Source of the DNA: Mobula hypostoma
Lineage: Eukaryota
DNA: 64,000 nt
Assembly: GCF_963921235.1 (NCBI RefSeq)
Contig: NC_086107.1
Location: forward strand, 110,486,001-110,550,000
Reading direction: 5' to 3'
Shown: positions 1 to 64,000 of the stretch, one piece after another
Layout of the letters: the number at the start of each line of letters is the position of its first letter
Numbering within the stretch: the first letter of the stretch is position 1
Made by a program: the position numbers and the translations under genes
Notes under the pieces: generated by a model
Seen by the model: the letters and a program-made list of their open reading frames with translations, nothing else
What the model was told of the DNA's origin: nothing
Database searches by the model: none

Positions 1-360
1 CCCTCCGGTAAAAGAAATTCCTCCTCATCTCTGTTCTAAATGGATGTCCTTCTATTCTGAGGCTGTGCCCTTGAGTCCTAGACTCCCCCACTCCCCATCC
101 TCTGCACATCCACTCTACCTAGGACTTTCAAGATTTGATAGGTTTCAATGAGACCACCCCCACCCCATTCTTCTCGACTCCTGTGAGTACAGGCACAGAG
201 CCATCAAACGCTCCTCACACATTAACCCTTTCATTCCCAGGATCATTCTCATGTTCAACGCCAGCCACATCCTTTCTTAGGTAAGGGGCCCAAAACTGCT
301 CTCAATGCTCCAAGTGTGGTCTGACCATTGCCTTATCAAGCCTCAACATTGCATCCTTAC
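1..360 (-). mobile_element. CR1 LINE ORF2 3' fragment (decayed)
   Basis: Minus strand matches the CR1 C-terminal region (K.MVRPHLE..QFWAPYLRK), as in other CR1 copies in the window. Confidence 0.8.
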
Positions 361-589
361 GCTTCCTTTAATTATGTAATGTTCACCTCGTCACAAGTTA
401 CTCGGCAAGTGAAGAAGCTATTTCCCGTGAGAAATTTGTTCAATTAGCACCTGATGGAGTCGGTATGTGTAATCTGTTCATGAACTTCACCTTGTGTTTT
501 AGAGATTTATAACTTCCGATGCTTTTGCTTGTGAGAGAACATCTGAATTAAGCTGATCTCAGGGGTGGGTTCAGCCGGTCACCTAGAAC

Positions 590-1152
590 TTTGACGAACT
601 TCTATAGATACACAGTGGAGAGTACCTGAACTGGTTGCACCTTGGTCTGGTATGGAAACACCAATGCCCAGGAGCAGAAGAGACGTGGATACAGCCTGGT
701 CCACCACAAGCAAAGCTCTCTATAAGGAGTACTGCAACAAGAAAGCAGCCTCCATCATCAAGGACCCCCACCATCCAAGACGTTCTCTCTTCTCACTGCC
801 ACCATCGGGCAGGAGGTACAGGAGCCTTAGGGCACACACTACCAAGTTCAGGAACAGTTAGTACCCTTCAACCATTAGGCCTCAGAACTAGCATGGATAA
901 TTTCACTCACCTCAACTTGGAACTGATTCCACAACCTACAGACTCACTTCCAGGGACTTGACAATTCACGTTCTCAACATTATTTTATTGACACGAGTCT
1001 TTTTTCACACATTGATTGTTTGTCAGTCATTGTTTATGTACAGTGCTTCATAAATTCTATTGTATTTCTTTATTTTCCTGCAACTGTGCGCAAGAAAATG
1101 AACCTCAAGGTAGTATATGTTGACATTGCTAACCAATTTACTTTTGACTTTC
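590..1152 (+). mobile_element. Rex1/Babar LINE 3' fragment with 3' UTR
   Basis: ORF 652-861 KKAASIIKDPHHP..LFSLPPSGRRYRSLRAHTTKFRNS is the typical Rex1/Babar C-terminus; ends in an ACTTTG-type tail. Confidence 0.8.
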
Positions 1153-1499
1153 AGATCAGAGAGATTATATACCACTATGTTTTGACAGTCAGATTAGTGG
1201 CACCATAACACTAAACTGGCTCAGAAAGTGGCCTCAGGACCACCTGCCTGATATTCAGAAACAATTTATAAATCAACAAGAGCTAATAAAAGTTAAACTT
1301 TTGTTAACAGCACTTACGCATTTCAAAATAATAAAAATTAAAACACTTACTATAAAAGTTAACAGCAGCTTAGGGTCTGTGAAAGGACCATCCCAACTGC
1401 GTCTGAGACAAATCTTCAGAAGAGCTAGCTCACTTATTTATTTCATTGAGATATGGTGCTTTCAGCTCTTCAAGCCATGCTGCCCAGCTGATTTAACCC

Positions 1500-1768
1500 T
1501 GTCTACAATCGTCACGAGGGAACGTCGGAGATGGATTGGGCACGTGATGAGAAGAGAGGCCAACTCCACCATCAAGTTAACATTTCACTGGACCTCTGAA
1601 GGGCGGAGGAAACGCGGGAGACCAAATACAACTTGACGCCATACGGTAGAGGCAGAAATGAGGACCTGGAACCACAGTAGAGAAGACGGCCAAGGACAGA
1701 CAGAAATGGAAGACCATCATTGCTGCCCTAAGTGCCAACGGCGTATGGGTAGTAACTAACTAACTAAT
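1500..1768 (+). mobile_element. RTE-clade LINE 3' end with (TAAC)n tail
   Basis: RRWIGHVMRR..HWTSEGRRKRGRP C-terminal motif, followed by gtaactaactaactaa. Confidence 0.8.
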
Positions 1769-1952
1769 CACGGGTCAATTTACAATGACATATTAACGTA
1801 CTTACCAGTACACTTCTGGACAATGGGAAAAACTAGAGGAAAGCCACACATTCGACGGGGAGTACATCTCCTTACAGCCATCGGAACTGAACTCCAAACA
1901 CCGATCCTCTGAGCTGTAATAGCATTGCGCTAACCGCTATGCTACCATGGCG
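1766..1952 (-). mobile_element. V-SINE/HE1-like tRNA-derived SINE (decayed)
   Basis: Reverse complement gives a ggtagcatagcggttagcg head and the cattgtaaattg..gtgattag tail shared with other copies. Confidence 0.65.
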
Positions 1953-2259
1953 ACCACTGATCCTGAGACCCTGCCCCTTTTTTATGTCTTCATTTTCCAG
2001 CATCTGAATACCGCTGCTGCGGCCAACGTTTATCGCCCAACCCTAAATGCCCTTGAGAAAGCGGTGTGGAGGGGGTGGGTGTTGAGTCGCTGTTGCGGAC
2101 CACTGTCGAGTTATGTTGGGGAATGAATCAGAGCCTTACAGGCCCCACCTAGACGTTGTCTCAGCCACTGCTGCCTTAACCTTAGAATGGAACTGGGACA
2201 CAGTGTTATTTTCACACAAGCCTCCAGATGTTTGGCCAATTCAAGTTTATGCTAACTTT

Positions 2260-3080
2260 CACAACACACACAAAATGCTGGAGGAACTCAGCAGGTCAGG
2301 CAGCAGCTATGGAGGGGAATTTCGGGCCAAGACCCTCCATCAGTACTGGAAAGGAAGGGGGCAGAAGGAGGTGGGAGTTGGCGGAGGAGGAGTACAAGTC
2401 GGGAGGTGATCAGTGAGACCAGATGAGGGTGGAGGTGGGGACGAAGTAAGAAGCTGGGAGGTGATAGGTGGAAAAGATAAAGGGCTGAATAAGAAGGAAT
2501 CTGATAGGGGAGGACAGTGGCCCGTGGAAGGAAGGGAAGGAGGAGGGGAACCAGAGGGAGGTGATGGGCAGGTGAGGAGAACAGGTGAGAGGGTAACCAG
2601 CATGTGGAATAGAAAAAGAGAGGGGAGGGGGAGAAATGACTGGAAGTTAGGGAAATCGATGTTCATGACAACAGGTTGGAGGCCACCCAGACAGAATATG
2701 AGGTGTTGCCTCTCCAGTCTGAGTTTGGCCTTATCATGGCAGTAGAGGATGGACACATCAGAGTGGGAACGGAAAGTAGGCTTCAAATTCATACCCTCCG
2801 GGAGATGTTGCCTTTTAAGGGAGACAGAGCGAGGTACTCGATGAAGCTGTCCCGAAATCTATGCTGGGTCTCACCGATGAGGAGGAGACTGCACCAGGAG
2901 CACCAGATACAATAGATCACTCCTACGGAGAGGCAGGTGGAGTGTCGACTCACCTGGAAGGATTGCGTGAATGGTGATGAGGGTGGAGGTGTCGGGGCAG
3001 GTGTAGCACTTGTCAGGCTTGCAGGGATAAGAGCCAGCAGGGAGATCCTCGGCGAAGGACGAGTGGGCGAGGGAAACGTC
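2260..3080 (-). mobile_element. Penelope-like element 3' fragment (GIY-YIG C-terminus plus pseudo-LTR)
   Basis: Minus ORF ..LRLERQHLIFCLGGLQPVVMNIDFPNF; pLTR end cacaaaatgctggaggaactcagcaggtcaggcagc at 2269-2304. Confidence 0.8.
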
Positions 3081-3194
3081 TATACTTAATTTGTAATGTT
3101 CCGTGCTGTTGCTGCAAAAAGCAAAATTTCATGGCATTCATTGCCTGTGGCAATAATAAACTTAAACTTGAATATAAATGTTGCCAGAACCAAA

Positions 3195-3520
3195 CTATTG
3201 GTTCCCTTTCCTGCCCATCACCTCCCTCTGATTCCCTTCCTCCTTCCCTTTCTCACAAAGTCCACTCTCTCTCCTATCAGATTCCTTCTTCTCCACCCAC
3301 CTGGCTTCACCTATCACCTTCCAGCCAGCCTCTTTCCCCTCTGCCCACCTCTTTATTCTGGCATTTCCCCCGCCCTTTCCTTCTCAGTCCTGAAGGAGAC
3401 TCCCAACCCAAAACGTTGACCGTCTATTCATTTCCACAGGTGCCGCCTGACCTGCTGAGCTCCTCCAGCATTTTGTGTGCTGCTTTGGATTTCCAGCGTC
3501 GGCAGATTTTCATGTGTTTA
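3195..3520 (+). mobile_element. Penelope pseudo-LTR, inverted relative to 2260-3080
   Basis: CT-rich UTR followed by gccgcctgacctgctgagctcctccagcattttgtgtg, the reverse complement of the 2269-2304 motif. Confidence 0.75.
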
Positions 3521-4119
3521 TTACTGGAAAAAGTGGAGTGATCAGTAATTTTCTTATTTGTGCAATTCGTCTTCATTTGCACATCGATTGTTTGTCAATC
3601 TATGTATAGTTTTTTCATAAATTCTGTTGTATTTCTTTATTTTCCTGTGAATGCCTGCAAGGAATTTACTTTGATAATAAAATTGACTTTGACTTTGAAG
3701 GTCAGCAAATGAATGGAAACTCACTTCACTGAGGTTCCTGGCACTAATACAAATGACTCCAACCAGTCAGACTGGGATGTGAACCTTAATGTGTGGCGAA
3801 ATGAACTTCCTCCCAACACACTTGTTCTCTGCAGTGCCCCTGCACTCAAATTCTGGCAGATGGTCCCTGCAATTCGATGTTCATGTTATAACCACATCTT
3901 TTTAGAATTAATTTTGGACTTTTCTCACTTGTTTTTAAAGCTCTCAATAGTCTGGGAGCAGAGTACATCGCAGAATTGTTTTTTTGTTTTATAACCCTGC
4001 TCAAGCTCTCGGGTTTACTTCCACTGGTCTCTCAAATTTAAATAATTTCCCTCAAAAGCTAATTGGCAGGACGGCTTTTTTTTTGAATGAAACTGTGCAA
4101 CTCAATGCCTAAAACAATA

Positions 4120-4320
4120 AAGCATGCGGACTCAGTTGACACTGTTAAATGGCAGCTCAAAACCTATTTATTTAAACTTGATTTTAACTAACGTCTTTTT
4201 GTCTTTTATTTTAATTTTTTAAATCATATTTTCATATTTTATACTTTTACTCCCTTGCAAAGCACCTTGAGCTGCACCGCCTGTATGAAAGTGCTCAATA
4301 AAGTTATTATTATTATTTTA
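4120..4320 (+). mobile_element. L2-type LINE 3' tail
   Basis: aaagcaccttgagctgca..tgtatgaaagtgctcaataaagttattattatt is a typical L2 3' terminus. Confidence 0.6.
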
Positions 4321-5249
4321 TTATAACAAAAGGTTAAAACTGACCAACTCAATGGTAACAGATTGTGGAGGACGTCCGTGTCTCTGGGAGCTAGCTTGGC
4401 ATTCTCTTTCGGGATTTCAACGGAATAGTTGTAACCTGCAACTCTTTTTTGATATAATTAGCAGACCAATGGCTACGCGGAGAATATCATGGACAGCTGT
4501 TGTTACTGGATGGAAAATAGGTCATAGATGGATAAGCACTCTCCTGTGTCAGAGTGTCCGACTTCCTTCTTCCCAGCTCCCTGCGCGCAACAGTTGTTGG
4601 GCCTTTGGGATGAGGACACCACCCTGCAAGAGGGGCAGGCAGTCGGCTCATGTTGTTTTATCGTGGCTCGAAGACCTAGTAGTAGTGCGGTCACCTGAGT
4701 TGAGCATGATGTTCTTCTAAGGGGTTGTCTATTGGTGGGTCCTCAGGCGGCTGTAGAGGGCTGATTCGAGATTCACATATTCTGGTAGGTTGGGTTCCCT
4801 TAATGCCAGTGCTGACTTTATCTAACGCTGGAGGCTGCTTCACGGACAGTCACCACACAGTCTTTGATAGACTGGGGTTGGTGTTTCTGCCCAAACTCTG
4901 CCTGATGGCCACGCCCTGAGGTCTTCTAGTGGAGACCAGAAAGCTATGGAAATTGGTGAGAGTATTTGATGCACTTGGTGTGGTCTCTGAGTCACCTGGC
5001 GTGGTAGAGAGACTTGTGAGGTCCTGAGATCTCAGGTGTGATGCATTCTGGAGCTAAGCCGTCGGGCTCTTAGCTCCTGGCAGGGTCGCCCATTGCGGGA
5101 AGGTCAAGGGGGAGGTTCTAGACCAAAAGCAATCCAACCAAGACCTCAACGGTGGAGCAGGCGGAAGATGATGACACAACACAAAGCTGTGAAGGCGGAG
5201 AAAGTGTGCCGCAGTGAGGGGCCCCCCAGTCGTCCTGCGCTCCATGCTG

Positions 5250-5820
5250 GGGAAGACGTCAGAATAAATAGGCGAGGAGGAGGGGAAGAAGGTGATAGGT
5301 AAAGCCAGGTAGGTAGGAAAGGTAAAGAGCTGGAGAGGAAGGAATCTGACAGGAGAGAAGAGTGGACCAAGGAAGAAAGGGAAGGAGAAGGGAATCAGAG
5401 GGAAGGGATGGGCGGGAAAGGGAACCAATCATTTATATTCGTTTAAGTTTAAGAGGAGAGTGGACCATAGGAGAAGAGGAAGGGGGAGGGGACCCGATCG
5501 GCAGGTGAGACGAGCTAAGGGGCCAGAGTGGGGAATAGAACAAGAGGGAAGGGGGAGGGAAAATTTCTTTACTGGAAGGAGAAATCAATATTTATACCAT
5601 CAAGTTGGAGGCTACTCTGATGGACTATAAGGTGTTGCTCCTCCAGCCCTGAGGATGGTCTCATCTTGGCAAAAGAGGAGGCCGTGGACTGCCATGTTGG
5701 ATTGGGAATTAAAATTTTGGACCACCAGGAAGTTCTGCATTCGGAGGATGGAACGGAGGTGCTTGATGAAATGGTTCCCACAATTTATAACAGGTCTAAC
5801 CAGTGTAGGAGAGGCTGCAT
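5250..5820 (-). mobile_element. Penelope-like element fragment
   Basis: Minus ORF ..GLEEQHLIVHQSSLQLDGINIDFSFQ plus the GA-rich UTR shared with 2260-3080. Confidence 0.75.
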
Positions 5821-6231
5821 AGCGAACAGATTGGGCATGGTCAGGTTCTTTTGCTCTCCACAAAGCGTTGCAGGACGGTCTTCCTCGTCGCTGGATCTCA
5901 CTGTAGGTCTCATCCACCCAGTACACTGGAGTTGACTTTGCATCCTTGGATTGGCATGTCCCTTTCTCTCTGGTACCCTCACCTGTCGAAGCGGTGTTCC
6001 GCGGCATGGCCGCTGTCGCACGCAAACAGCAGTTGGTGCCATAGCCAGAGCCGAAAGTCCCGTGGGGTCCAAAGGTGAGTGAGCTGCCCTTTCACTGGAG
6101 GTGCTAATATTTCTTTTATAGTTACTGTTCTATAGATTTGCTGAGTATGCCCACAGGAAAATGAATCTCAGGGTTGTGTATGGTAACGTACATGTATTTT
6201 GATAATAAAATTTTCTTTGAACTTTGATTTT

Positions 6232-6855
6232 TTAGATTATGAAGACACTCAGTCCTCTTGTATTGTCATTTAGTAATGCATGCATTAAAAAATGATACAA
6301 TATTTCCTCCGGTGTGATATCACAAAACACAGGTCGGACCAAGACTGAAAAAACTGACAAAACCACATAATTATAACATATAGTTACAACAGTGCAACAA
6401 TGCCATAACTTGATGAAGAAGTCCATGAGGACAGTAAAAAGTTCAAAGTCTCTCAAATGTCCCACATCTCACGCGGACGGGAGAAGGAAGCAAAACTCTC
6501 CCTGCCATGCTCGACCACGGTCCGACTCTGAGTCATCTGAAAACTTCGAGCTCTGATCAGCCCTCCGACACCGAGTACCGAGTGCCATCTCTGTCCGAAC
6601 GATTCGACCTCAATCTTGGTCGCCAACAACAGGCAAATCTGGGGATTTTGAGGCCTTCTCTCCGGAAGATTCTCGACCGCGCAGTAACAACAGCAGCGAA
6701 CGAGCATTTCAGTAACTTCTCCAGATCTTCCTCTGTGCTTTCACGTCCGTCTCCATCAAATCAGAATTGTCCACGGCCCCTATTTAACAGATACGATATT
6801 ATTTTTCACCGGGGGGCTGTGCACGCGCGGCGCGCTGATCTCTCTCCTCCTGCTG
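6232..6855 (-). mobile_element. Non-autonomous retroelement with Rex1-like 3' tail (same family as 20998-22186)
   Basis: Colinear with 20998-21080 plus 21591-22186; non-coding; (TAATC)n-type tail on the minus strand. Confidence 0.6.
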
Positions 6856-7211
6856 ACCGATTCTGATTCTGAGTAAGAAAATAACTTCCAGGAAAAGATC
6901 TGGGGGAGTGCCTGGATAGAGGCTGCAGGCTAGGTGCCATTCTTCCCACGTCGTATGGAAAGCTGGTCTACCACTGGGGGAGAGAAGGCAGGTTTGTAGG
7001 GATTATGTTCTGAGACAAAGCATTATCAAATCAACAAAGCATGTTGTGAAAGTGATTATTGCACGGTGTAGGAAGTGCTAAAATAAAAATCTCGTGACTG
7101 AACTTTGAAGAATTAACACTATTGAACAATGTCATCTGAGATTGAAATCCCAACCCAGAATTAAGAGTTATATTAGAAAGGGTTAATAAATTGAAATGAA
7201 CAGAAAACAGA

Positions 7212-7545
7212 CTATTGAATTGAATTGACTTCATTACTTAAACCCTTCACATAAATGAGGAGTAAAAATCTTTACGTTATGTTTCCATCTAAATGTGCAA
7301 TGTGAAATTTATAGTAATTTGTAATGTACAGCAGGACAGTCAATATAACATGGAAATACAATTGTATCAGCGTGAATTAATCGGTCTGATGGCTTGGTGG
7401 AAGAAGCTGTCCTGGAGCCTGTTGGTCCTGGCTCTTATGCTGTGGTACCATTTCCCAGATGGTAGCAGCTGGAACAGTTTGTGGTTGGGGTGACTCGGGT
7501 CCCCAGTGATCCTCTGGGTCCTTTTTATGCACCTGTCTCTGTAAA
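7212..7545 (-). mobile_element. Rex1/Babar 3' end
   Basis: gaattgaattgact tail and ..aagaagctgtcctggagcctg..ttcccagatggtagc, antisense to the LLPSG..NSFF motif. Confidence 0.65.
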
Positions 7546-7734
7546 CGACTGTTTTAAGATTTTTTCCACATAGAAGTAAATACTCTGTCTTTATATAGAA
7601 AGATATGTATCCAATTGAAGAAATGAAGAGCCAAGAAGAGATTGATCACTATGCTAGGCTTTTGAAGTATCTTTCAGAGACTTATCACTGATACAAGATA
7701 GACTTGTGTGTACAATCGAAAGCAACCAACCCAG

Positions 7735-8770
7735 GGAGAGTTAGAGAGAGGGAGCGAGAGAAAGAGACAGAATAAATGAGTGAAAGATAGAGCAAAAGTT
7801 TGTATTTGTGTTTGTATGACAGAGAGAGAGAGAGATAGAAGCAGCAAGCACAAGAGAGATTGAAGGACAAAGAGTGAAAGAGACAAAGAGAGAGAATGAA
7901 ACAAAAAGAGATAGAGAGGAAGAGAGAGGGAGACAATTTGCAAGAGAGGAAGGGAGAGAGAGAAGCAGCAACCAAGAGTCTGAGATTAAAAGAAAAAGAG
8001 AGAGGGATAGACAGAAAGAGATAAAGAGAGAGAGAGGGAGACAATGAGCAAGAGAGGAACATAGAACATAGAAACATAGAAATCTACAGCACATTACAGG
8101 CCCTTCGGCCCACAATTTTGTGCGGACCATATAACCTACTCTAGAAACTGCCTAGAGTTTCCCTAATGTATAGTCCTCTATTTTTCTAAGCTCCATGAAC
8201 CTATCTACGAGGCTCTGAAAAGGCCCTATCGTATCTGCTTCCACCACTGCCGCCAGCAGTACATTCCGCGCACCCAACAACTCGCTGTGTGAAAAACTTA
8301 CCCCTGACTTCCCCTCGGTACTTATCTCCAAGCACCTTAAAACTACGCCCCCTCGTGTTAGCCATTTCAGCCTTGGGAAAAAGCCTCAGGCTATCCACAC
8401 GATCAATACACCTCTATCAGGTCACCTCTCATCCTTTGTCACTCCAAGGAGAAAAGGCTGAGTTCACTCAACCTATTCTCATAAGGTACGCCCTCCCATC
8501 CAGGCAACATCCTTGTAAATCTCCTCTGCTCTCTATAGTATCCACTACAGAGGAAGAGAGGGAGAGAGAGAGGCAGCAAAGAAGAGATAGCGATTGAAAG
8601 ACAAGGAGTGAAGGAAAGAAAGAGAGAGGGATAGAGACAAGGAAGGGATAAAGAGAGAGGGAGACATCGAGCAAGGAAAATGAAGAGCAGAATATGGGGA
8701 AGAGAGAGCAAGCAAGGAAGAAAGATGGTGAGGATATGGTGAAAGAGAGAGTGAGAGTCTGAGAAAGGAA
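7735..8770. repeat. GA-rich low-complexity tract interrupted by a CR1 fragment
   Basis: Imperfect (GA)n/(GAAA)n on both sides of 8056-8550. Confidence 0.9.
8056..8550 (-). mobile_element. CR1 3' end with (CTATGTT)n tail
   Basis: Minus ORFs QRRFTRMLPG..RLSELSLFSLE and NTRGRSFKV..FFTQRVVG; gaacatagaacatag tail. Confidence 0.85.
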
Positions 8771-9283
8771 CGAGGAATGTGTTTGAGGATTTCTCTGTGT
8801 ATGTGCATGTGTATGCAAGTTGGTGAAAATGAGTAAGAAGTGGGAGTTGGGAGGAGATCCAAGAGTCAGACCTTTAACCCCCGAACTTCTCCAGTCTCGG
8901 CAAAGTACTTGAAGAATTACATTAAACCTCTTCAAAAAGGAGTAAATGGTCAGACTGAATTTTGGGAGAGGAAGGGACTTAAGCTCACTGAATCAAGGAT
9001 CCATCCTACAGACAGAATTCAAGTCATGAATGCCACAGGCCCGGGGCAGTGTGACTAGAGGGGGGGGGGGAAATAAAGATGTTCTGCTTACCTGAGCCAG
9101 CTACGGCCCCCTGCTGCAGAGAACAGTAGGGGCTCCATCAAGAACTCAGTGAGGCTGGCTTTGTTCTCTCCACTGGGATCAATCGAGCCTATTGGTGCCC
9201 ATTCAAACCACCACGGCTCTTCAGCTGATTGGGCTCTGCACGAGGTTTCTGATGGCTCTTAAACAGATGGAGATGAGAACACA

Positions 9284-10400
9284 AGATTCAAGATTCAAGA
9301 TTGTTTAATGTCATTTCCTGTACACAAGTGTAAAGGAGAACAAAATTATTGTTACTCCGGATCCGGAGCAGCACAAAAGATAAAAGTACACAACAATAAT
9401 AAAGAACACAATAGATATGAATACATGAGACAGCTTATATACATAGATTGACTGTGTGTCCATAAAGTGATGCTACGCTGAACATAAGGTGACTGACGGG
9501 AAATAATAAAGTAGAGGTGGGTTAGTGGGTGGAGGTGTTGATCAGTCTTGCTGCTTGAGGAAGTAACTGTTTTTGAGTCTGGCGGTCCTTGATTGGATGC
9601 TACGTAGCCTCCTCCCTGATGGGACTGGGGCAAACAATCCATGAGCAGGGTGGGTGGGATCCTTCATGATGTTACTGGCCATTTTCCAGCACCTTTCTGT
9701 ATCTATGTCCTCAATGGTGGGTAGGCTGGTGCCAGTGATATGTTGGGCAGTGTAGACTACCTGTTGTAAAGATTTCCTGTCCACCACAGTGCAGTTTCTG
9801 TCCCAAACAGTGATGCAGTTTGTTAGGATGCTCTCTACCGTGCATCTGTAGAATGGTGTGCGTATGGATGTGCATATTCCAGCTCTCTTCAGCTTCTTCA
9901 GAAAGAAGAAGTGTTGGTGAGCTTTCCTGACTGTGTAGGATGTGTTCTGGACCGATCAGAGGTAGTGTGTGATGTGCACACCCAGGAGTTTGAAACCGCT
10001 TGCAGTTTCCACTGCTGTGCTGCTGATATAAAGGGGGCCGTGAGTGGTGCGAATTACCCTGAGGTCAATAACTTTTCCTGGGGCTGCACGGTAGCATGGT
10101 GGTTAGCACAACACTTTACAGTGCAGGCGGCCTGGGTTCAATTCCTGCCTCTGCCTGTGAGGAGCTTGTATGTTCTCCCCATGGTTGCACGGGTTTCATC
10201 TGGGTGCTCCAGTTTCCTCCCACATTTCAAAGATGTATTGGTTAATCGGCCATTGTAAGTTCTCCTGTGATTAGGCTAGGGTTAAAATCAGGAGTTTCTG
10301 GGTGGCACAGCTCGAAGGGCTGGAAGGGCCTACTCTGCGCTGTACCTCAATAAAATACAATTTAGAAAACATCTCCTTTGTCTTGTTGACATTAACAAAG
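9284..10400 (-). mobile_element. Rex1/Babar 3' fragment interrupted by a SINE
   Basis: ORF DRKSLQQVV.TAQHITGTSLPTIEDI..KDPTHPAHGLF..PSGRRLRS; caagattcaagattcaag tail. Confidence 0.8.
10081..10358 (+). mobile_element. V-SINE/HE1-like SINE
   Basis: tRNA-like head (ggtagcatggtggttagc..gggttcaattcc), V-core gggtttc..gggtgctccagtttcctcccac, and ctcaataaa tail. Confidence 0.8.
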
Positions 10401-10514
10401 TTATCCCACTCTCCCAGTCTGCTCCACCGTTCAGTCAGATCCATTACTGTTCCAGCTCCTTGTCATTCAATAATCTTCATCCAATAAAATTCACCCCAGT
10501 ATTGAAATCTTCCT

Positions 10515-10720
10515 TTGATCCATCATTGTTATCATCATCATCTTCATAAACATCATCATCATTATCATCATCATCACTATTATCATAATCAACATCATCC
10601 TCATCAACATCATTATCCTCATCAGCATCATCATCCTCATTAACATCATTATCACCAACATCATCAACAAAATCATCATCAACATCATCATTATCATCAC
10701 CAACCATCAGTGTCATCAAC
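10515..10720. repeat. Imperfect (ATC)n trinucleotide repeat
   Basis: catcat/catcaa/cattat run; the poly-Asp ORF over it is an artefact. Confidence 0.9.
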
Positions 10721-10729
10721 AGTGACATA

Positions 10730-11175
10730 AAACATAGAACAATACAGCACACTAGAGGCTCTTCAGCCCATGATGTTGTACTGACCTTTTAACCTACTCC
10801 AAGATCAATCCAACCTTTTCCTCCTACATAGTCCTCCATTTTTCTTTCCCCATGTCTCTTAAATGTGCCCAATGTAACTGTCTCTACCACTTCCCCTGGC
10901 AGCACATTCAACGCACCCATCACTCTAAGAAAACTTATCTCTGACACCCATCCCATACTTTCTTCCAATCATCTTAAAATTATACCCCCTTGTATTAGTC
11001 ATTTGCACCCTGGGAAAAGTCCACTTTATCTATGCCTGTTACCATCTTGTACATCTCCATCAAGTTGCCTCTCAGCCCCCCTTTGCTCCAAAGAGAAAAA
11101 ACCTATCTCACTCAAACTATCCTCATAAGACGTGCTCTCCAGTCTAGTCAGCATTCTGGTAAATCTCCTCTGCCC
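10730..11175 (-). mobile_element. Old CR1 3' end
   Basis: aacatagaacaatacagcac tail and a decayed antisense RFTRML region at 11145-11170. Confidence 0.7.
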
Positions 11176-11283
11176 CAAGTTCATTGATGGTACTCAATGG
11201 AGACTCCTCGATGTTACATCAGGAGATGACGTGACAGACGCATCCCCCTGATTCCAGGCTGCTGTCCAACCAGATCATAGATG

Positions 11284-12170
11284 TGTTACGTACCCCGTAA
11301 CTGGGTTTCCAAACCAGCAGAAATGGATCACTCAGTTGGAGTCTGGATTACTGGAACTAAGAGAGTTTTATTAAAGAAACAAGCAACACAGTACTCTAAT
11401 CAAAAGGATAATAAATGCAACAGTTCAGCAATGATAAACACACATGTACACAGAATTAGGATAACAGGATCAATCAAGCTCTATCGTCGTCTAGGGATAA
11501 ATGACCAGTTTCAAAGTGACGCAAAGTTCAGTTCAACTGAGTTCAGTTCAGTTCACAGTAATCACTGCCGTGGCGATGGACAGTGGGGGGAAGGAGAGAG
11601 AGAGCAAAAACGAATGAATATTCAAACGGCTTCCACACAGATCTTCGATATTCTTCGCAGTCAGCTTTCGGGCGAGCCCTTTGTGATGTCTTCTGAGGTC
11701 ACAGACCGTGACCCCTCCGTTTCCAGATACGATCGTTTCTCTGCAGTGAACCTGGCACCCAGGCAAGGGCGGACACACACCAGGTTCCCGCCGATCATAC
11801 CTTCCCACCCTGTGCGTCTATGGCTTGGTCCCGCGACCAACCCTCCAAAACTTCCCACCGACTTATGGGAGACGCACTGCTTCCAGGGTCTCGTTACCTC
11901 GGGGTGTCGTGTGTGTCTTGCCTTAGCGAACCTGTCCCTTTTTATCCCCCTGCTGGGGTATCACCTGTCCATCACTTCAAACAGTTCAGGGTTCAAAGGG
12001 GAGCCGATCTTGACAGTTCTCCTTCCGTCCCTTCATTAACATCTCCAAATGCTGCTCCATTGTTTTCCTTATCTCTCTTTCTCCTGAAGACAGGTGGCAG
12101 ACCAACTGCTGATCCCACTGGTGCCAGCACAGGACAGCTAACATCTAAATTTATGTGTACTCTCGTCACA
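11284..12170 (-). mobile_element. Solo LTR (887 bp), probably Gypsy-type
   Basis: Termini TGTTACG...CGTCACA (imperfect inverted); 4-bp TSD GATG at 11280-11283 and 12171-12174; minus-strand AATAAA near 11366 and TATA-like gataaaaagg near 11940. Confidence 0.85.
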
Positions 12171-12189
12171 GATGATACTAAGCCCTTAG

Positions 12190-12425
12190 AAGTTTGTGCA
12201 AATTTGGTGTGTCACCTAAAACTTTGACAAATATCTATTGATGCCCGGTGGAGAGTATCCTGACTGGTTGCATCACAGCCTAGTATGAAAACACTGATGC
12301 CCAGGAATCGAAAAGTCTACAGAAAGTGGTGGATTCAGCCCAGTCCATCACGGGCAAAGCCCTCCCCATCATTGAGCACATTTACAAGGAACACTGCCAC
12401 AAGAAAGCAGCATCCGTCATCCAGG
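12190..12425 (+). mobile_element. Rex1/Babar fragment
   Basis: VVDSAQSITGKALPIIEHIYKEHCHKKAAS; the 3' UTR resumes near 13290-13637. Confidence 0.75.
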
Positions 12426-12509
12426 CCAGGCTGTCCTCAAAGATTCAAAGTACACTTACTATCAAAGAATGTCTAAATTACGCAACCTTGAGATTTGTCT
12501 GCTTACAAG

Positions 12510-13200
12510 TAACACGCACACAATGCTGGAGGAACTCAGCAGGCCAGGCAGCATCTATGGAAAAGAGCACAGTTGAAGTTTTGGGCTGAGGCCCTTCGGC
12601 AGGCCTGGAGAAAAAAATATGAGGAGTTAAGATAAGAAGGCAGGGGGAGGGGAGGAGTTAAGAGTAAGAAGGCAGGAAGAGTTAAGGGTAAGGAGTTAAG
12701 GAGGAGTTAAGAGTAAGAAGAGTATGAAGAGTATGAAGAGTAAGAAGAGAAGAGTATGAGGAGTTAAGAGTAAGAAGGCAGGGGGAGGGGAGGAAGAAAC
12801 ACAAGGTGATAGGTGAAATCATGGGGAACGGGGGAGGAGTGAAGTAAAGAGCTGGACAGTTGCTTGGTGAAAGAGATACAGGGTTGGAGAAGAGGGAATC
12901 TGATAGGAGAGGACAGACGGCCATGGAAGAAAGAAAAGGGAGAGGAGCACCAGAGGGAGGTAATGGGGAGGTAAGGAGATAAGGTGAGAGAGGGAAATGG
13001 GAATGGGGAATGGTGAAGGAGATGGGGGGGAAGGGCATTACCGGAAGTTTGAGAAATCGATGTTCATGCCATCAGATTGGAGGGTAGCTAGACAGAATAT
13101 AAGATTTTGCTCTTCTAACCTGAGTGTGGCCTTATCACGACAGTAGAGGAGGCAGTGGACTGACATGTCAGAATGGGAATGGGAAGTGGAATTAAAATGG
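12510..13200 (-). mobile_element. Penelope-like 3' fragment/pLTR with internal GA-rich expansion
   Basis: caatgctggaggaactcagcaggccaggcagcatc pLTR end; antisense GMNIDFSNF at 13040-13070. Confidence 0.75.
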
Positions 13201-14312
13201 CCGAAAGCCTTGCTTATCCGTTCATCAGATTTGGGCCGTGGCCGTGGTTTAAATTCTCTCTACTGCATTAGACAGGAGGGACAAGGGCCATAGGTTCAGG
13301 ACCAGGCTCAGGGACAGTTACTACCCTTCAACCTTCAGGATCCAAAAGATAACTTCACTCACATCAAGTCTGGACTGACTCCACAACCTATAAGCCCACT
13401 TTCAAGGTCTCCACAACTCATGTTCTCAGTATTTTAAAATTACTTTTATTTTATTATTTGCAAAATTTGTCTCCTTTTGCACATTGGTTGCTTGTCAGTC
13501 TTTGTTATGCATACATTTTAATAAATTCTATGTATTTCTTTATTTTTTCTATAATTGCCAGCAAAAAAAAATCTCAAGTTAGCATATGGTGACATATACA
13601 TAATTTTAAAATAAATTTACTTTGAACTTTGAACTTTGTTTCCCTGTCAGATTCATCTATCTCTTGACAAAAAGATACACTCTAGCTGGGCATTCCCATA
13701 CCTTGGGGGGAAGAGAATGGCGAAGATTCACGTCCGCGGAACAAAGAAACTTGTCCTGAACTCGATCCAAAGTGGTGGGGGTAACCAATTGTTTCCTTAC
13801 ACAATGGTTCTTTGGTCTATAAGCACCGAGGCTGAGATCATCTATCCCAGCACTACCCAAAGTAAATTCCCCGTTGCCATGGAAACACCATTTTATTAGG
13901 AAACATTCCTCACACACAAAATAAGGATAAATATACCACGCGTGAACACTCACTGACAGGCACCCTACCACCATTCAGTAGTCAGGGAAATGAGGCACTG
14001 ACAATGATTTAGAAAAATACTCGTTTCCCCCCCCCCCCTCCACTTAACATTTTGTCAACCATGGCTCAGTGGGCAGGACTCCCAGCTCCACAGCCTATTC
14101 CGGAGATCTGAACGCATACACACATGCAAAAAACCTGGCACCCATCAAAGAACAAGTCTCAGCTGCTGCAGTTCTAAAATACAGAACGCTGGGTGTACCT
14201 AGCAGCCAGAGAGAAAATGAATCTGTTCATCTCACCTCACAGATGCTGCCTGACCTGCTGTGTATTCTCAGTATTTTTATTTAATTTGCTTTTATTTAGC
14301 CTGATTTTAGAA

Positions 14313-14630
14313 CATTAAGGGCATCCGTTAGTCTTGCAAGACCATGGATCTGCGCCTGGAAAGTCTTCACTCTCCAGGGCGCAGGCCTGGGCAAGGTTGT
14401 ATGGAAGACCAGCAGTTGCCCATGCTGCAAGTCTCCCCTCTTCACGACACCAATGTTGTCCAAGGGAAGGGCATTAGGACCCATACAGCTTGGCACCAGT
14501 GTCGTCGCAGAGCAATGTGTGGTTAAGTGCCTTGCTCAAGGACACAACACGTTGCCTCGGCTGGGGCTCGAACTCACGACCTTCAGATCACTAGTCCAAT
14601 GCCTTAACCACTTGGCCACGTGCCCACAAT
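14313..14630 (-). mobile_element. tRNA-derived SINE (second family), 9-bp TSD
   Basis: Minus head gcacgtggccaagtggttaagg..gagttcgagccc (A/B boxes); TSD attttagaa at 14304-14312 and 14631-14639; second copy at 54637-54944. Confidence 0.85.
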
Positions 14631-14974
14631 ATTTTAGAAGATAAAAGGTAGAAAACTAAAGCACAGTACAGGCTCTATGGCCCACAATGTTGTGCCAGCA
14701 TTTTAACCTACTCTAAGCTCAATCTAACCCTTCCCTCCTGCACAGCTCTTCATTTTTCTATCATCCATGTGGCCTTCTAAGAGTTTATTAAATGCCCCAG
14801 AGGTGTCTGTCTCTTCCACCACCCCTGGCAATGCATTCCACGCACACACCAGTCTCTGTGTGATGAACTCACCTCTGACATCCCCTTTTATTTTCCTCCA
14901 ATCATCTTAAAATTATGGCCCCTGGTATAAGCCATTTCTGCCCCGGGAAAAAAATCTCCGCCTATCCGCTCGAC

Positions 14975-15505
14975 CTCGTGATCATGAGGCCCAACGTTGG
15001 TCGGGGTTGATCATGGATATTGTGTCCCGGCTGTCTACGTGATAAGCTAGTACACAAGCCAGGGCGGTACGATATGGAGAGCAAGCTGTTGCCCATGTAG
15101 CAGACTCCCCCTCTCCACGCGTCTGATGAACCCCAAGCAATGCCAGAGACTGATACAGCTTGGGACCACTGGCACGGTAGGAGTTGCCAGCCAGCATTGA
15201 ACTCAATGTAGGACTGCCTGAGGGACTCCAGCCCTGGATGTCTCCCGAAGCCTTCCCCGTGAGTGAGCATAGCCGTGAGGCAGCGGAGGTTTGAGATCAG
15301 AGGTTTCCTTCCGTTTCCTTAGATGAGCTGCCAACCACGGCTGACGAGCCCCATTTGCCTGGAGTGACTGATTTTAAGGCACTAGTAACCTGCCTTTTCC
15401 CCATCTCTTGTCAGTAGAAACGGTTCCACGGAGCTTAGTAACTAACTCACATGTGAAGGCCAGGAGCTGGACTTGGTTGTCAGAGGCTATTTGAGACGCA
15501 AGCCA
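14975..15505 (-). mobile_element. Non-coding element related to the tail of the 14313 SINE (probably RTE-derived)
   Basis: gttgcccatgtagcagactccccctctccacg resembles gttgcccatgctgcaagtctcccctctccacg of the SINE; adjoins a CR1 3' fragment (14650-14975). Confidence 0.45.
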
Positions 15506-15814
15506 TTGCCACTCCCCACCCCCAGCTATAACAAGGAACCAATTGCTCGACTTATGCCACTTATTTAATCGAGGAAGGCATTTCGGTGAATGCCCTGGGA
15601 AATGCAACACAGTTGGAGGTGACAGACATTAAAATCTGTTCTCTTAGGTGCGGTAGAGATGAAAGATCCTATGACACTACTTGAGGATGAAAGGAAATCT
15701 CCCCAGATTCTTGGTTAACATTATCCTTCAATCAATATTGCTAAAGTATTTTTTTAACCTTATGTTTTCTTCTTGGATTAAAGTAGGTAAAATACCTACT
15801 TTAATTAAAAAGAT

Positions 15815-16222
15815 CTTACTTACTCACTGCCTGTTACACCGCTAGCGTTTAGGGAAGCAATGAAGGTCCTCTGTCTCTGGCGGTGTTCAGGGTTTCCTTC
15901 ATCGTGTCAGTCACTCGGTTTTCAGTACATGCAAGTACTGAGTCTCAGGAATACCGACACACTCAGATGTAGAAGGATTCTTCATTGCTGTTTCCGTAAC
16001 AGTTATGTTTGACCAGTTAGGGTTGTTAGCCCTGAGATGAGCCCCCAGAACTTGGAGGGCCAGTGAGCCACTCTTAGTCTGGCCTCTACCCTTTGACCTG
16101 TTTGGCATGGGTGACCCTACCAAGAGCCAAAGCATAAAACCCTGACTCCAGCCAACATCGCTCTCTGGGTCATTGAGGCACACAAGCCTCTAAACCATGA
16201 GGAGGTTGTGGTCCTCTTGGAC
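15815..16222 (-). mobile_element. Bipartite non-autonomous RTE element (5' UTR fused to 3' end)
   Basis: Minus strand has the RTE 5' motif ggtagggtcacccatgccaaacaggtcaaagggtagagg and a (TAAG)n tail; copies at 20044-20470 and 51451-51868. Confidence 0.75.
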
Positions 16223-16242
16223 GAATAAAAAAAAAGAGCAGG

Positions 16243-16360
16243 ATGATATTAATCCCAAAATCTGATGAGAACAAAAAGTTGAAATCAATGGACCACTGGC
16301 ACCCTATCACCATTAATTTGATTCATCTGCGTTTGCTTTTGAAGATTTTGGCCAAGCAAT
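16243..16360 (+). mobile_element. Short RT fragment resembling R2/RLE-clade non-LTR elements
   Basis: ILIPKS...DHWHPITINLIHLRLLLKILAK resembles the (T)LIPK..W(R)PITI....RL..KILA RT motif. Confidence 0.5.
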
Positions 16361-16911
16361 GGACACAGTTGTCCTTAGTTGCTGTAAGTAGGTATTCGTC
16401 TGGTCATTACCGTACTGCTTTTTCAGAGATCTTGAGCAAAATAGACCATTGTGTGTGTTGCTGAAGATCTGTCATCAGGTTTCTGAACGGTCCATGAACA
16501 CTTCCTCACCACTAACTTTGCACTAACTTTTAACGAATCTTGCACGAAGACTCCTGAGTCCCTTAATAATAAATAACCAGCACATTAAGCAATAAGTAGA
16601 TAGCTCAGGCACTTTGGAAGGACTGCTTGCAAGGAAATTTTTACAAAAGAGAACAGGTTTAAGGTCCTCACATGCTTTTGCTTTAAGGAAAGAAATGTGA
16701 GAATGTTGTATAATAGGCTGGTGTCTGGGGACCATAAAGTACCGCTGGAGTTAAAGTAGGCCAGAGGGTGTAATTAATTTAAAGCAAAAGGATAGAATTG
16801 GGTGAGATATGAAGTTATATGTTCTGAAGGTTTAAGCAGAAATGAAAGGAAGAGAAGAGCAAATTACTGAAGATGAATCTGTCTATGACCCAACTGGTTA
16901 GACTCGGGAAT

Positions 16912-18030
16912 TCGAATCAGGATCAAGTTTGTTATCACGGATCTATGTACAATTTGTCATGGAATTTGTTGTTTTGTGGCAGCAGTATTATGCCAGACAT
17001 TAAAAATTACTATACGTTACAATAATTTCCTCCATTTCCTGAGGAGACTGAGGTCCTTTAACATCAGCCGGATGATGCTGAGGATGTTCTACGAGTCTGT
17101 GGTGGCCAGTGCGATCATGTTTGCTGTTGTGTGCTGGGGCAGCAGGCTGAGGGTAGCAGACACCAACAGGATCAACAAACTCATTCGTAAGGCCGGTGAT
17201 GTTGTGGGGATGGAACTGGACTCTCTGACGGTGGTGTCTGAAAAGAGGATGCTGTCCAAGTTGCATGCCATCTTGGACAATGTCTCCCATCCACTACATA
17301 ATGTACTGGGTGGGCACAGGAGTACATTCAACCAGAGACTCTTCCCACCGAGATGCAACACAGAGCGTCATAGGAAGTCATTCCTGCCTGTGGCCATCAA
17401 ACCTTACAACTCCTCCCTTGGAGGGTCAGACACCCTGAGCCTATAGGCTGGTCCTGGACTTATTTCCTGGCGTAATTTACATACTCTATTTAACTATTTA
17501 TGGTTTTATTACTATTTAATTATTTATGGAGCAACTGTAACGAAAACCAATTTCCCCCGGGATCAATAAAGTATGACTATGACTATGACTATGACTATGA
17601 CTATGACTATGACTAATAAAATATTAAAATAAATAAATGATGCAATAGAGGAATAGTGAGGTAGCGTTCATGGGTTCATTGTCTGTTCAGACTTCTGATG
17701 GTGGAGGGGAAGAAACTGTTCCTAAACTGTTGACCGCGTGCCTTCAGGCTCCTGTACTTCTGCCCCGATGGTAGCAATGAGACAAGGACAAGTCCTGGAC
17801 GATGAGTGTCCTTAATGGAGGATGCTGCCTTCCTGAAGCACCGACTTTTGAAGATGTTCTTGCTGGTGGGGAGGCTCGTGCCTGTGACGGATCTGGCAGA
17901 GTCTACAGCCCTCTGGAGCCTCTCTCTCTGTGCGTGGCTCCCCAATACCAAGCAGTGATGAAACCAGCCAGAACGCTCTCCACGGCACGTCTGCGGAAGC
18001 TTGCTAGAGACTTTCGTGATATACTAAATC
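16912..18030 (-). mobile_element. Older Rex1/Babar fragment hosting a younger insertion
   Basis: ORF RERLQRAVDSARSVTGTSLP..LLPSGQKYRSLK..FRNSFFPSTIR; tail at 16912-16940. Confidence 0.8.
17026..17614 (+). mobile_element. Young Rex1/Babar 3' fragment with (ATGACT)n tail
   Basis: Uninterrupted FLRRLRSFNISR.MLRMFYESVVASAI.FAVVCWG..HPLH..TERHRKSFLPVAIK.YNS; perfect gactat tail; possible aataa TSD (17021-17025/17615-17619). Confidence 0.9.
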
Positions 18031-18274
18031 TTGTTGCAAAACTCGTAATATTTATCCTGACTCACAAATATTTATAGGGAATATCAGTCTGCAGCGGTGG
18101 CTGAATTTGCTCCGAGGTAGAACACTGGTCTCTTGTGTGTCCAGTCTCGCTCCTGAACTTCCATCATCTCAGCAGGTGCTTCACAGTAGCACTTCATGGG
18201 GGTGAACAGCTTTCAGAGAAGATGTTATACTGAGGCTCTGTGTTAACAGGTAAGGTGTTAAACTGAGGCCTTAG

Positions 18275-18486
18275 ACCATCACAAGTCCTGGTTATGTGAC
18301 CACTGATGCCAGGCAGACACTCTCTGAAGAGTATTGATCATGGCTGGGGCCACCCTTCTTGTAAAGACACTGCTCAGGAGATGGCAATTGCAAACCACTT
18401 CTGGAGAAACATTTGCCAAGAACAAGCAGGTTATGGAAAGACCATGATCACCTATGTCAAACGACAAGGCACATAATGAACAAACT
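18275..18486 (+). mobile_element. RTE-related short element
   Basis: gatggcaattgcaaaccacttc resembles the BovB/RTE GGCAATGGCAAACCAC motif. Confidence 0.45.
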
Positions 18487-18915
18487 TAGAACGTAGAACT
18501 GTACAGCACAGTACAGACCATTCAGCCCACAATGCTGTGCTGGTCTTTTAACCTACTCCATTCTAACCCTTCAATCATAGATCAATCTAGTCCCTATCAA
18601 GTTAACCCTTTCCTCATGCATAGACCATAACCCTCCATTACTTTCATGTAGGGATAATTAGCAGTGCAAAATTGTATGTGCCTACTGGCACATCCTTGGG
18701 ATGTGGAAGGGAACAAGAGCACTGTGGTTACAGGAAAACTGTGAAGACTCCACAAAGACAGCAAAGCCAAGGTCAAGATTAAACTCAGTTCTCTACAACA
18801 GAGTTACTGTGCAGGAGTGAAATATCTCACGGCACTTTCACTCAATCTGGCTGCCACATTTCCCATGGATAAAAGTCCCGTTCAGTCCCAGCTAAAAGTG
18901 ACTGTTTTACAACTA

Positions 18916-19685
18916 CAGTGGATTCCTGTTAATTGGGCCATTGGTTAATCAGGGCAGCCATTTATTTGGGACAGCTCTTAAAGAACAAAAACTCAATTGT
19001 GAAAATAGTCCTTATTCCCTTCGTTTATTCGGGACACTTTGCCAATCAGTTGGTTCAGGAGACTTACTGAACAGGTACTAACTTGCAATAATTGCGTGTG
19101 CTTGTGTGGCCCTTAGACACTACACGGCACTTGGAACAAAAGGTTTTTAAATGGCGTCATTTGCGTGTGTTTCTGTTCAAAAAGCAGTGATTTTTGTCAC
19201 TGATGGTTGGCGAGAAATAAGCACTAAGACAATTCCGAAATGTTACGCTCACTGAAGTTTAAGCATTCAGGTTTGGAGATGCCAGGCATGGCCGGGAGTG
19301 AAAATGAAACCATTTCATTACTTCAACATGTGAGGAATTACAAAAAATTTGAAGGTATTATGAATGTTACAATGAAAATGAAGATTTGGAGGATACAGTC
19401 ATCTAAAGCATCCTGTGAAGCTAGTCCATTATCTACACAAGGTGTTGGGTTGATTTTGTTCATTTAACAGTTGATCGTAAGAGCATGGCAGATGAATTCC
19501 TCTGTCGATAACTATTAGGAACTAATACACATTTATAGTACTGTAGAGGTATTGGTAATGTTCTAAGTTGTTCTGTTCTTCATACCTTTTAACTTTTTTC
19601 ATGAAACTCTGGTTAATTGGGGCAGCTGCTTAATTGGGCCAAAATGTACTGGTCCTGACGTGTCCCAGTTAACCAGAATCCGCTA
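18916..19685. mobile_element. Non-autonomous pogo/Tigger-type DNA transposon
   Basis: TA|cagtggattcctgttaattggg ... cccagttaaccagaatccgcta|TA terminal inverted repeats, with internal taattggg subrepeats. Confidence 0.75.
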
Positions 19686-20043
19686 TATTTCAGGGTTAGT
19701 TACACGAGGTGTAGAATGTCATGTAGTAGTACTCAGTGGGCAAGCAGGCTGAGGGACAGCTGAATGGCGCTGTACGATAAATTCTTCAGTGTGACCGCAG
19801 CATCCATCAGATGAATCAATAACCGACACATAGCAAGGATCGGGGGCCCATTGTTTAACTTAAGTGGTCAACCAGAGACAAGACCAAAGATGGATGATGG
19901 GTCTCTGGAACTTTCTTCTCAAAAGCTATGCAAGAGCTGTCTTTGCCTACTTGAGGAAAAAGATAGGTAGATATTTGAAGAGAAGGGCGATGCAAGGTTA
20001 CTGGAGCCAGAAGGAATGCAAAGTTGAGGTTGCATTCAGATTC

Positions 20044-20470
20044 CTTACTGACTGCCTGTTACACCATTGGCGTTTAGGGCAGCAATGAAGGTTCTCCATC
20101 TCTGGTCATGTTCAGGGCTTCCTTCATCCTGCCAGCGGCTTTCTCTCAGTTTTCACTACCGTCAGTCATGCAAGTCCCGGGTGGAGACTCAGGAATACCA
20201 TCACACTCAGATGTAGAAGGATTCTTCATTGCTGTTTCCGTAACAGTTTCAGTCTTGCCAGTCAGGGTTGTTAGCCCCGAGCTGAACCCTCTGAACCTGG
20301 AGGACCAGTGGACCACTGTTAATCTGACCTTTACTCTTTGACCTGTTTGGCATGGGTGACCCTACCAAGACTCGAAGCATAAAGCCCTGGCTCCAGCCAA
20401 CATCGCTCTCTGGGTCATTGAAGCACGCAAGCCTCCAAACCACGACAAGGTTGTGATCCTCCTGGAAGAC
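20044..20470 (-). mobile_element. Bipartite non-autonomous RTE element
   Basis: Colinear with 15815-16222. Confidence 0.75.
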
Positions 20471-20997
20471 AGTCAGATCAGCCACCATCTAACCACAATA
20501 CTGATGTTTAAGTGGCCTATCCTGGCCCCTAGTTTATTGCAATGTTTGTGTACAGGAATGTCTGTCTGTAGGAATGTTCATGTGCAGCTCTGTCTATGTG
20601 TTGGAATGTTTTTGCATAGGAGAAGTCTGTGCATTCAGATTCTGCATAGTGGCATGTTTTGTGTGCAGGAATTTACCCTCAGTGTCCTCTTTATTTTGCA
20701 CCTCCTGTACCTAATAAGGTGGTCACTGAGTGTGTGTTCATGGTCTTCTGCTGCTGTAGCCCATCCACTTCAAGGTTCCACGTGATGTGCGTTCAGAGGT
20801 GCTCCTCTGCACTCCACTGGTTATTTGAGTTACTGTTGCCTTCCTGCCAGTTTGAACCAGTATTAGTCTCTGACCTCTCTCACTAACAAGGCACTTTCCC
20901 TCACAGAACTGCCACTCACTGGATATTTCTTTGTTCTTTTCATACCATTCTTTGCGAATTCTACAGATTATTGTGCAGGATACTTGGTAGTGTGGAG

Positions 20998-22186
20998 GAT
21001 TAGATTAGATTAGATTATGAGGACACACAGTCCTCATTTATTGTCATTTAGAAATGCATGCATTAAAAAATGATACAATAAAGGATATAAATAAGGTTGA
21101 AAGAGTGCAGAGAAAGTTTACAAGGATGTTGCCGGGACTTGAGAAACTCAGTTACAGAGAAAGGTTGAATAGGTTAGCACTTTATTCCCTGGAGCGTAGA
21201 AGAATGAGGGGAGATTTGATAGAGGTATATAAAATTATGATTGGTATAGATAGAGTGAATGCAAGCAGGCTTTTTCCCACTGAGGCAAGGGGAGAAAAAA
21301 ACCAGAGGACATGGGTTAAGGGTGAGGGGGGAAAAGTTTAAGGGAACATTAGGGGGGGCTTCTTCACACAGAGAGTGGTGGGAGTATGGAATGAGCTGCC
21401 AGACGAGGTGGTAAATGCGGGTTCTTTTTTAACATTTAGGAATAAATTGGACAGATACATGGATGGAAGGTGTATGGAGGGATATGGTCCGTGTGCAGGT
21501 CAGTGGGACTAGGCAGAAAATGGTTCGGCACAGCCAAGGAGGGCCAAAAGGCCTGTTTCTGTGCTGTAGTTTCTATGGTTCTATAGTTCTAATGTTCCTC
21601 CGGTATGATATCACAGAAACACAAGACAGACCAAGACTAAAACTGACAAAAACTACATAATTATAACATATAGTTACAATAGTGCAAAGCAATACCGTAA
21701 TTTGATAAGATCAGACCATGGACACGGTAAAAAAAAGTCTCAAAGTCCTGATAGCCCAACATCTCACGCAGACGGTTGAAGGGAGAAACTCTCCCTGCCA
21801 TGAGCTTCCAGCGCTGCAAACTTGCCGATGCAGCATCCTGGAAGCACCTGACCACAGTCCGACTCTGAGTCCGTCTGAAAACTTTGAGCCTCCGACCAGC
21901 CCTCCGACACCAAGCACCGAGCACCATCTCTGCCGAGCGCTTCAACCCCGCCCCAGCCGCCGAGCAACAAGCAAAGCCGAGGATTTGGGGCCTTCCCCTC
22001 CGGAGATTTTGGATCACGCAGTAGCGGCAGCAGCGAAACAGGCATTTCAAAAGTTTCACCAGATGTTCCTCCGTGCTCTCACATCTGCCTCCATCAAATC
22101 AGAATTGTGCACAGCCTCCTATTTGACAGATTACACATATTCATCACCAGAGAGGCCGCGTGCGCTGCATCGTGCCGCCATCTTGA
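20998..22186 (-). mobile_element. Non-autonomous retroelement (6232 family) interrupted by a CR1
   Basis: gattagattagattag tail; minus 5' end begins aagatggcgg; body matches 6232-6855. Confidence 0.65.
21081..21590 (+). mobile_element. CR1 3' end
   Basis: KDINKVERVQRKFTRMLPGLEKLSYRERLNRL.LYSLERRRMRGDLIEVYKI; ttctatggttctatagttcta tail. Confidence 0.9.
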
Positions 22187-24273
22187 TCTTGAGGTACATG
22201 TCCACAGATCCCCGAAAGTTGCCTCACAGGTAGATAGGGTAGTTAAGAAAGCTTATGGGGTGTTAGGTTTCATAAGTCGAGGGATAGAGTTTAAGAGTCG
22301 CGGGGTAGGTTCCTCTCTTCCTTTTGATTTGAAACGCCTTAAACAGGTGTCTAACCCGATAGTTAAATATACCTTGCGTATTTGGTTTCAATTCAGAAAA
22401 TTTTTTGATCTTAATCAATTTGGGTTAGTGATTCCTATTTTAGGTAACATATTTTTTCCTCCCTCTTTTACGGATCGTGCTTTTCAAACTTGGAAGACTA
22501 AGGGTATTTCACGGTTTTTGGATTTATTTTTAGATGGTTCCCTTATGTCTTTTGAACAATTATCTAATAAATATAACTTATCAAGAATACATTTTTTTAG
22601 ATATCTACAAGTTAGAAATTTCCTAAGTACTGTACTTTCTTCCTTTCCAATGCTTCCTCCTACATACATTTTAGATACTATAATCAACCTTAATCCATGT
22701 CAGAAAGGTGCATCGGCTATGATTTATAATATTATTATGAAACTTAGGAAAGCTCCATTTGATAAGATTAGGGTAGATTGGGAACAGGAATTGGGGTTTA
22801 CCATTTCCGTGGATGACTGGGGGCAGATTTTACAATTAGTCAATACTTCCTCTATCTGTGCTAAACATTCCCTAATTCAATTTAAAGTTGTTCATAGAGC
22901 ACATATGTCCAAAGATAAGTTAGCGCGCTTTTATTCTCATATTAATCCTTTTTGTGATAGATGTCCGGGGCAGATAGCCTCTTTAACTCATATGTTTTGG
23001 TCTTGCCCTACTTTGGAAACTTTTTGGAGAGACATTTTTAATATTATCTCTAAGATATTGAATATAGATATCTCTCCTCACCCTATTACTGCTATCTTTG
23101 GACTACCTAAAATTTCCAGTAATCTTTCCCCTTCAGCCCGTAGAATGATTGCATTTCTTACTTTAATGGCAAAAAGATGTATCTTACAACATTGGAAAGA
23201 GCTTAATGCTCCAACTACCTTTTTTTGGTTTTCTCAGACGATATTATGCTTGAATTTGGAGAAAATTAGAAGCAATCTTTATGACTCCTTATTTAAATTT
23301 GAACAAACTTGGAGATCTTTTATTCAATATTTTCATTTAATGTAATATATACCCTTCTTGTTTTTTTTTACTGTTTTTAATGGAGGTCGGGATTGAGGAC
23401 GTGATTTTAAGTTTAACTCTGTTTGGTTTCAAGTTAGCCCATTGCTTTGCTTTGCTTTTAGTTAGTTGCACGGTGGGTTTTTTTTGGGGGGTTTTTTCCT
23501 TTTCTCTATTGATATATATATAAAATTAGTATACTATTATGTTACCTTGGTATGTTATGTTTAAATTACATTGTTTGTAGTATTTTTTTTGTATTAATAT
23601 CTTCTGTAATTTTATTATATTCTAACAGTGTATTAGTGGCTATATGGCTTACCTTTTTGTATACTTATTCAATAAAAAGATTTAAAAAGAAAGAAAGAAA
23701 AGAGTTGCGGGGTAATGATGCAGCTCTATAAAGCTCTGGTTAGGCCACACTTGGAGTACTGTGTCCAGTTCTAGTCGCCTCACTATAGGAAGGATGTGGA
23801 AGCATTGGAAAGGGTACAAAGGAGATCTACCAGGATGTTGCCTGGTTTAGAGAGTATGGATTATGATCAGAGATTAAGGGAGTTAGGGCTTTACTCTTTG
23901 GAGAGGAGGAGGATGAGGGGAGACATGATTGAGGTATACAAGATATTAAGAGGAATAGATAGAGTGGATAGCCAGCGCCTCTTCCCCAGGGCACCACTGC
24001 TCAATACAAGAGGATATGGCTTTAAAGTAAGGGGTGGGAAGTTCAAGGGGGATATTAGAGGAAGGTTTTTTACTCAGAGAGTTGTTAGTTCGTGGAATAC
24101 ACTGCCTGAGTCGGTGGTGGAGGCAGATACACTAGTGAAATTTATGGAGGAATATGGAGGAATTTAAGGTGGGGGGTTATATGGGAGGCAGGGTTTGAGG
24201 GTCGGCACAACAATGTGGGCCGAAGGGCCTGTACTGTGCTGTACTATTCTATGTTCTATGTTCTATGTTCTAT
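22187..24273 (+). mobile_element. CR1 3' fragment split by an L1 insertion
   Basis: VHRSPKVASQVDRVVKKAYGVLGFISRGIEFKSRG continues after 23714 as VMMQLYKALVRPHLEYCVQF..ERVQRR..; (CTATGTT)n tail. Confidence 0.9.
22308..23699 (+). mobile_element. Young 5'-truncated L1-clade LINE (ORF2 C-terminus, 3' UTR, A-rich tail)
   Basis: Open frame to 23345 with CDRC..SLTHMFWSC zinc knuckle; AATAAA at 23671; (GAAA)n tail; 15-bp TSD aagagt(c/t)gcggggta at 22293-22307 and 23700-23714. Confidence 0.92.
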
Positions 24274-24544
24274 GAACATCCCAGGAGATCAGCAGTTTCT
24301 GAGGTACTCAAATCACCCTGTCTGGCACCAACAATAATTTCTCCATCAAAGTCACTCAGATCATACTTCTTCCCCATTCTGATGTTTGGTCTGAACAACA
24401 ACTGAACCTCTTGTCTACGTCCGCATGCTTTTATGCACTGAGTTGCTGCCAGATGATTGGCTGATTAGATATTTGCATTAATGTGCAGGTGTACAGGTGT
24501 ACCTAATAAAGTGGCCACTGAGTGCACGTTTATTAAAATGTACG

Positions 24545-26085
24545 CATTGAGATATTTGGGTGTTGGTATGTCCGTATGTTAGAATATTTGTCCGTTGGCA
24601 TGTGGGTGTGCTGGATTCAGTGTATTAGAAAGTCTGTGTATTGATGTGTGCCCAGATTTTGAAGTGTTTGTGTCAGAATGCTTATGTGTTGGAACATGTC
24701 TGTGCGTTGCTATGTTTGTGTATCGAAACGAGTTTGTATGTCGGAATAACTGTGTCTTGGAAGATCTATATGTTTAAATGTGTGTTGGCATTTCTGTTGT
24801 CTTTGTTAAAACGTTTGTGCATCAGCATGTGACTGTGATGGTTCATTTGAATGTTGAAATGTTTTGGGATTCCTGTGCTTTGTGTTTTGGTAAATATATC
24901 GATGTCTGTGTTGGTATGATTCTGAATTAATCTGTTAAAATATTTATGTGCTGTCTTGTCCATGAGATGGAAAATCTGTGTGTTTTTTTTGTGTTGGAAT
25001 AAGACTGCATGTTTCTGTGTTGGAATGTGGTCATATGTTGGTATGCTGGGTATTGAAGTGTGTCTGTGTGTTGGTAGGTTTGTGTATTGGTAGTGAGTGT
25101 GTTGGTATGTCTGGATATTGGTACTGTCTGTGTGCTGGTGGGTCGGTGTGCTGGAATCTGTATTGGTAGGCCTGTGTGTTGGTATGTCTGCATGTTGGTA
25201 GTTTGTGTGTGGGCTTTATCTGTGTTGATAGGTCTGTTTTTGGTATAGCATTGTCTGATGGTAGGTCTTTGTGTTGTTATGTCTGTGTGTTTGTGTGGGG
25301 GTATATGTGTGTGTGTGGTATATCTGTGTGCTGGAATGTCATGTGTTGGTATGTCAATCTGTTGGTATTTCTGTTTGTTTGTGTGTTGGTATATCTGTGT
25401 TTTGGAATGTCTGTGTACTTGTGTGTTGGTATATGTGTGTGTGGTATATCTATGTGTTGGTGTGTTAATCTGCTGGTATGTCTGTGTATTTATTGTCACT
25501 TTGTCTGTTGGTATGTTGATGTGTTGGGATTTTGGTACATTGGTTTGTTGGTATGTCTGTGTACTGGTATGTTGGGATGTTGGTATGTTGGTGTGTTGGT
25601 ATGTTGGTGTGTTGGTGTGTTGGGACATTGATGTGTTGGTATGTTGGTGTTGGTGCGTTGGTATGCTGGCATGTTGGTATGTTGGTGTGTAGGAATGTTG
25701 GTGTGTTGGTATGTTGGTGTGTTGGGACATTGATGTGTTGGTATGTTGGTGTGCTGGTGTGTTGGTATGTTGGTGTGTTGGTATGTTGGTGTGTTGGTAT
25801 GTTGGTATTGGTATGTTAGTGTGTTGGTATGTTGATGCGTTGGTATGTTAGGGTATTGGTATGTTGGGAGGATGGTGTGTTGGTTTGTTGGTATGTTAGT
25901 GTGTTGGTAGGTCTATGCTGGAAGGTCTGCCTGTTGGTAGCTTTGCTAGACCTGTTGTAGATATGTCTGCGTCAGGAGTTCTGTGTTTTTGTAGTTTTGT
26001 TTGGTAGTTCTGTTGGCTAGTGCTTTGTGATTTGACATGTCTCTATGTGTTGGTAAGTTGGAGTGTTTTTATGTGTTTACATGAC
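24545..26085. repeat. GT-rich low-complexity tract grading into (TGTTGGTA/TGTTGGTG)n
   Basis: The 8-bp unit is clearest at 25570-25910. Confidence 0.9.
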
Positions 26086-26529
26086 AATAATGGGAAAGCA
26101 AAGGACAAAATATTGAAGACCAAGAACATGGTGGATGGGGTTAGCAGTAAACAGAAGGAGGGTGTGAGCTGGGAGTGGCGAGGAAGGAAAGGAGATTGTA
26201 ATGTTTTGTGGACTATTTGCTCCTTGCCATGGTACTCGCCCTGGGAAGGTTTAAAACTTCCGATGGAAGCAAGTTTATTTCCACTAAATTACCAGACTGA
26301 ACCTGGTCCCTACTGCTTCCCTGGTTGTAATCAGGATTCTGTAGCCTGGGCACTGTTGGTGTCCAGTATCTCACTGTAGCTGTGACAAATTGTCTCTGTT
26401 TATAGTTGTTTATATTTAAAGTGGAGGTTGACAGATTTTTGATTAGCCAAGGCATCATAGGTTAGAGGAAGAAGGTAGGAGAATTAGGTTGAGAGGCATA
26501 ATAGAACAGTCATGATAGAATGGCGAAGC

Positions 26530-26890
26530 AGAAAGTTGCCAACTCCGCCAGCTCAAACATGGGCACCTTCAAAAGGCAATGCCTCAAAAAGGTGGCACCT
26601 GCCTGTTCAGGACATGCCCGCTTCTCACCAGGGAGGAGTTACAGGAGCCTGAAGATGTTTCAGGAACAGCTTCTTCCCCTCCGTCATCAGATTTCTGAAT
26701 GGACAATGAACCCATAAACACTCCCTCAGTATTTTTTCCTTTCTTTTTGCACTACTTTAATTTAATTTTCTTTTCGTTATATACACTTATTGTAACTTAT
26801 TGTTTTTTTTTATTACATATTGCATTGTACTGCTGTTGCAAAACAACAAATTTCATGATATACGCCAGTGATATTAACCTGATTCTGACT
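26530..26890 (+). mobile_element. Internally deleted Rex1/Babar 3' fragment
   Basis: QKVANSASS.MG..CLKKVA..GRSYRSLK; cctgattctga tail. Confidence 0.7.
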
Positions 26891-26999
26891 CGATGGGCTG
26901 AATGAACTAATTCTGCTCCTAATGGTCTTATGGTACGTTCTACCCCACTGGTGTGGAGAGCATGAGCTGAAACTTCCAGTCTTCATTGCGGCAACAGAG

Positions 27000-29060
27000 G
27001 AGGAGTGGAGAGGAGTAGGTGCGGTGGAAGGTGGGGTGGGAGTGATGGGGTTGGGGGGGTGGAGAGTGTAAGAGTGTGGGAACTTGTGTGTGGCTGGCTG
27101 GGTCTGTGGTGTGTAGGCAGTGAAGGTGCTGAGTGTGTAGGTTTGGGATGTGGTGAGGAGTTCAGACTCGGGGTGGAAGGGATTGATTCGTGTGTTGGTG
27201 AGGTGAGTATAGGCACTTGGGTGTCATCATGTAGTGACGGAAGGGTGTGGTTTAACGGTGGTGAGAAGAGTGTAGGGATTGTGTGGGCTGTGGGCTTTCA
27301 GCTGAAGGGACATAGGGGGTTGTTGGCTGGGCTTATAGGTCAGTGTAGGGTGTGTCAGGGGCAGGCTGTTAGGCTTCGCATGTAAGGATAGTGTTGTGTG
27401 CATTGGGGTCTGGTATTCAGTTTAGGATGTAGGAAGAGTGATGTAGGACAGTACGGTGAGTGTTGGTGACTTGGTGATGGGTTTGGGGTGAAGGGCCAGA
27501 GTTATAGATTCGTTTTAGGTTAGATTAGATTCTACTTTATTGTCATTGTACTGAGTACAGATACAAAGCCAATGAAATGCAGTTAGCACCTAACCAGAAA
27601 TGCACAGAATAGCGTTATTTACAAAATAACTGTGAATAAAAAGTAGGTGCTACGGCACACAAATATAAAAGTACTGAGACAGTACAATATGGGTGCGATA
27701 CTGCTTAGTGAGGTGTGGCATTTGCCAGGACCTGGGTGTTGAATTTGGGATTTAGAGGTAGGGTTGTAGTTTGGTGTGACATGTGCTGGGGTCTGGGTGT
27801 TGGGCTTGGGGTGTAGGGCAGGGCTGTAGATTGGTGCAGGGTGTGTCAGGGTGAGCTGTAAGTTTTGAGGTGTAGGGGTCGGGCTGTAGATCAGTGCAGG
27901 AGTGCTGGTGCCTGGGAGTTTGCTTTGAGGTGTAGAGGTAGGGTGGAAAATTGGTGTGAGGAGTGTTAGCATAGGGATATTGGGTTTGGTATGTAGCGGG
28001 TAGGGTGGTAGATTGGCGTGTGGTGGTAGGGTGGAAAATTGGTGTGGGGAGTGTTGCCGTATGGTTATTAGATTTGGTGTGTAGCGGGTAGGGTGGTAGA
28101 TTGGTCTGTGATGACTGTTGGTGTATGGGTGTTGGATTTGGCGTGTGGTGAGTATGGTTGTAGAATCGTGCTGGGAGGGTTGATGTCTTGATTTTGAGTT
28201 TCGGGTGTAGCGGTAAGGTTTTAGAATGGTGCAGGGAGTGTTGGCGTCCATTTGTAGGATTTGGGGTGTTGTGGTAGGGTAGTGTTGGGTTTGGGGTGTA
28301 GTGGTAGGGTTGTAGATTGGTGCAGGGAGTATTGGTATCCATTTGTAGGGTTTGGGGTGTAGTGATAGGGTAGTTTTGGCTTTGGGGTGTAGTGGTAGGG
28401 TTGTAGATTGGTACAGGGAGTGTTGGTATTCATTTGTTGGGTTTGCGGTGTAGTGGTAGGGTTGTAGATTGGTACAGGGAGTGTTGGTATTCATTTGTAG
28501 GGTTTGGAGTGTTGTGGTAGGGTAGTGTTGGGTTTGGGGTGTAGTGGTAGGGTTGTAGATTGGTGCAGGGAGTGTTGGTATTCATTTGTTGGGTTTGCGG
28601 TGTAGTGGTAGGGTTGTAGATTGGTACAGGGAGTGTTGGTATTCATTTGTAGGGTTTGGAGTGTTGTGGTAGGGTAGTGTTGGGTTTGGGGTGTAGTGGT
28701 AGGGTTGTAGATTGGTGCAGGGAGTGTTGGTATTCATTTGTAGGGTTTGGAGTGTTGTGGTAGGGTAGTGTTGGGTTTGGGGTGTAGTGGTAGGGTAGTG
28801 TTGGGTTTGGGGTGTAGTGGTAGGGTTGTAGATTGGTACAGGGAGTGTTGGTATTCATTTGTAGGGTTTGGGATGTTGTGGTAGGGTAGTGTTGGGTTTG
28901 GGGTGTAGTGGTAGGGTTGTAGATTGGTACAGGGAGTGTTGGTATTCATTTGTAGGGTTTGGAGTGTTGTGGTAGGGTAGTGTTGGGTTTGGGGTGTTGT
29001 GGTAGGGTTGTGTTGGGGTCTGGGTGTTAGGTTTGGGGTGTAGGGGCTAGAGTTGTAGAC
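27000..29060. repeat. G-rich tract ending in a 30/61-bp minisatellite (homogeneous at about 28250-29010)
   Basis: Units ggtttggggtgtagtggtagggtagtgttg (30 bp) and ggtttggggtgtagtggtagggttgtagattggtacagggagtgttggtattcatttgtag (61 bp). Confidence 0.9.
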
Positions 29061-29406
29061 ATTGCAGGAAGAGTCAGGGTGGATCGTAGGACTTGATGAG
29101 AGGTCAGCCCCTCCGGCCACCCGTTGCCCTACCCCAGACTGAAGCCTCGGATCAGGGCGGAGGGGGGAACAGCAGGGGGCGCCAGGAGCTCGGATCTGCG
29201 TCTCAGAGCCCACGGACACATGACGCGCCGCCTCTGCTGTCTCCTAGCGATACAGCAGGAGGGAGAGATTCCAGACCTCCCTTCCCACATCCTCATGTGT
29301 GCTTGATGTATCTGTGGAAAGCATCTGGAGACTGACCTGGCATTTTCACACTTTTTTTTCACCATTTTTTTTTACCCCGCTCAAATCTGGAATTGAGGGT
29401 GGCTGT

Positions 29407-29450
29407 TGTGTATGTGTGTGTGTGTCCGTGTGTGTGTCTGTGTGTGTGTG

Positions 29451-29502
<52 letters not shown>
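29407..29502. repeat. (GT)n microsatellite
   Basis: Directly visible. Confidence 0.95.
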
Positions 29503-29503
<1 letters not shown>

Positions 29504-30502
29504 CTTTTGTCAGTGGAACACTTTAGGTTTTCCCCCTCCCTTTGTATGTGTCTTGCCTCCTGAAGGAATCTCTCGTTGGATGTAATTTCGGTGTGTGGGT
29601 GAATTGATCAGGAAGAGAGGACAAAAAAAAATTGGGTTTAGCGTTCCTGTAGCCCCCCGCTACAGAAGAGGCAGGCAGAGGAAATTCTTCTTGTAAGTAG
29701 ATGCTGCTTTTTTTTCAACCTGTGTCCTTTTCTCGGTTCTGACTGCCTGTGTTTTTGTTCTTGACATCTGACAGTAGATAGGAATTGCATTGGGAGAACT
29801 CAGGGACGATCCCCCACAATTGTCTCGATCGGCATTTTTGCACGAATTGGTCGGCTTTCCAAAAGTGGACGTATTATTTCATAGCCTCGAGGTAGTGGAC
29901 ATTGTCATTCTAACATGTGAGATCCTGACTGCCTTTTTTTTCAAAAAAAAAGGGGGGAGTGGGTGGTGTTGGTTACAAATCCCGTCAGATTGCAGAGTTT
30001 TTTTTTAAAGATGAGCTGGGATATTTTTTGCATGTTAATGCATTTGATACGGAGGGATTGAATTCAAACAATCGCCTTGAGCTCGACACCCCAAGTTCCT
30101 CTATTATTCCACGGCTGACGTTCCCAATAATTATTGATTATTCCCTGTCTCCCCTCCCTCCACCACCCCCCCACCCCCTCTCTCTTTCAACAGGGAGAAA
30201 AATCCGTGGGCAGCGAGAATATGGGATTAACACGGTCGGAGATATAACACAAGCCGCGCCAGCCTCTTCGCTTCTCCCTCCCCAGCCCCTTCACTGTTCC
30301 ATTTTCTCTCCCTCTCCCCAAAGTCAAGGCCACCCTCCCCGGAGAGAGGGGGAGGGGGAATGGGGGCGACCTGACGACTTCGAAGCTGGACGGGTCCGAG
30401 GAGGAAACGGGTCTCCAGTGAGCAGGGGAGGGGGGGGAAGCGAGGGGAGAGACGGCGGGCGGTCGGAACGAGAAGCGGATCCACACGTCCACGCTGTTAA
30501 AC

Positions 30503-30542
30503 ATGCTCAGCTCTGTCACCAACCCGTCCTGCGAGCTGCAAG
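30503..30542 (+). CDS. CARMIL2: First coding exon (40 nt, phase-1 donor) of a CARMIL-family capping-protein regulator, most similar to CARMIL2/RLTPR
   Basis: aacATG at 30503; reads MLSSVTNPSCELQ+G, then a strong donor AAG|GTAAGA at 30543; lies at the end of a CpG-rich tract. From memory, human CARMIL2 begins MAQTPDGISCELR(G) and CARMIL genes have a 40-nt first coding exon. Only 13 codons are visible, so paralog assignment is tentative. Exon 2 was not found in the window. Confidence 0.6.
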
Positions 30543-31065
30543 GTAAGACTCGTGGAAATTACAACGGGCACCGGGAGAGGGATGATAACCAGACAGGCTG
30601 GGATTTCATGGCATAAGTTAACCCCCCCCGGGGCTCAGAGCTGATGACAGACCCCACGCTTTTTTTTAAGAAGTCACCGGTTAGGTGATCAGGCCACGGC
30701 CAAGGTGCTTGGGTTAAAGGTGGATTTCTACCTCTCGGGCGAGCTGAGCGAGGGAAGCACGCTGGTTAGCGTTGCGAGACCCGGACTGGGTTGTTAAATA
30801 GGTCATTTTAAAAGAGACAGGCCAGTGACGAGGGAGTCTGGGTTGCAGGAGGTGCTGCTGAGATGCACATCACATAGCTGACCCTCCGTGCTGTGTCCAG
30901 CTGCTGAACAGGCCCGCGCACGGGCGACGAGTGTGGACGCGTGGAACGCGCAGAGGGCGTGGAGACTTGGTCAGACTCCACGAGGAGCAAGCATCCACGT
31001 TATCATTAAGCTTTGGGAGAAGGGTGGAGGGCAAGAATTTTCAAAACTAGCCAGAAGTGACAAGG

Positions 31066-31285
31066 AGACACAAGAGATTCTGCAGATGCTGGAAATTTGG
31101 GGCAACACACACACACACAATGCTGGAGGAACTTAGCAGGTCAGGCAGCATCTGTGAAGGGGAATGAACTGTCCATTGTTTGGGGGGGGTGTGTGACCCA
31201 GACCTGTTGTAGGGGCTTGGTCCAAAACATCTCCATAGATGCTGCCCGACCTGCTAAGTATCTCCAACATTTCTATATGCTGCTG
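31066..31285. mobile_element. Decayed palindromic Penelope pLTR element
   Basis: atgctggaggaacttagcaggtcaggcagcatct ... agatgctgcccgacctgctaagtatctccaacat inverted arms. Confidence 0.7.
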
Positions 31286-32408
31286 CAAGGGCTTGTTGGT
31301 TTGACTGGAGCTGGACTAAGTGATGAGCTTAGACTGTAGTGCGCAGAGGAGGGGCAAGGGGGTGATCTGGCTCAAATTATCCCAGGACCTTGATTGGGTG
31401 AGTTTAGGGAAACCATTACCCCATCTGCAGCAATAACAAACTGTGGGGGTCTGGCCAAGCTCAGGTAGAGCTCTGTCACACAGTAGGGGAGGTTGTAAAT
31501 GTCTCTTCCTTCCCCTGACGCTGTTCCAGAATTGTGGATTTCTGTCTGATGAAGTGGGTAAACGATGTGCAATGCAGGTTGTGTCAGAAGATGTAGAGGA
31601 GGTTTGACCCAAAGGCAGAGCACTGGAGACGACTTAGGAGTAAACGATATTTTACTAATAAACTGCAAAATAACAAGCCACAAGGGGCCACAAGACAAGA
31701 GAGAGCAGGTACTTAACGCGACAAGGTAACTGAAGGCTAGGAGTGACTGGTTGAGGCCGGCTGGTTCGATGGGTGAGCAACGGATTGTGGATGAGAGCAG
31801 GGTTTAAATAGGCTGCAGGTGATGTGTTGGGAATGGGTGGCAGGTGACTTCTGTTAGCTGGGTGGAGACTGGGAGGCAGCTGCCTGTGCAGGCCTGACAA
31901 GTTTGGCCATATTTTAACCAAACAGGAGAAGAAGCTTGGCGAATATTGAACATTATGGCACACTTCGGCTCACTGATCCCTGCACCAAACACGATGCCGA
32001 ATTAAACAACATCTCTTCTGCCTGCAGATGATCGATATCCCTGCATATTCATACATCTATCTCACAGCCTTTTAAACACTCTATCATATCTGTTTCCACC
32101 ACTACTCCTGGCAGATCATTCCACACACCTACCACTCTCTGTGTAAAATAAAACTTACCCTGAACACCTCCTTTAAACTTCTCTCCATGCACCTTGAATG
32201 TATGTCCCTTAGTGCTTGACATTTCTATTCTGGAGAAAAATGATTCTTACTGTCTGCCCTATTTATTGCCTCTCATAATGTATTCTAATTTTTTTACGGC
32301 ATGTTGTAGATAACAGAATCCATCCAGGATAAATAATTGGCCATTTATAAATTGTTTATTAGTATCACATGTACTGAAATGCTAGGCAGATTATTCCAGA
32401 CATAAGTA

Positions 32409-32933
32409 CACTCAATGGGCACTTTATTAGGTAAAACCTGTACGTTAGTACAACTATCTAATCAGCTAATCATGTGGCAGCAACTCAATGCATAAAAGCT
32501 TGCAGATATGGTCAAGAGGTTCAGTTGTTGTTCAGACCAAACATCAGAATGGCAAAGAAATGTGACTTTGACCGTGGAATGATTGTTGGTGCCAGACGGG
32601 CTGGTTTAAGTATCTCAGAAACTGCTGATCTCCTGGGATTTTCAGGCACAACTGTCTGTAGATTTTACAGAGAAAAAAATCCGGTGAGCGGCAGTTCTGT
32701 GGGTGAAAATGCTTTGTTAATGAGAGAGGCCAGAGGAGAATGGCCGGACTGGTCCAACCTGACTGGAGGAAACAGTAACTCAAGCAACCACGCATTACAA
32801 CAGTGAAATGCAGAAGAGCATCTCTGAGTGCAGAACACATCAGACGTTGAAGTGGATGGGCTACAGCAGCAGAAGATCATGAACATACACTCTATTAGGT
32901 ACAGGAGGTACCTAGTAAAGTAATGACTGCACG
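32409..32933 (+). mobile_element. Tc1-derived non-autonomous element
   Basis: TA-flanked TIR; encodes the Tc1 N-terminal HTH MAKKCDFDRGMIVGARRAGLSISETADLLGFS. Confidence 0.85.
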
Positions 32934-33067
32934 TAGAACATAGAATGGGCCATTCGGCCCGCGATGTTGCGCTAACCTTTTGACGAGGTCCATGATCAAT
33001 CTCCTATGCAGCCCTTACCTCTCCATTTTCCTTATATCCATGTATGTATCTAAGAGTCTTTTAATTT

Positions 33068-33335
33068 ATACAGCAGAAAATAGGTCTTTCCGGACCTCTG
33101 GGCTGCGCCACCCAGCAATGCCCCAGTTTAATCTTAGTCTAATCACAGGACAATTTACAATGACCAATCAACCCACCAATCAGTACGTCTTTGGATCTTG
33201 GGAGGAAACCAGGGCACCCGGAGGAAACCCACGTGGTCACAGGGAGAACGTACAAACTCCTTACAGGCAGCAGCGGGAATTGAACCCAGGTCGCTGGCGC
33301 TGAAAAATGTTGTGCTAACCACCTCGCTACCCCGG
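33068..33335 (-). mobile_element. V-SINE/HE1-like SINE
   Basis: gggaggaaaccagggcacccggaggaaacccacg core and ggaattgaacccagg B box. Confidence 0.8.
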
Positions 33336-33549
33336 ACAAGGTGGACTGAGAAATCAAAGGCTCATCTTTATCATATAAGAGGTCTGCTCACGAGTCTCAT
33401 AACAGCGGGACGGAATTGGTCTTGACCCTGGCAGTATGTGTTCTCAAGGATTCGTATCTTCAGCTCAATGGAACGGAGAATGACTCAGGTACGAGGGGAC
33501 CTGGATTACGTTGGCTGCTTTCCTGAAGCAGCAGGATGTGTAGTCAGAG

Positions 33550-34210
33550 CAACAGACCCAAAATGCTGGAGGAACTTAGCAGATCAGGCGGCATCTATGG
33601 AAATGAATAAACAGTCGACGTTTTGGGCTAAGGCCCTTCACCAGGACCAGAAAGCGAGGGGGAAGATGGCAGAATAAAAAGGTGGGGGGAGGGGGATGGA
33701 AGTCGAGTTCGTAGGTGATAGGTGAAGTCAAGTGGGTGGGGGAGAAGGAACCTGATAGCAGAGGAGAGTGGACCATTGGAGAAAGGAGGCACAGTAGTGT
33801 AGTGGTTAGCACGACGCTTTACAGTACCAGCGACCCTGGTTCAATTCCTGCCGCTGTCTGTAAGGAGCTTGTACATTCTCTCCGTGACCGCGTGGGTTTC
33901 CTCCAGGTGTTTTGGTTTCCTCCCACAGAACAAAGACGTACTGGTTGGTAGGTTAATTGGTCATTGTACATTTTCCTGTGGTAAGGCTAGGGTTAAATCG
34001 GGGGGTTACTGGGCGACCAAAGGGCCGGAAGGGCCTATTCTGCTCTGTATCTCAATAAACAAGTGAAGGGAAGCAGGAGGGGAACCAAGGCAAGGTGGTA
34101 GGCACGTGAGGAGAATAGGTAAGAGGCCAGAGTGGGGAATAGAGGAAGAGGGAATGGGGAGGGGAAAAGCCAAAAACAAAAAAAAATTGCCAGAAGGAGA
34201 AATCAATGTT
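33550..34210 (-). mobile_element. Penelope pLTR fragment with a V-SINE inserted at about 33788-34060 (+)
   Basis: pLTR motif at 33558-33650; the GA-rich UTR resumes at 34064; SINE head gtagtgtagtggttagc..ggttcaattcc. Confidence 0.75.
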
Positions 34211-35022
34211 CAGACTCACTGTACAAAGAAAACCAGATATATAGGACATGTATATAAAAGTTTATATATAGTAAACGTTGGACAGATCTTGACATACATA
34301 AAATAAGGACACTCGTCTGGATCTGTGGACGAACTGCATCTTATCAGGAGACTGTACAAGCCTACATCGTATGAAAGACAAAACAGGATAGTGAACTTCA
34401 GAATGGACTGTTTTAAATACTATATGTAAATTATATCTAATAATAGCATGAGTATTTAAGTGTGAATTTCCTTTCCAGCCTGTCACTTACAGTGTCAGAA
34501 TCTTCACTTATCATTAATTATCAGCAAATAGAGCTCAGTCGAAGCCCCTTAGCTGATTGCATTATTGTAGCTTTGAATCAGTATACATATTTTTTGAAAG
34601 GATTATTTGATAATATTATAAGTACTTGAATTTTTAGTTCAGTATTTAAAATATTAGTTCAGCGATCTCATATTAAATAAGGAAAATTTTAACCGAATCC
34701 TAACTTGCAGCCCAAACTGCGATAAGACTTTGATTGTTGTCCCCTGCGCAGTGTGCTCCGATCAGACGGTTATACTCTTATCGGCCTTACGTTATGCAGC
34801 TCTCCTACCAAACAATTAGATTTGATTGCCTTCACCTTGAACTGTTCTCCTGCATTCAACTCAACCCTGATTATCTTCACCTTGCGCAGCTCTTCTGACA
34901 AACAATTGAATTCTGATTGACCTTTGCTTGTGCTGTCGTCTCCCTATTGGAGAGTGTATAACATGTTCTGCTATGTCTGAGCCACCTCAAAGTTCAAAGT
35001 AAACTTAATATCGAGGTACGTA

Positions 35023-35557
35023 CACTCCGTGGCCTCTGGTGCCTAATAAAGTGGTCACTGAGTGTATGTTCGTGGTCTTCTGCTGCTGTAAGTTGCCATC
35101 CACTTCGAGGTTCGATGTGGTTTGCACTCGGGGATGCTCTTCTACACACCACTGTTGTATCATGTAGTTACTTGAACCAGTCTGGCCATTCTCCTCTGAC
35201 CTCTCTCATTAACAAGACATTTTTGCCCACAGAATTGCCACTCACTGGGTGTTTTTTTTTTGTTTTTTTACACCATTCTCTGTAAACTCTAGAGACTGTT
35301 GTGTGTGCAAATCCCAGGAGACCAGCAGTTTCTGAGATACTCAAGCCATTCTGACTGGGACCAACAATCATTCCATGGTCAAAGTCACGCAGATCACATA
35401 TCTTCCCCATTCCAGATGTTTGGTCTGACAACAGCTGAACCTCTTGACCATGTCTGCGTGCTTTTTTCCATAGAGTTGCTGCCACGTGATTGGCTGATTA
35501 GATATTTGCATTAATGAGCAGATGTCCAGGTGTGCCCTATAAAGAGGCCACTGGGTG
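35023..35557 (-). mobile_element. Tc1-derived non-autonomous element
   Basis: MGKICDLRDFDHGMIVG..GLSISETAGLLGFAHTTVSRVYREW; TA at both ends. Confidence 0.85.
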
Positions 35558-35944
35558 TATACAACCCTGAGCTTCATTTCTTGCAGGCATTCACAGTAGA
35601 ACAAACAAATACAATAGAATCATTGAAAGAACACACACAAATAAGACTGACAAGCAACCTATGTGCAAAAGAAGACAAATAGTGCAAATACAAAACAAAT
35701 AATAATAAAAATAATAAATAAATTGAACTGAGGACATGAGCAGTAGGATCCTTGCAAGTGAGTCTGTAGGTTGTGGAATCAGTTCAGAGTTGAGGTGAGT
35801 AAAGTTATCTACGCTGGTTCAGGAGCCTGATGGTTGAAGGGTAATAACCTGAATGTGGTGATGGTGTGGGACCTAAGGCTCCTGTAGCTCAGAAATTTGT
35901 GGAATATTCTTTGAGCCACCACCCTCTACTAAGGGGACAACGGG

Positions 35945-36230
35945 ACATCACGGTAGCGTGGCAGTTAGCGTGATGCTGTTACAGCTCAGGGTGTTGGAGC
36001 TCAGAGTTCAATTCCAATGTCCACCGTAAGGAATCTGTACGTCCTCCCCGTGGAATGTGTGGGTTTCCTCTGGTTTCCTCCCACAGTCCAAAGGTGTACC
36101 GGTTAGTAGGTTAATTGGTCATTGTAAATTGTCCTGTGATCAGGCCAGGGTTAAATGGAGGGTTGGTCAGAGGTGTGGCTCAAATTTTTGGAAGGGTCTG
36201 TTCCGAGCTGCATCTCAATAACTAAATAAA
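35945..36230 (+). mobile_element. V-SINE/HE1-like SINE
   Basis: Head ggtagcgtggcagttagc..gagttcaattcc; core ggtttcctcccacagtccaaag. Confidence 0.8.
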
Positions 36231-36554
36231 TGAAGAGGAAGGAGGCGGTTTGATAATTATTAAAGTAGATTCTTACTGATATTCGACTATGATTTGGAAA
36301 TGTAAACTAGATTAGTCTTTTCCTACATCTTGCTCACACCCTAACTGAATGAACTGGAAACCGTGGACCCACGAGAGACTGGGAATCTGGAGGCTGGATG
36401 TCTGGAGCAACAGACAGAAAGTGCTGAGTTCCTCCATCATTTTGTGTATGTTGGACTGAAAACTGCGCTCCTAGGTTCAAAGTTCAGCATTTTCTACCTG
36501 CAGATCAGTCCATGTTATCCATTAAAAATGTCACTGGATTTTCACTGGTTCAAC

Positions 36555-37330
36555 TCGAGTTTACTGAGGTAATGTTGCTGCTCTGTAAAACTCTGGGTAG
36601 ACCACACTTGGAGTATTGTGTTCAGCTCTGGTCTCCTCATTACAGGAAGTGTGTGGAAGCTTTAGAGGGTGCAGAGGAGATTTACCAGGTCACAAACACG
36701 AGAGAATCTGCAGGTGCTGGAAATCCAAAGCAACACCCACAAAATGCTGGAGGAACTCAGCAGGCCAGAGAAGAGTAAACAGTTGATGTTTTGGGCCGAG
36801 ACCCTTCATTAGTTCTGATGAAGGGGTTTTGGCCTGAAATGTCGACTGTTTACTCTTTTCCCCAGATGTTGAGATTTACCAGGATGCTGCCTGGACTAGG
36901 GAACATGATTTATGAGGATAGGTTGAGTGAGCTTGGACTCTTTTCACTTTGGTGTGAAGGAGGATGAGAGGAAACTTGACAGATGTGCACAAGGTGACAA
37001 GAGGCATGAATTGAGTGGACAGCTAGGGACTTTTCCCTAGGGTGGAAGTGGCTAATAAGAGGGGTATAATTTTAGGGTGATTGGATGAAAGTATAGAAGG
37101 AATGTCTGAGGTAAGCTTTTTACACAGATAGTGGTGGGTGTGTGGAACACCCTGCCAGGGTTGGTAGTGGAGGCAGATACATTAGGGGCATTTAAGAGAC
37201 TCTTAGATAGGCACATAGAAGATAGAATAATGGAGGGCTATGTAGGAGGGAGGAGTTAGATTGATCTTGGAGTAGGTTAAAAGGTTGGCACAATATTGGG
37301 GGCTGACGAGCCTGTACTTTGTTCTGCGTT
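36555..37330 (+). mobile_element. Old CR1 3' end hosting a Penelope mini-element
   Basis: EVMLLLCKTLGRPHLEYCVQLWSPHYRK; continues after 36883. Confidence 0.85.
36690..36870. mobile_element. 181-bp palindromic Penelope pLTR element with hammerhead-ribozyme cores
   Basis: 13-bp TSD gagatttaccagg (36677-36689, 36871-36883); inverted arms centred near 36813; ctgatga..gaaa core starting at 36815. Confidence 0.85.
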
Positions 37331-38089
37331 CACTGATGTTGTCTATAAGAGATGTTTAAATGGACTTGCGAAGGCAGAGATGATTGTGACTGACGATAAA
37401 AGACCAGTGTTTGTTGCTTTTATGTGTCGTCCCTGCCTGCTGCTGTGGTTGGTGTGACTTACCCATTTAATTAAACTTGGATTATGAATAACAGAAAAGG
37501 GAATTTCTATAGCCTGCTATCACTGCAAAAATAAAATCTGGATTTGAGGCCAACCATGCATATTTCAATATACTGAGAAAAATATTATACTGTACATAAC
37601 TGTGCATGATACTTTATGATCCACCCTATGGCTTTCTTAGCAAGGTCATATCATACAAATGGTCATAATCATGATCAAATGGTTACTGTTCAGGACGTGC
37701 TTTCTTCTCGCTGCTACCGTCAGCAAGAAGGTACAAGAACCTTAGGTTTATGAATGGTTACGACCCCTCAACCATCAGGTTCTTGAACCAAGGGGATAAC
37801 TACACTCAACTTCACTTGTCCCATCATTGAAATGTTCCCACAACCTATGGATTCACCTTTGAGGTCTCTTCATCTCACATTCTCAATATTTATTGTTTAT
37901 TTATTTATATTATCGTTTCTTCTCTTTGGATTTGCGCAGCTTGTTGTCTTCAGCTCTCTGGTTGGCGGTCGTTCATTGAGTCTGTAATAGTTACTATTCT
38001 ATAGATTTGCTGAGTATGCCCACAAGAAAATGAATCTCAGAGTTAAATCTCAGGTAGGGTACGATAACAAAATTCACATTGAACTTTGC

Positions 38090-38367
38090 CAAGGTAGTGC
38101 AACGGTTAGCGCTCGGGGCATCAAAGTTTGGCGTTCAATTCCAATGTCAACTGTGAGGAATCTGTAAGTCCTCCCCGTGGAATGTGTGGCATTCCTCTGG
38201 GTGCTCCAGTCTCCTTCCACAGTTTAAAGACGTGCCAGTTTGTAGGTTAATTGGACACTGCAGATTGTCCCGTGATTGGGCTCGGGTTAAATTGGGGGGT
38301 TCCTGGGCAGCCCAGCTCGAAGAGCCTATTCTGTGCCGTATCTCAATCAATCAACCAATAAATAAAT
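38090..38367 (+). mobile_element. V-SINE/HE1-like SINE
   Basis: Same head, core and tail as 35945. Confidence 0.75.
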
Positions 38368-39050
38368 TGGTGCAGATGGCCAAACCTGGTCAAAAAAGGT
38401 GAACTTTGGCCTCTGTTTGAAAGGATATGAGCCTGGTTCAGGGAGCAACTCAAGAGATCGGTACCTCGTTGGCTAGGGTAAAGAAAGGCAAGGCCGCAGG
38501 TGACCAGAGTTTGGGAGCAGAGTGACCCTGGGTGGACAAAAGGTTGGAAGGGTTAAGACCATGGTTTTTGAAGATGAAGATAAAATATTGCTGTTGATTT
38601 TTTGGTGAATCGGGAATCGATGTCAGTGAAAATTAAAATCAGTGCATGTTGGAAATCTAAAGTAAACACAGAAAATGCAGGGGATGCTCAGCAGGCTAGG
38701 TCGCTTCTGTGGGAAGAGAAACAGTGATGGCGTTTCTGGGTACTGTTCTGAGAATAGGTACCCTAATCTTCATCATCTTATTTTCAATACTGTTCATGCA
38801 GATCAATTCTCTACAGCGGTGCACCAAAGCAAGGCAAGTTAAACCAATAACAGAATGCCGAATAAAGTGTGGCAGATATAGAGCAAGTACAGTGCAGGCA
38901 GACAGGTGCAAGGCCTTGACAAAGTAGATTCTGAGGTCAAGGGTCAGGATCAACTTTATTCGCCATATACATTTACATGTATTAGGAACTTACTGTGGTG
39001 TGTTGATCTGGGTGTAAAATGTAATAAAAAAACAACAATATTCAACAGTT

Positions 39051-39331
39051 CAAAGTTGCTGGTGAACGCAGCAGGCCAGGCAGCATCTCTAGGAAGGGGT
39101 ACAGTCGACGTTTCTGGCTGAGACCCTTCGTCAGGACTAACTGAAGGAAGAGCTAGTAAGAGGTTTAATCTCTTACTAGCTCTTTCTTCAGTTAGTCCTG
39201 ACGAAGGGTCTCGGCCGGAAATGTCGACTGTACCTCTTCCTAGAGATGCTGCCTGGCCTGCTGCGTTCACCAGCAACTTTGATGTGTGTTGCTTGAAATT
39301 CCAGCATCTGCAGAACTCCTCGTATTTGAAC
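39051..39331. mobile_element. 281-bp palindromic Penelope pLTR element with two opposed hammerhead-ribozyme cores
   Basis: 112-bp arms 39051-39162 and 39170-39281; 11-bp TSD attcaacagtt (39040-39050, 39332-39342). Confidence 0.88.
39189..39230 (+). ncRNA. Minimal type I hammerhead ribozyme motif (opposed copy at 39102-39143, minus)
   Basis: agtc-CTGACGA-agggtctcggccg-GAAA-tgtc-gactg: helix I agtc/gact, CUGANGA and GAAA core, vestigial helix III; helix II carries a mismatch. Confidence 0.65.
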
Positions 39332-39794
39332 ATTCAACAGTTATAAGAATAAAGAATTATATAAAAATAAAGTTAAAGTACAGATGTGGAATAAAGTCTG
39401 CATAAATACTTAAAATGTAAATAGCATTATAAAAGGTGGTTTGAAGTGTTTATAGTGCAGTGGTGGGGGTAATAGATAGAGGAGGGTGGGCGGCTAACTA
39501 GAATAGTTGATCTTATTGTGCAAGGAAACCAGTCAGTTTTCTTATAACAGCGGGGTAGAAGCTGCCCCTCAGCCTGGTGGGACGTGCTTGTGGGCGTTTG
39601 CATCTTCTGCCTGATAGAGGAGAGAATGTCCAGGAAGGGTGATGTCTTTGATTATGTTGGCTGCTTTGGAGACAGTGTCCATGGAGGAGATGCTGGTTTC
39701 TGTGATGTGCTGAGACAGTGGGCTATTGTAACGTATTGTAAAATTCACTGAATAGATAGTGACATATAGTATACAGTGGCTATATTTCATTAGG

Positions 39795-40332
39795 ACCTTG
39801 AGAAGAATTGGTCTGTCTCGCAGATTTCTACAGATATATCATGGAGGGCATCCTAACTGGTTGCATCACTGACTGGATTTGGGGGGGCTGGTGGTGGTGG
39901 CGGGCGGGGGGAGAGAGCCACTGCACAGGATCGGGAAAAGCTGCAGAAAGTTGTAAACTCAGCCAGCTCCATCATGGACGCTAGCCTCCCCAGCATCCAG
40001 GAAACCTTCAAAGTGTGATGCCTCAAAAAATGAGGCATCCATCGTTAAGGACCTCCATCACCCAGGACAAGAGCCTGAAGACCCACACTCAACGTTTCAG
40101 GAACAGCTTCTTCCCCTCCGCCATCAGATTTCTGAAAGGACAATGAACCCATGAACACTTCCCCAGTAATTTTCCCTCTCTTTTTGCACAACTTATTTAA
40201 TTTAGTTTTCTTTTTGTTATATATACTTATTGTAATTTATTGTTTTTTATTGTGTATTGCATTGTACTGCTGTTACAAACCAACAAATTTTGTGATATAT
40301 GCCAGTGATATTAAACTTGATTGTGATTCTGA
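39795..40332 (+). mobile_element. Rex1/Babar 3' fragment
   Basis: DREKLQKVVNSASSIM..; FRNSFFPSAIRFL; gattgtgattctga tail. Confidence 0.8.
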
Positions 40333-40703
40333 CAAAATATGTAATAGTCACTTCGACAAATGGAGCATATTTGTAAAGTACATATAGCAGTCATTGTAAA
40401 GTATATAACCATCATATGGTAAGGCAAGTAGCTAGAGGCTATCTCAGCACATATTTAGATGAAAACTTGTTTGTTTTATGGGGCGTTTCAAGTTGCTCGC
40501 TTGCAGAGAGGAAGTGTTTCTTTGCAGATAAGACACGGCGGCGTGCCATCTTTAACAGTGAAATAAAACGTTTTTCCACTCTGCCTTAAAAATCAGTCTT
40601 CATCCAGGCATTTTCTTACAGTTTGGTGATGTCACTGTCATCCATGAAATGAACGTGGGATCACTAACACTGACATCTTGTGAAGATTAAGCAGAGTCTG
40701 TAA

Positions 40704-41170
40704 TCAGAATCAGGTTTAAGATCACCGGCATATGTCATGAAATTTGTTGTTTTGCAGGAGCAGTACAATGTGATACAAATTAATAAAAACTAATATATAC
40801 TGTGTAAAATAAATAATTTTATAGTGCAAAAAGAGAGGGAAAATGCTGAGGAAGTGTTCATGGGTTCATTGTCCATTCAGAAATCTGATGGCAGAGGGGA
40901 AGAAGCTGTTCTTGAAATGTTGGGCGAGTGGCTTCAGGCTCCTGTACCTCCTCCTTGATGGTAGCTAAGAGAAGAGGGCAAGTCCTGGGTGCTGGTCCTG
41001 AATGACGGATGTTGCCTTTGTAGGTATCCTGGAAGCAGGGAAGGATACTGCCCATGATGGAGCTGGCTGAGTTTACAACTTCCTGCAGCTTTTCCCGATC
41101 CTGTGCAGTGGCCCCTCCCTAGCAGTTGGCGGCGATGAGACCCTTTCGAATGCTCTCCGCAGTACGCAGG
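40704..41170 (-). mobile_element. Rex1/Babar 3' fragment
   Basis: tcagaatcaggttta tail; antisense RRYRSLK..NSFFPSAIRFL. Confidence 0.8.
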
Positions 41171-41599
41171 CCCTGCGATCTGTTGCAGGACGCTGCGGGG
41201 ACATTGCGAGCAGCTAACGAGGGCTGGCCATTATGGCCACTTACAGTCTGACATCAAAGTCCTGTGATGTTCTAGCTCCTTGATATGTATGTACTTGGGT
41301 TAGAGAGCACAATTTACTGGACGTTGTAGCTTCCCAGGGCATGATTGCAGAGAACAGACAGTGCTACGTGCTGGCCATCTAGAGCTTCTTGGTATGTTTA
41401 CATGTACCGGTGAGTCCAGTGCGCTGGGTGCAATATGCACCTGCTAAGTTTGCAATGCAAGAACTCCAATGAAATTAATTGACATGAACCTTTGAGAGTT
41501 GTACTGATCAGCAGAAGTGCCAGATGTGTCTTGACAGCCATGTTTGTCCACCTTGGTTAATGACAAGTAAACAATAATAGGGACATTTATTTACTTGGT

Positions 41600-42370
41600 A
41601 TCAGAATCAGGTTTAATACCAACGGCATATGTTGTGAAATTTGTTAACTTAGTGGCAGCAGTACAATGCAATGCATGATAAATATAGAAAAAGACATTAA
41701 TGACAATAAGTAAATATATGTATATTAAACAGTTATATTAAAAATAGTGTAAAAGCAGAAAGAATAAAAAAGTGAGATTGTGGGTTCAGTGTCCATTCAG
41801 AAATCGGATGGCAGAGGGGAAGAAGCTGGTCCTGGATTGAGTGTGTGCCTTCAGGCGCCTGTACCTCCTTCCTGCAGTAACAATGAGAAGAGGACATGTC
41901 CTGGGTGGTGGGGGTCTTTAATGATAGACACTTTCTGCGGCACTGCTCCTTGAAGATGTCTTAGATGCTGCAGATGCTAGTACCCAAGATGGAGCTGACT
42001 AATTTTACAACTTTCTGTAGTTTCTTTCGACCCTATGCAGAGGTGTCCCCCACTCCCATATCAGACGGCGATGCTGCCTGTCAGAATGCTCTCCATGGGA
42101 CATCTGTAGAAACTTTTGAGTGTTTTAGGTGACAAACCAAATCTCCTCAAACTCCTGATAAAATATAGCCGCTGTCTTGCCTTCTTTATAGCTGCATCGA
42201 TATATCGGCTCCAGGTTATATCCTCAGAGATATTGACACCCAGGAATCTGAAATTACTAACTCTCTCCACTTCTGATCCCTCTATCAGGATTGGTTCATT
42301 CTCACTCATTTTACATTTCCTAAAGTCCACAATCAGCTCTTTGGTCTTATTGACGTTGAGTGCAAGGAAT
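41600..42370 (-). mobile_element. Rex1/Babar 3' fragment
   Basis: LALNVNKTKELIVDFRK..VERVSNFRFLGVNISEDITWS..KKARQRLYFIRSLRRFG..FYRCPMESILTG. Confidence 0.9.
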
Positions 42371-42489
42371 GTATTGTAAGATTTACAATAGACTTTTAAT
42401 ATATCGGAAGACAATGAAAAATCACAATATTTTGGATGATATTTTTGGAATATCATTACCAGTCAGTAAACTATCCTTTAATATAAAGT

Positions 42490-43745
42490 ATCTCACCATG
42501 GAAAGCATTCTGTCTGGATGCGTAGGGCAGTACGCCAGTGCAGTGGGTAATGCAATCACTGTATATCACCAGCAATCACTGATCCCTCCGGTGCTTGTGG
42601 GGAATTTTTTTGTTCTCGCCATGACTGCGTAGGTTTTCTCCGGGTGCTCTGGTTCCTTTCCTAATCTCAAACGTGTACGGTTAGGGTTAGTAAGTTGTGG
42701 GCATGCCATGTTGGCAATGGAGGCGTGGCGACTCCTGTAGATTGCCCCAAGCACAATCCTCCCTGGTTTTATTTGACGCCAATGATGCATTCCACTGTAT
42801 GTTTCGATGTACATGTGACAAATAAAGTTAACCTTTCATAATGGCCTGGAACGGCAACTGCTCTACATGTGACCGCAAGAAACTGCAGGGAGTTGTGGAC
42901 ACAGCTCAGTACTTCCCAGAAATCGACCGCTCCTCCATCGACTCTGCCTAGCTTCTAGCTGCCTCAGTCAAGCAGTCAGCACAGTCAAAATCCCCAATCC
43001 CCAAGGAGCTGTTCCTGAAACATTGAGCGTGTGCCTTCAGGCTCCTGTACCTCCTCCCTGACGGTAGTAATGAGGAGAGGGCATGGCCTGGGCGATGGGG
43101 GTCCTGAATGGTGGACGCTGCCTTTTTGAGGCTTTGCTTTTTGAAGGTGTCCCGGACACTGGGGAGGCCGGTGCCCATGATGGAGCTGGCTGAGTTTACA
43201 GCTTTCTGCAGATTTTCCAATCCTGCGCAGGGAGTAGTTAGAACGCTGTCCACGGTACGCAGGCCCGGTGGTCTGCCGCAATATTCTGCGGGGGGTGGGG
43301 GGATGGCAAGCAGCCAATGAGTATTCACCATTATGGCCACTTACAGTTCTTCTCAGACTACTTGACTGCGATGTTACAGGCAAAAACGTTTGATGTGTAC
43401 GTACTTGGGTTAGAGGGCACAATTTACTGGATGCTGTAGTTTCCCTTCGGGTAGAAGATACGAAAGCCTGAAAGCGTGTACCACCAGGTTCAAGTACAGC
43501 TCCTATTCCAGGGTTATCATCCCTCGAATGGACCTCTTGTGAAATAAGATGGATTCTTGGCCTTATAATCGACCTCGGTATGATCTTGCAATTTATCATT
43601 TACCTGCACTGCACTTTTTCCGTGGCTTTTACAGCTCATTCTGTGTTGTTACTGTTTTACCGCGTAATGATCCGATCTGTATGAACAGTGTGCAAAGCAA
43701 GCTCTCCACTGTATCTCTGTACATGTGATGGCAGTAAGCCAATGT
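42490..43745 (+). mobile_element. Rex1/Babar fragment interrupted by a SINE (about 42525-42835) and a duplicated segment (about 43008-43445)
   Basis: TMESILSGC | IMAWNGNCS.CDRKKLQGVVDTAQ.. | PSGRRYESLKACTTRFK. Confidence 0.7.
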
Positions 43746-44037
43746 ATTGGTGGGTGGTCCAGGTCCTTTTGACTCAGATCGCTGAGGGAAACGGGGGAAG
43801 AAACCATAGAATCACCGGCCACAATCTTCCAAACGTCCTGTGAGCTACGGGTGCTGTCTGAGGACTGGCAGATTGAAAATGTCACACCTTTGTTCAAAGT
43901 ATGATGCAGAATGAACCGCAGGTATATCAGCTTAGGCTTGAATTAAGTAAATGGTGTCAGAATAGGTAGTAGTTTTGGATTGATAATGGAAAATAATGCT
44001 TTACTAACTTGATAGTTATTTTTGATGATATGACAGA

Positions 44038-44325
44038 GTCGCGATAGCACAGCGGTAAGCGTGGCGCTTTTACAGTTCGGGCTGTCGTAGTTTGGAGCGC
44101 AATTCTGACATCACCTGTGTCTACTCCGTACGTTTTCACCGTGGTATGCGTGGGTTTTCTCCGGGTGCTCTGGTTACCACCCACAGTCCAAAGGCACACT
44201 GGTAGGTCAGTTGGTCATTGTAAACTGTCCTGTGATTAGGCTAGGGTTAAACTGGGGGTTGCAGGCTGGCGCGGCGCGAAAGGCTGGGAGGGTCTATTCT
44301 ATACTCCATCACTAAATAATAAAAA
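44038..44325 (+). mobile_element. V-SINE/HE1-like SINE
   Basis: gcgtgggttttctccgggtgctctggttaccacccacagtccaaag core. Confidence 0.75.
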
Positions 44326-44557
44326 AAACTCATTTGTCGTTTTTGATGATAAAAACAAAGAGGGCCAATGAGGGAAATGTAGATGAGGTGATATACCTGG
44401 ACTTTCAAGAGTCATCTGACAGGGTGTGATATAATCAGCATAATTGGATTGAAGAATTTGGTGTGAAGGTAACTGCAGTAGAATGGATAGAAAATTGGTT
44501 AAGTAGAGAAAACTGAAAGTTGTGATAAGTTGCTTTTGAGAAAGGAGGAAGTGCACA

Positions 44558-44559
44558 GC

Positions 44560-44614
<55 letters not shown>

Positions 44615-44739
44615 ACTCACACACTCACACACACACACACACTCTCACACACACACACACACACTCACTCACACACACACACACACACACTCTCTCACAC
44701 ACACACTCACTCACACACACACACACACACACACTCACT

Positions 44740-44770
<31 letters not shown>

Positions 44771-44867
44771 ACACACACACAAACACACGCACACACTCAC
44801 ACACTCACACACACACACACACTCTCACACACACACACACACTCTCACACACACACACACACACACA

Positions 44868-44902
<35 letters not shown>

Positions 44903-45033
44903 ACACAAACACACTCACTCACACACACAAACACACTCACTCACACACACAAACACACTCACACACACAAACACACGCACACACTCACACACTCACACAC
45001 ACACACACACTCACTCACACACACAAACACACT

Positions 45034-45070
<37 letters not shown>

Positions 45071-45085
45071 ACACACACAAACACA

Positions 45086-45126
<41 letters not shown>

Positions 45127-45148
45127 GCGCGCGCACACACACACACCC
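44558..45148. repeat. About 590-bp imperfect (CA)n microsatellite
   Basis: Directly visible. Confidence 0.97.
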
Positions 45149-45149
45149 C

Positions 45150-45740
45150 TACAAAATGCTGAGGTGCTCCATAGCTCAGGCAGCACCTATAGACAAGAAT
45201 GTATAGTTGATGTTTCGGGAAGAGACCCCCCCATCAGCTGGAAAAGAAGGGGAAAGATGCTAGAATTAGAAGGTGTGGGGGAGGCAGGGTGGAGGGGAAG
45301 GACTGCAAGCTCGAAGGTGATAGGTGAAGCCAGGTGGTTGGCGGGGGAGATGAAATAAGAAGCTGGGAGGTGATAGGTGGTAAAGGTAAAGAGCTGACGA
45401 AGACTGAATCTGATAGGAGGGGACAGTGGACTATGGGAGAAAGGGAAGGAGGAACGGAGCCAGGGGTGGTGATAGGCAGGTGAGGAGGAGAGGTAAGAGA
45501 CGAACCAGAGTGGGGAATGGAAGAAGAAGGGAAATTACCGGAAGTTGGAGAAATTGATGATCATGCCAACAACAGGAATTCTGCAGATGCTGGAAATTCA
45601 AGTATGTTGCTTGATGATCATGCCGTCAGGTTAGAGGTTTATGAGGTGTTACTCCTCCCCCTAAGAGAGGCCTCATAGGAATGGGAATTGGGATTGGAAT
45701 TAAAATGGCCGTCTGCCGGGTAATCCTGCTTTTGGGATGT
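45150..45740 (-). mobile_element. Penelope pLTR/3' fragment
   Basis: acaaaatgctgaggtgctc..aggcagca head followed by the GA-rich UTR. Confidence 0.7.
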
Positions 45741-46146
45741 TCTACAGGCTTCCGTACCGGGACCAATGCTTCCCTGAATGTATTTTGATGTCTTGGCATT
45801 TGGTGTAGAAGGCACTATGTTCAGATCTGCAGATGTCATGAAACCTAGAGACACAGTGAACTGTGAAAAAGACAGTAATAGATATGGGGATGTAATCAGA
45901 CCAGTCAATGAGGAGAGCTGTGACGGATGAAATCTAGTGTTGAGAAATGTGAAATGTTACAATTTAAAAGGGAAAAAAAAATAAGAAGCAGTAATGTCTA
46001 AAGGGCACAATTCTGAAAAGGATACAAGATCAGAGCCCTCCAAGGATATGTGGGCATTGTTTTTAAAAGTTGCTGGATGGGTTGAGAAAATGGTTTAAAA
46101 GTAAATAGGATTTTGAGTTTTTTTTTATAAATGGAGTCAAAGAATA

Positions 46147-46668
46147 CAGTCAGTGGCCACTTTATTAGGTACACCCATACAACTGCCCATTAATGCAAAT
46201 ATCTAATCAGCCAATCAGGTGGCAGCAGCTCAGTGCATAAAAGCATGCAGACATGGTCAAGAGGTTCAGTTGTTGTTCAGACCAAACATCAGGATGGGGA
46301 AGGAATGTGATCTAAGTAACTTTGACTGTCTAATGATTGTTGGTGGCAGTCGGGGTGGTTTGAGTATCTCAGAAACTGCTGACCTCCTGGGATTTTCTCC
46401 CACAAAAATCTCCAGAGAATGGTGCAAAAAAAAAAAAATCCATTGAGGGGCATTTCTGTGGGTGAAAATGCCTTGTTAATGAGATAGGTCAGAGGAGAAT
46501 GGCCAGACTGGTTCAAGCTGACAGGAAGGTGACGGTAACTCAAATAACCATGTGTTACAACAGTGGTGTGCAGAAGAGCGTCTCTGAATGCACAACACTT
46601 TGGACTTTGAAATGAATGAACCTCAACAGCAGAAGAACATAAACCACTTTATTAGGTACAGGAGGTGC
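46147..46668 (+). mobile_element. Tc1-derived non-autonomous element
   Basis: TA|cagtcagtggccactttattaggtacacc; MGKECDLSNFD..GLSISETADLLGFS. Confidence 0.85.
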
Positions 46669-47127
46669 AATGAAATCATGGTACTCGGATATTTGATTCG
46701 TACTAGGGTGCACCACTTTAAGGAAGATTTGGAGAGAGCTTGGATGAAATTCACCAATATGGATTTGATAGGATGAACAGTCTTGCACTGTGTTGTACCT
46801 GGGACCAATATTCTCACAGGCAGGTTAGAACTGTTGGGGAGGGTTTAAACTAATTTGGCAGGGGCTGGGAATCGGAGTTAAGGGACACAGGATATGACAG
46901 ATAGTGAGAAAGCAAAGATAGTCTGCAGCCAGACTGTCAGGAAGGGCAGGCAGATGATAGGATAACATTGCAGCCAGCAGGGTGAGTATCAGTGCACTAG
47001 GAATGCAGCACCAACAAGGGTAACAAATACAATAGTCAAAGTATAAGAAATAAGGTGGACGATCTTGTTGCACTTTTACAGATTGTCGGGTATGATGTTG
47101 TGGCCATCACTGAATTGTGGCTGAAGG

Positions 47128-48465
47128 AAGAAACATAGAAACATAGAAACATAGAAAATAGGTGCAGGAGTAGGCCATTCGGCCCTTCGAGCCTGCACCG
47201 CCATTTATTATGATCATGGCTGATCATCCAACTCAGAACCCAGCCTTCCCTCCATACCCCCTGACCCCTGTAGCCACAAGGGCCATATCTAACTTCCTTT
47301 TAAACATAGCTAATGAACTGGCCTCAACAGTTTGCTGTGGCAGAGAATTCCACAGATTCACCACTCTCTGTGTGAAGAAGTTTTTCCTAACCTCGGTCCT
47401 AAAAGGCTTCCACTCTATCCTCAAACTGTGACCCCTCGTTCTAGACCTCCCCAACATCGGGAACAATCTTCCCGCATCTAGCCTGTCCAATCCCTTTAGG
47501 ATCTTATACGTTTCAATCAGATCCCCCCTCAATCTTCTAAATTCCAACGAGTACAAGCCCAGTTCATCCAGTCTTTCTTCATATGAAAGACCTGCCATCC
47601 CAGGAATCAATCTGGTGAACCTTCTTTGTACTCCCTCTATGGCAAAGATGTCTTTCCTCAGATTAGGGGACCAAAACTGCACACAATACTCCAGGTGTGG
47701 TCTCACCAAGGCCTTGTACAACTGCAGTAGTACCTCCCTGCTCCTGTACTCGAATCCTTTCGCTATAAATGCCAGCATACCGTTCGCCTTTTTCACCGCC
47801 TGCTGTACCTGCATGCCCACTTTCAATGACTGGTGTATAATGACACCCAGGTCTCGTTGCACCTCCCCTTTTCCTAATCGGCCACCATTCAGATAATAAT
47901 CTGTTTTCCTATTTTTGCCACCAAAGTGGATAACTTCACATTTATCCACATTAAATTGCATCTGCCATGAGTTTGCCCACTCACCCAACCTATCCAAGTC
48001 ACCCTGCATCCTCCTCACTGCTAACACTGCCACCCAGCTTTGTGTCATCCGCAAACTTGGAGATGCTGCATTTAATTCCCTCATCCAAGTCATTAATATA
48101 TATTGTAAACAACTGGGGTCCCAGCACTGAGCCTTGCGGTACCCCACTAGTCACCGCCTGCCATTCTGAAAAGGTCCCGTTTATTCCCACTCTTTGCTTC
48201 CTGTCTGCTAACCAATTCTCCACCCACACCAATACCTTACCCCCAATACCGTGTGCTTTAAGTTTGCACACTAATCTCCTATGTGGGACCTTGTCAAAAG
48301 CCTTTTGAAAATCCAAATATACCACATCCACTGGTTCTCCCCTATCCACTCTACTAGTTACATCCTCAAAAAATTCTATGAGATTCGTCAGACATGATTT
48401 TCCTTTCACAAATCCATGCTGACTTTGTCCGATCATTTCACCGCTTTCCAAATGTGCTTTCCAAA
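47128..48465 (-). mobile_element. Young 5'-truncated CR1 inserted antisense in the older CR1
   Basis: RT ORFs 47999-48451 and 47233-48147 ([24 protein letters not shown]..) with one frameshift; (CTATGTTT)n tail; tgaagg repeated at 47122-47127 and 48466-48471. Confidence 0.93.
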
Positions 48466-49406
48466 TGAAGGTAGTAGTTAGGAGCTAAATGCCCAAGGTT
48501 ACACATTTGCATCAGAGGGATAGGAAGGTAGGCAGTGGGGGTGGTGTGGCTCTGCTGGTAAAGAATGGCATCAAATCATTAGAAAGATGTGACAGAGGAT
48601 TGGAAGATGGTAAGTCCTCGTGGGTTTAGTTAAGAAACCGTAAGAGTAAGTGGACCCTGATGGCAATTATATACAGGCCACCAAACACTAGCTGGGATGT
48701 GGACTACAAATTACAACGGGAAATAGAAAAGGCCTGTCAAAAGGGCAATGTTATGATGGTCTTGGGAGATTTTAACATGCAGGCAGATTGGGAAAATCAG
48801 GTTGGTAATGGATCTCAAGAGAGTAAATTTGTCGAAATCCTGCAAGATGGCCTTTTAGAGTAATTTGTCATTGAGCCTACTTGGGGATCAGCTATACTGG
48901 ATTGGGTGGTATGTAATGAACTGAAGGCATTTAGAGAGCTTAAGGTAAAGGAACCCTTAGGAGGTAGTGATCACAATATGATTGAGTTCAACTTGAAATT
49001 TGTTAGGGAGAAAGTAAAGTCTGACAACAATATTCAGTTGAGTAAAGCAAATTACAGTGGTATGAGAGAGGAGTTGGCCAAAGTAAATTGGAAGGAGATA
49101 CTGGCAGGGATGACAGCAGAGCAGCAATGGCTTGAGTTTCTGAGAAAAATGAGGAAGGCGCAGGATAGATGTATTCCAAAAACAAAGAAATACTCAAATG
49201 GCAAAATAGTTCAACCATGGCTGACAAGGGAAGTCAAAGCAAATGTAAAAGCAAAAGAGAGGGCATGCAACAAACCAAAAATTAGTGGCAAGATGGAGGA
49301 TTGGGAAGCTATTAAAAACCTACAGAAAGCAACTAAAAGAATCATTAGGAAGGAAAAGATGAAATATGAAAGCAAGCTAGCAAATAATATCAAGGTGGAT
49401 AGAAAA

Positions 49407-49568
49407 CCCTGGGCACCCTCCCAAGACTATGGTCAACATGTTCCTGGAAGACAGCGGCGCGGCTAATGTAGATGAACTGATCACACTGATGAGGGAGAGG
49501 GAGAAGTGGAGAGTCTGTCATGGTGCCCGATGCCGGCCCCCTAGGCCTGAGTCGACGTAGTAGTAGTA
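49407..49568 (+). mobile_element. 162-bp RTE-clade 3' end with (GTA)n tail
   Basis: 12-bp TSD gtggatagaaaa (49395-49406, 49569-49580); PGHPPKTMVNMFLEDSG..ELITLMREREKWR. Confidence 0.8.
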
Positions 49569-51450
49569 GTGGATAGAAAAAGCCTTTTCAAGTATATAGA
49601 AATAAAATAGAAATGATAGGGGGTATAGAACTGCTAGAAAATGAGGCTGGAGAAATAATAATGGGGAACAAGGAGATGGCAGATGAACTAAATGAGTATT
49701 TGATATCAGGCTTCACCGTGGAAGACACTAGCAGTGTGCCAGGTGTCAAAGGGTGTGAGGGAGTAGAAGTGAGTGAAGTTAACTATTACAAGGGAGAAGG
49801 TGCTCAAAAAGCTGAAAGACCTAAAGGTACATAAGTCTCCTAGACCAGATGAACTACACCCTAGAGGTCTGAAAGAGGTAGCAGTAGAGATTGTGGAGGC
49901 ATTACTAATGATCTTTCAAGAATCATTGGACTCTGGCAAGGTTCCAAAGGGCTGGAAAATTGCAAATGTCGCTTCACTTTTTAAGAAAGGAGGAAATCAT
50001 CAGAATAGAAATTATACACCAGTTAGCCTGACCTCAGTGGTTAGGAAGATGTTGGAGTCAATTGTTAAGGATGAGGTTATGGAGTATTTGGTGATACAGG
50101 ACAAGATAGGACAAAGTCAGCATGGCATCCTTAAGGGAAAATCTTGCCCTACGAACCTGTTGGAATTCTTTGAGGAGATTACAAGTAGGATAGATAAAAG
50201 GGATGCAGTGAATGTTTTATATTTGGATTTTCAGAAGGCCTTTGACAAGGTGCCACACATGAGGCTGCCTACCAATTTAAGAGCCCATGGCGTTACAGGA
50301 AAGTTACTGGCATGGTTAGAGCATTGGCTGATTGGTAGGAGGAAGCAACTGGGAATAAAAGGATCCTTTTCTGGTTGGCTGCCAGTGACTGGTGATGTTC
50401 CGCAGGGGTTAGTGTTGGAACCATTTCTTTTTATGCTGTATATCAATGATTTAGATGATGGAATAGATGGCTTTGTTGCCAAGTTGCCAGATGATATGAA
50501 GATTGATGGACGGACAGGTAGTGTTGAGGAAACAGGTAGGCTGCAGAAGGACTTAAACAGATTAGGAGAATGGGCAAGAAAGTGACAAATGAAATACAAT
50601 GTTGGAAAATGCATGGTCATGCGCTTTGGTAGAAGAAATAAATGTGCAGACTACTTTCTAAATGGGGAGAAAGTCCAAAAATCTGAGATGCAAAGGGATT
50701 TGGGAGTCCTGGTGCAGAACACCCTGAAGGTTAACTTGCAGTCGGTGGTGAGGAAGGCAAATGCAATGTTAGCATTCATTTCAAGAGGTCTAGACTATAA
50801 GAGCAGGGATGTGATACCAAGACTTCATAAGGCACTGGTGAGGCCTCACCTTGAGTATTGTGAACAGTTTTGGGCTCCTCATCTAAGAGAAGATGTGCTG
50901 GCATTGGAGAGGGTTCAGAGGAGGTTCACAAGGATAATTCCGGGAATGAAAGGGTTCTCATATGAGGGACGTTTGATGATTTTGGGCCTGTTCTCACTGG
51001 AATTTAGAAGGATGGGGGGGAGTGCGGTGGGAATTTCATTGAAACGTTTCAAATGTTGAAAGGCCTAGACAGAGTAGATGTGGAAAGGATATTTCCCGTG
51101 GTGGGGGAGTCTAGGACAAGAGGGCACAGCCTCAGGATCGTGGGGCATCCATTTAAAACAGAGATGTGGACAAGTACCTTTAGCCAGAGGCTGGTGAATT
51201 TGTGGAATTTGGAGACCAGGTCGTTAAGGCAGAGATTGATAGGTTTTTGATTGGACACGGCATCAAAGGTTACAGGGAGAAGGCTGGGGTGTGGGGCTGA
51301 GGATGTAAAAAAGGATCAGCCATGATTGAATGACAGAGCAGACTTGATGGGCCAAATGGGCTAATTTTGCTCCTATGTCATGGTCTTGTGGTCTAATTAT
51401 TTAATGATTTTGTAATTGTAATACAATTTATATGTCATAAAGTGTATAAT

Positions 51451-51868
51451 ACTTACTTACTGCTCATTACACCACTAGCGTTTAGGGCAGCAATGAAGGT
51501 CCTCCATCTCTGGGGGTGTTCAGGGCTCCCTTCATCGTGTCAGTAGCTTCCTCTCGGTTTTCACTGCTGTCGGTCATGCAAGTCCCGGGTGGAGACTCAG
51601 GAATACTGTCACACTCAGATGTAGAAGGATTCTTCATTGCTGTTTCCATAACAACTTTGTTTGACCATTCGGGGTTGTTAGCCCTGAGATGAAGCTCTGA
51701 ACATGGAGGACTGGTGGACCACTCTTAGTATGGCCTCTACCCTTTGACCTGTTTGGTATGGGTGACCCCACCAAGCATTAAAGCCCCGACTCCGACCAAC
51801 ATACATTAGCTCTCTGGATTATTGAGGCACACAAGCCTCCAAACCTAACGACAAAGTAGTGGTCCTAA
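51451..51868 (-). mobile_element. Bipartite non-autonomous RTE element
   Basis: Colinear with the 15815 and 20044 copies; acttacttac tail. Confidence 0.75.
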
Positions 51869-52186
51869 AAATATATAATAATGATTCAAAATTTATTGAG
51901 TATTGTAAGAGGTGTAATAGTCATTCAATAAATAGATGCTAACAGTTAATAGTGTATAAAAATATGTTTTGCAGTAAGTATCTGAATCATGCAATAATGT
52001 TTATATAGGATATTGTAAAATTGATGCATTTTAAAATGTAATAGTCATTCAATATATAGAAGCATTCTTCAATTAGACAGTATATGAGGGATTGATGCAA
52101 AGTATAGATCAATCAGTTATTATGGTAAAAAATATAATGGGCACTTGGTGAATTGTAACATGTATATCGATCACTGTGTGTAGAAT

Positions 52187-52720
52187 GTCAAGTCAAGTTT
52201 ATTGTAGTTTAACTCTATACATGTATACCGGTCAAATGGGACACTATTTCTCAGGATAAAATCTACAGATGAGTTGTGCATATAAATAAAGTAAAGTGCA
52301 TACATTATATTTTATTAGGTACAGAACAGATTAAACAGTGACACTTTGAATGCGATGTGGCAGGGAGTTCGGAAGCCTAATGGCCTGAGGGAAGAAACTG
52401 TTTCCCATCCTGACCATTCTTGTTTTTATGCATCAGAGTCTCCTCCCTGATGGTAGAAAGTCAAAGAGGATGCTGGGTGGATGGGTGGGATCCTTGATAA
52501 TACTAAGGGCTCTGTGTATGCAGCGCTCCTGATAAATGACCATGGATGGTATGGTATGGTATGACCAATGGATGGTAGGGAGACTCCTACGATCCTCTCG
52601 GTCGTTCTCTTGGTCCTTTGTAGGGAGTTCCAATCCGATGCTCTGCCACTCCCAGTCCAGATGGAGATGCAATTTGTCAAGATGCTCTCAATGGTGCTCC
52701 TGTAAAATTCAGCTGGGAGG
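52187..52720 (-). mobile_element. Rex1/Babar 3' fragment
   Basis: FYRSTIESILTNCISIW..IIKDPTHP..LPSGRRL; gtcaagtcaag tail. Confidence 0.8.
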
Positions 52721-52892
52721 GTGATGGGGGGAGCAATTATATTTAAATTGACATATAGAGGCAAATTATAATGAATAATTACACTTCATATAGTGACTTT
52801 TGACTAGTATATAGTAACACTCTCCTAAATTTGCCTTTTGCAAAGTATATAAAACCCACTTATAAACTGATGCATCCTATATACCAGGCTGT

Positions 52893-53638
52893 ATGGTTCA
52901 ATGGTTCCATTTAATAGCAGAGAGCATACACAGAATGCAGCCTGAAATTCTCAGTCTTTTCAGACATCCACAAAACAGAAGAACAATGACGGAAAACATG
53001 AGAACCCCAAAGACCCCCTCCATCCTCCCATGCCCAAGCAGCAGCAAAGCATCAACTCTCTCCCCTACCCCTCTCCCGACTTGCTCCAGCAAAAGCATCA
53101 GTCCCCACCACCCATCATGCAAGCAATGGCAAAGCCCCCTCCAGAGACCATGATGTAAAAGTGCATCAAATACTGATGTCCACCTCAACACTTGGACATC
53201 TCAGACAGGCCAGCTCTCTCACTAGCAAGGGAGCGAGAGGTGTTGCTGCTGCCTCAGTGAGAGAGAGAGTAAAAGCTCACTGTTTTGATGTCATAATCTG
53301 CAGTGTCACTTATATTGACAGCAGTGTACACTGCCACCTCGATGTTCCAATCTCCTACATCACTTCAGTTGACGACAGTGACGAGGAATCGGGTCGTCCA
53401 CAGGGCCGCGCTCTGAAGGCACGCGCCTTCCGGGCCGCACCTGGAGATGTCGAACATGCCAGGCTGCTCGGCGAATTCTGATAGCGAGAGCCCACTGCCA
53501 CGAAGAACTGCAGTTTGAGTGCAGCTGTCGATCACGGGCTCCAACAGGACCCCAGCCACCTTGAAAAGGGGAAAAAGACCTTAAAAGAGAAGAAATTAAA
53601 CTGTTTCGCAGACAAACTGGAAGGAAGTCACCCATTTG
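52893..53638 (-). mobile_element. Unclassified non-coding retroelement-like segment
   Basis: atggttcaatggttcc tandem tail and a CpG-rich end; architecture like the 6232 family. Confidence 0.4.
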
Positions 53639-53819
53639 TACTGAGATATACAACTCAATGTATAGTATACTGAGTTGTATACTATTCAACTCTACATCTA
53701 TAGACTGAGTACTATACTAAGTTGTATACTATATAACTCAGTATAGTAGTCAGTCTATAGGTGTCTTTTATAATTGTGCAATTTCCAATATAAAGGGGCA
53801 GACGGTACTGTAAAGCATT

Positions 53820-54490
53820 ATTCTTTTCTTTTCCAATCTTTTTATTAATTTTCAAAATTATAAACATAACAATATTAATGAACAGAGATTGGGATTACAT
53901 TATTAATAATTGACATTGCAAATATAGCATTGGTAATAATACAGATGTATAAAGTTTCCCAAACTCTAAATACAATTAAACATGGTAGAGGGATAAATGA
54001 GAAAAAAATCTAAAAAAAAACCCCAAATTAGAAAAGAAAAAAAAGACGTATTAATTAAACTAAGCAGTATTAACCTAAACTAAATAAAACTAAAAAAACA
54101 GAACTATAGAAAAAAAAGACGAGCTAACATATTACGTTGAATAGAATCATTAATGTCGTTAACTCCACTCCTCTATCCCTGTATTTTAAGTTTTAAAAAA
54201 AGGATTTGAAAAGGTCAAACTACATCATATGGAAATGTTGAATAAATGGTCTCCAAGTTTCTTCAAATTTAATCAACGGGTCGGAGGTGCCACCTCTAAT
54301 TTTCTTTAAATTTATACAAGATGTAGTTTGAGAAAACCATTGAAATGTAGTAAGGGGATTAACCTCTTTCTAGTTCAATAAGATAAATTTTCTCGCCATT
54401 AACGTTAAAAAAGCAATCATCCAACAGGCTGAAGGGGATAGGTAACTATCTCCCATCATCTTCCAAAATTGCAGTAATAGGGTATGGTTG
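53820..54490 (-). mobile_element. Older L1 3' end related to the 22308 L1
   Basis: Minus strand reads SPSACWMIAFLTLMARKFILLN*KEVNPLTTFQWFSQTTSCINLKKIR, versus SPSARRMIAFLTLMAKRCILQHWKELNAPTTFFWFSQTILCLNLEKIR. Confidence 0.85.
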
Positions 54491-54636
54491 TAAGCATTAT
54501 TGTCATCCTGTAAAGGGCATATAGCACTTGACATTTAATTGTCACAATGTTTGCAGTGTCTGATTTATAGAAATACAGTGTAGAATAGGCCCTTCCAGCC
54601 CTTTGAGTCGTGCCACCCAGCAACTCCTGATTTTAA

Positions 54637-54944
54637 GGAAAGGCATCCATTAGTCTTGCGAGACCATAGATCTGTGCCTGGTAAGTCTTCACTCTCCAGG
54701 GCGCAGGCCTGGGCAAGGTTGTATGGAAGACCGGCAGTTGCCCATGCTGCAAGTCTCCCCTCTCCACGACACCGATATTGTCCAAGGGAAGGGCAAGGGC
54801 CGATACGGCTTGGCACTGGTGTCGTTGCAGAGCACTGTGTGGTTAAGTGCCTTGCTCAAGGATACAACATGCTGCCTCGACTGGGGTTTGAACTCACGAC
54901 CTTCAGGTCGCTAGTCGAATCCCTTAACCACTTGGCCACGTGCC
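54637..54944 (-). mobile_element. tRNA-derived SINE (14313 family) nested in a V-SINE (about 54565-55165, minus)
   Basis: 13-bp TSD ctcctgattttaa (54624-54636, 54945-54957). Confidence 0.88.
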
Positions 54945-55429
54945 CTCCTGATTTTAACCCTAGCCTAATCATGGGATAACTTACAGTGACCTATTACCTG
55001 ACCACCCGGTACATCTTTGGACTGTGGGGGGAAACCGGAGCACCCGGAGGAAACCCACACGCTCACCGGGAGAACGTACAATCTCCTCGCAGGCAGCGGT
55101 GGGAATTGAACCTGGGGCGCCCATATTGTAAAGCGTCGTGCAAACCACCACACTACTGTGCCGTCCCAAGTTGTAAGGGGTAGAATGGTCACTCAGAAAC
55201 CGAGTACATGGTGGTGCATCGAAACACTCAACACAGCAGAGCATGCTGTGAAATGCATAGTAAGCATTCCATTAGCACAGGCATAGTGAAAAGTTTCAAA
55301 TAATCACCCAGTAATTAGGGGCATGTAGACAAAGACTTCTAAGCAAGTAGGGAACCTTTGTAAAGCATGTAATAAGCATTTAGTAGATAGCAGCATGCTC
55401 TAATGTGTAAACCACACGTTAAGTATCAT

Positions 55430-56832
55430 GTAGGATTTCAGAAAGGGTAAGATGAAGGAACACACACCAGTCCTCAGAGAGGGATCAGAAGTGGGAAGAG
55501 TGAGCAATTTCAAGTTCCTGGCCATCAACATCTCTGAGGATTTAACCTGGATCCAGCAGACTGATACAGTAACACATCGGTGGCTATATTGCATTGGGAG
55601 TTTGAGGAGATTTGGTATGTCACCAAAGACACTCTGCAAATCTCTACAGATGAACTGTGGAGAGCATTCTAACTGGCTGCATCACCGTCTGGTATGGGGC
55701 AGTGGGTGGTTGCTCCGTACAGAATTGAAATAAGCTGCAGAGAGTTGTAAACTTAGTTAGCTCCATCATGGGCACCAGCCTCCCCAGCGTTCACTATAGA
55801 AACACTATAGAATAGTACAGCACAACACAGGTCCTTCGGCCCACATTGTTGTGCCGACCCTCAAACCCTGCCTGCCACATAACCCCCCACCTTAAATTCC
55901 TCCATATACCTGTCTAGTAGTCTCTTAAACTTCACTAGTGTATCTGCCTCCACCACTGACTCAGGGGCAGTGTATTCCACGCACCAACCACTCTGAGTAA
56001 AAAACCTTCCTCTAATATCCCCCTTGAACTTCCCACCCCTTACCTTAAAGCCATGTCCTCTTGTATTGAGCAGTGGTGCCCTGGGGAAGAGGTGCTGGCT
56101 GTCCACTCTATCTATTCCTCTTAATATCTTGTACACCTCTATCATGTCTCCTCTCATCCTCCTCCTCTCCAAAGAGTAAAGTCCAAGCTCCCTTAATCTC
56201 TGATCATAATGCATACTCTCTAAACCAGGCAGCATCCTGGTAAATCTCCTCTGTACCCTTTCCAATGCTTCCACATCCTTCCTATAGTGAGGCGACCAGA
56301 ACTGGACACAGTACTCTTTTCGGGACATCTTCAAAAAAGGCGATACCTCAAAAAGGCGGCATCCTTCATTAAGGACCCCCATCACCCAGGACATGCAAGC
56401 GGGCTTTTTCTACTGAGGATGGGTGGGAGTACAATGAGAGGTCATGGGCTAAGGGTGAAAGGTGAAAAGTTTAAGTTCTGGTAGATGGGAGTAGGTAGTT
56501 TAAATGGTTCAGCATGGACTGGTTAGGTCAAAGGGCCTATTTCTGTACCCTAAGCCTTCTTCTCATTGCTACCATCAGGAAGGAGGTACAGGAGCCTGAA
56601 GGCACCCACTCAGTGATTCAGGAACAGCCTCCCGATTTCTGAATGGGCATTGAACCCACGAATGCCACCTCACTCCTTTTTTTGCACTACTAATTTTATT
56701 TAACTTTTTAATATACCTAGAAATAATTTTTACTGTAATTCACAGTTTTTATTATTACGTATTGCAATGTACTGCTGCCACATTACAACAAATTTCATGA
56801 CATATGCCGGTGATATTAAATGTGATTCTGAT
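55430..56832 (+). mobile_element. Rex1/Babar fragment with two CR1 pieces inside
   Basis: GSEVGRVSNFKFLAINISEDLTW..; LKKAASFIKDPHHPGHA; tail gtgattctga. Confidence 0.8.
55795..56316 (-). mobile_element. Young CR1 3' end, same subfamily as 23715-24273
   Basis: EYCVQFWSPHYRKDVEALERVQRRFTRMLPGLESM.YDQRLRELGLYSLE, nearly identical to the 23796 ORF. Confidence 0.9.
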
Positions 56833-57668
56833 ACAGGCACTCAGTAGTAAGAGAATATTGTAATCTGCATAACATCAATCCACACAGATACATTTAATGG
56901 TGTGTGTAAGAATTACTTATTATATAAGAGGCATATTATAAAGCATGTATCAATCTCAGTATCTAAGGTCCTAGTGAAGTACGTAATGGTGCTTATTGAA
57001 CCAAGACAAATTGTGAAATGGTGGTTATTTAATATTGTAGATAGTAGATGCTTGATACATATGGGAACATTGCAGAAGATATTGATCAACAAATCGGTAT
57101 ATTATAAATATTGCAGAGACAACATATACATTGTGAGTCATTCTAAAATAGAGAGCAATTTAATCAGGAAGAGATTCCACAGTTTTCTGTTTTCTTTCTT
57201 GTTGCTGATTGGCGGGTTGGAGGCTTTGGGCTGAGTGGTTTGTTGTCCTTCTGGGTGAAATGTTAGTTTCTGTGTGAGAGAGGGGTTGAGGGTTTGGGAT
57301 TTGCGAGTTTTTGTTTTTCTTTTTCCTGCGGTGTGTGGGGGGTGGGAGGTTAATGTCTTCTTTCAATAACTTCCATGGTTTTTCTGTATTTCATGGCTAT
57401 CTGGAGAAGGCAAATTTCAGAGTTGTATTCTGCATTCATACTTTGATAATAAAATCAACCTTTGAACCTTTAAAGTACAGTACATAACAGCCACAAGTAG
57501 GGCATAATTGAAATTGTGCAGAGATTATCTTTATAAACTGGGATTTATTGTAAAATATAAATAGTAGTTATTCAACATATAGAGGCATAATGTATAGTCG
57601 ATTATATAATATACTCAGGATAAAGGGACCAAGGATTTGTTAGTGACTCATTATATGAGTATAGAGTA

Positions 57669-58413
57669 CATCCAATGGCCACTTTATTCAGTACCTCCTG
57701 TCCCTAATAACGAGGCCACTGAGTGTATGCTCAAGGTCTTCTGCTGCTGTAGCCCATCCACTTCAAGATTTGACATGATTTTTTTCAGAGATGCTCTGTT
57801 GTAATGTAGCCGGCTGGTGGTGTAGTGGCATCATCGCCGGACTTCAGAGCGAAGGCTCCTGAGTTCGAATCCAGCTGGCTCCCTTGCACACTTTCCATCC
57901 GTGCTGGGTTGAGTGTCGAGCTAGCAACTCGGCCTCGTACGCCGTCATGATGGCGTCCCGATGACTCCACTCAGAGTTAAGGGCTTTCTTCTTCTTCTTC
58001 TGTTGTAATGTGTGGATATTTGAGTTGCTGTCACCTTCCTGTCAGCTTGAACCAGACTGGCCATTCTCCTCTGACCTCTCTCATCAACAAGGCATTTTTG
58101 CCCATAGAACTGCTGCTCACTGGAGTTTCTTTGTTTTTTGCATCATTCTCTGTAAACTCCAGGGGGTGTTGTGTGTGGAAACCCTGGGAGATCAGCAGTT
58201 TCTGAAATACTCAAACCTCCCCGTCTGGCACCAACGATTGTTCCACAGCAGAGTAATTTACATCAAATTTCTTCGCCATTCTGATGTTTGGTCTGAACAA
58301 CAATTGAACCTCTTGACCATGTCTGCATTGAGTTGCTGCCACATGATTGGCTGATTTGATATTTGTATTGATGAGTATGTCTACAGGTGTACCTAATAAA
58401 GTGGCCACTGAGT
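57669..58413 (-). mobile_element. Tc1-derived non-autonomous element with a nested SINE
   Basis: TIR at 58385-58413; body matches the other four copies. Confidence 0.85.
57808..57998 (+). mobile_element. 191-bp tRNA-derived SINE (third family) with (TTC)n tail
   Basis: A box tggtgtagtgg, B box gagttcgaatcc; 13-bp TSD tctgttgtaatgt (57795-57807, 57999-58011). Confidence 0.88.
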
Positions 58414-58574
58414 ACAGGCATATCGTAAATATTACAGAGGCAATATATACATTGGAAGATATTGTAAAATATAAAGTAATTCAATTTAGAGTACATAATA
58501 GTCACAAGTAGGGCAAAGTCTAAAGTGTGGCGATATTAGCTTTATAAACTGGGGTTTATGTAAAGCATAAGCCT

Positions 58575-60473
58575 TTTATGAGGGAGAGCTTGCCAAAAAT
58601 ACAAATGAGGATGCAAAAAGATTTTTCAGATTTATACAAAGTAAAGAGAGGTAAGAGTTGATATCAGATCACTGGAAAATGACACTGGAGAGGTAGAAAT
58701 GGGTGGGGGGTGGGAATGTCAGGTGAACTGAATAAGTGCTTTGTGTCAGTCTTCACTGTGGAAGACACTAGCAGAATGCCAGCAATGTGAGAGAGTCAGG
58801 GAGCAGAAGTGAATGTAGTTGCTGTGATTAAGAAGAAGTTACTTGGGAAGCTGAGAAGTCTGAAAGTAGATGAGTCACCTGGACCAGATCGATTATAGCC
58901 CAGGGTTCTGAATGAGGTAGGTGAAGGGATTGTGGAGGAATTAGTAATGATCTTTCAGGAATCATCAGATCCTCGAATGATTCTGGAGGACTGGAAAATT
59001 GAAAATGGCACTCCACTCCTTAAGAAGGGAGGGAGGCAGGAAAAAAAAGAAATTATAGGCCAGTTAGCCTGACTTCAGTGGTTGGAAAGATGTTGGAGTC
59101 AAGTATTAAGGATGCTGTTTCAGGGTACTTGAAGGTACATGACAAAATAGGCCAAAGTCAGCATGGTTTCCTGAAGGGGAAATCTTGTCTGACATATCTG
59201 TTGGAATTCTGAGGAAATAATAGGTGAGATAGACAAATGAGAGTCAGTGGATGTTGTGTACTTGGATTTTCAGAAGGCCTTTGCCAAGGTGCCACACATG
59301 AGGCTACTTAACAAGAAAAGAGCCCATGGTACTACAGGAAAGATACTAGCGTGGATAGAAGATTAGCTGACAGGGAGGAGGCAAAGAATCAATATAACAG
59401 CAGCCCTTTTTAGTTGGCTGCCGGTGACTAGTGGTGTGCTGCTAGTGGGTCAGTGTTGGGGCCACCACTTTTCACGTTACAGTATATGTCAATGGCATAG
59501 ATGTTGGAGTTGATGGCTTTGTGGCCAAGTTTGCAGAATAAATTAAGATAGGTGGAGGGGAAGGGATTGTTGAGAAAGCAGGGTGTCTACAGAAGGACTT
59601 AGATTGGGAGAATGGATAAAGAAGTGGCAGATGGCATATAGTGTAGAGAAGAGTATAGTCATGCACTTTGGTAGCAGGAATAAAGGCATAGACCATTTTC
59701 TAAATGGGGAGAAAATTCAAAAATAAGAAGTGTAAAGGGACTTAGGATTCCTCATGCAGGATTTCCTAAATGTTAAATTGTTGGTTGAGTCTCTGGTAAG
59801 GAAGGCAAATGCAATGTTAGCATTCATTTCGAGAGGACTAGAATACAGAAGCAAGGATGTAATACCGAGGCTTTATAAGGCATTGGTCAGACTGCTCTTG
59901 GAGTATTGTGGGCAGTTTTGGGCCCCTTATCTAAGAAAAGATGTGCTGGCATTGGAGTGGGTCCAGAGGAGGTTCACAAGAATGGTCCCAGGAATGAAAG
60001 GGTTTAAAGATATAAAGATATAAATGTATATAAATATAAAGAGCGTTTGATGGCTCTGGGCCTGTACTCACTGGAGTTTAGAAGGTTGAGGTGGGGTGAT
60101 CTCTGACATATAATGAATATTGAAAGGCCTAGATAGAGTGGATGTGGAGAAAATGTTTCCTATAGTGGGGGGTCTAGGACCAGAGGGCACAGCCTCAGAA
60201 TAGAATGATGTTCCTTTAGAATAGAGATGAGGCGGAATTTCTTTAGGCAGAGTATGGTGAACCTGTGGAATTCATCGCCACAGATGGTTGTGCAGGCCAA
60301 TCATTGGGTGGAGGTGGATTGGTTCTTGATTATTCAGGGTGTCAAAGGTTACAGGAAGAAGGCAAGAGAATGAGCTTGAGAGGGATACTAAATCAACCAT
60401 GATGGAATGGTGGAACAGACACAATGGGCTGAATGGCCTAATTCTGCTCCTGTGTCTTATGGTCTTATGGTCA
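58575..60473 (+). mobile_element. Decayed CR1 (RT and 3' end)
   Basis: Colinear with 49570-51395; tcttatggtcttatggtc tail. Confidence 0.88.
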
Positions 60474-60884
60474 TAAATTGTACCATTTAACACACAGAGG
60501 CATAATCTAGGTTAGATAGTGCGCTCAGGATATAAGGACCAATTTATTAGTGACTTGTTATTTGGGTATGTATTGTAAAACAATTAACGAAGGTGGCCAA
60601 ACTACTAACCCTTGGAGCTCCTTGTGATAATGTTGACAATGCCATTTCTAAATATTTTAAGATGCTGCATGATATATAGCAGAGGGGACCGCAATATTTT
60701 GGTACATATTGTACAGAATTTAATAGCTACTTACTGAAGCCCATCCCCCCCTACAGGGGCATATGTGAGTCCTCTGTCTTGGGTCAGTCTTTCTAGTTGT
60801 CTCTAGCTGTAGCTCATCTTCGAAGATCCTTCTTATACCAGGGGTGAGGTCTTTGAAGCTTCTGTTGGCGTTTCTGTAGCTCTT

Positions 60885-61540
60885 ACATAAGAACATAGGA
60901 GCGGAACTGCTCCAGAAATGGGAGCAGGAGTCGGCCATCTGGCCTGTCGAGCCTGCTCCGCCATACAATAAGATAATGGCTGATCTGACCATGGATTCAT
61001 CTCCACCTGCCTCCCTTTTCCCCATAACCCTTAATTCCTCTACTTTGCAAAAATCTATCCAACCTTAATATATTTACTGAGGCAGCCTCCACTGCTTCAT
61101 TGGGCAGAGAATTCCACAGATTCACCACCCTCTGGGAAAAGCAGTTCCTTCTCATCTCCATCCTAAATCTACACCCCTGAATCTTGAGGCTATGTCCCTT
61201 AGTTCTGGCCTCACTTACCAGTGGAAACAACTTTGCTGCCTCTATCTTATCTATTCCTTCCATAATTTTGTATGTTTCTGTCAGATCTCCTCTCATCTTT
61301 CTGAATTCCAGCGAGTACAGTCCCAGGCGACTCAATCTTTCCTCATTGTCTAACCCCATCATCTCTGGAATCAACCTGACAAACCTCCTCTGCACTGCCT
61401 CCAAAGCCAGTAAGCCAGTATATCCTTCCTCAAGTATGGAGACCCAGAACTGGACGCAGTACTCCAGATGTAGCCTCACCAGGACCCTGTACAGTTGCAG
61501 CATAACCTCCTTGCTCTTAAATTCAATTCCTCTAGTGGCA
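60885..61540 (-). mobile_element. CR1 3' end
   Basis: RGIEFKSKEVMLQLYRVLVRLHLEYCVQFW..LGLYSLEFRKMRGDL. Confidence 0.88.
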
Positions 61541-61544
61541 AGGA

Positions 61545-61838
61545 ACTGCATGACCAGAGGTCATGGGTTAAAGGTGAAAGGTGAAAAGTTTAAGGGGAAC
61601 ATGAGGGGAAACTTCTTCACTCAGAGGGTGGTGAGAGTGTGGAATGAGCTGCCAGCACAAGTGGTGCATGCGAGCTCGAAGTCAACGTCGAGAAGTTTGG
61701 ATAGGTACATGAATGGCAGGGGCATGGAGGGCTATGTTCCCGGTGCAGGTCTGTAGGAGCAGGCAGTTTAAATGGTTTTGGCATGGACTAGATGGGCTGA
61801 AGGGCCTGTTTCTGTGCTGTACTTCTCTATGACTCTAA
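61545..61838 (+). mobile_element. CR1 3' end abutting the previous copy 5'-to-5'
   Basis: TRGHGLKVKGEKFKGNMRGNFFTQRVVRVWNELP. Confidence 0.85.
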
Positions 61839-62561
61839 CGTGTACTGAGCTAACACCTTCAATGCAGCAATATACCCCGAGGTTTTTGAAAGAGCAGGAC
61901 CGCAAGGGGATAAGACGACCAAAAGCTTGCTTAAAGAGGTGGAAAGCACAGTTCTTAATATATGTAGCGAGAGGTAGATGAAGTGACCCATTTGTGTAGA
62001 ACATTATCTCATCTAAATCTGCTTTCATTATTCAAAGCGTTTGATTCCTCATTACAGAAAGAAGTATTTAATGATCAAGAGTGAGAGAATTAGAAATCAT
62101 TTAGCTAGAGACTTGATTAGTTGATTTAATTTTGCTGGACTGTGGTGTTTATGTCTCTAGCTCTGCCTGTTCTATATTGCATAAAAATAGATCAAACTTT
62201 GATACTGTCTTTCTACCTCGAACTCACTCCAAGGAAAACATTGATCATTGTCTTTTGGGGCGTCACTGAATCATGATAGGTGCCTGGATCCTTTGATTTA
62301 AAAACATTGCTCATATTTATAGAATGCTTTCCTCCAGGTACTGAAGCAAAAATGACTTTTGAAGGTGCTCTGCAGAGTTGATCACAGGAATGCACCATTG
62401 CAGGCTGGATTATTGAGCTGGTCACTGTGTGTGTTGCAAAGATTGCAGCTGTTCCATTAGAGCGACGGCTGCGTACACTAGGAGCATTAAAATAAACCAC
62501 AAGGAGATCTCACTTGGAATGCAAAAAGGGAAGGAGGCTTTCTGACTGGCTGTCTCTCAGT

Positions 62562-62930
62562 GGTGCGACAGCATAGCGGTTAACGCAATCGCTTCACAGC
62601 GCCCGAGATCACCGGTCAGGGTTTAATATTGCGAGCAGTTTTGAGCCCCTTATCTAAGAAAGGGTGCGCTGGCGTTGGAGAGGGTCCAGAGGAGATTCAA
62701 GTTCAAATATGTGTGAGGAGTTCTTATGCCCTCCCTGTGACTGTGTGGATTTCCTCCAGGTGCTCTGGTTTCCTCCCACATTCCAAAGGCATATTGGTTA
62801 GGGTTAGTAAGTTGTGGGCCTGCTATGTCAGCACCCCAGCACAGTCCTCAGACTGTGTTGGGTGTTGATGCGGAATGACACGTCCAACAGCAAGTTTTGA
62901 TGTACCTGTGTCAAATAAAGCTAATCTTAT
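62562..62930 (+). mobile_element. V-SINE-like SINE containing a short CR1 piece (about 62630-62698)
   Basis: Head gcatagcggttaacgc; core ggatttcctccaggtgctctggtttcctcccac; the insert matches CR1 QFWAPYLRK..LERVQRRF. Confidence 0.65.
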
Positions 62931-64000
62931 TGTAAACTTAATTAGAGTGGCACCAATTGCCAGTGATTTATGACGTATTGCAGTGCCTTAGGAAACAGAG
63001 GTATATTTATTTAATAGTATTTATTTTAGTGAGATATTTTAAAGAGGCAGAGGAATCTGTCAGATTTAAGCAATGGAGAAGATACTGTTCACCACTCCAT
63101 TTAATAGTCAAAGATTAAGTTCAAAGTTCAAAGAAAATTTATTATTGAAGTATGTCACCATATATCACCCTGAGATTCATGAGATTAGCTTTATTTGTCA
63201 CATGTACTTTGAAACATTGAAACATACAGTGAAATGCATTGTTTGTGACGCGCTGGGGGAGGCCCACAAGTGTCACCACGCTTCTAGCAGCAATCTAGTG
63301 TGTCTACTACTAACCCTAACCTGCATGATTTTGGAATGTGGGAGGAAACTGGGGCACCTGAAGGAAATCCACGTGGCTCCAGGGAGAACGTACAGAAAAC
63401 GGCAGACATTGAACCCTGATCTTCCAATCACTAACGCTGTAAAGCGCTATGCTAGCCGCTACGCTATAGCGCTCTTTCTGCTCCTATGACTTATGGTCCA
63501 CACCTTTGTTGCTGCTGCAGACTGGACCTCTCTCCGTTGTGCCTCTTGACCACTGCTCCCTTCAAGCTATAGTATATGGGTGCACAGCCGCACAGTAACT
63601 GAAATGCTTCCATGCACATAGCCTTTGTAACCACGCATCTGGAATTTTCTTTTTTATAATACTAATATAATTTTGAGATTATGTCAGTATAAATTTGAAA
63701 TCTATGTTAACATAGTTGTGAAATACCCTGTAATTAATTATTGGTATTGCAAACGCCACCAATTTTGAATTTGGAAAAGAGAGTGTTGTACGACTGACAA
63801 AAGAATACTCAGCTATTCTGAACTGCGAAGAAAGCATTGCCTCAAAAATATTGCAGCAATACCGTGATTTCAAATTTGTCATTTCTGAGAAAGTTAAGAC
63901 TGGTTCAATAAAGATGTTCCCAGATGCCAAACTACAGTAGATCAAACTCAAAGTTCAAAGTAAATTTTATTATCAAAGTACGTATATGTCACCATATATA

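What the first reader, a model, noticed from the sequence alone, without database searches (positions are those of the whole stretch)
39040..39342. TSD-flanked palindromic mini-element carrying two head-to-head hammerhead ribozyme cores
Seen: a 281-bp insertion bounded by an exact 11-bp duplication (attcaacagtt), made of two 112-bp inverted arms around a 7-nt spacer. Each arm has agtc-CTGACGA-helix II-GAAA-(c/t)gtc-gactg, and the arms match the pLTR ends of the Penelope fragments in this window. Known: Penelope-like elements carry minimal type I hammerheads with a vestigial helix III that are thought to cleave as dimers, and they often form inverted structures on insertion. Inference: this is a non-coding, ribozyme-bearing, MITE-like Penelope derivative. 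Transcription in either direction gives one sense hammerhead plus its antisense, so the RNA should fold into a roughly 110-bp hairpin that masks the ribozyme and could feed Dicer or ADAR. It lies in the putative CARMIL intron 1 and would be co-transcribed. Both cores have a helix II mismatch, so this copy may be inactive.
Basis: partly seen in the sequence, partly recalled or inferred. Interest (0 to 1): 0.7.

Follow-up and report, generated by a model that had tools for sequence, protein, structure and literature searches.

The report
Fold-back Penelope retroelement stump, ray
This palindrome is a short leftover of a very common jumping gene in rays, laid down in the mirror-image-plus-tail shape already known for that class, with two damaged self-cutting RNA motifs, so it is mostly ordinary.

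Summary
The 281-bp insert (39051-39331) has an exact 11-bp TSD. Its two arms (about 116 bp, 6 mismatches) meet at one central base, and a 50-bp tail sits on the right side only. That is the published insertion shape of endonuclease-bearing Penelope-like elements: inverted pLTR, one-sided tail, TSD. The parent is most likely Neptune-type, in a ray. In public contigs the arm is a huge repeat family, but its other copies continue into ordinary element sequence where this one folds back, and at most one contig in four runs crosses this junction. A second fold-back in the window has its own TSD and junction; a third is older and looser. Both hammerheads fit the minimal type but have lost the G10.1-C11.1 pair. 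In either transcript the antisense arm is made first, so cleavage is unlikely. The scan found this structure before in shark windows. One unexplained detail: arm mismatches are G·T on the + strand in 6 of 6 here and 9 of 10 in the second element, but 2 of 8 in the third.

The parts
39040..39050 (+). Left target-site duplication, 11 bp, in A/T-rich flank; begins with ATT; last base is shared with the left arm (1-nt microhomology)
39051..39165 (-). Left, inverted, tail-less copy of the pLTR end; carries 5 of the 6 arm differences (3 A>G, 2 C>T on +), polarity inferred from family letters
39103..39138 (-). Minimal type I hammerhead motif, left: core and ACGU palindrome intact, pair 10.1-11.1 is G·A; predicted cut after 39107
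39166..39166 (.). Single-base centre of the head-to-head junction; it can be read as one more parental base of the left arm
   Evidence: loose-end consensus before 39167
39167..39281 (+). Right, sense copy of the pLTR end, 5'-truncated at 39167
39194..39229 (+). Minimal type I hammerhead motif, right: helix I 39194-97/39226-29, core 39198-204, extra A 39205, helix II 39206-217 with G·G at 10.1-11.1, GAAA 39218-21, palindrome changed to AUGU; predicted cut after 39225
39282..39331 (+). One-sided 50-bp PLE 'tail'; family copies often end near 39290-39294 and coverage falls again towards 39331
39332..39342 (+). Right target-site duplication, identical to the left
36677..36883 (.). Second, independent PLE fold-back: 181-bp insert 36690-36870, 13-bp TSD 36677-36689 / 36871-36883, tail on the left, junction near 36813; empty site seen in another copy of the host LINE at 56236-56248
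31068..31290 (.). Third, older and looser inverted PLE end pair, tail on the left, no TSD of 7 bp or more found
12503..13200 (-). Older PLE 3' fragment linking the same kind of pLTR end (81% over 83 nt to the arm) to the C-terminus of the RT/GIY-YIG ORF

Best explanation
A single, dead integration product of a high-copy endonuclease-bearing Penelope-like retrotransposon (most likely Neptune clade) in a ray. The element's GIY-YIG endonuclease nicked an A/T-rich site with an 11-nt stagger (inferred from the TSD). Its reverse transcriptase started at the tail end of the element RNA (39331), copied 165 nt through the hammerhead, and stopped at 39167. The mirror arm was then made from the same template, most simply by the new cDNA end turning back and copying itself for about 116 nt, and was joined to the other target end through one base of microhomology. 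This gives a head-to-head palindrome with a tail on one side and a TSD. It has since decayed (6 arm differences, half of them at CpG). If transcribed in either direction, the antisense arm is made first and a roughly 115-bp hairpin forms; the two cores lie on opposite strands and cannot form the sense-sense dimer that minimal hammerheads need; both lack G10.1-C11.1. So it most likely neither cleaves nor propagates as a unit. Shown: anatomy, family membership of the arm, private junction, damaged cores. Inferred: order of synthesis, self-priming, inactivity.
For: Anatomy matches published PLE insertions: inverted pLTR, TSD of 8-10 bp and tail on one inverted pLTR (PMC3846280); inverted 5'-truncated copy and 30-40 bp one-sided tail (PMC8557442); paired minimal hammerheads 100-700 bp apart on opposite strands (PMC4209133); tail equals the distance between two RT start sites, ATT-preferring nicks on both strands (PMC11167929). 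Arm is a large family: 70,474, 52,815, 4,399 and 18,059 contigs laid in the 4 runs, with summed depth near 1.5e7 on the arm against 16.3 on a flank contig in X1. Loose ends before 39167 (214, 204, 15, 39 contigs) share a pyrimidine-rich parental consensus in all 4 runs, not the fold-back. Contigs running over the stretch's ends: 1, 1, 0, 1; only X1's can be at the junction side. A second fold-back with its own TSD, junction and demonstrable empty site lies 2.2 kb away. One-template origin: arms end within 1 nt of each other, and both differ from the family at 39217/39115, where C plus T make up 6.99e6 of 7.07e6 depth in X1. Parent ORF: the window fragment hits Mobula and Hypanus proteins at 72-81% (3 of 4 candidates) that carry GIY-YIG below the curated cut-off; 5 of 5 longer homologues scanned carry RT plus GIY-YIG; 114 of 125 homologues with the endonuclease motif have a Cys-rich linker. 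Hairpin -236.8 (+) and -215.4 (-) kcal/mol against -7 to -9 for each hammerhead region alone.
Against: No genome was held, so junctions could not be counted genome-wide. One search shows only the best-supported rows (81 joints and 1,226 loose ends hidden), X1 was saturated, X5 was read to about 84%, and contigs drop rare variants. No empty site was seen for this locus. The tail (50 nt) is longer than the 30-40 nt in the papers. The ORF link is through an older subfamily in the window, not this subfamily. A 1-nt centre is too tight for a plain snap-back primer and needs added or lost bases. The strand-biased G·T pattern is not explained by this model.
Confidence: 0.87

Rival explanations
1. Same origin, different step: twin priming. 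A dimeric PLE protein primes from both nicks on one RNA molecule, at two start sites 50 nt apart; both cDNAs run to that molecule's 5' end and are joined head to head by template jumping. Confidence is for this step, given the best explanation.
For: The anole PLE protein cleaves and extends both strands, starts at two internal sites and is predicted to be a dimer (PMC11167929). It explains the one-sided tail, the 1-nt symmetric junction and the shared rare base without needing a hairpin loop.
Against: The tail-less arm ends at the 39281 equivalent, about 10 nt short of the family's main end cluster at 39290-39294. In the second element it ends about 40 nt shorter still, and that junction sits in a short self-complementary stretch just 5' of the core, which suits fold-back priming.
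Confidence: 0.3
2. A non-autonomous, MITE-like palindromic family that is mobilised as a unit.
For: Compact, non-coding, TSD-bounded, young arm subfamily (13,774 of 70,474 contigs in X1 are 99% or more alike).
Against: Tail on one side only; different junctions in the window's other fold-backs; at most 1 junction-crossing contig in 4 runs.
Confidence: 0.04
3. The insertion was a single arm, and the mirror arm arose later by template switching during DNA replication.
For: Template switching can create an inverted repeat in one step (10.1101/2023.04.19.537475, passages); it also explains arm identity and the shared rare base.
Against: The TSD encloses both arms and is intact, so the inverted arm lies inside the integration boundaries; the same shape recurs in this window and across PLE clades.
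Confidence: 0.05
4. The stump has become a working hairpin RNA on the + strand (host pre-mRNA), kept fully paired by selection and feeding Dicer or ADAR against the PLE family.
For: All 6 arm mismatches are G·U in the + RNA, and 9 of 10 transitions in the oppositely oriented second element; background is 587 of 1,106. A CpG island with an ATG and splice donor on + lies upstream. Penelope inverted repeats match siRNA-producing regions in Drosophila (PMC3681739).
Against: Third element 2 of 8; all three pooled 17 of 24, p = 0.06; no change on both sides of a pair; pattern found after looking; mutation or repair bias could give it; host gene unconfirmed.
Confidence: 0.06

Closest known systems
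Insertions of EN+ Penelope-like elements with inverted pLTR and one-sided tail (Arkhipova et al. 2013, PMC3846280; Craig et al. 2021, PMC8557442)
   Same: Head-to-head inverted pLTR, palindromic junction, tail on one arm, short TSD, self-priming proposed as the cause.
   Different: Here the direct copy is truncated to 165 bp, so no ORF remains; the tail is 50 nt rather than 30-40; the junction is symmetric to 1 nt; the host is a ray.
Minimal type I hammerheads of metazoan PLEs (Cervera and de la Peña 2014, PMC4209133)
   Same: Core, extra nucleotide between 9 and 10.1, 4-bp helix I, palindromic 15.2-16.2 in place of helix III, pairs of motifs on opposite strands.
   Different: Helix II is 4 bp; both copies here have lost G10.1-C11.1 and the right one has a U·G at 15.2-16.2; the family itself often reads U at 11.1.
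Poseidon element of the green anole, in vitro (Frangieh et al. 2024, PMC11167929)
   Same: Two RT start sites giving a tail; A/T-rich target with ATT; hammerhead in the pLTR.
   Different: Different clade (linker Cys motif points to Neptune here); that paper does not model the inverted arm in the parts read.
Non-LTR retrozymes (10.64898/2026.07.22.740005)
   Same: Non-coding, hammerhead-bearing, PLE-derived.
   Different: Retrozymes are head-to-tail tandem repeats with a hammerhead in each unit; this is one head-to-head pair.
MITEs (definition recalled)
   Same: Short, non-coding, hairpin-forming, TSD-flanked.
   Different: No terminal inverted repeats at both ends, no uniform multi-copy structure, retroelement origin.

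Membership tests
EN+ Penelope-like element insertion | pLTR end carrying a hammerhead motif | tested here: met
EN+ Penelope-like element insertion | Adjacent inverted 5'-truncated copy, head to head | tested here: met
   described
EN+ Penelope-like element insertion | Tail extension at one end only | tested here: met
   39282-39331, 50 nt; two end zones in family coverage; papers give 30-40 nt
EN+ Penelope-like element insertion | Short TSD in A/T-rich target | tested here: met
   11 bp exact; empty site shown only for the second element
EN+ Penelope-like element insertion | Parent encodes RT plus C-terminal GIY-YIG | tested here: met
   Through an older related fragment at 12503-13200 and its homologues; not shown for this exact subfamily
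Neptune clade | [quoted passage not shown] | tested here: met
   C-x2-5-C-x2-C in 114 of 125 homologues, including P0001-P0003
Neptune clade | RT phylogeny groups with named Neptune elements | not tested
   No named reference set was fetched
Minimal type I hammerhead | CUGANGA, extra nucleotide, GAAA, UH, helix I of 4 bp | tested here: met
   Both arms; 3 sites in window against mean 0.005 in 200 shuffles
Minimal type I hammerhead | G10.1-C11.1 closing pair of helix II | tested here: not met
   G·G right, G·A left; strict descriptor 0 hits; family reads C or T at 39217
Minimal type I hammerhead | Palindromic 15.2-16.2 for dimer pairing | tested here: inconclusive
   Met in the left arm, changed by C>T at 39222 in the right arm
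Minimal type I hammerhead | Covariation in helices I and II | tested here: inconclusive
   7 local copies, 83.9% of 56 cells paired, 0 of 8 pairs changed on both sides, not above shuffles; slid controls 16-43%
Rfam hammerhead families | Covariance-model match | tested here: not met
Minimal type I hammerhead | Self-cleavage as dimer or with PLE protein | not testable with these tools
   Needs bench assay
MITE | Terminal inverted repeats at both ends, flush with the TSD | tested here: not met
   50-bp tail on the right only
MITE | Many copies of one uniform structure | tested here: not met
   At most 1 junction-crossing contig in 4 runs; different junctions in the window
Non-LTR retrozyme | Head-to-tail tandem units, each with a hammerhead | tested here: not met
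   No such direct repeat in 38000-40500; definition

The most novel reading that the evidence does not exclude
Tight PLE fold-backs accumulate arm mismatches with a fixed polarity (G·T on one chromosome strand, whichever way the element points). This would mean either a strand-specific mutation or hairpin-repair process acting on short palindromes in the germ line, or selection that keeps the host-strand RNA hairpin fully paired. Ray genomes would then hold a very large natural set of dated palindromes in which to measure it, and the same set would separate fold-back from twin priming in PLE integration.
Probability: 0.15. Interest if true: 0.55.

Novelty: new member of a known kind. Interest (0 to 1): 0.2.

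Why it matters
As an object it is one of very many dead PLE stumps, and its shape has been in print since at least 2013. Its value is as a record of how PLEs integrate, which the papers read call unresolved: the 1-nt symmetric junction and a rare base shared by both arms say the two arms came from one template. If the G·T strand polarity holds genome-wide, it would point to an undescribed bias in how palindromes mutate or are kept, and to a large source of double-stranded RNA in ray introns.

Tried and rejected
No genome was held for this window, so no genome-wide BLAST. Rfam: nothing at gathering score; miRNA matches below threshold reflect the generic hairpin and were rejected. Pattern scans for the family in viral contigs and metagenome contigs gave 0, 1, 0 and 0 loci; the one locus shares only 20 bases and was rejected as chance. 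Sequencing runs: no RNA holder listed; X9 is only guessed to be RNA, so its coverage was not used as evidence of expression. Whether the second organism (X5) has the insertion could not be read: its flank contig starts at 39425. CARMIL: CpG island at 30001-31000 and a 40-nt ATG-to-donor stretch at 30503-30542 on +; the likeness to a CARMIL N-terminus is recalled, not tested; 0 of 16 candidates scored in a homologue search; none of 16 exon-like candidates of 80-125 nt downstream looked like CARMIL to me; a paper search gave nothing usable (listing only). ADAR editing before insertion was considered for the three A>G changes and set aside: each has a 5' G neighbour, which ADAR disfavours (recalled). 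cDNA-strand deamination was set aside because the two elements point in opposite directions yet share the + strand bias. Covariation on 7 local copies was uninformative. Pfam found nothing on two short window ORF ends. An assembly artefact is unlikely: TSD, six arm differences and a one-sided tail. The L1 fold-back preprint (10.1101/2024.12.14.628481, passages) concerns chromosome rearrangements and was not used.

Full report
Observation. The sequence is as described in outline. An 11-bp direct repeat stands at 39040-39050 and 39332-39342 and nowhere else in the window on either strand. Between the copies lie 281 bp. Both strands fold into a long hairpin (z = -30.8 and -28.1).

The hammerheads. 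Each arm holds helix I (4 bp), the core, one extra A, helix II, GAAA and the cleavage triplet. A descriptor allowing one broken pair in helix II found 3 sites in the window, against a mean of 0.005 in 200 shuffles; a strict descriptor found 0. This matches the minimal PLE hammerhead of Cervera and de la Peña (PMC4209133; I read parts 1-2 of 4, introduction to the start of methods), who list the extra nucleotide, a highly conserved G10.1-C11.1 pair and palindromic positions 15.2-16.2, report no cleavage for a single motif and low cleavage for dimers, and already note pairs of motifs 100-700 bp apart on opposite strands. Both copies here lack the G10.1-C11.1 pair, and the right copy also has C>T in the palindrome. 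Rfam gave no hammerhead match; my inference is that models with a full helix III miss this form. Covariation among 7 local copies was inconclusive. The supplements of that paper, which show vertebrate hammerhead families, were not read and may include this family.

What the arm belongs to. About ten other stretches of the window match the arm or tail. One, 12503-13200 on the minus strand, joins such an end to a broken ORF C-terminus. That 60-residue piece hits proteins of Mobula hypostoma and Hypanus sabinus at 72-81% identity (3 of 4 candidates), so the host is most likely a ray. Those proteins carry a GIY-YIG match below Pfam's cut-off; 5 of 5 longer homologues that I scanned, out of 150 listed, carry RT plus GIY-YIG; 114 of 125 homologues with the endonuclease motif have a cysteine motif in the linker, which marks Neptune and Nematis (PMC8557442, passages). 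No tree was built, so Neptune is likely, not shown.

Family or one-off. No genome was held, so I laid contigs of four public runs on 39150-39750: X1 and X9 (organism A), X5 (B), X10 (C). X1 may be the source of the window and is not independent. The arm is a very large family: 70,474, 52,815, 4,399 and 18,059 contigs were laid, and summed depth on the arm in X1 is about 1.5e7 against 16.3 on a flank contig; the tool warns that this is not a copy number. At 39167, where this copy folds back, 214, 204, 15 and 39 contigs have loose ends whose consensus is the same pyrimidine-rich upstream sequence in all four runs. Contigs reaching past an end of the stretch number 1, 1, 0 and 1. X5's is a listed record at the right end; X10 has depth to the right end; X1 has none there, so its one contig must cross the junction. 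A propagating palindrome would give many such contigs. Limits: X1 was saturated, X5 was read to about 84%, 81 joints and 1,226 loose ends were not shown, and contigs drop rare variants. Family copies end most often at 39290-39294 in A/T-rich flanks (95-150 contigs per position in X1 and X5), and coverage falls again towards 39331, consistent with short and tailed ends.

The window agrees. A second fold-back at 36690-36870 has a 13-bp TSD, its tail on the left and a different junction. Another copy of its host LINE shows the 13-mer once, at 56236-56248, which is a true empty site. A third, older inverted pair lies at 31068-31290 without a detectable TSD. No empty site was found for the element in question.

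What is known. Arkhipova et al. 2013 (PMC3846280; passages and Discussion) describe as typical a direct pLTR, an adjacent inverted pLTR, a 9-bp TSD and a 31-bp tail on one of the inverted pLTRs, and read the palindromic head-to-head junctions as self-priming. Craig et al. 2021 (passages) draw the same arrangement and call its origin unresolved. Frangieh et al. 2024 (PMC11167929; parts 1-2 of 4, main text) show that an anole PLE protein nicks and extends both strands, prefers ATT, starts at two internal RNA sites whose distance is the tail, and that its hammerhead cleaves only with protein. Retrozymes are tandem repeats (10.64898/2026.07.22.740005; part 1 of 5 and passages), which this is not. 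One search for elasmobranch PLE palindromes (listing only) showed no paper on them. Two earlier notes of this scan report the same structure in shark windows; they are unchecked AI notes and I reached my reading before seeing them.

Mechanism. Shown: boundaries, family, private junction, damaged cores. Inferred: nicking with an 11-nt stagger, reverse transcription from the tail end for 165 nt, then a mirror copy of about 116 nt from the same template, closed by one base of microhomology at 39050. Two facts point to one template. The arms start within 1 nt of each other in element coordinates. And at 39217 and its mirror 39115 both arms differ from the family, where C and T make up 6.99e6 of 7.07e6 depth in X1; one transversion in the template followed by CpG decay in the left arm is the simplest account, though later conversion between arms could also do it. 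Fold-back of the cDNA and twin priming on one RNA both fit; I lean to fold-back (about 70:30) because tail-less arms end at varied places. For function, head-to-head geometry means the antisense arm is always transcribed first, the hairpin is worth over 200 kcal/mol against 7-9 for a hammerhead region, and the two cores cannot pair as a sense-sense dimer. Dicer processing is possible by precedent: siRNAs matched inverted regions of Penelope in transformed Drosophila (PMC3681739, passages). Nothing here shows it for this locus, and the CARMIL label is unconfirmed, although a CpG island with a plausible first coding exon on + lies 8.5 kb upstream.

One loose thread. All 6 arm mismatches are G·T on the + strand (two-sided p = 0.03). 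In the second element, which points the other way, a local alignment gives 9 G·T, 0 A·C, 0 other and a wider one 9, 1 and 3; 9 of 10 has p = 0.017 against the window background of 587 G·T to 519 A·C in 28 distant inverted matches. The third element gives 2, 6 and 5, and the three pooled give 17 of 24, p = 0.06. Five small non-PLE palindromes (six alignments) add 4 G·T and 1 A·C. Family letters place five of the six changes in the left arm, all A>G or C>T on + (two rows of that table were hidden). Two paper searches (listings only) showed nothing on such a bias. With two supporting cases, one contrary case and a pattern noticed after looking, this is a lead only.

Verdict. A real, well-preserved example of a known PLE insertion shape; not a MITE family; hammerheads genuine by descent but probably inactive. 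New member of a known kind, interest 0.2.

Noticed in passing
window 36677-36883: Second PLE fold-back with 13-bp TSD inside a LINE fragment; its empty site is visible in another LINE copy at 56236-56248; 9 of 10 arm transitions are G·T on +.
   Followed up: yes
window 31068-31290: Third, degenerate inverted PLE end pair; mismatch polarity opposite to the other two (2 G·T, 6 A·C, 5 other).
   Followed up: partly
window 2257-3520: Two PLE 3' fragments in inverted orientation about 1.2 kb across, tail on the right one; may be one larger inverted insertion; no TSD found.
   Followed up: partly
window 39040-39062: The TSD resembles the element sequence at the point where the left arm begins (8 of 9 bases with one gap), perhaps aiding the join.
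   Followed up: partly
window 39217: The family often reads T at hammerhead position 11.1 (58% of depth in X1, 49% X5, 71% X9, 26% X10), giving a G·U closing pair in place of G-C.
   Followed up: no
window 39202-39277: Run X9, guessed to be RNA, shows less CpG decay across the arm than the DNA run X1, inside and outside the hammerhead; could reflect younger copies being transcribed.
   Followed up: no
window 30001-31000: CpG island with a 40-nt ATG-to-donor stretch at 30503-30542 on +; gene identity unconfirmed.
   Followed up: partly
window 53647-53764: A/T-rich nested palindromes unrelated to the PLE end.
   Followed up: partly
window 45540-45610: A short PLE tail piece (45574-45602) sits inside an older PLE fragment, between two copies of a short repeated stretch that could be a TSD.
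   Followed up: no
window 24766-25940, 27619-29080, 44503-45130: Long low-complexity tandem arrays that produce long spurious ORFs.
   Followed up: no
window 21888-23345, 47233-51400, 58609-61760: Fragments of other LINEs: zf-RVT (below cut-off) and RT matches in Pfam for two of them.
   Followed up: partly
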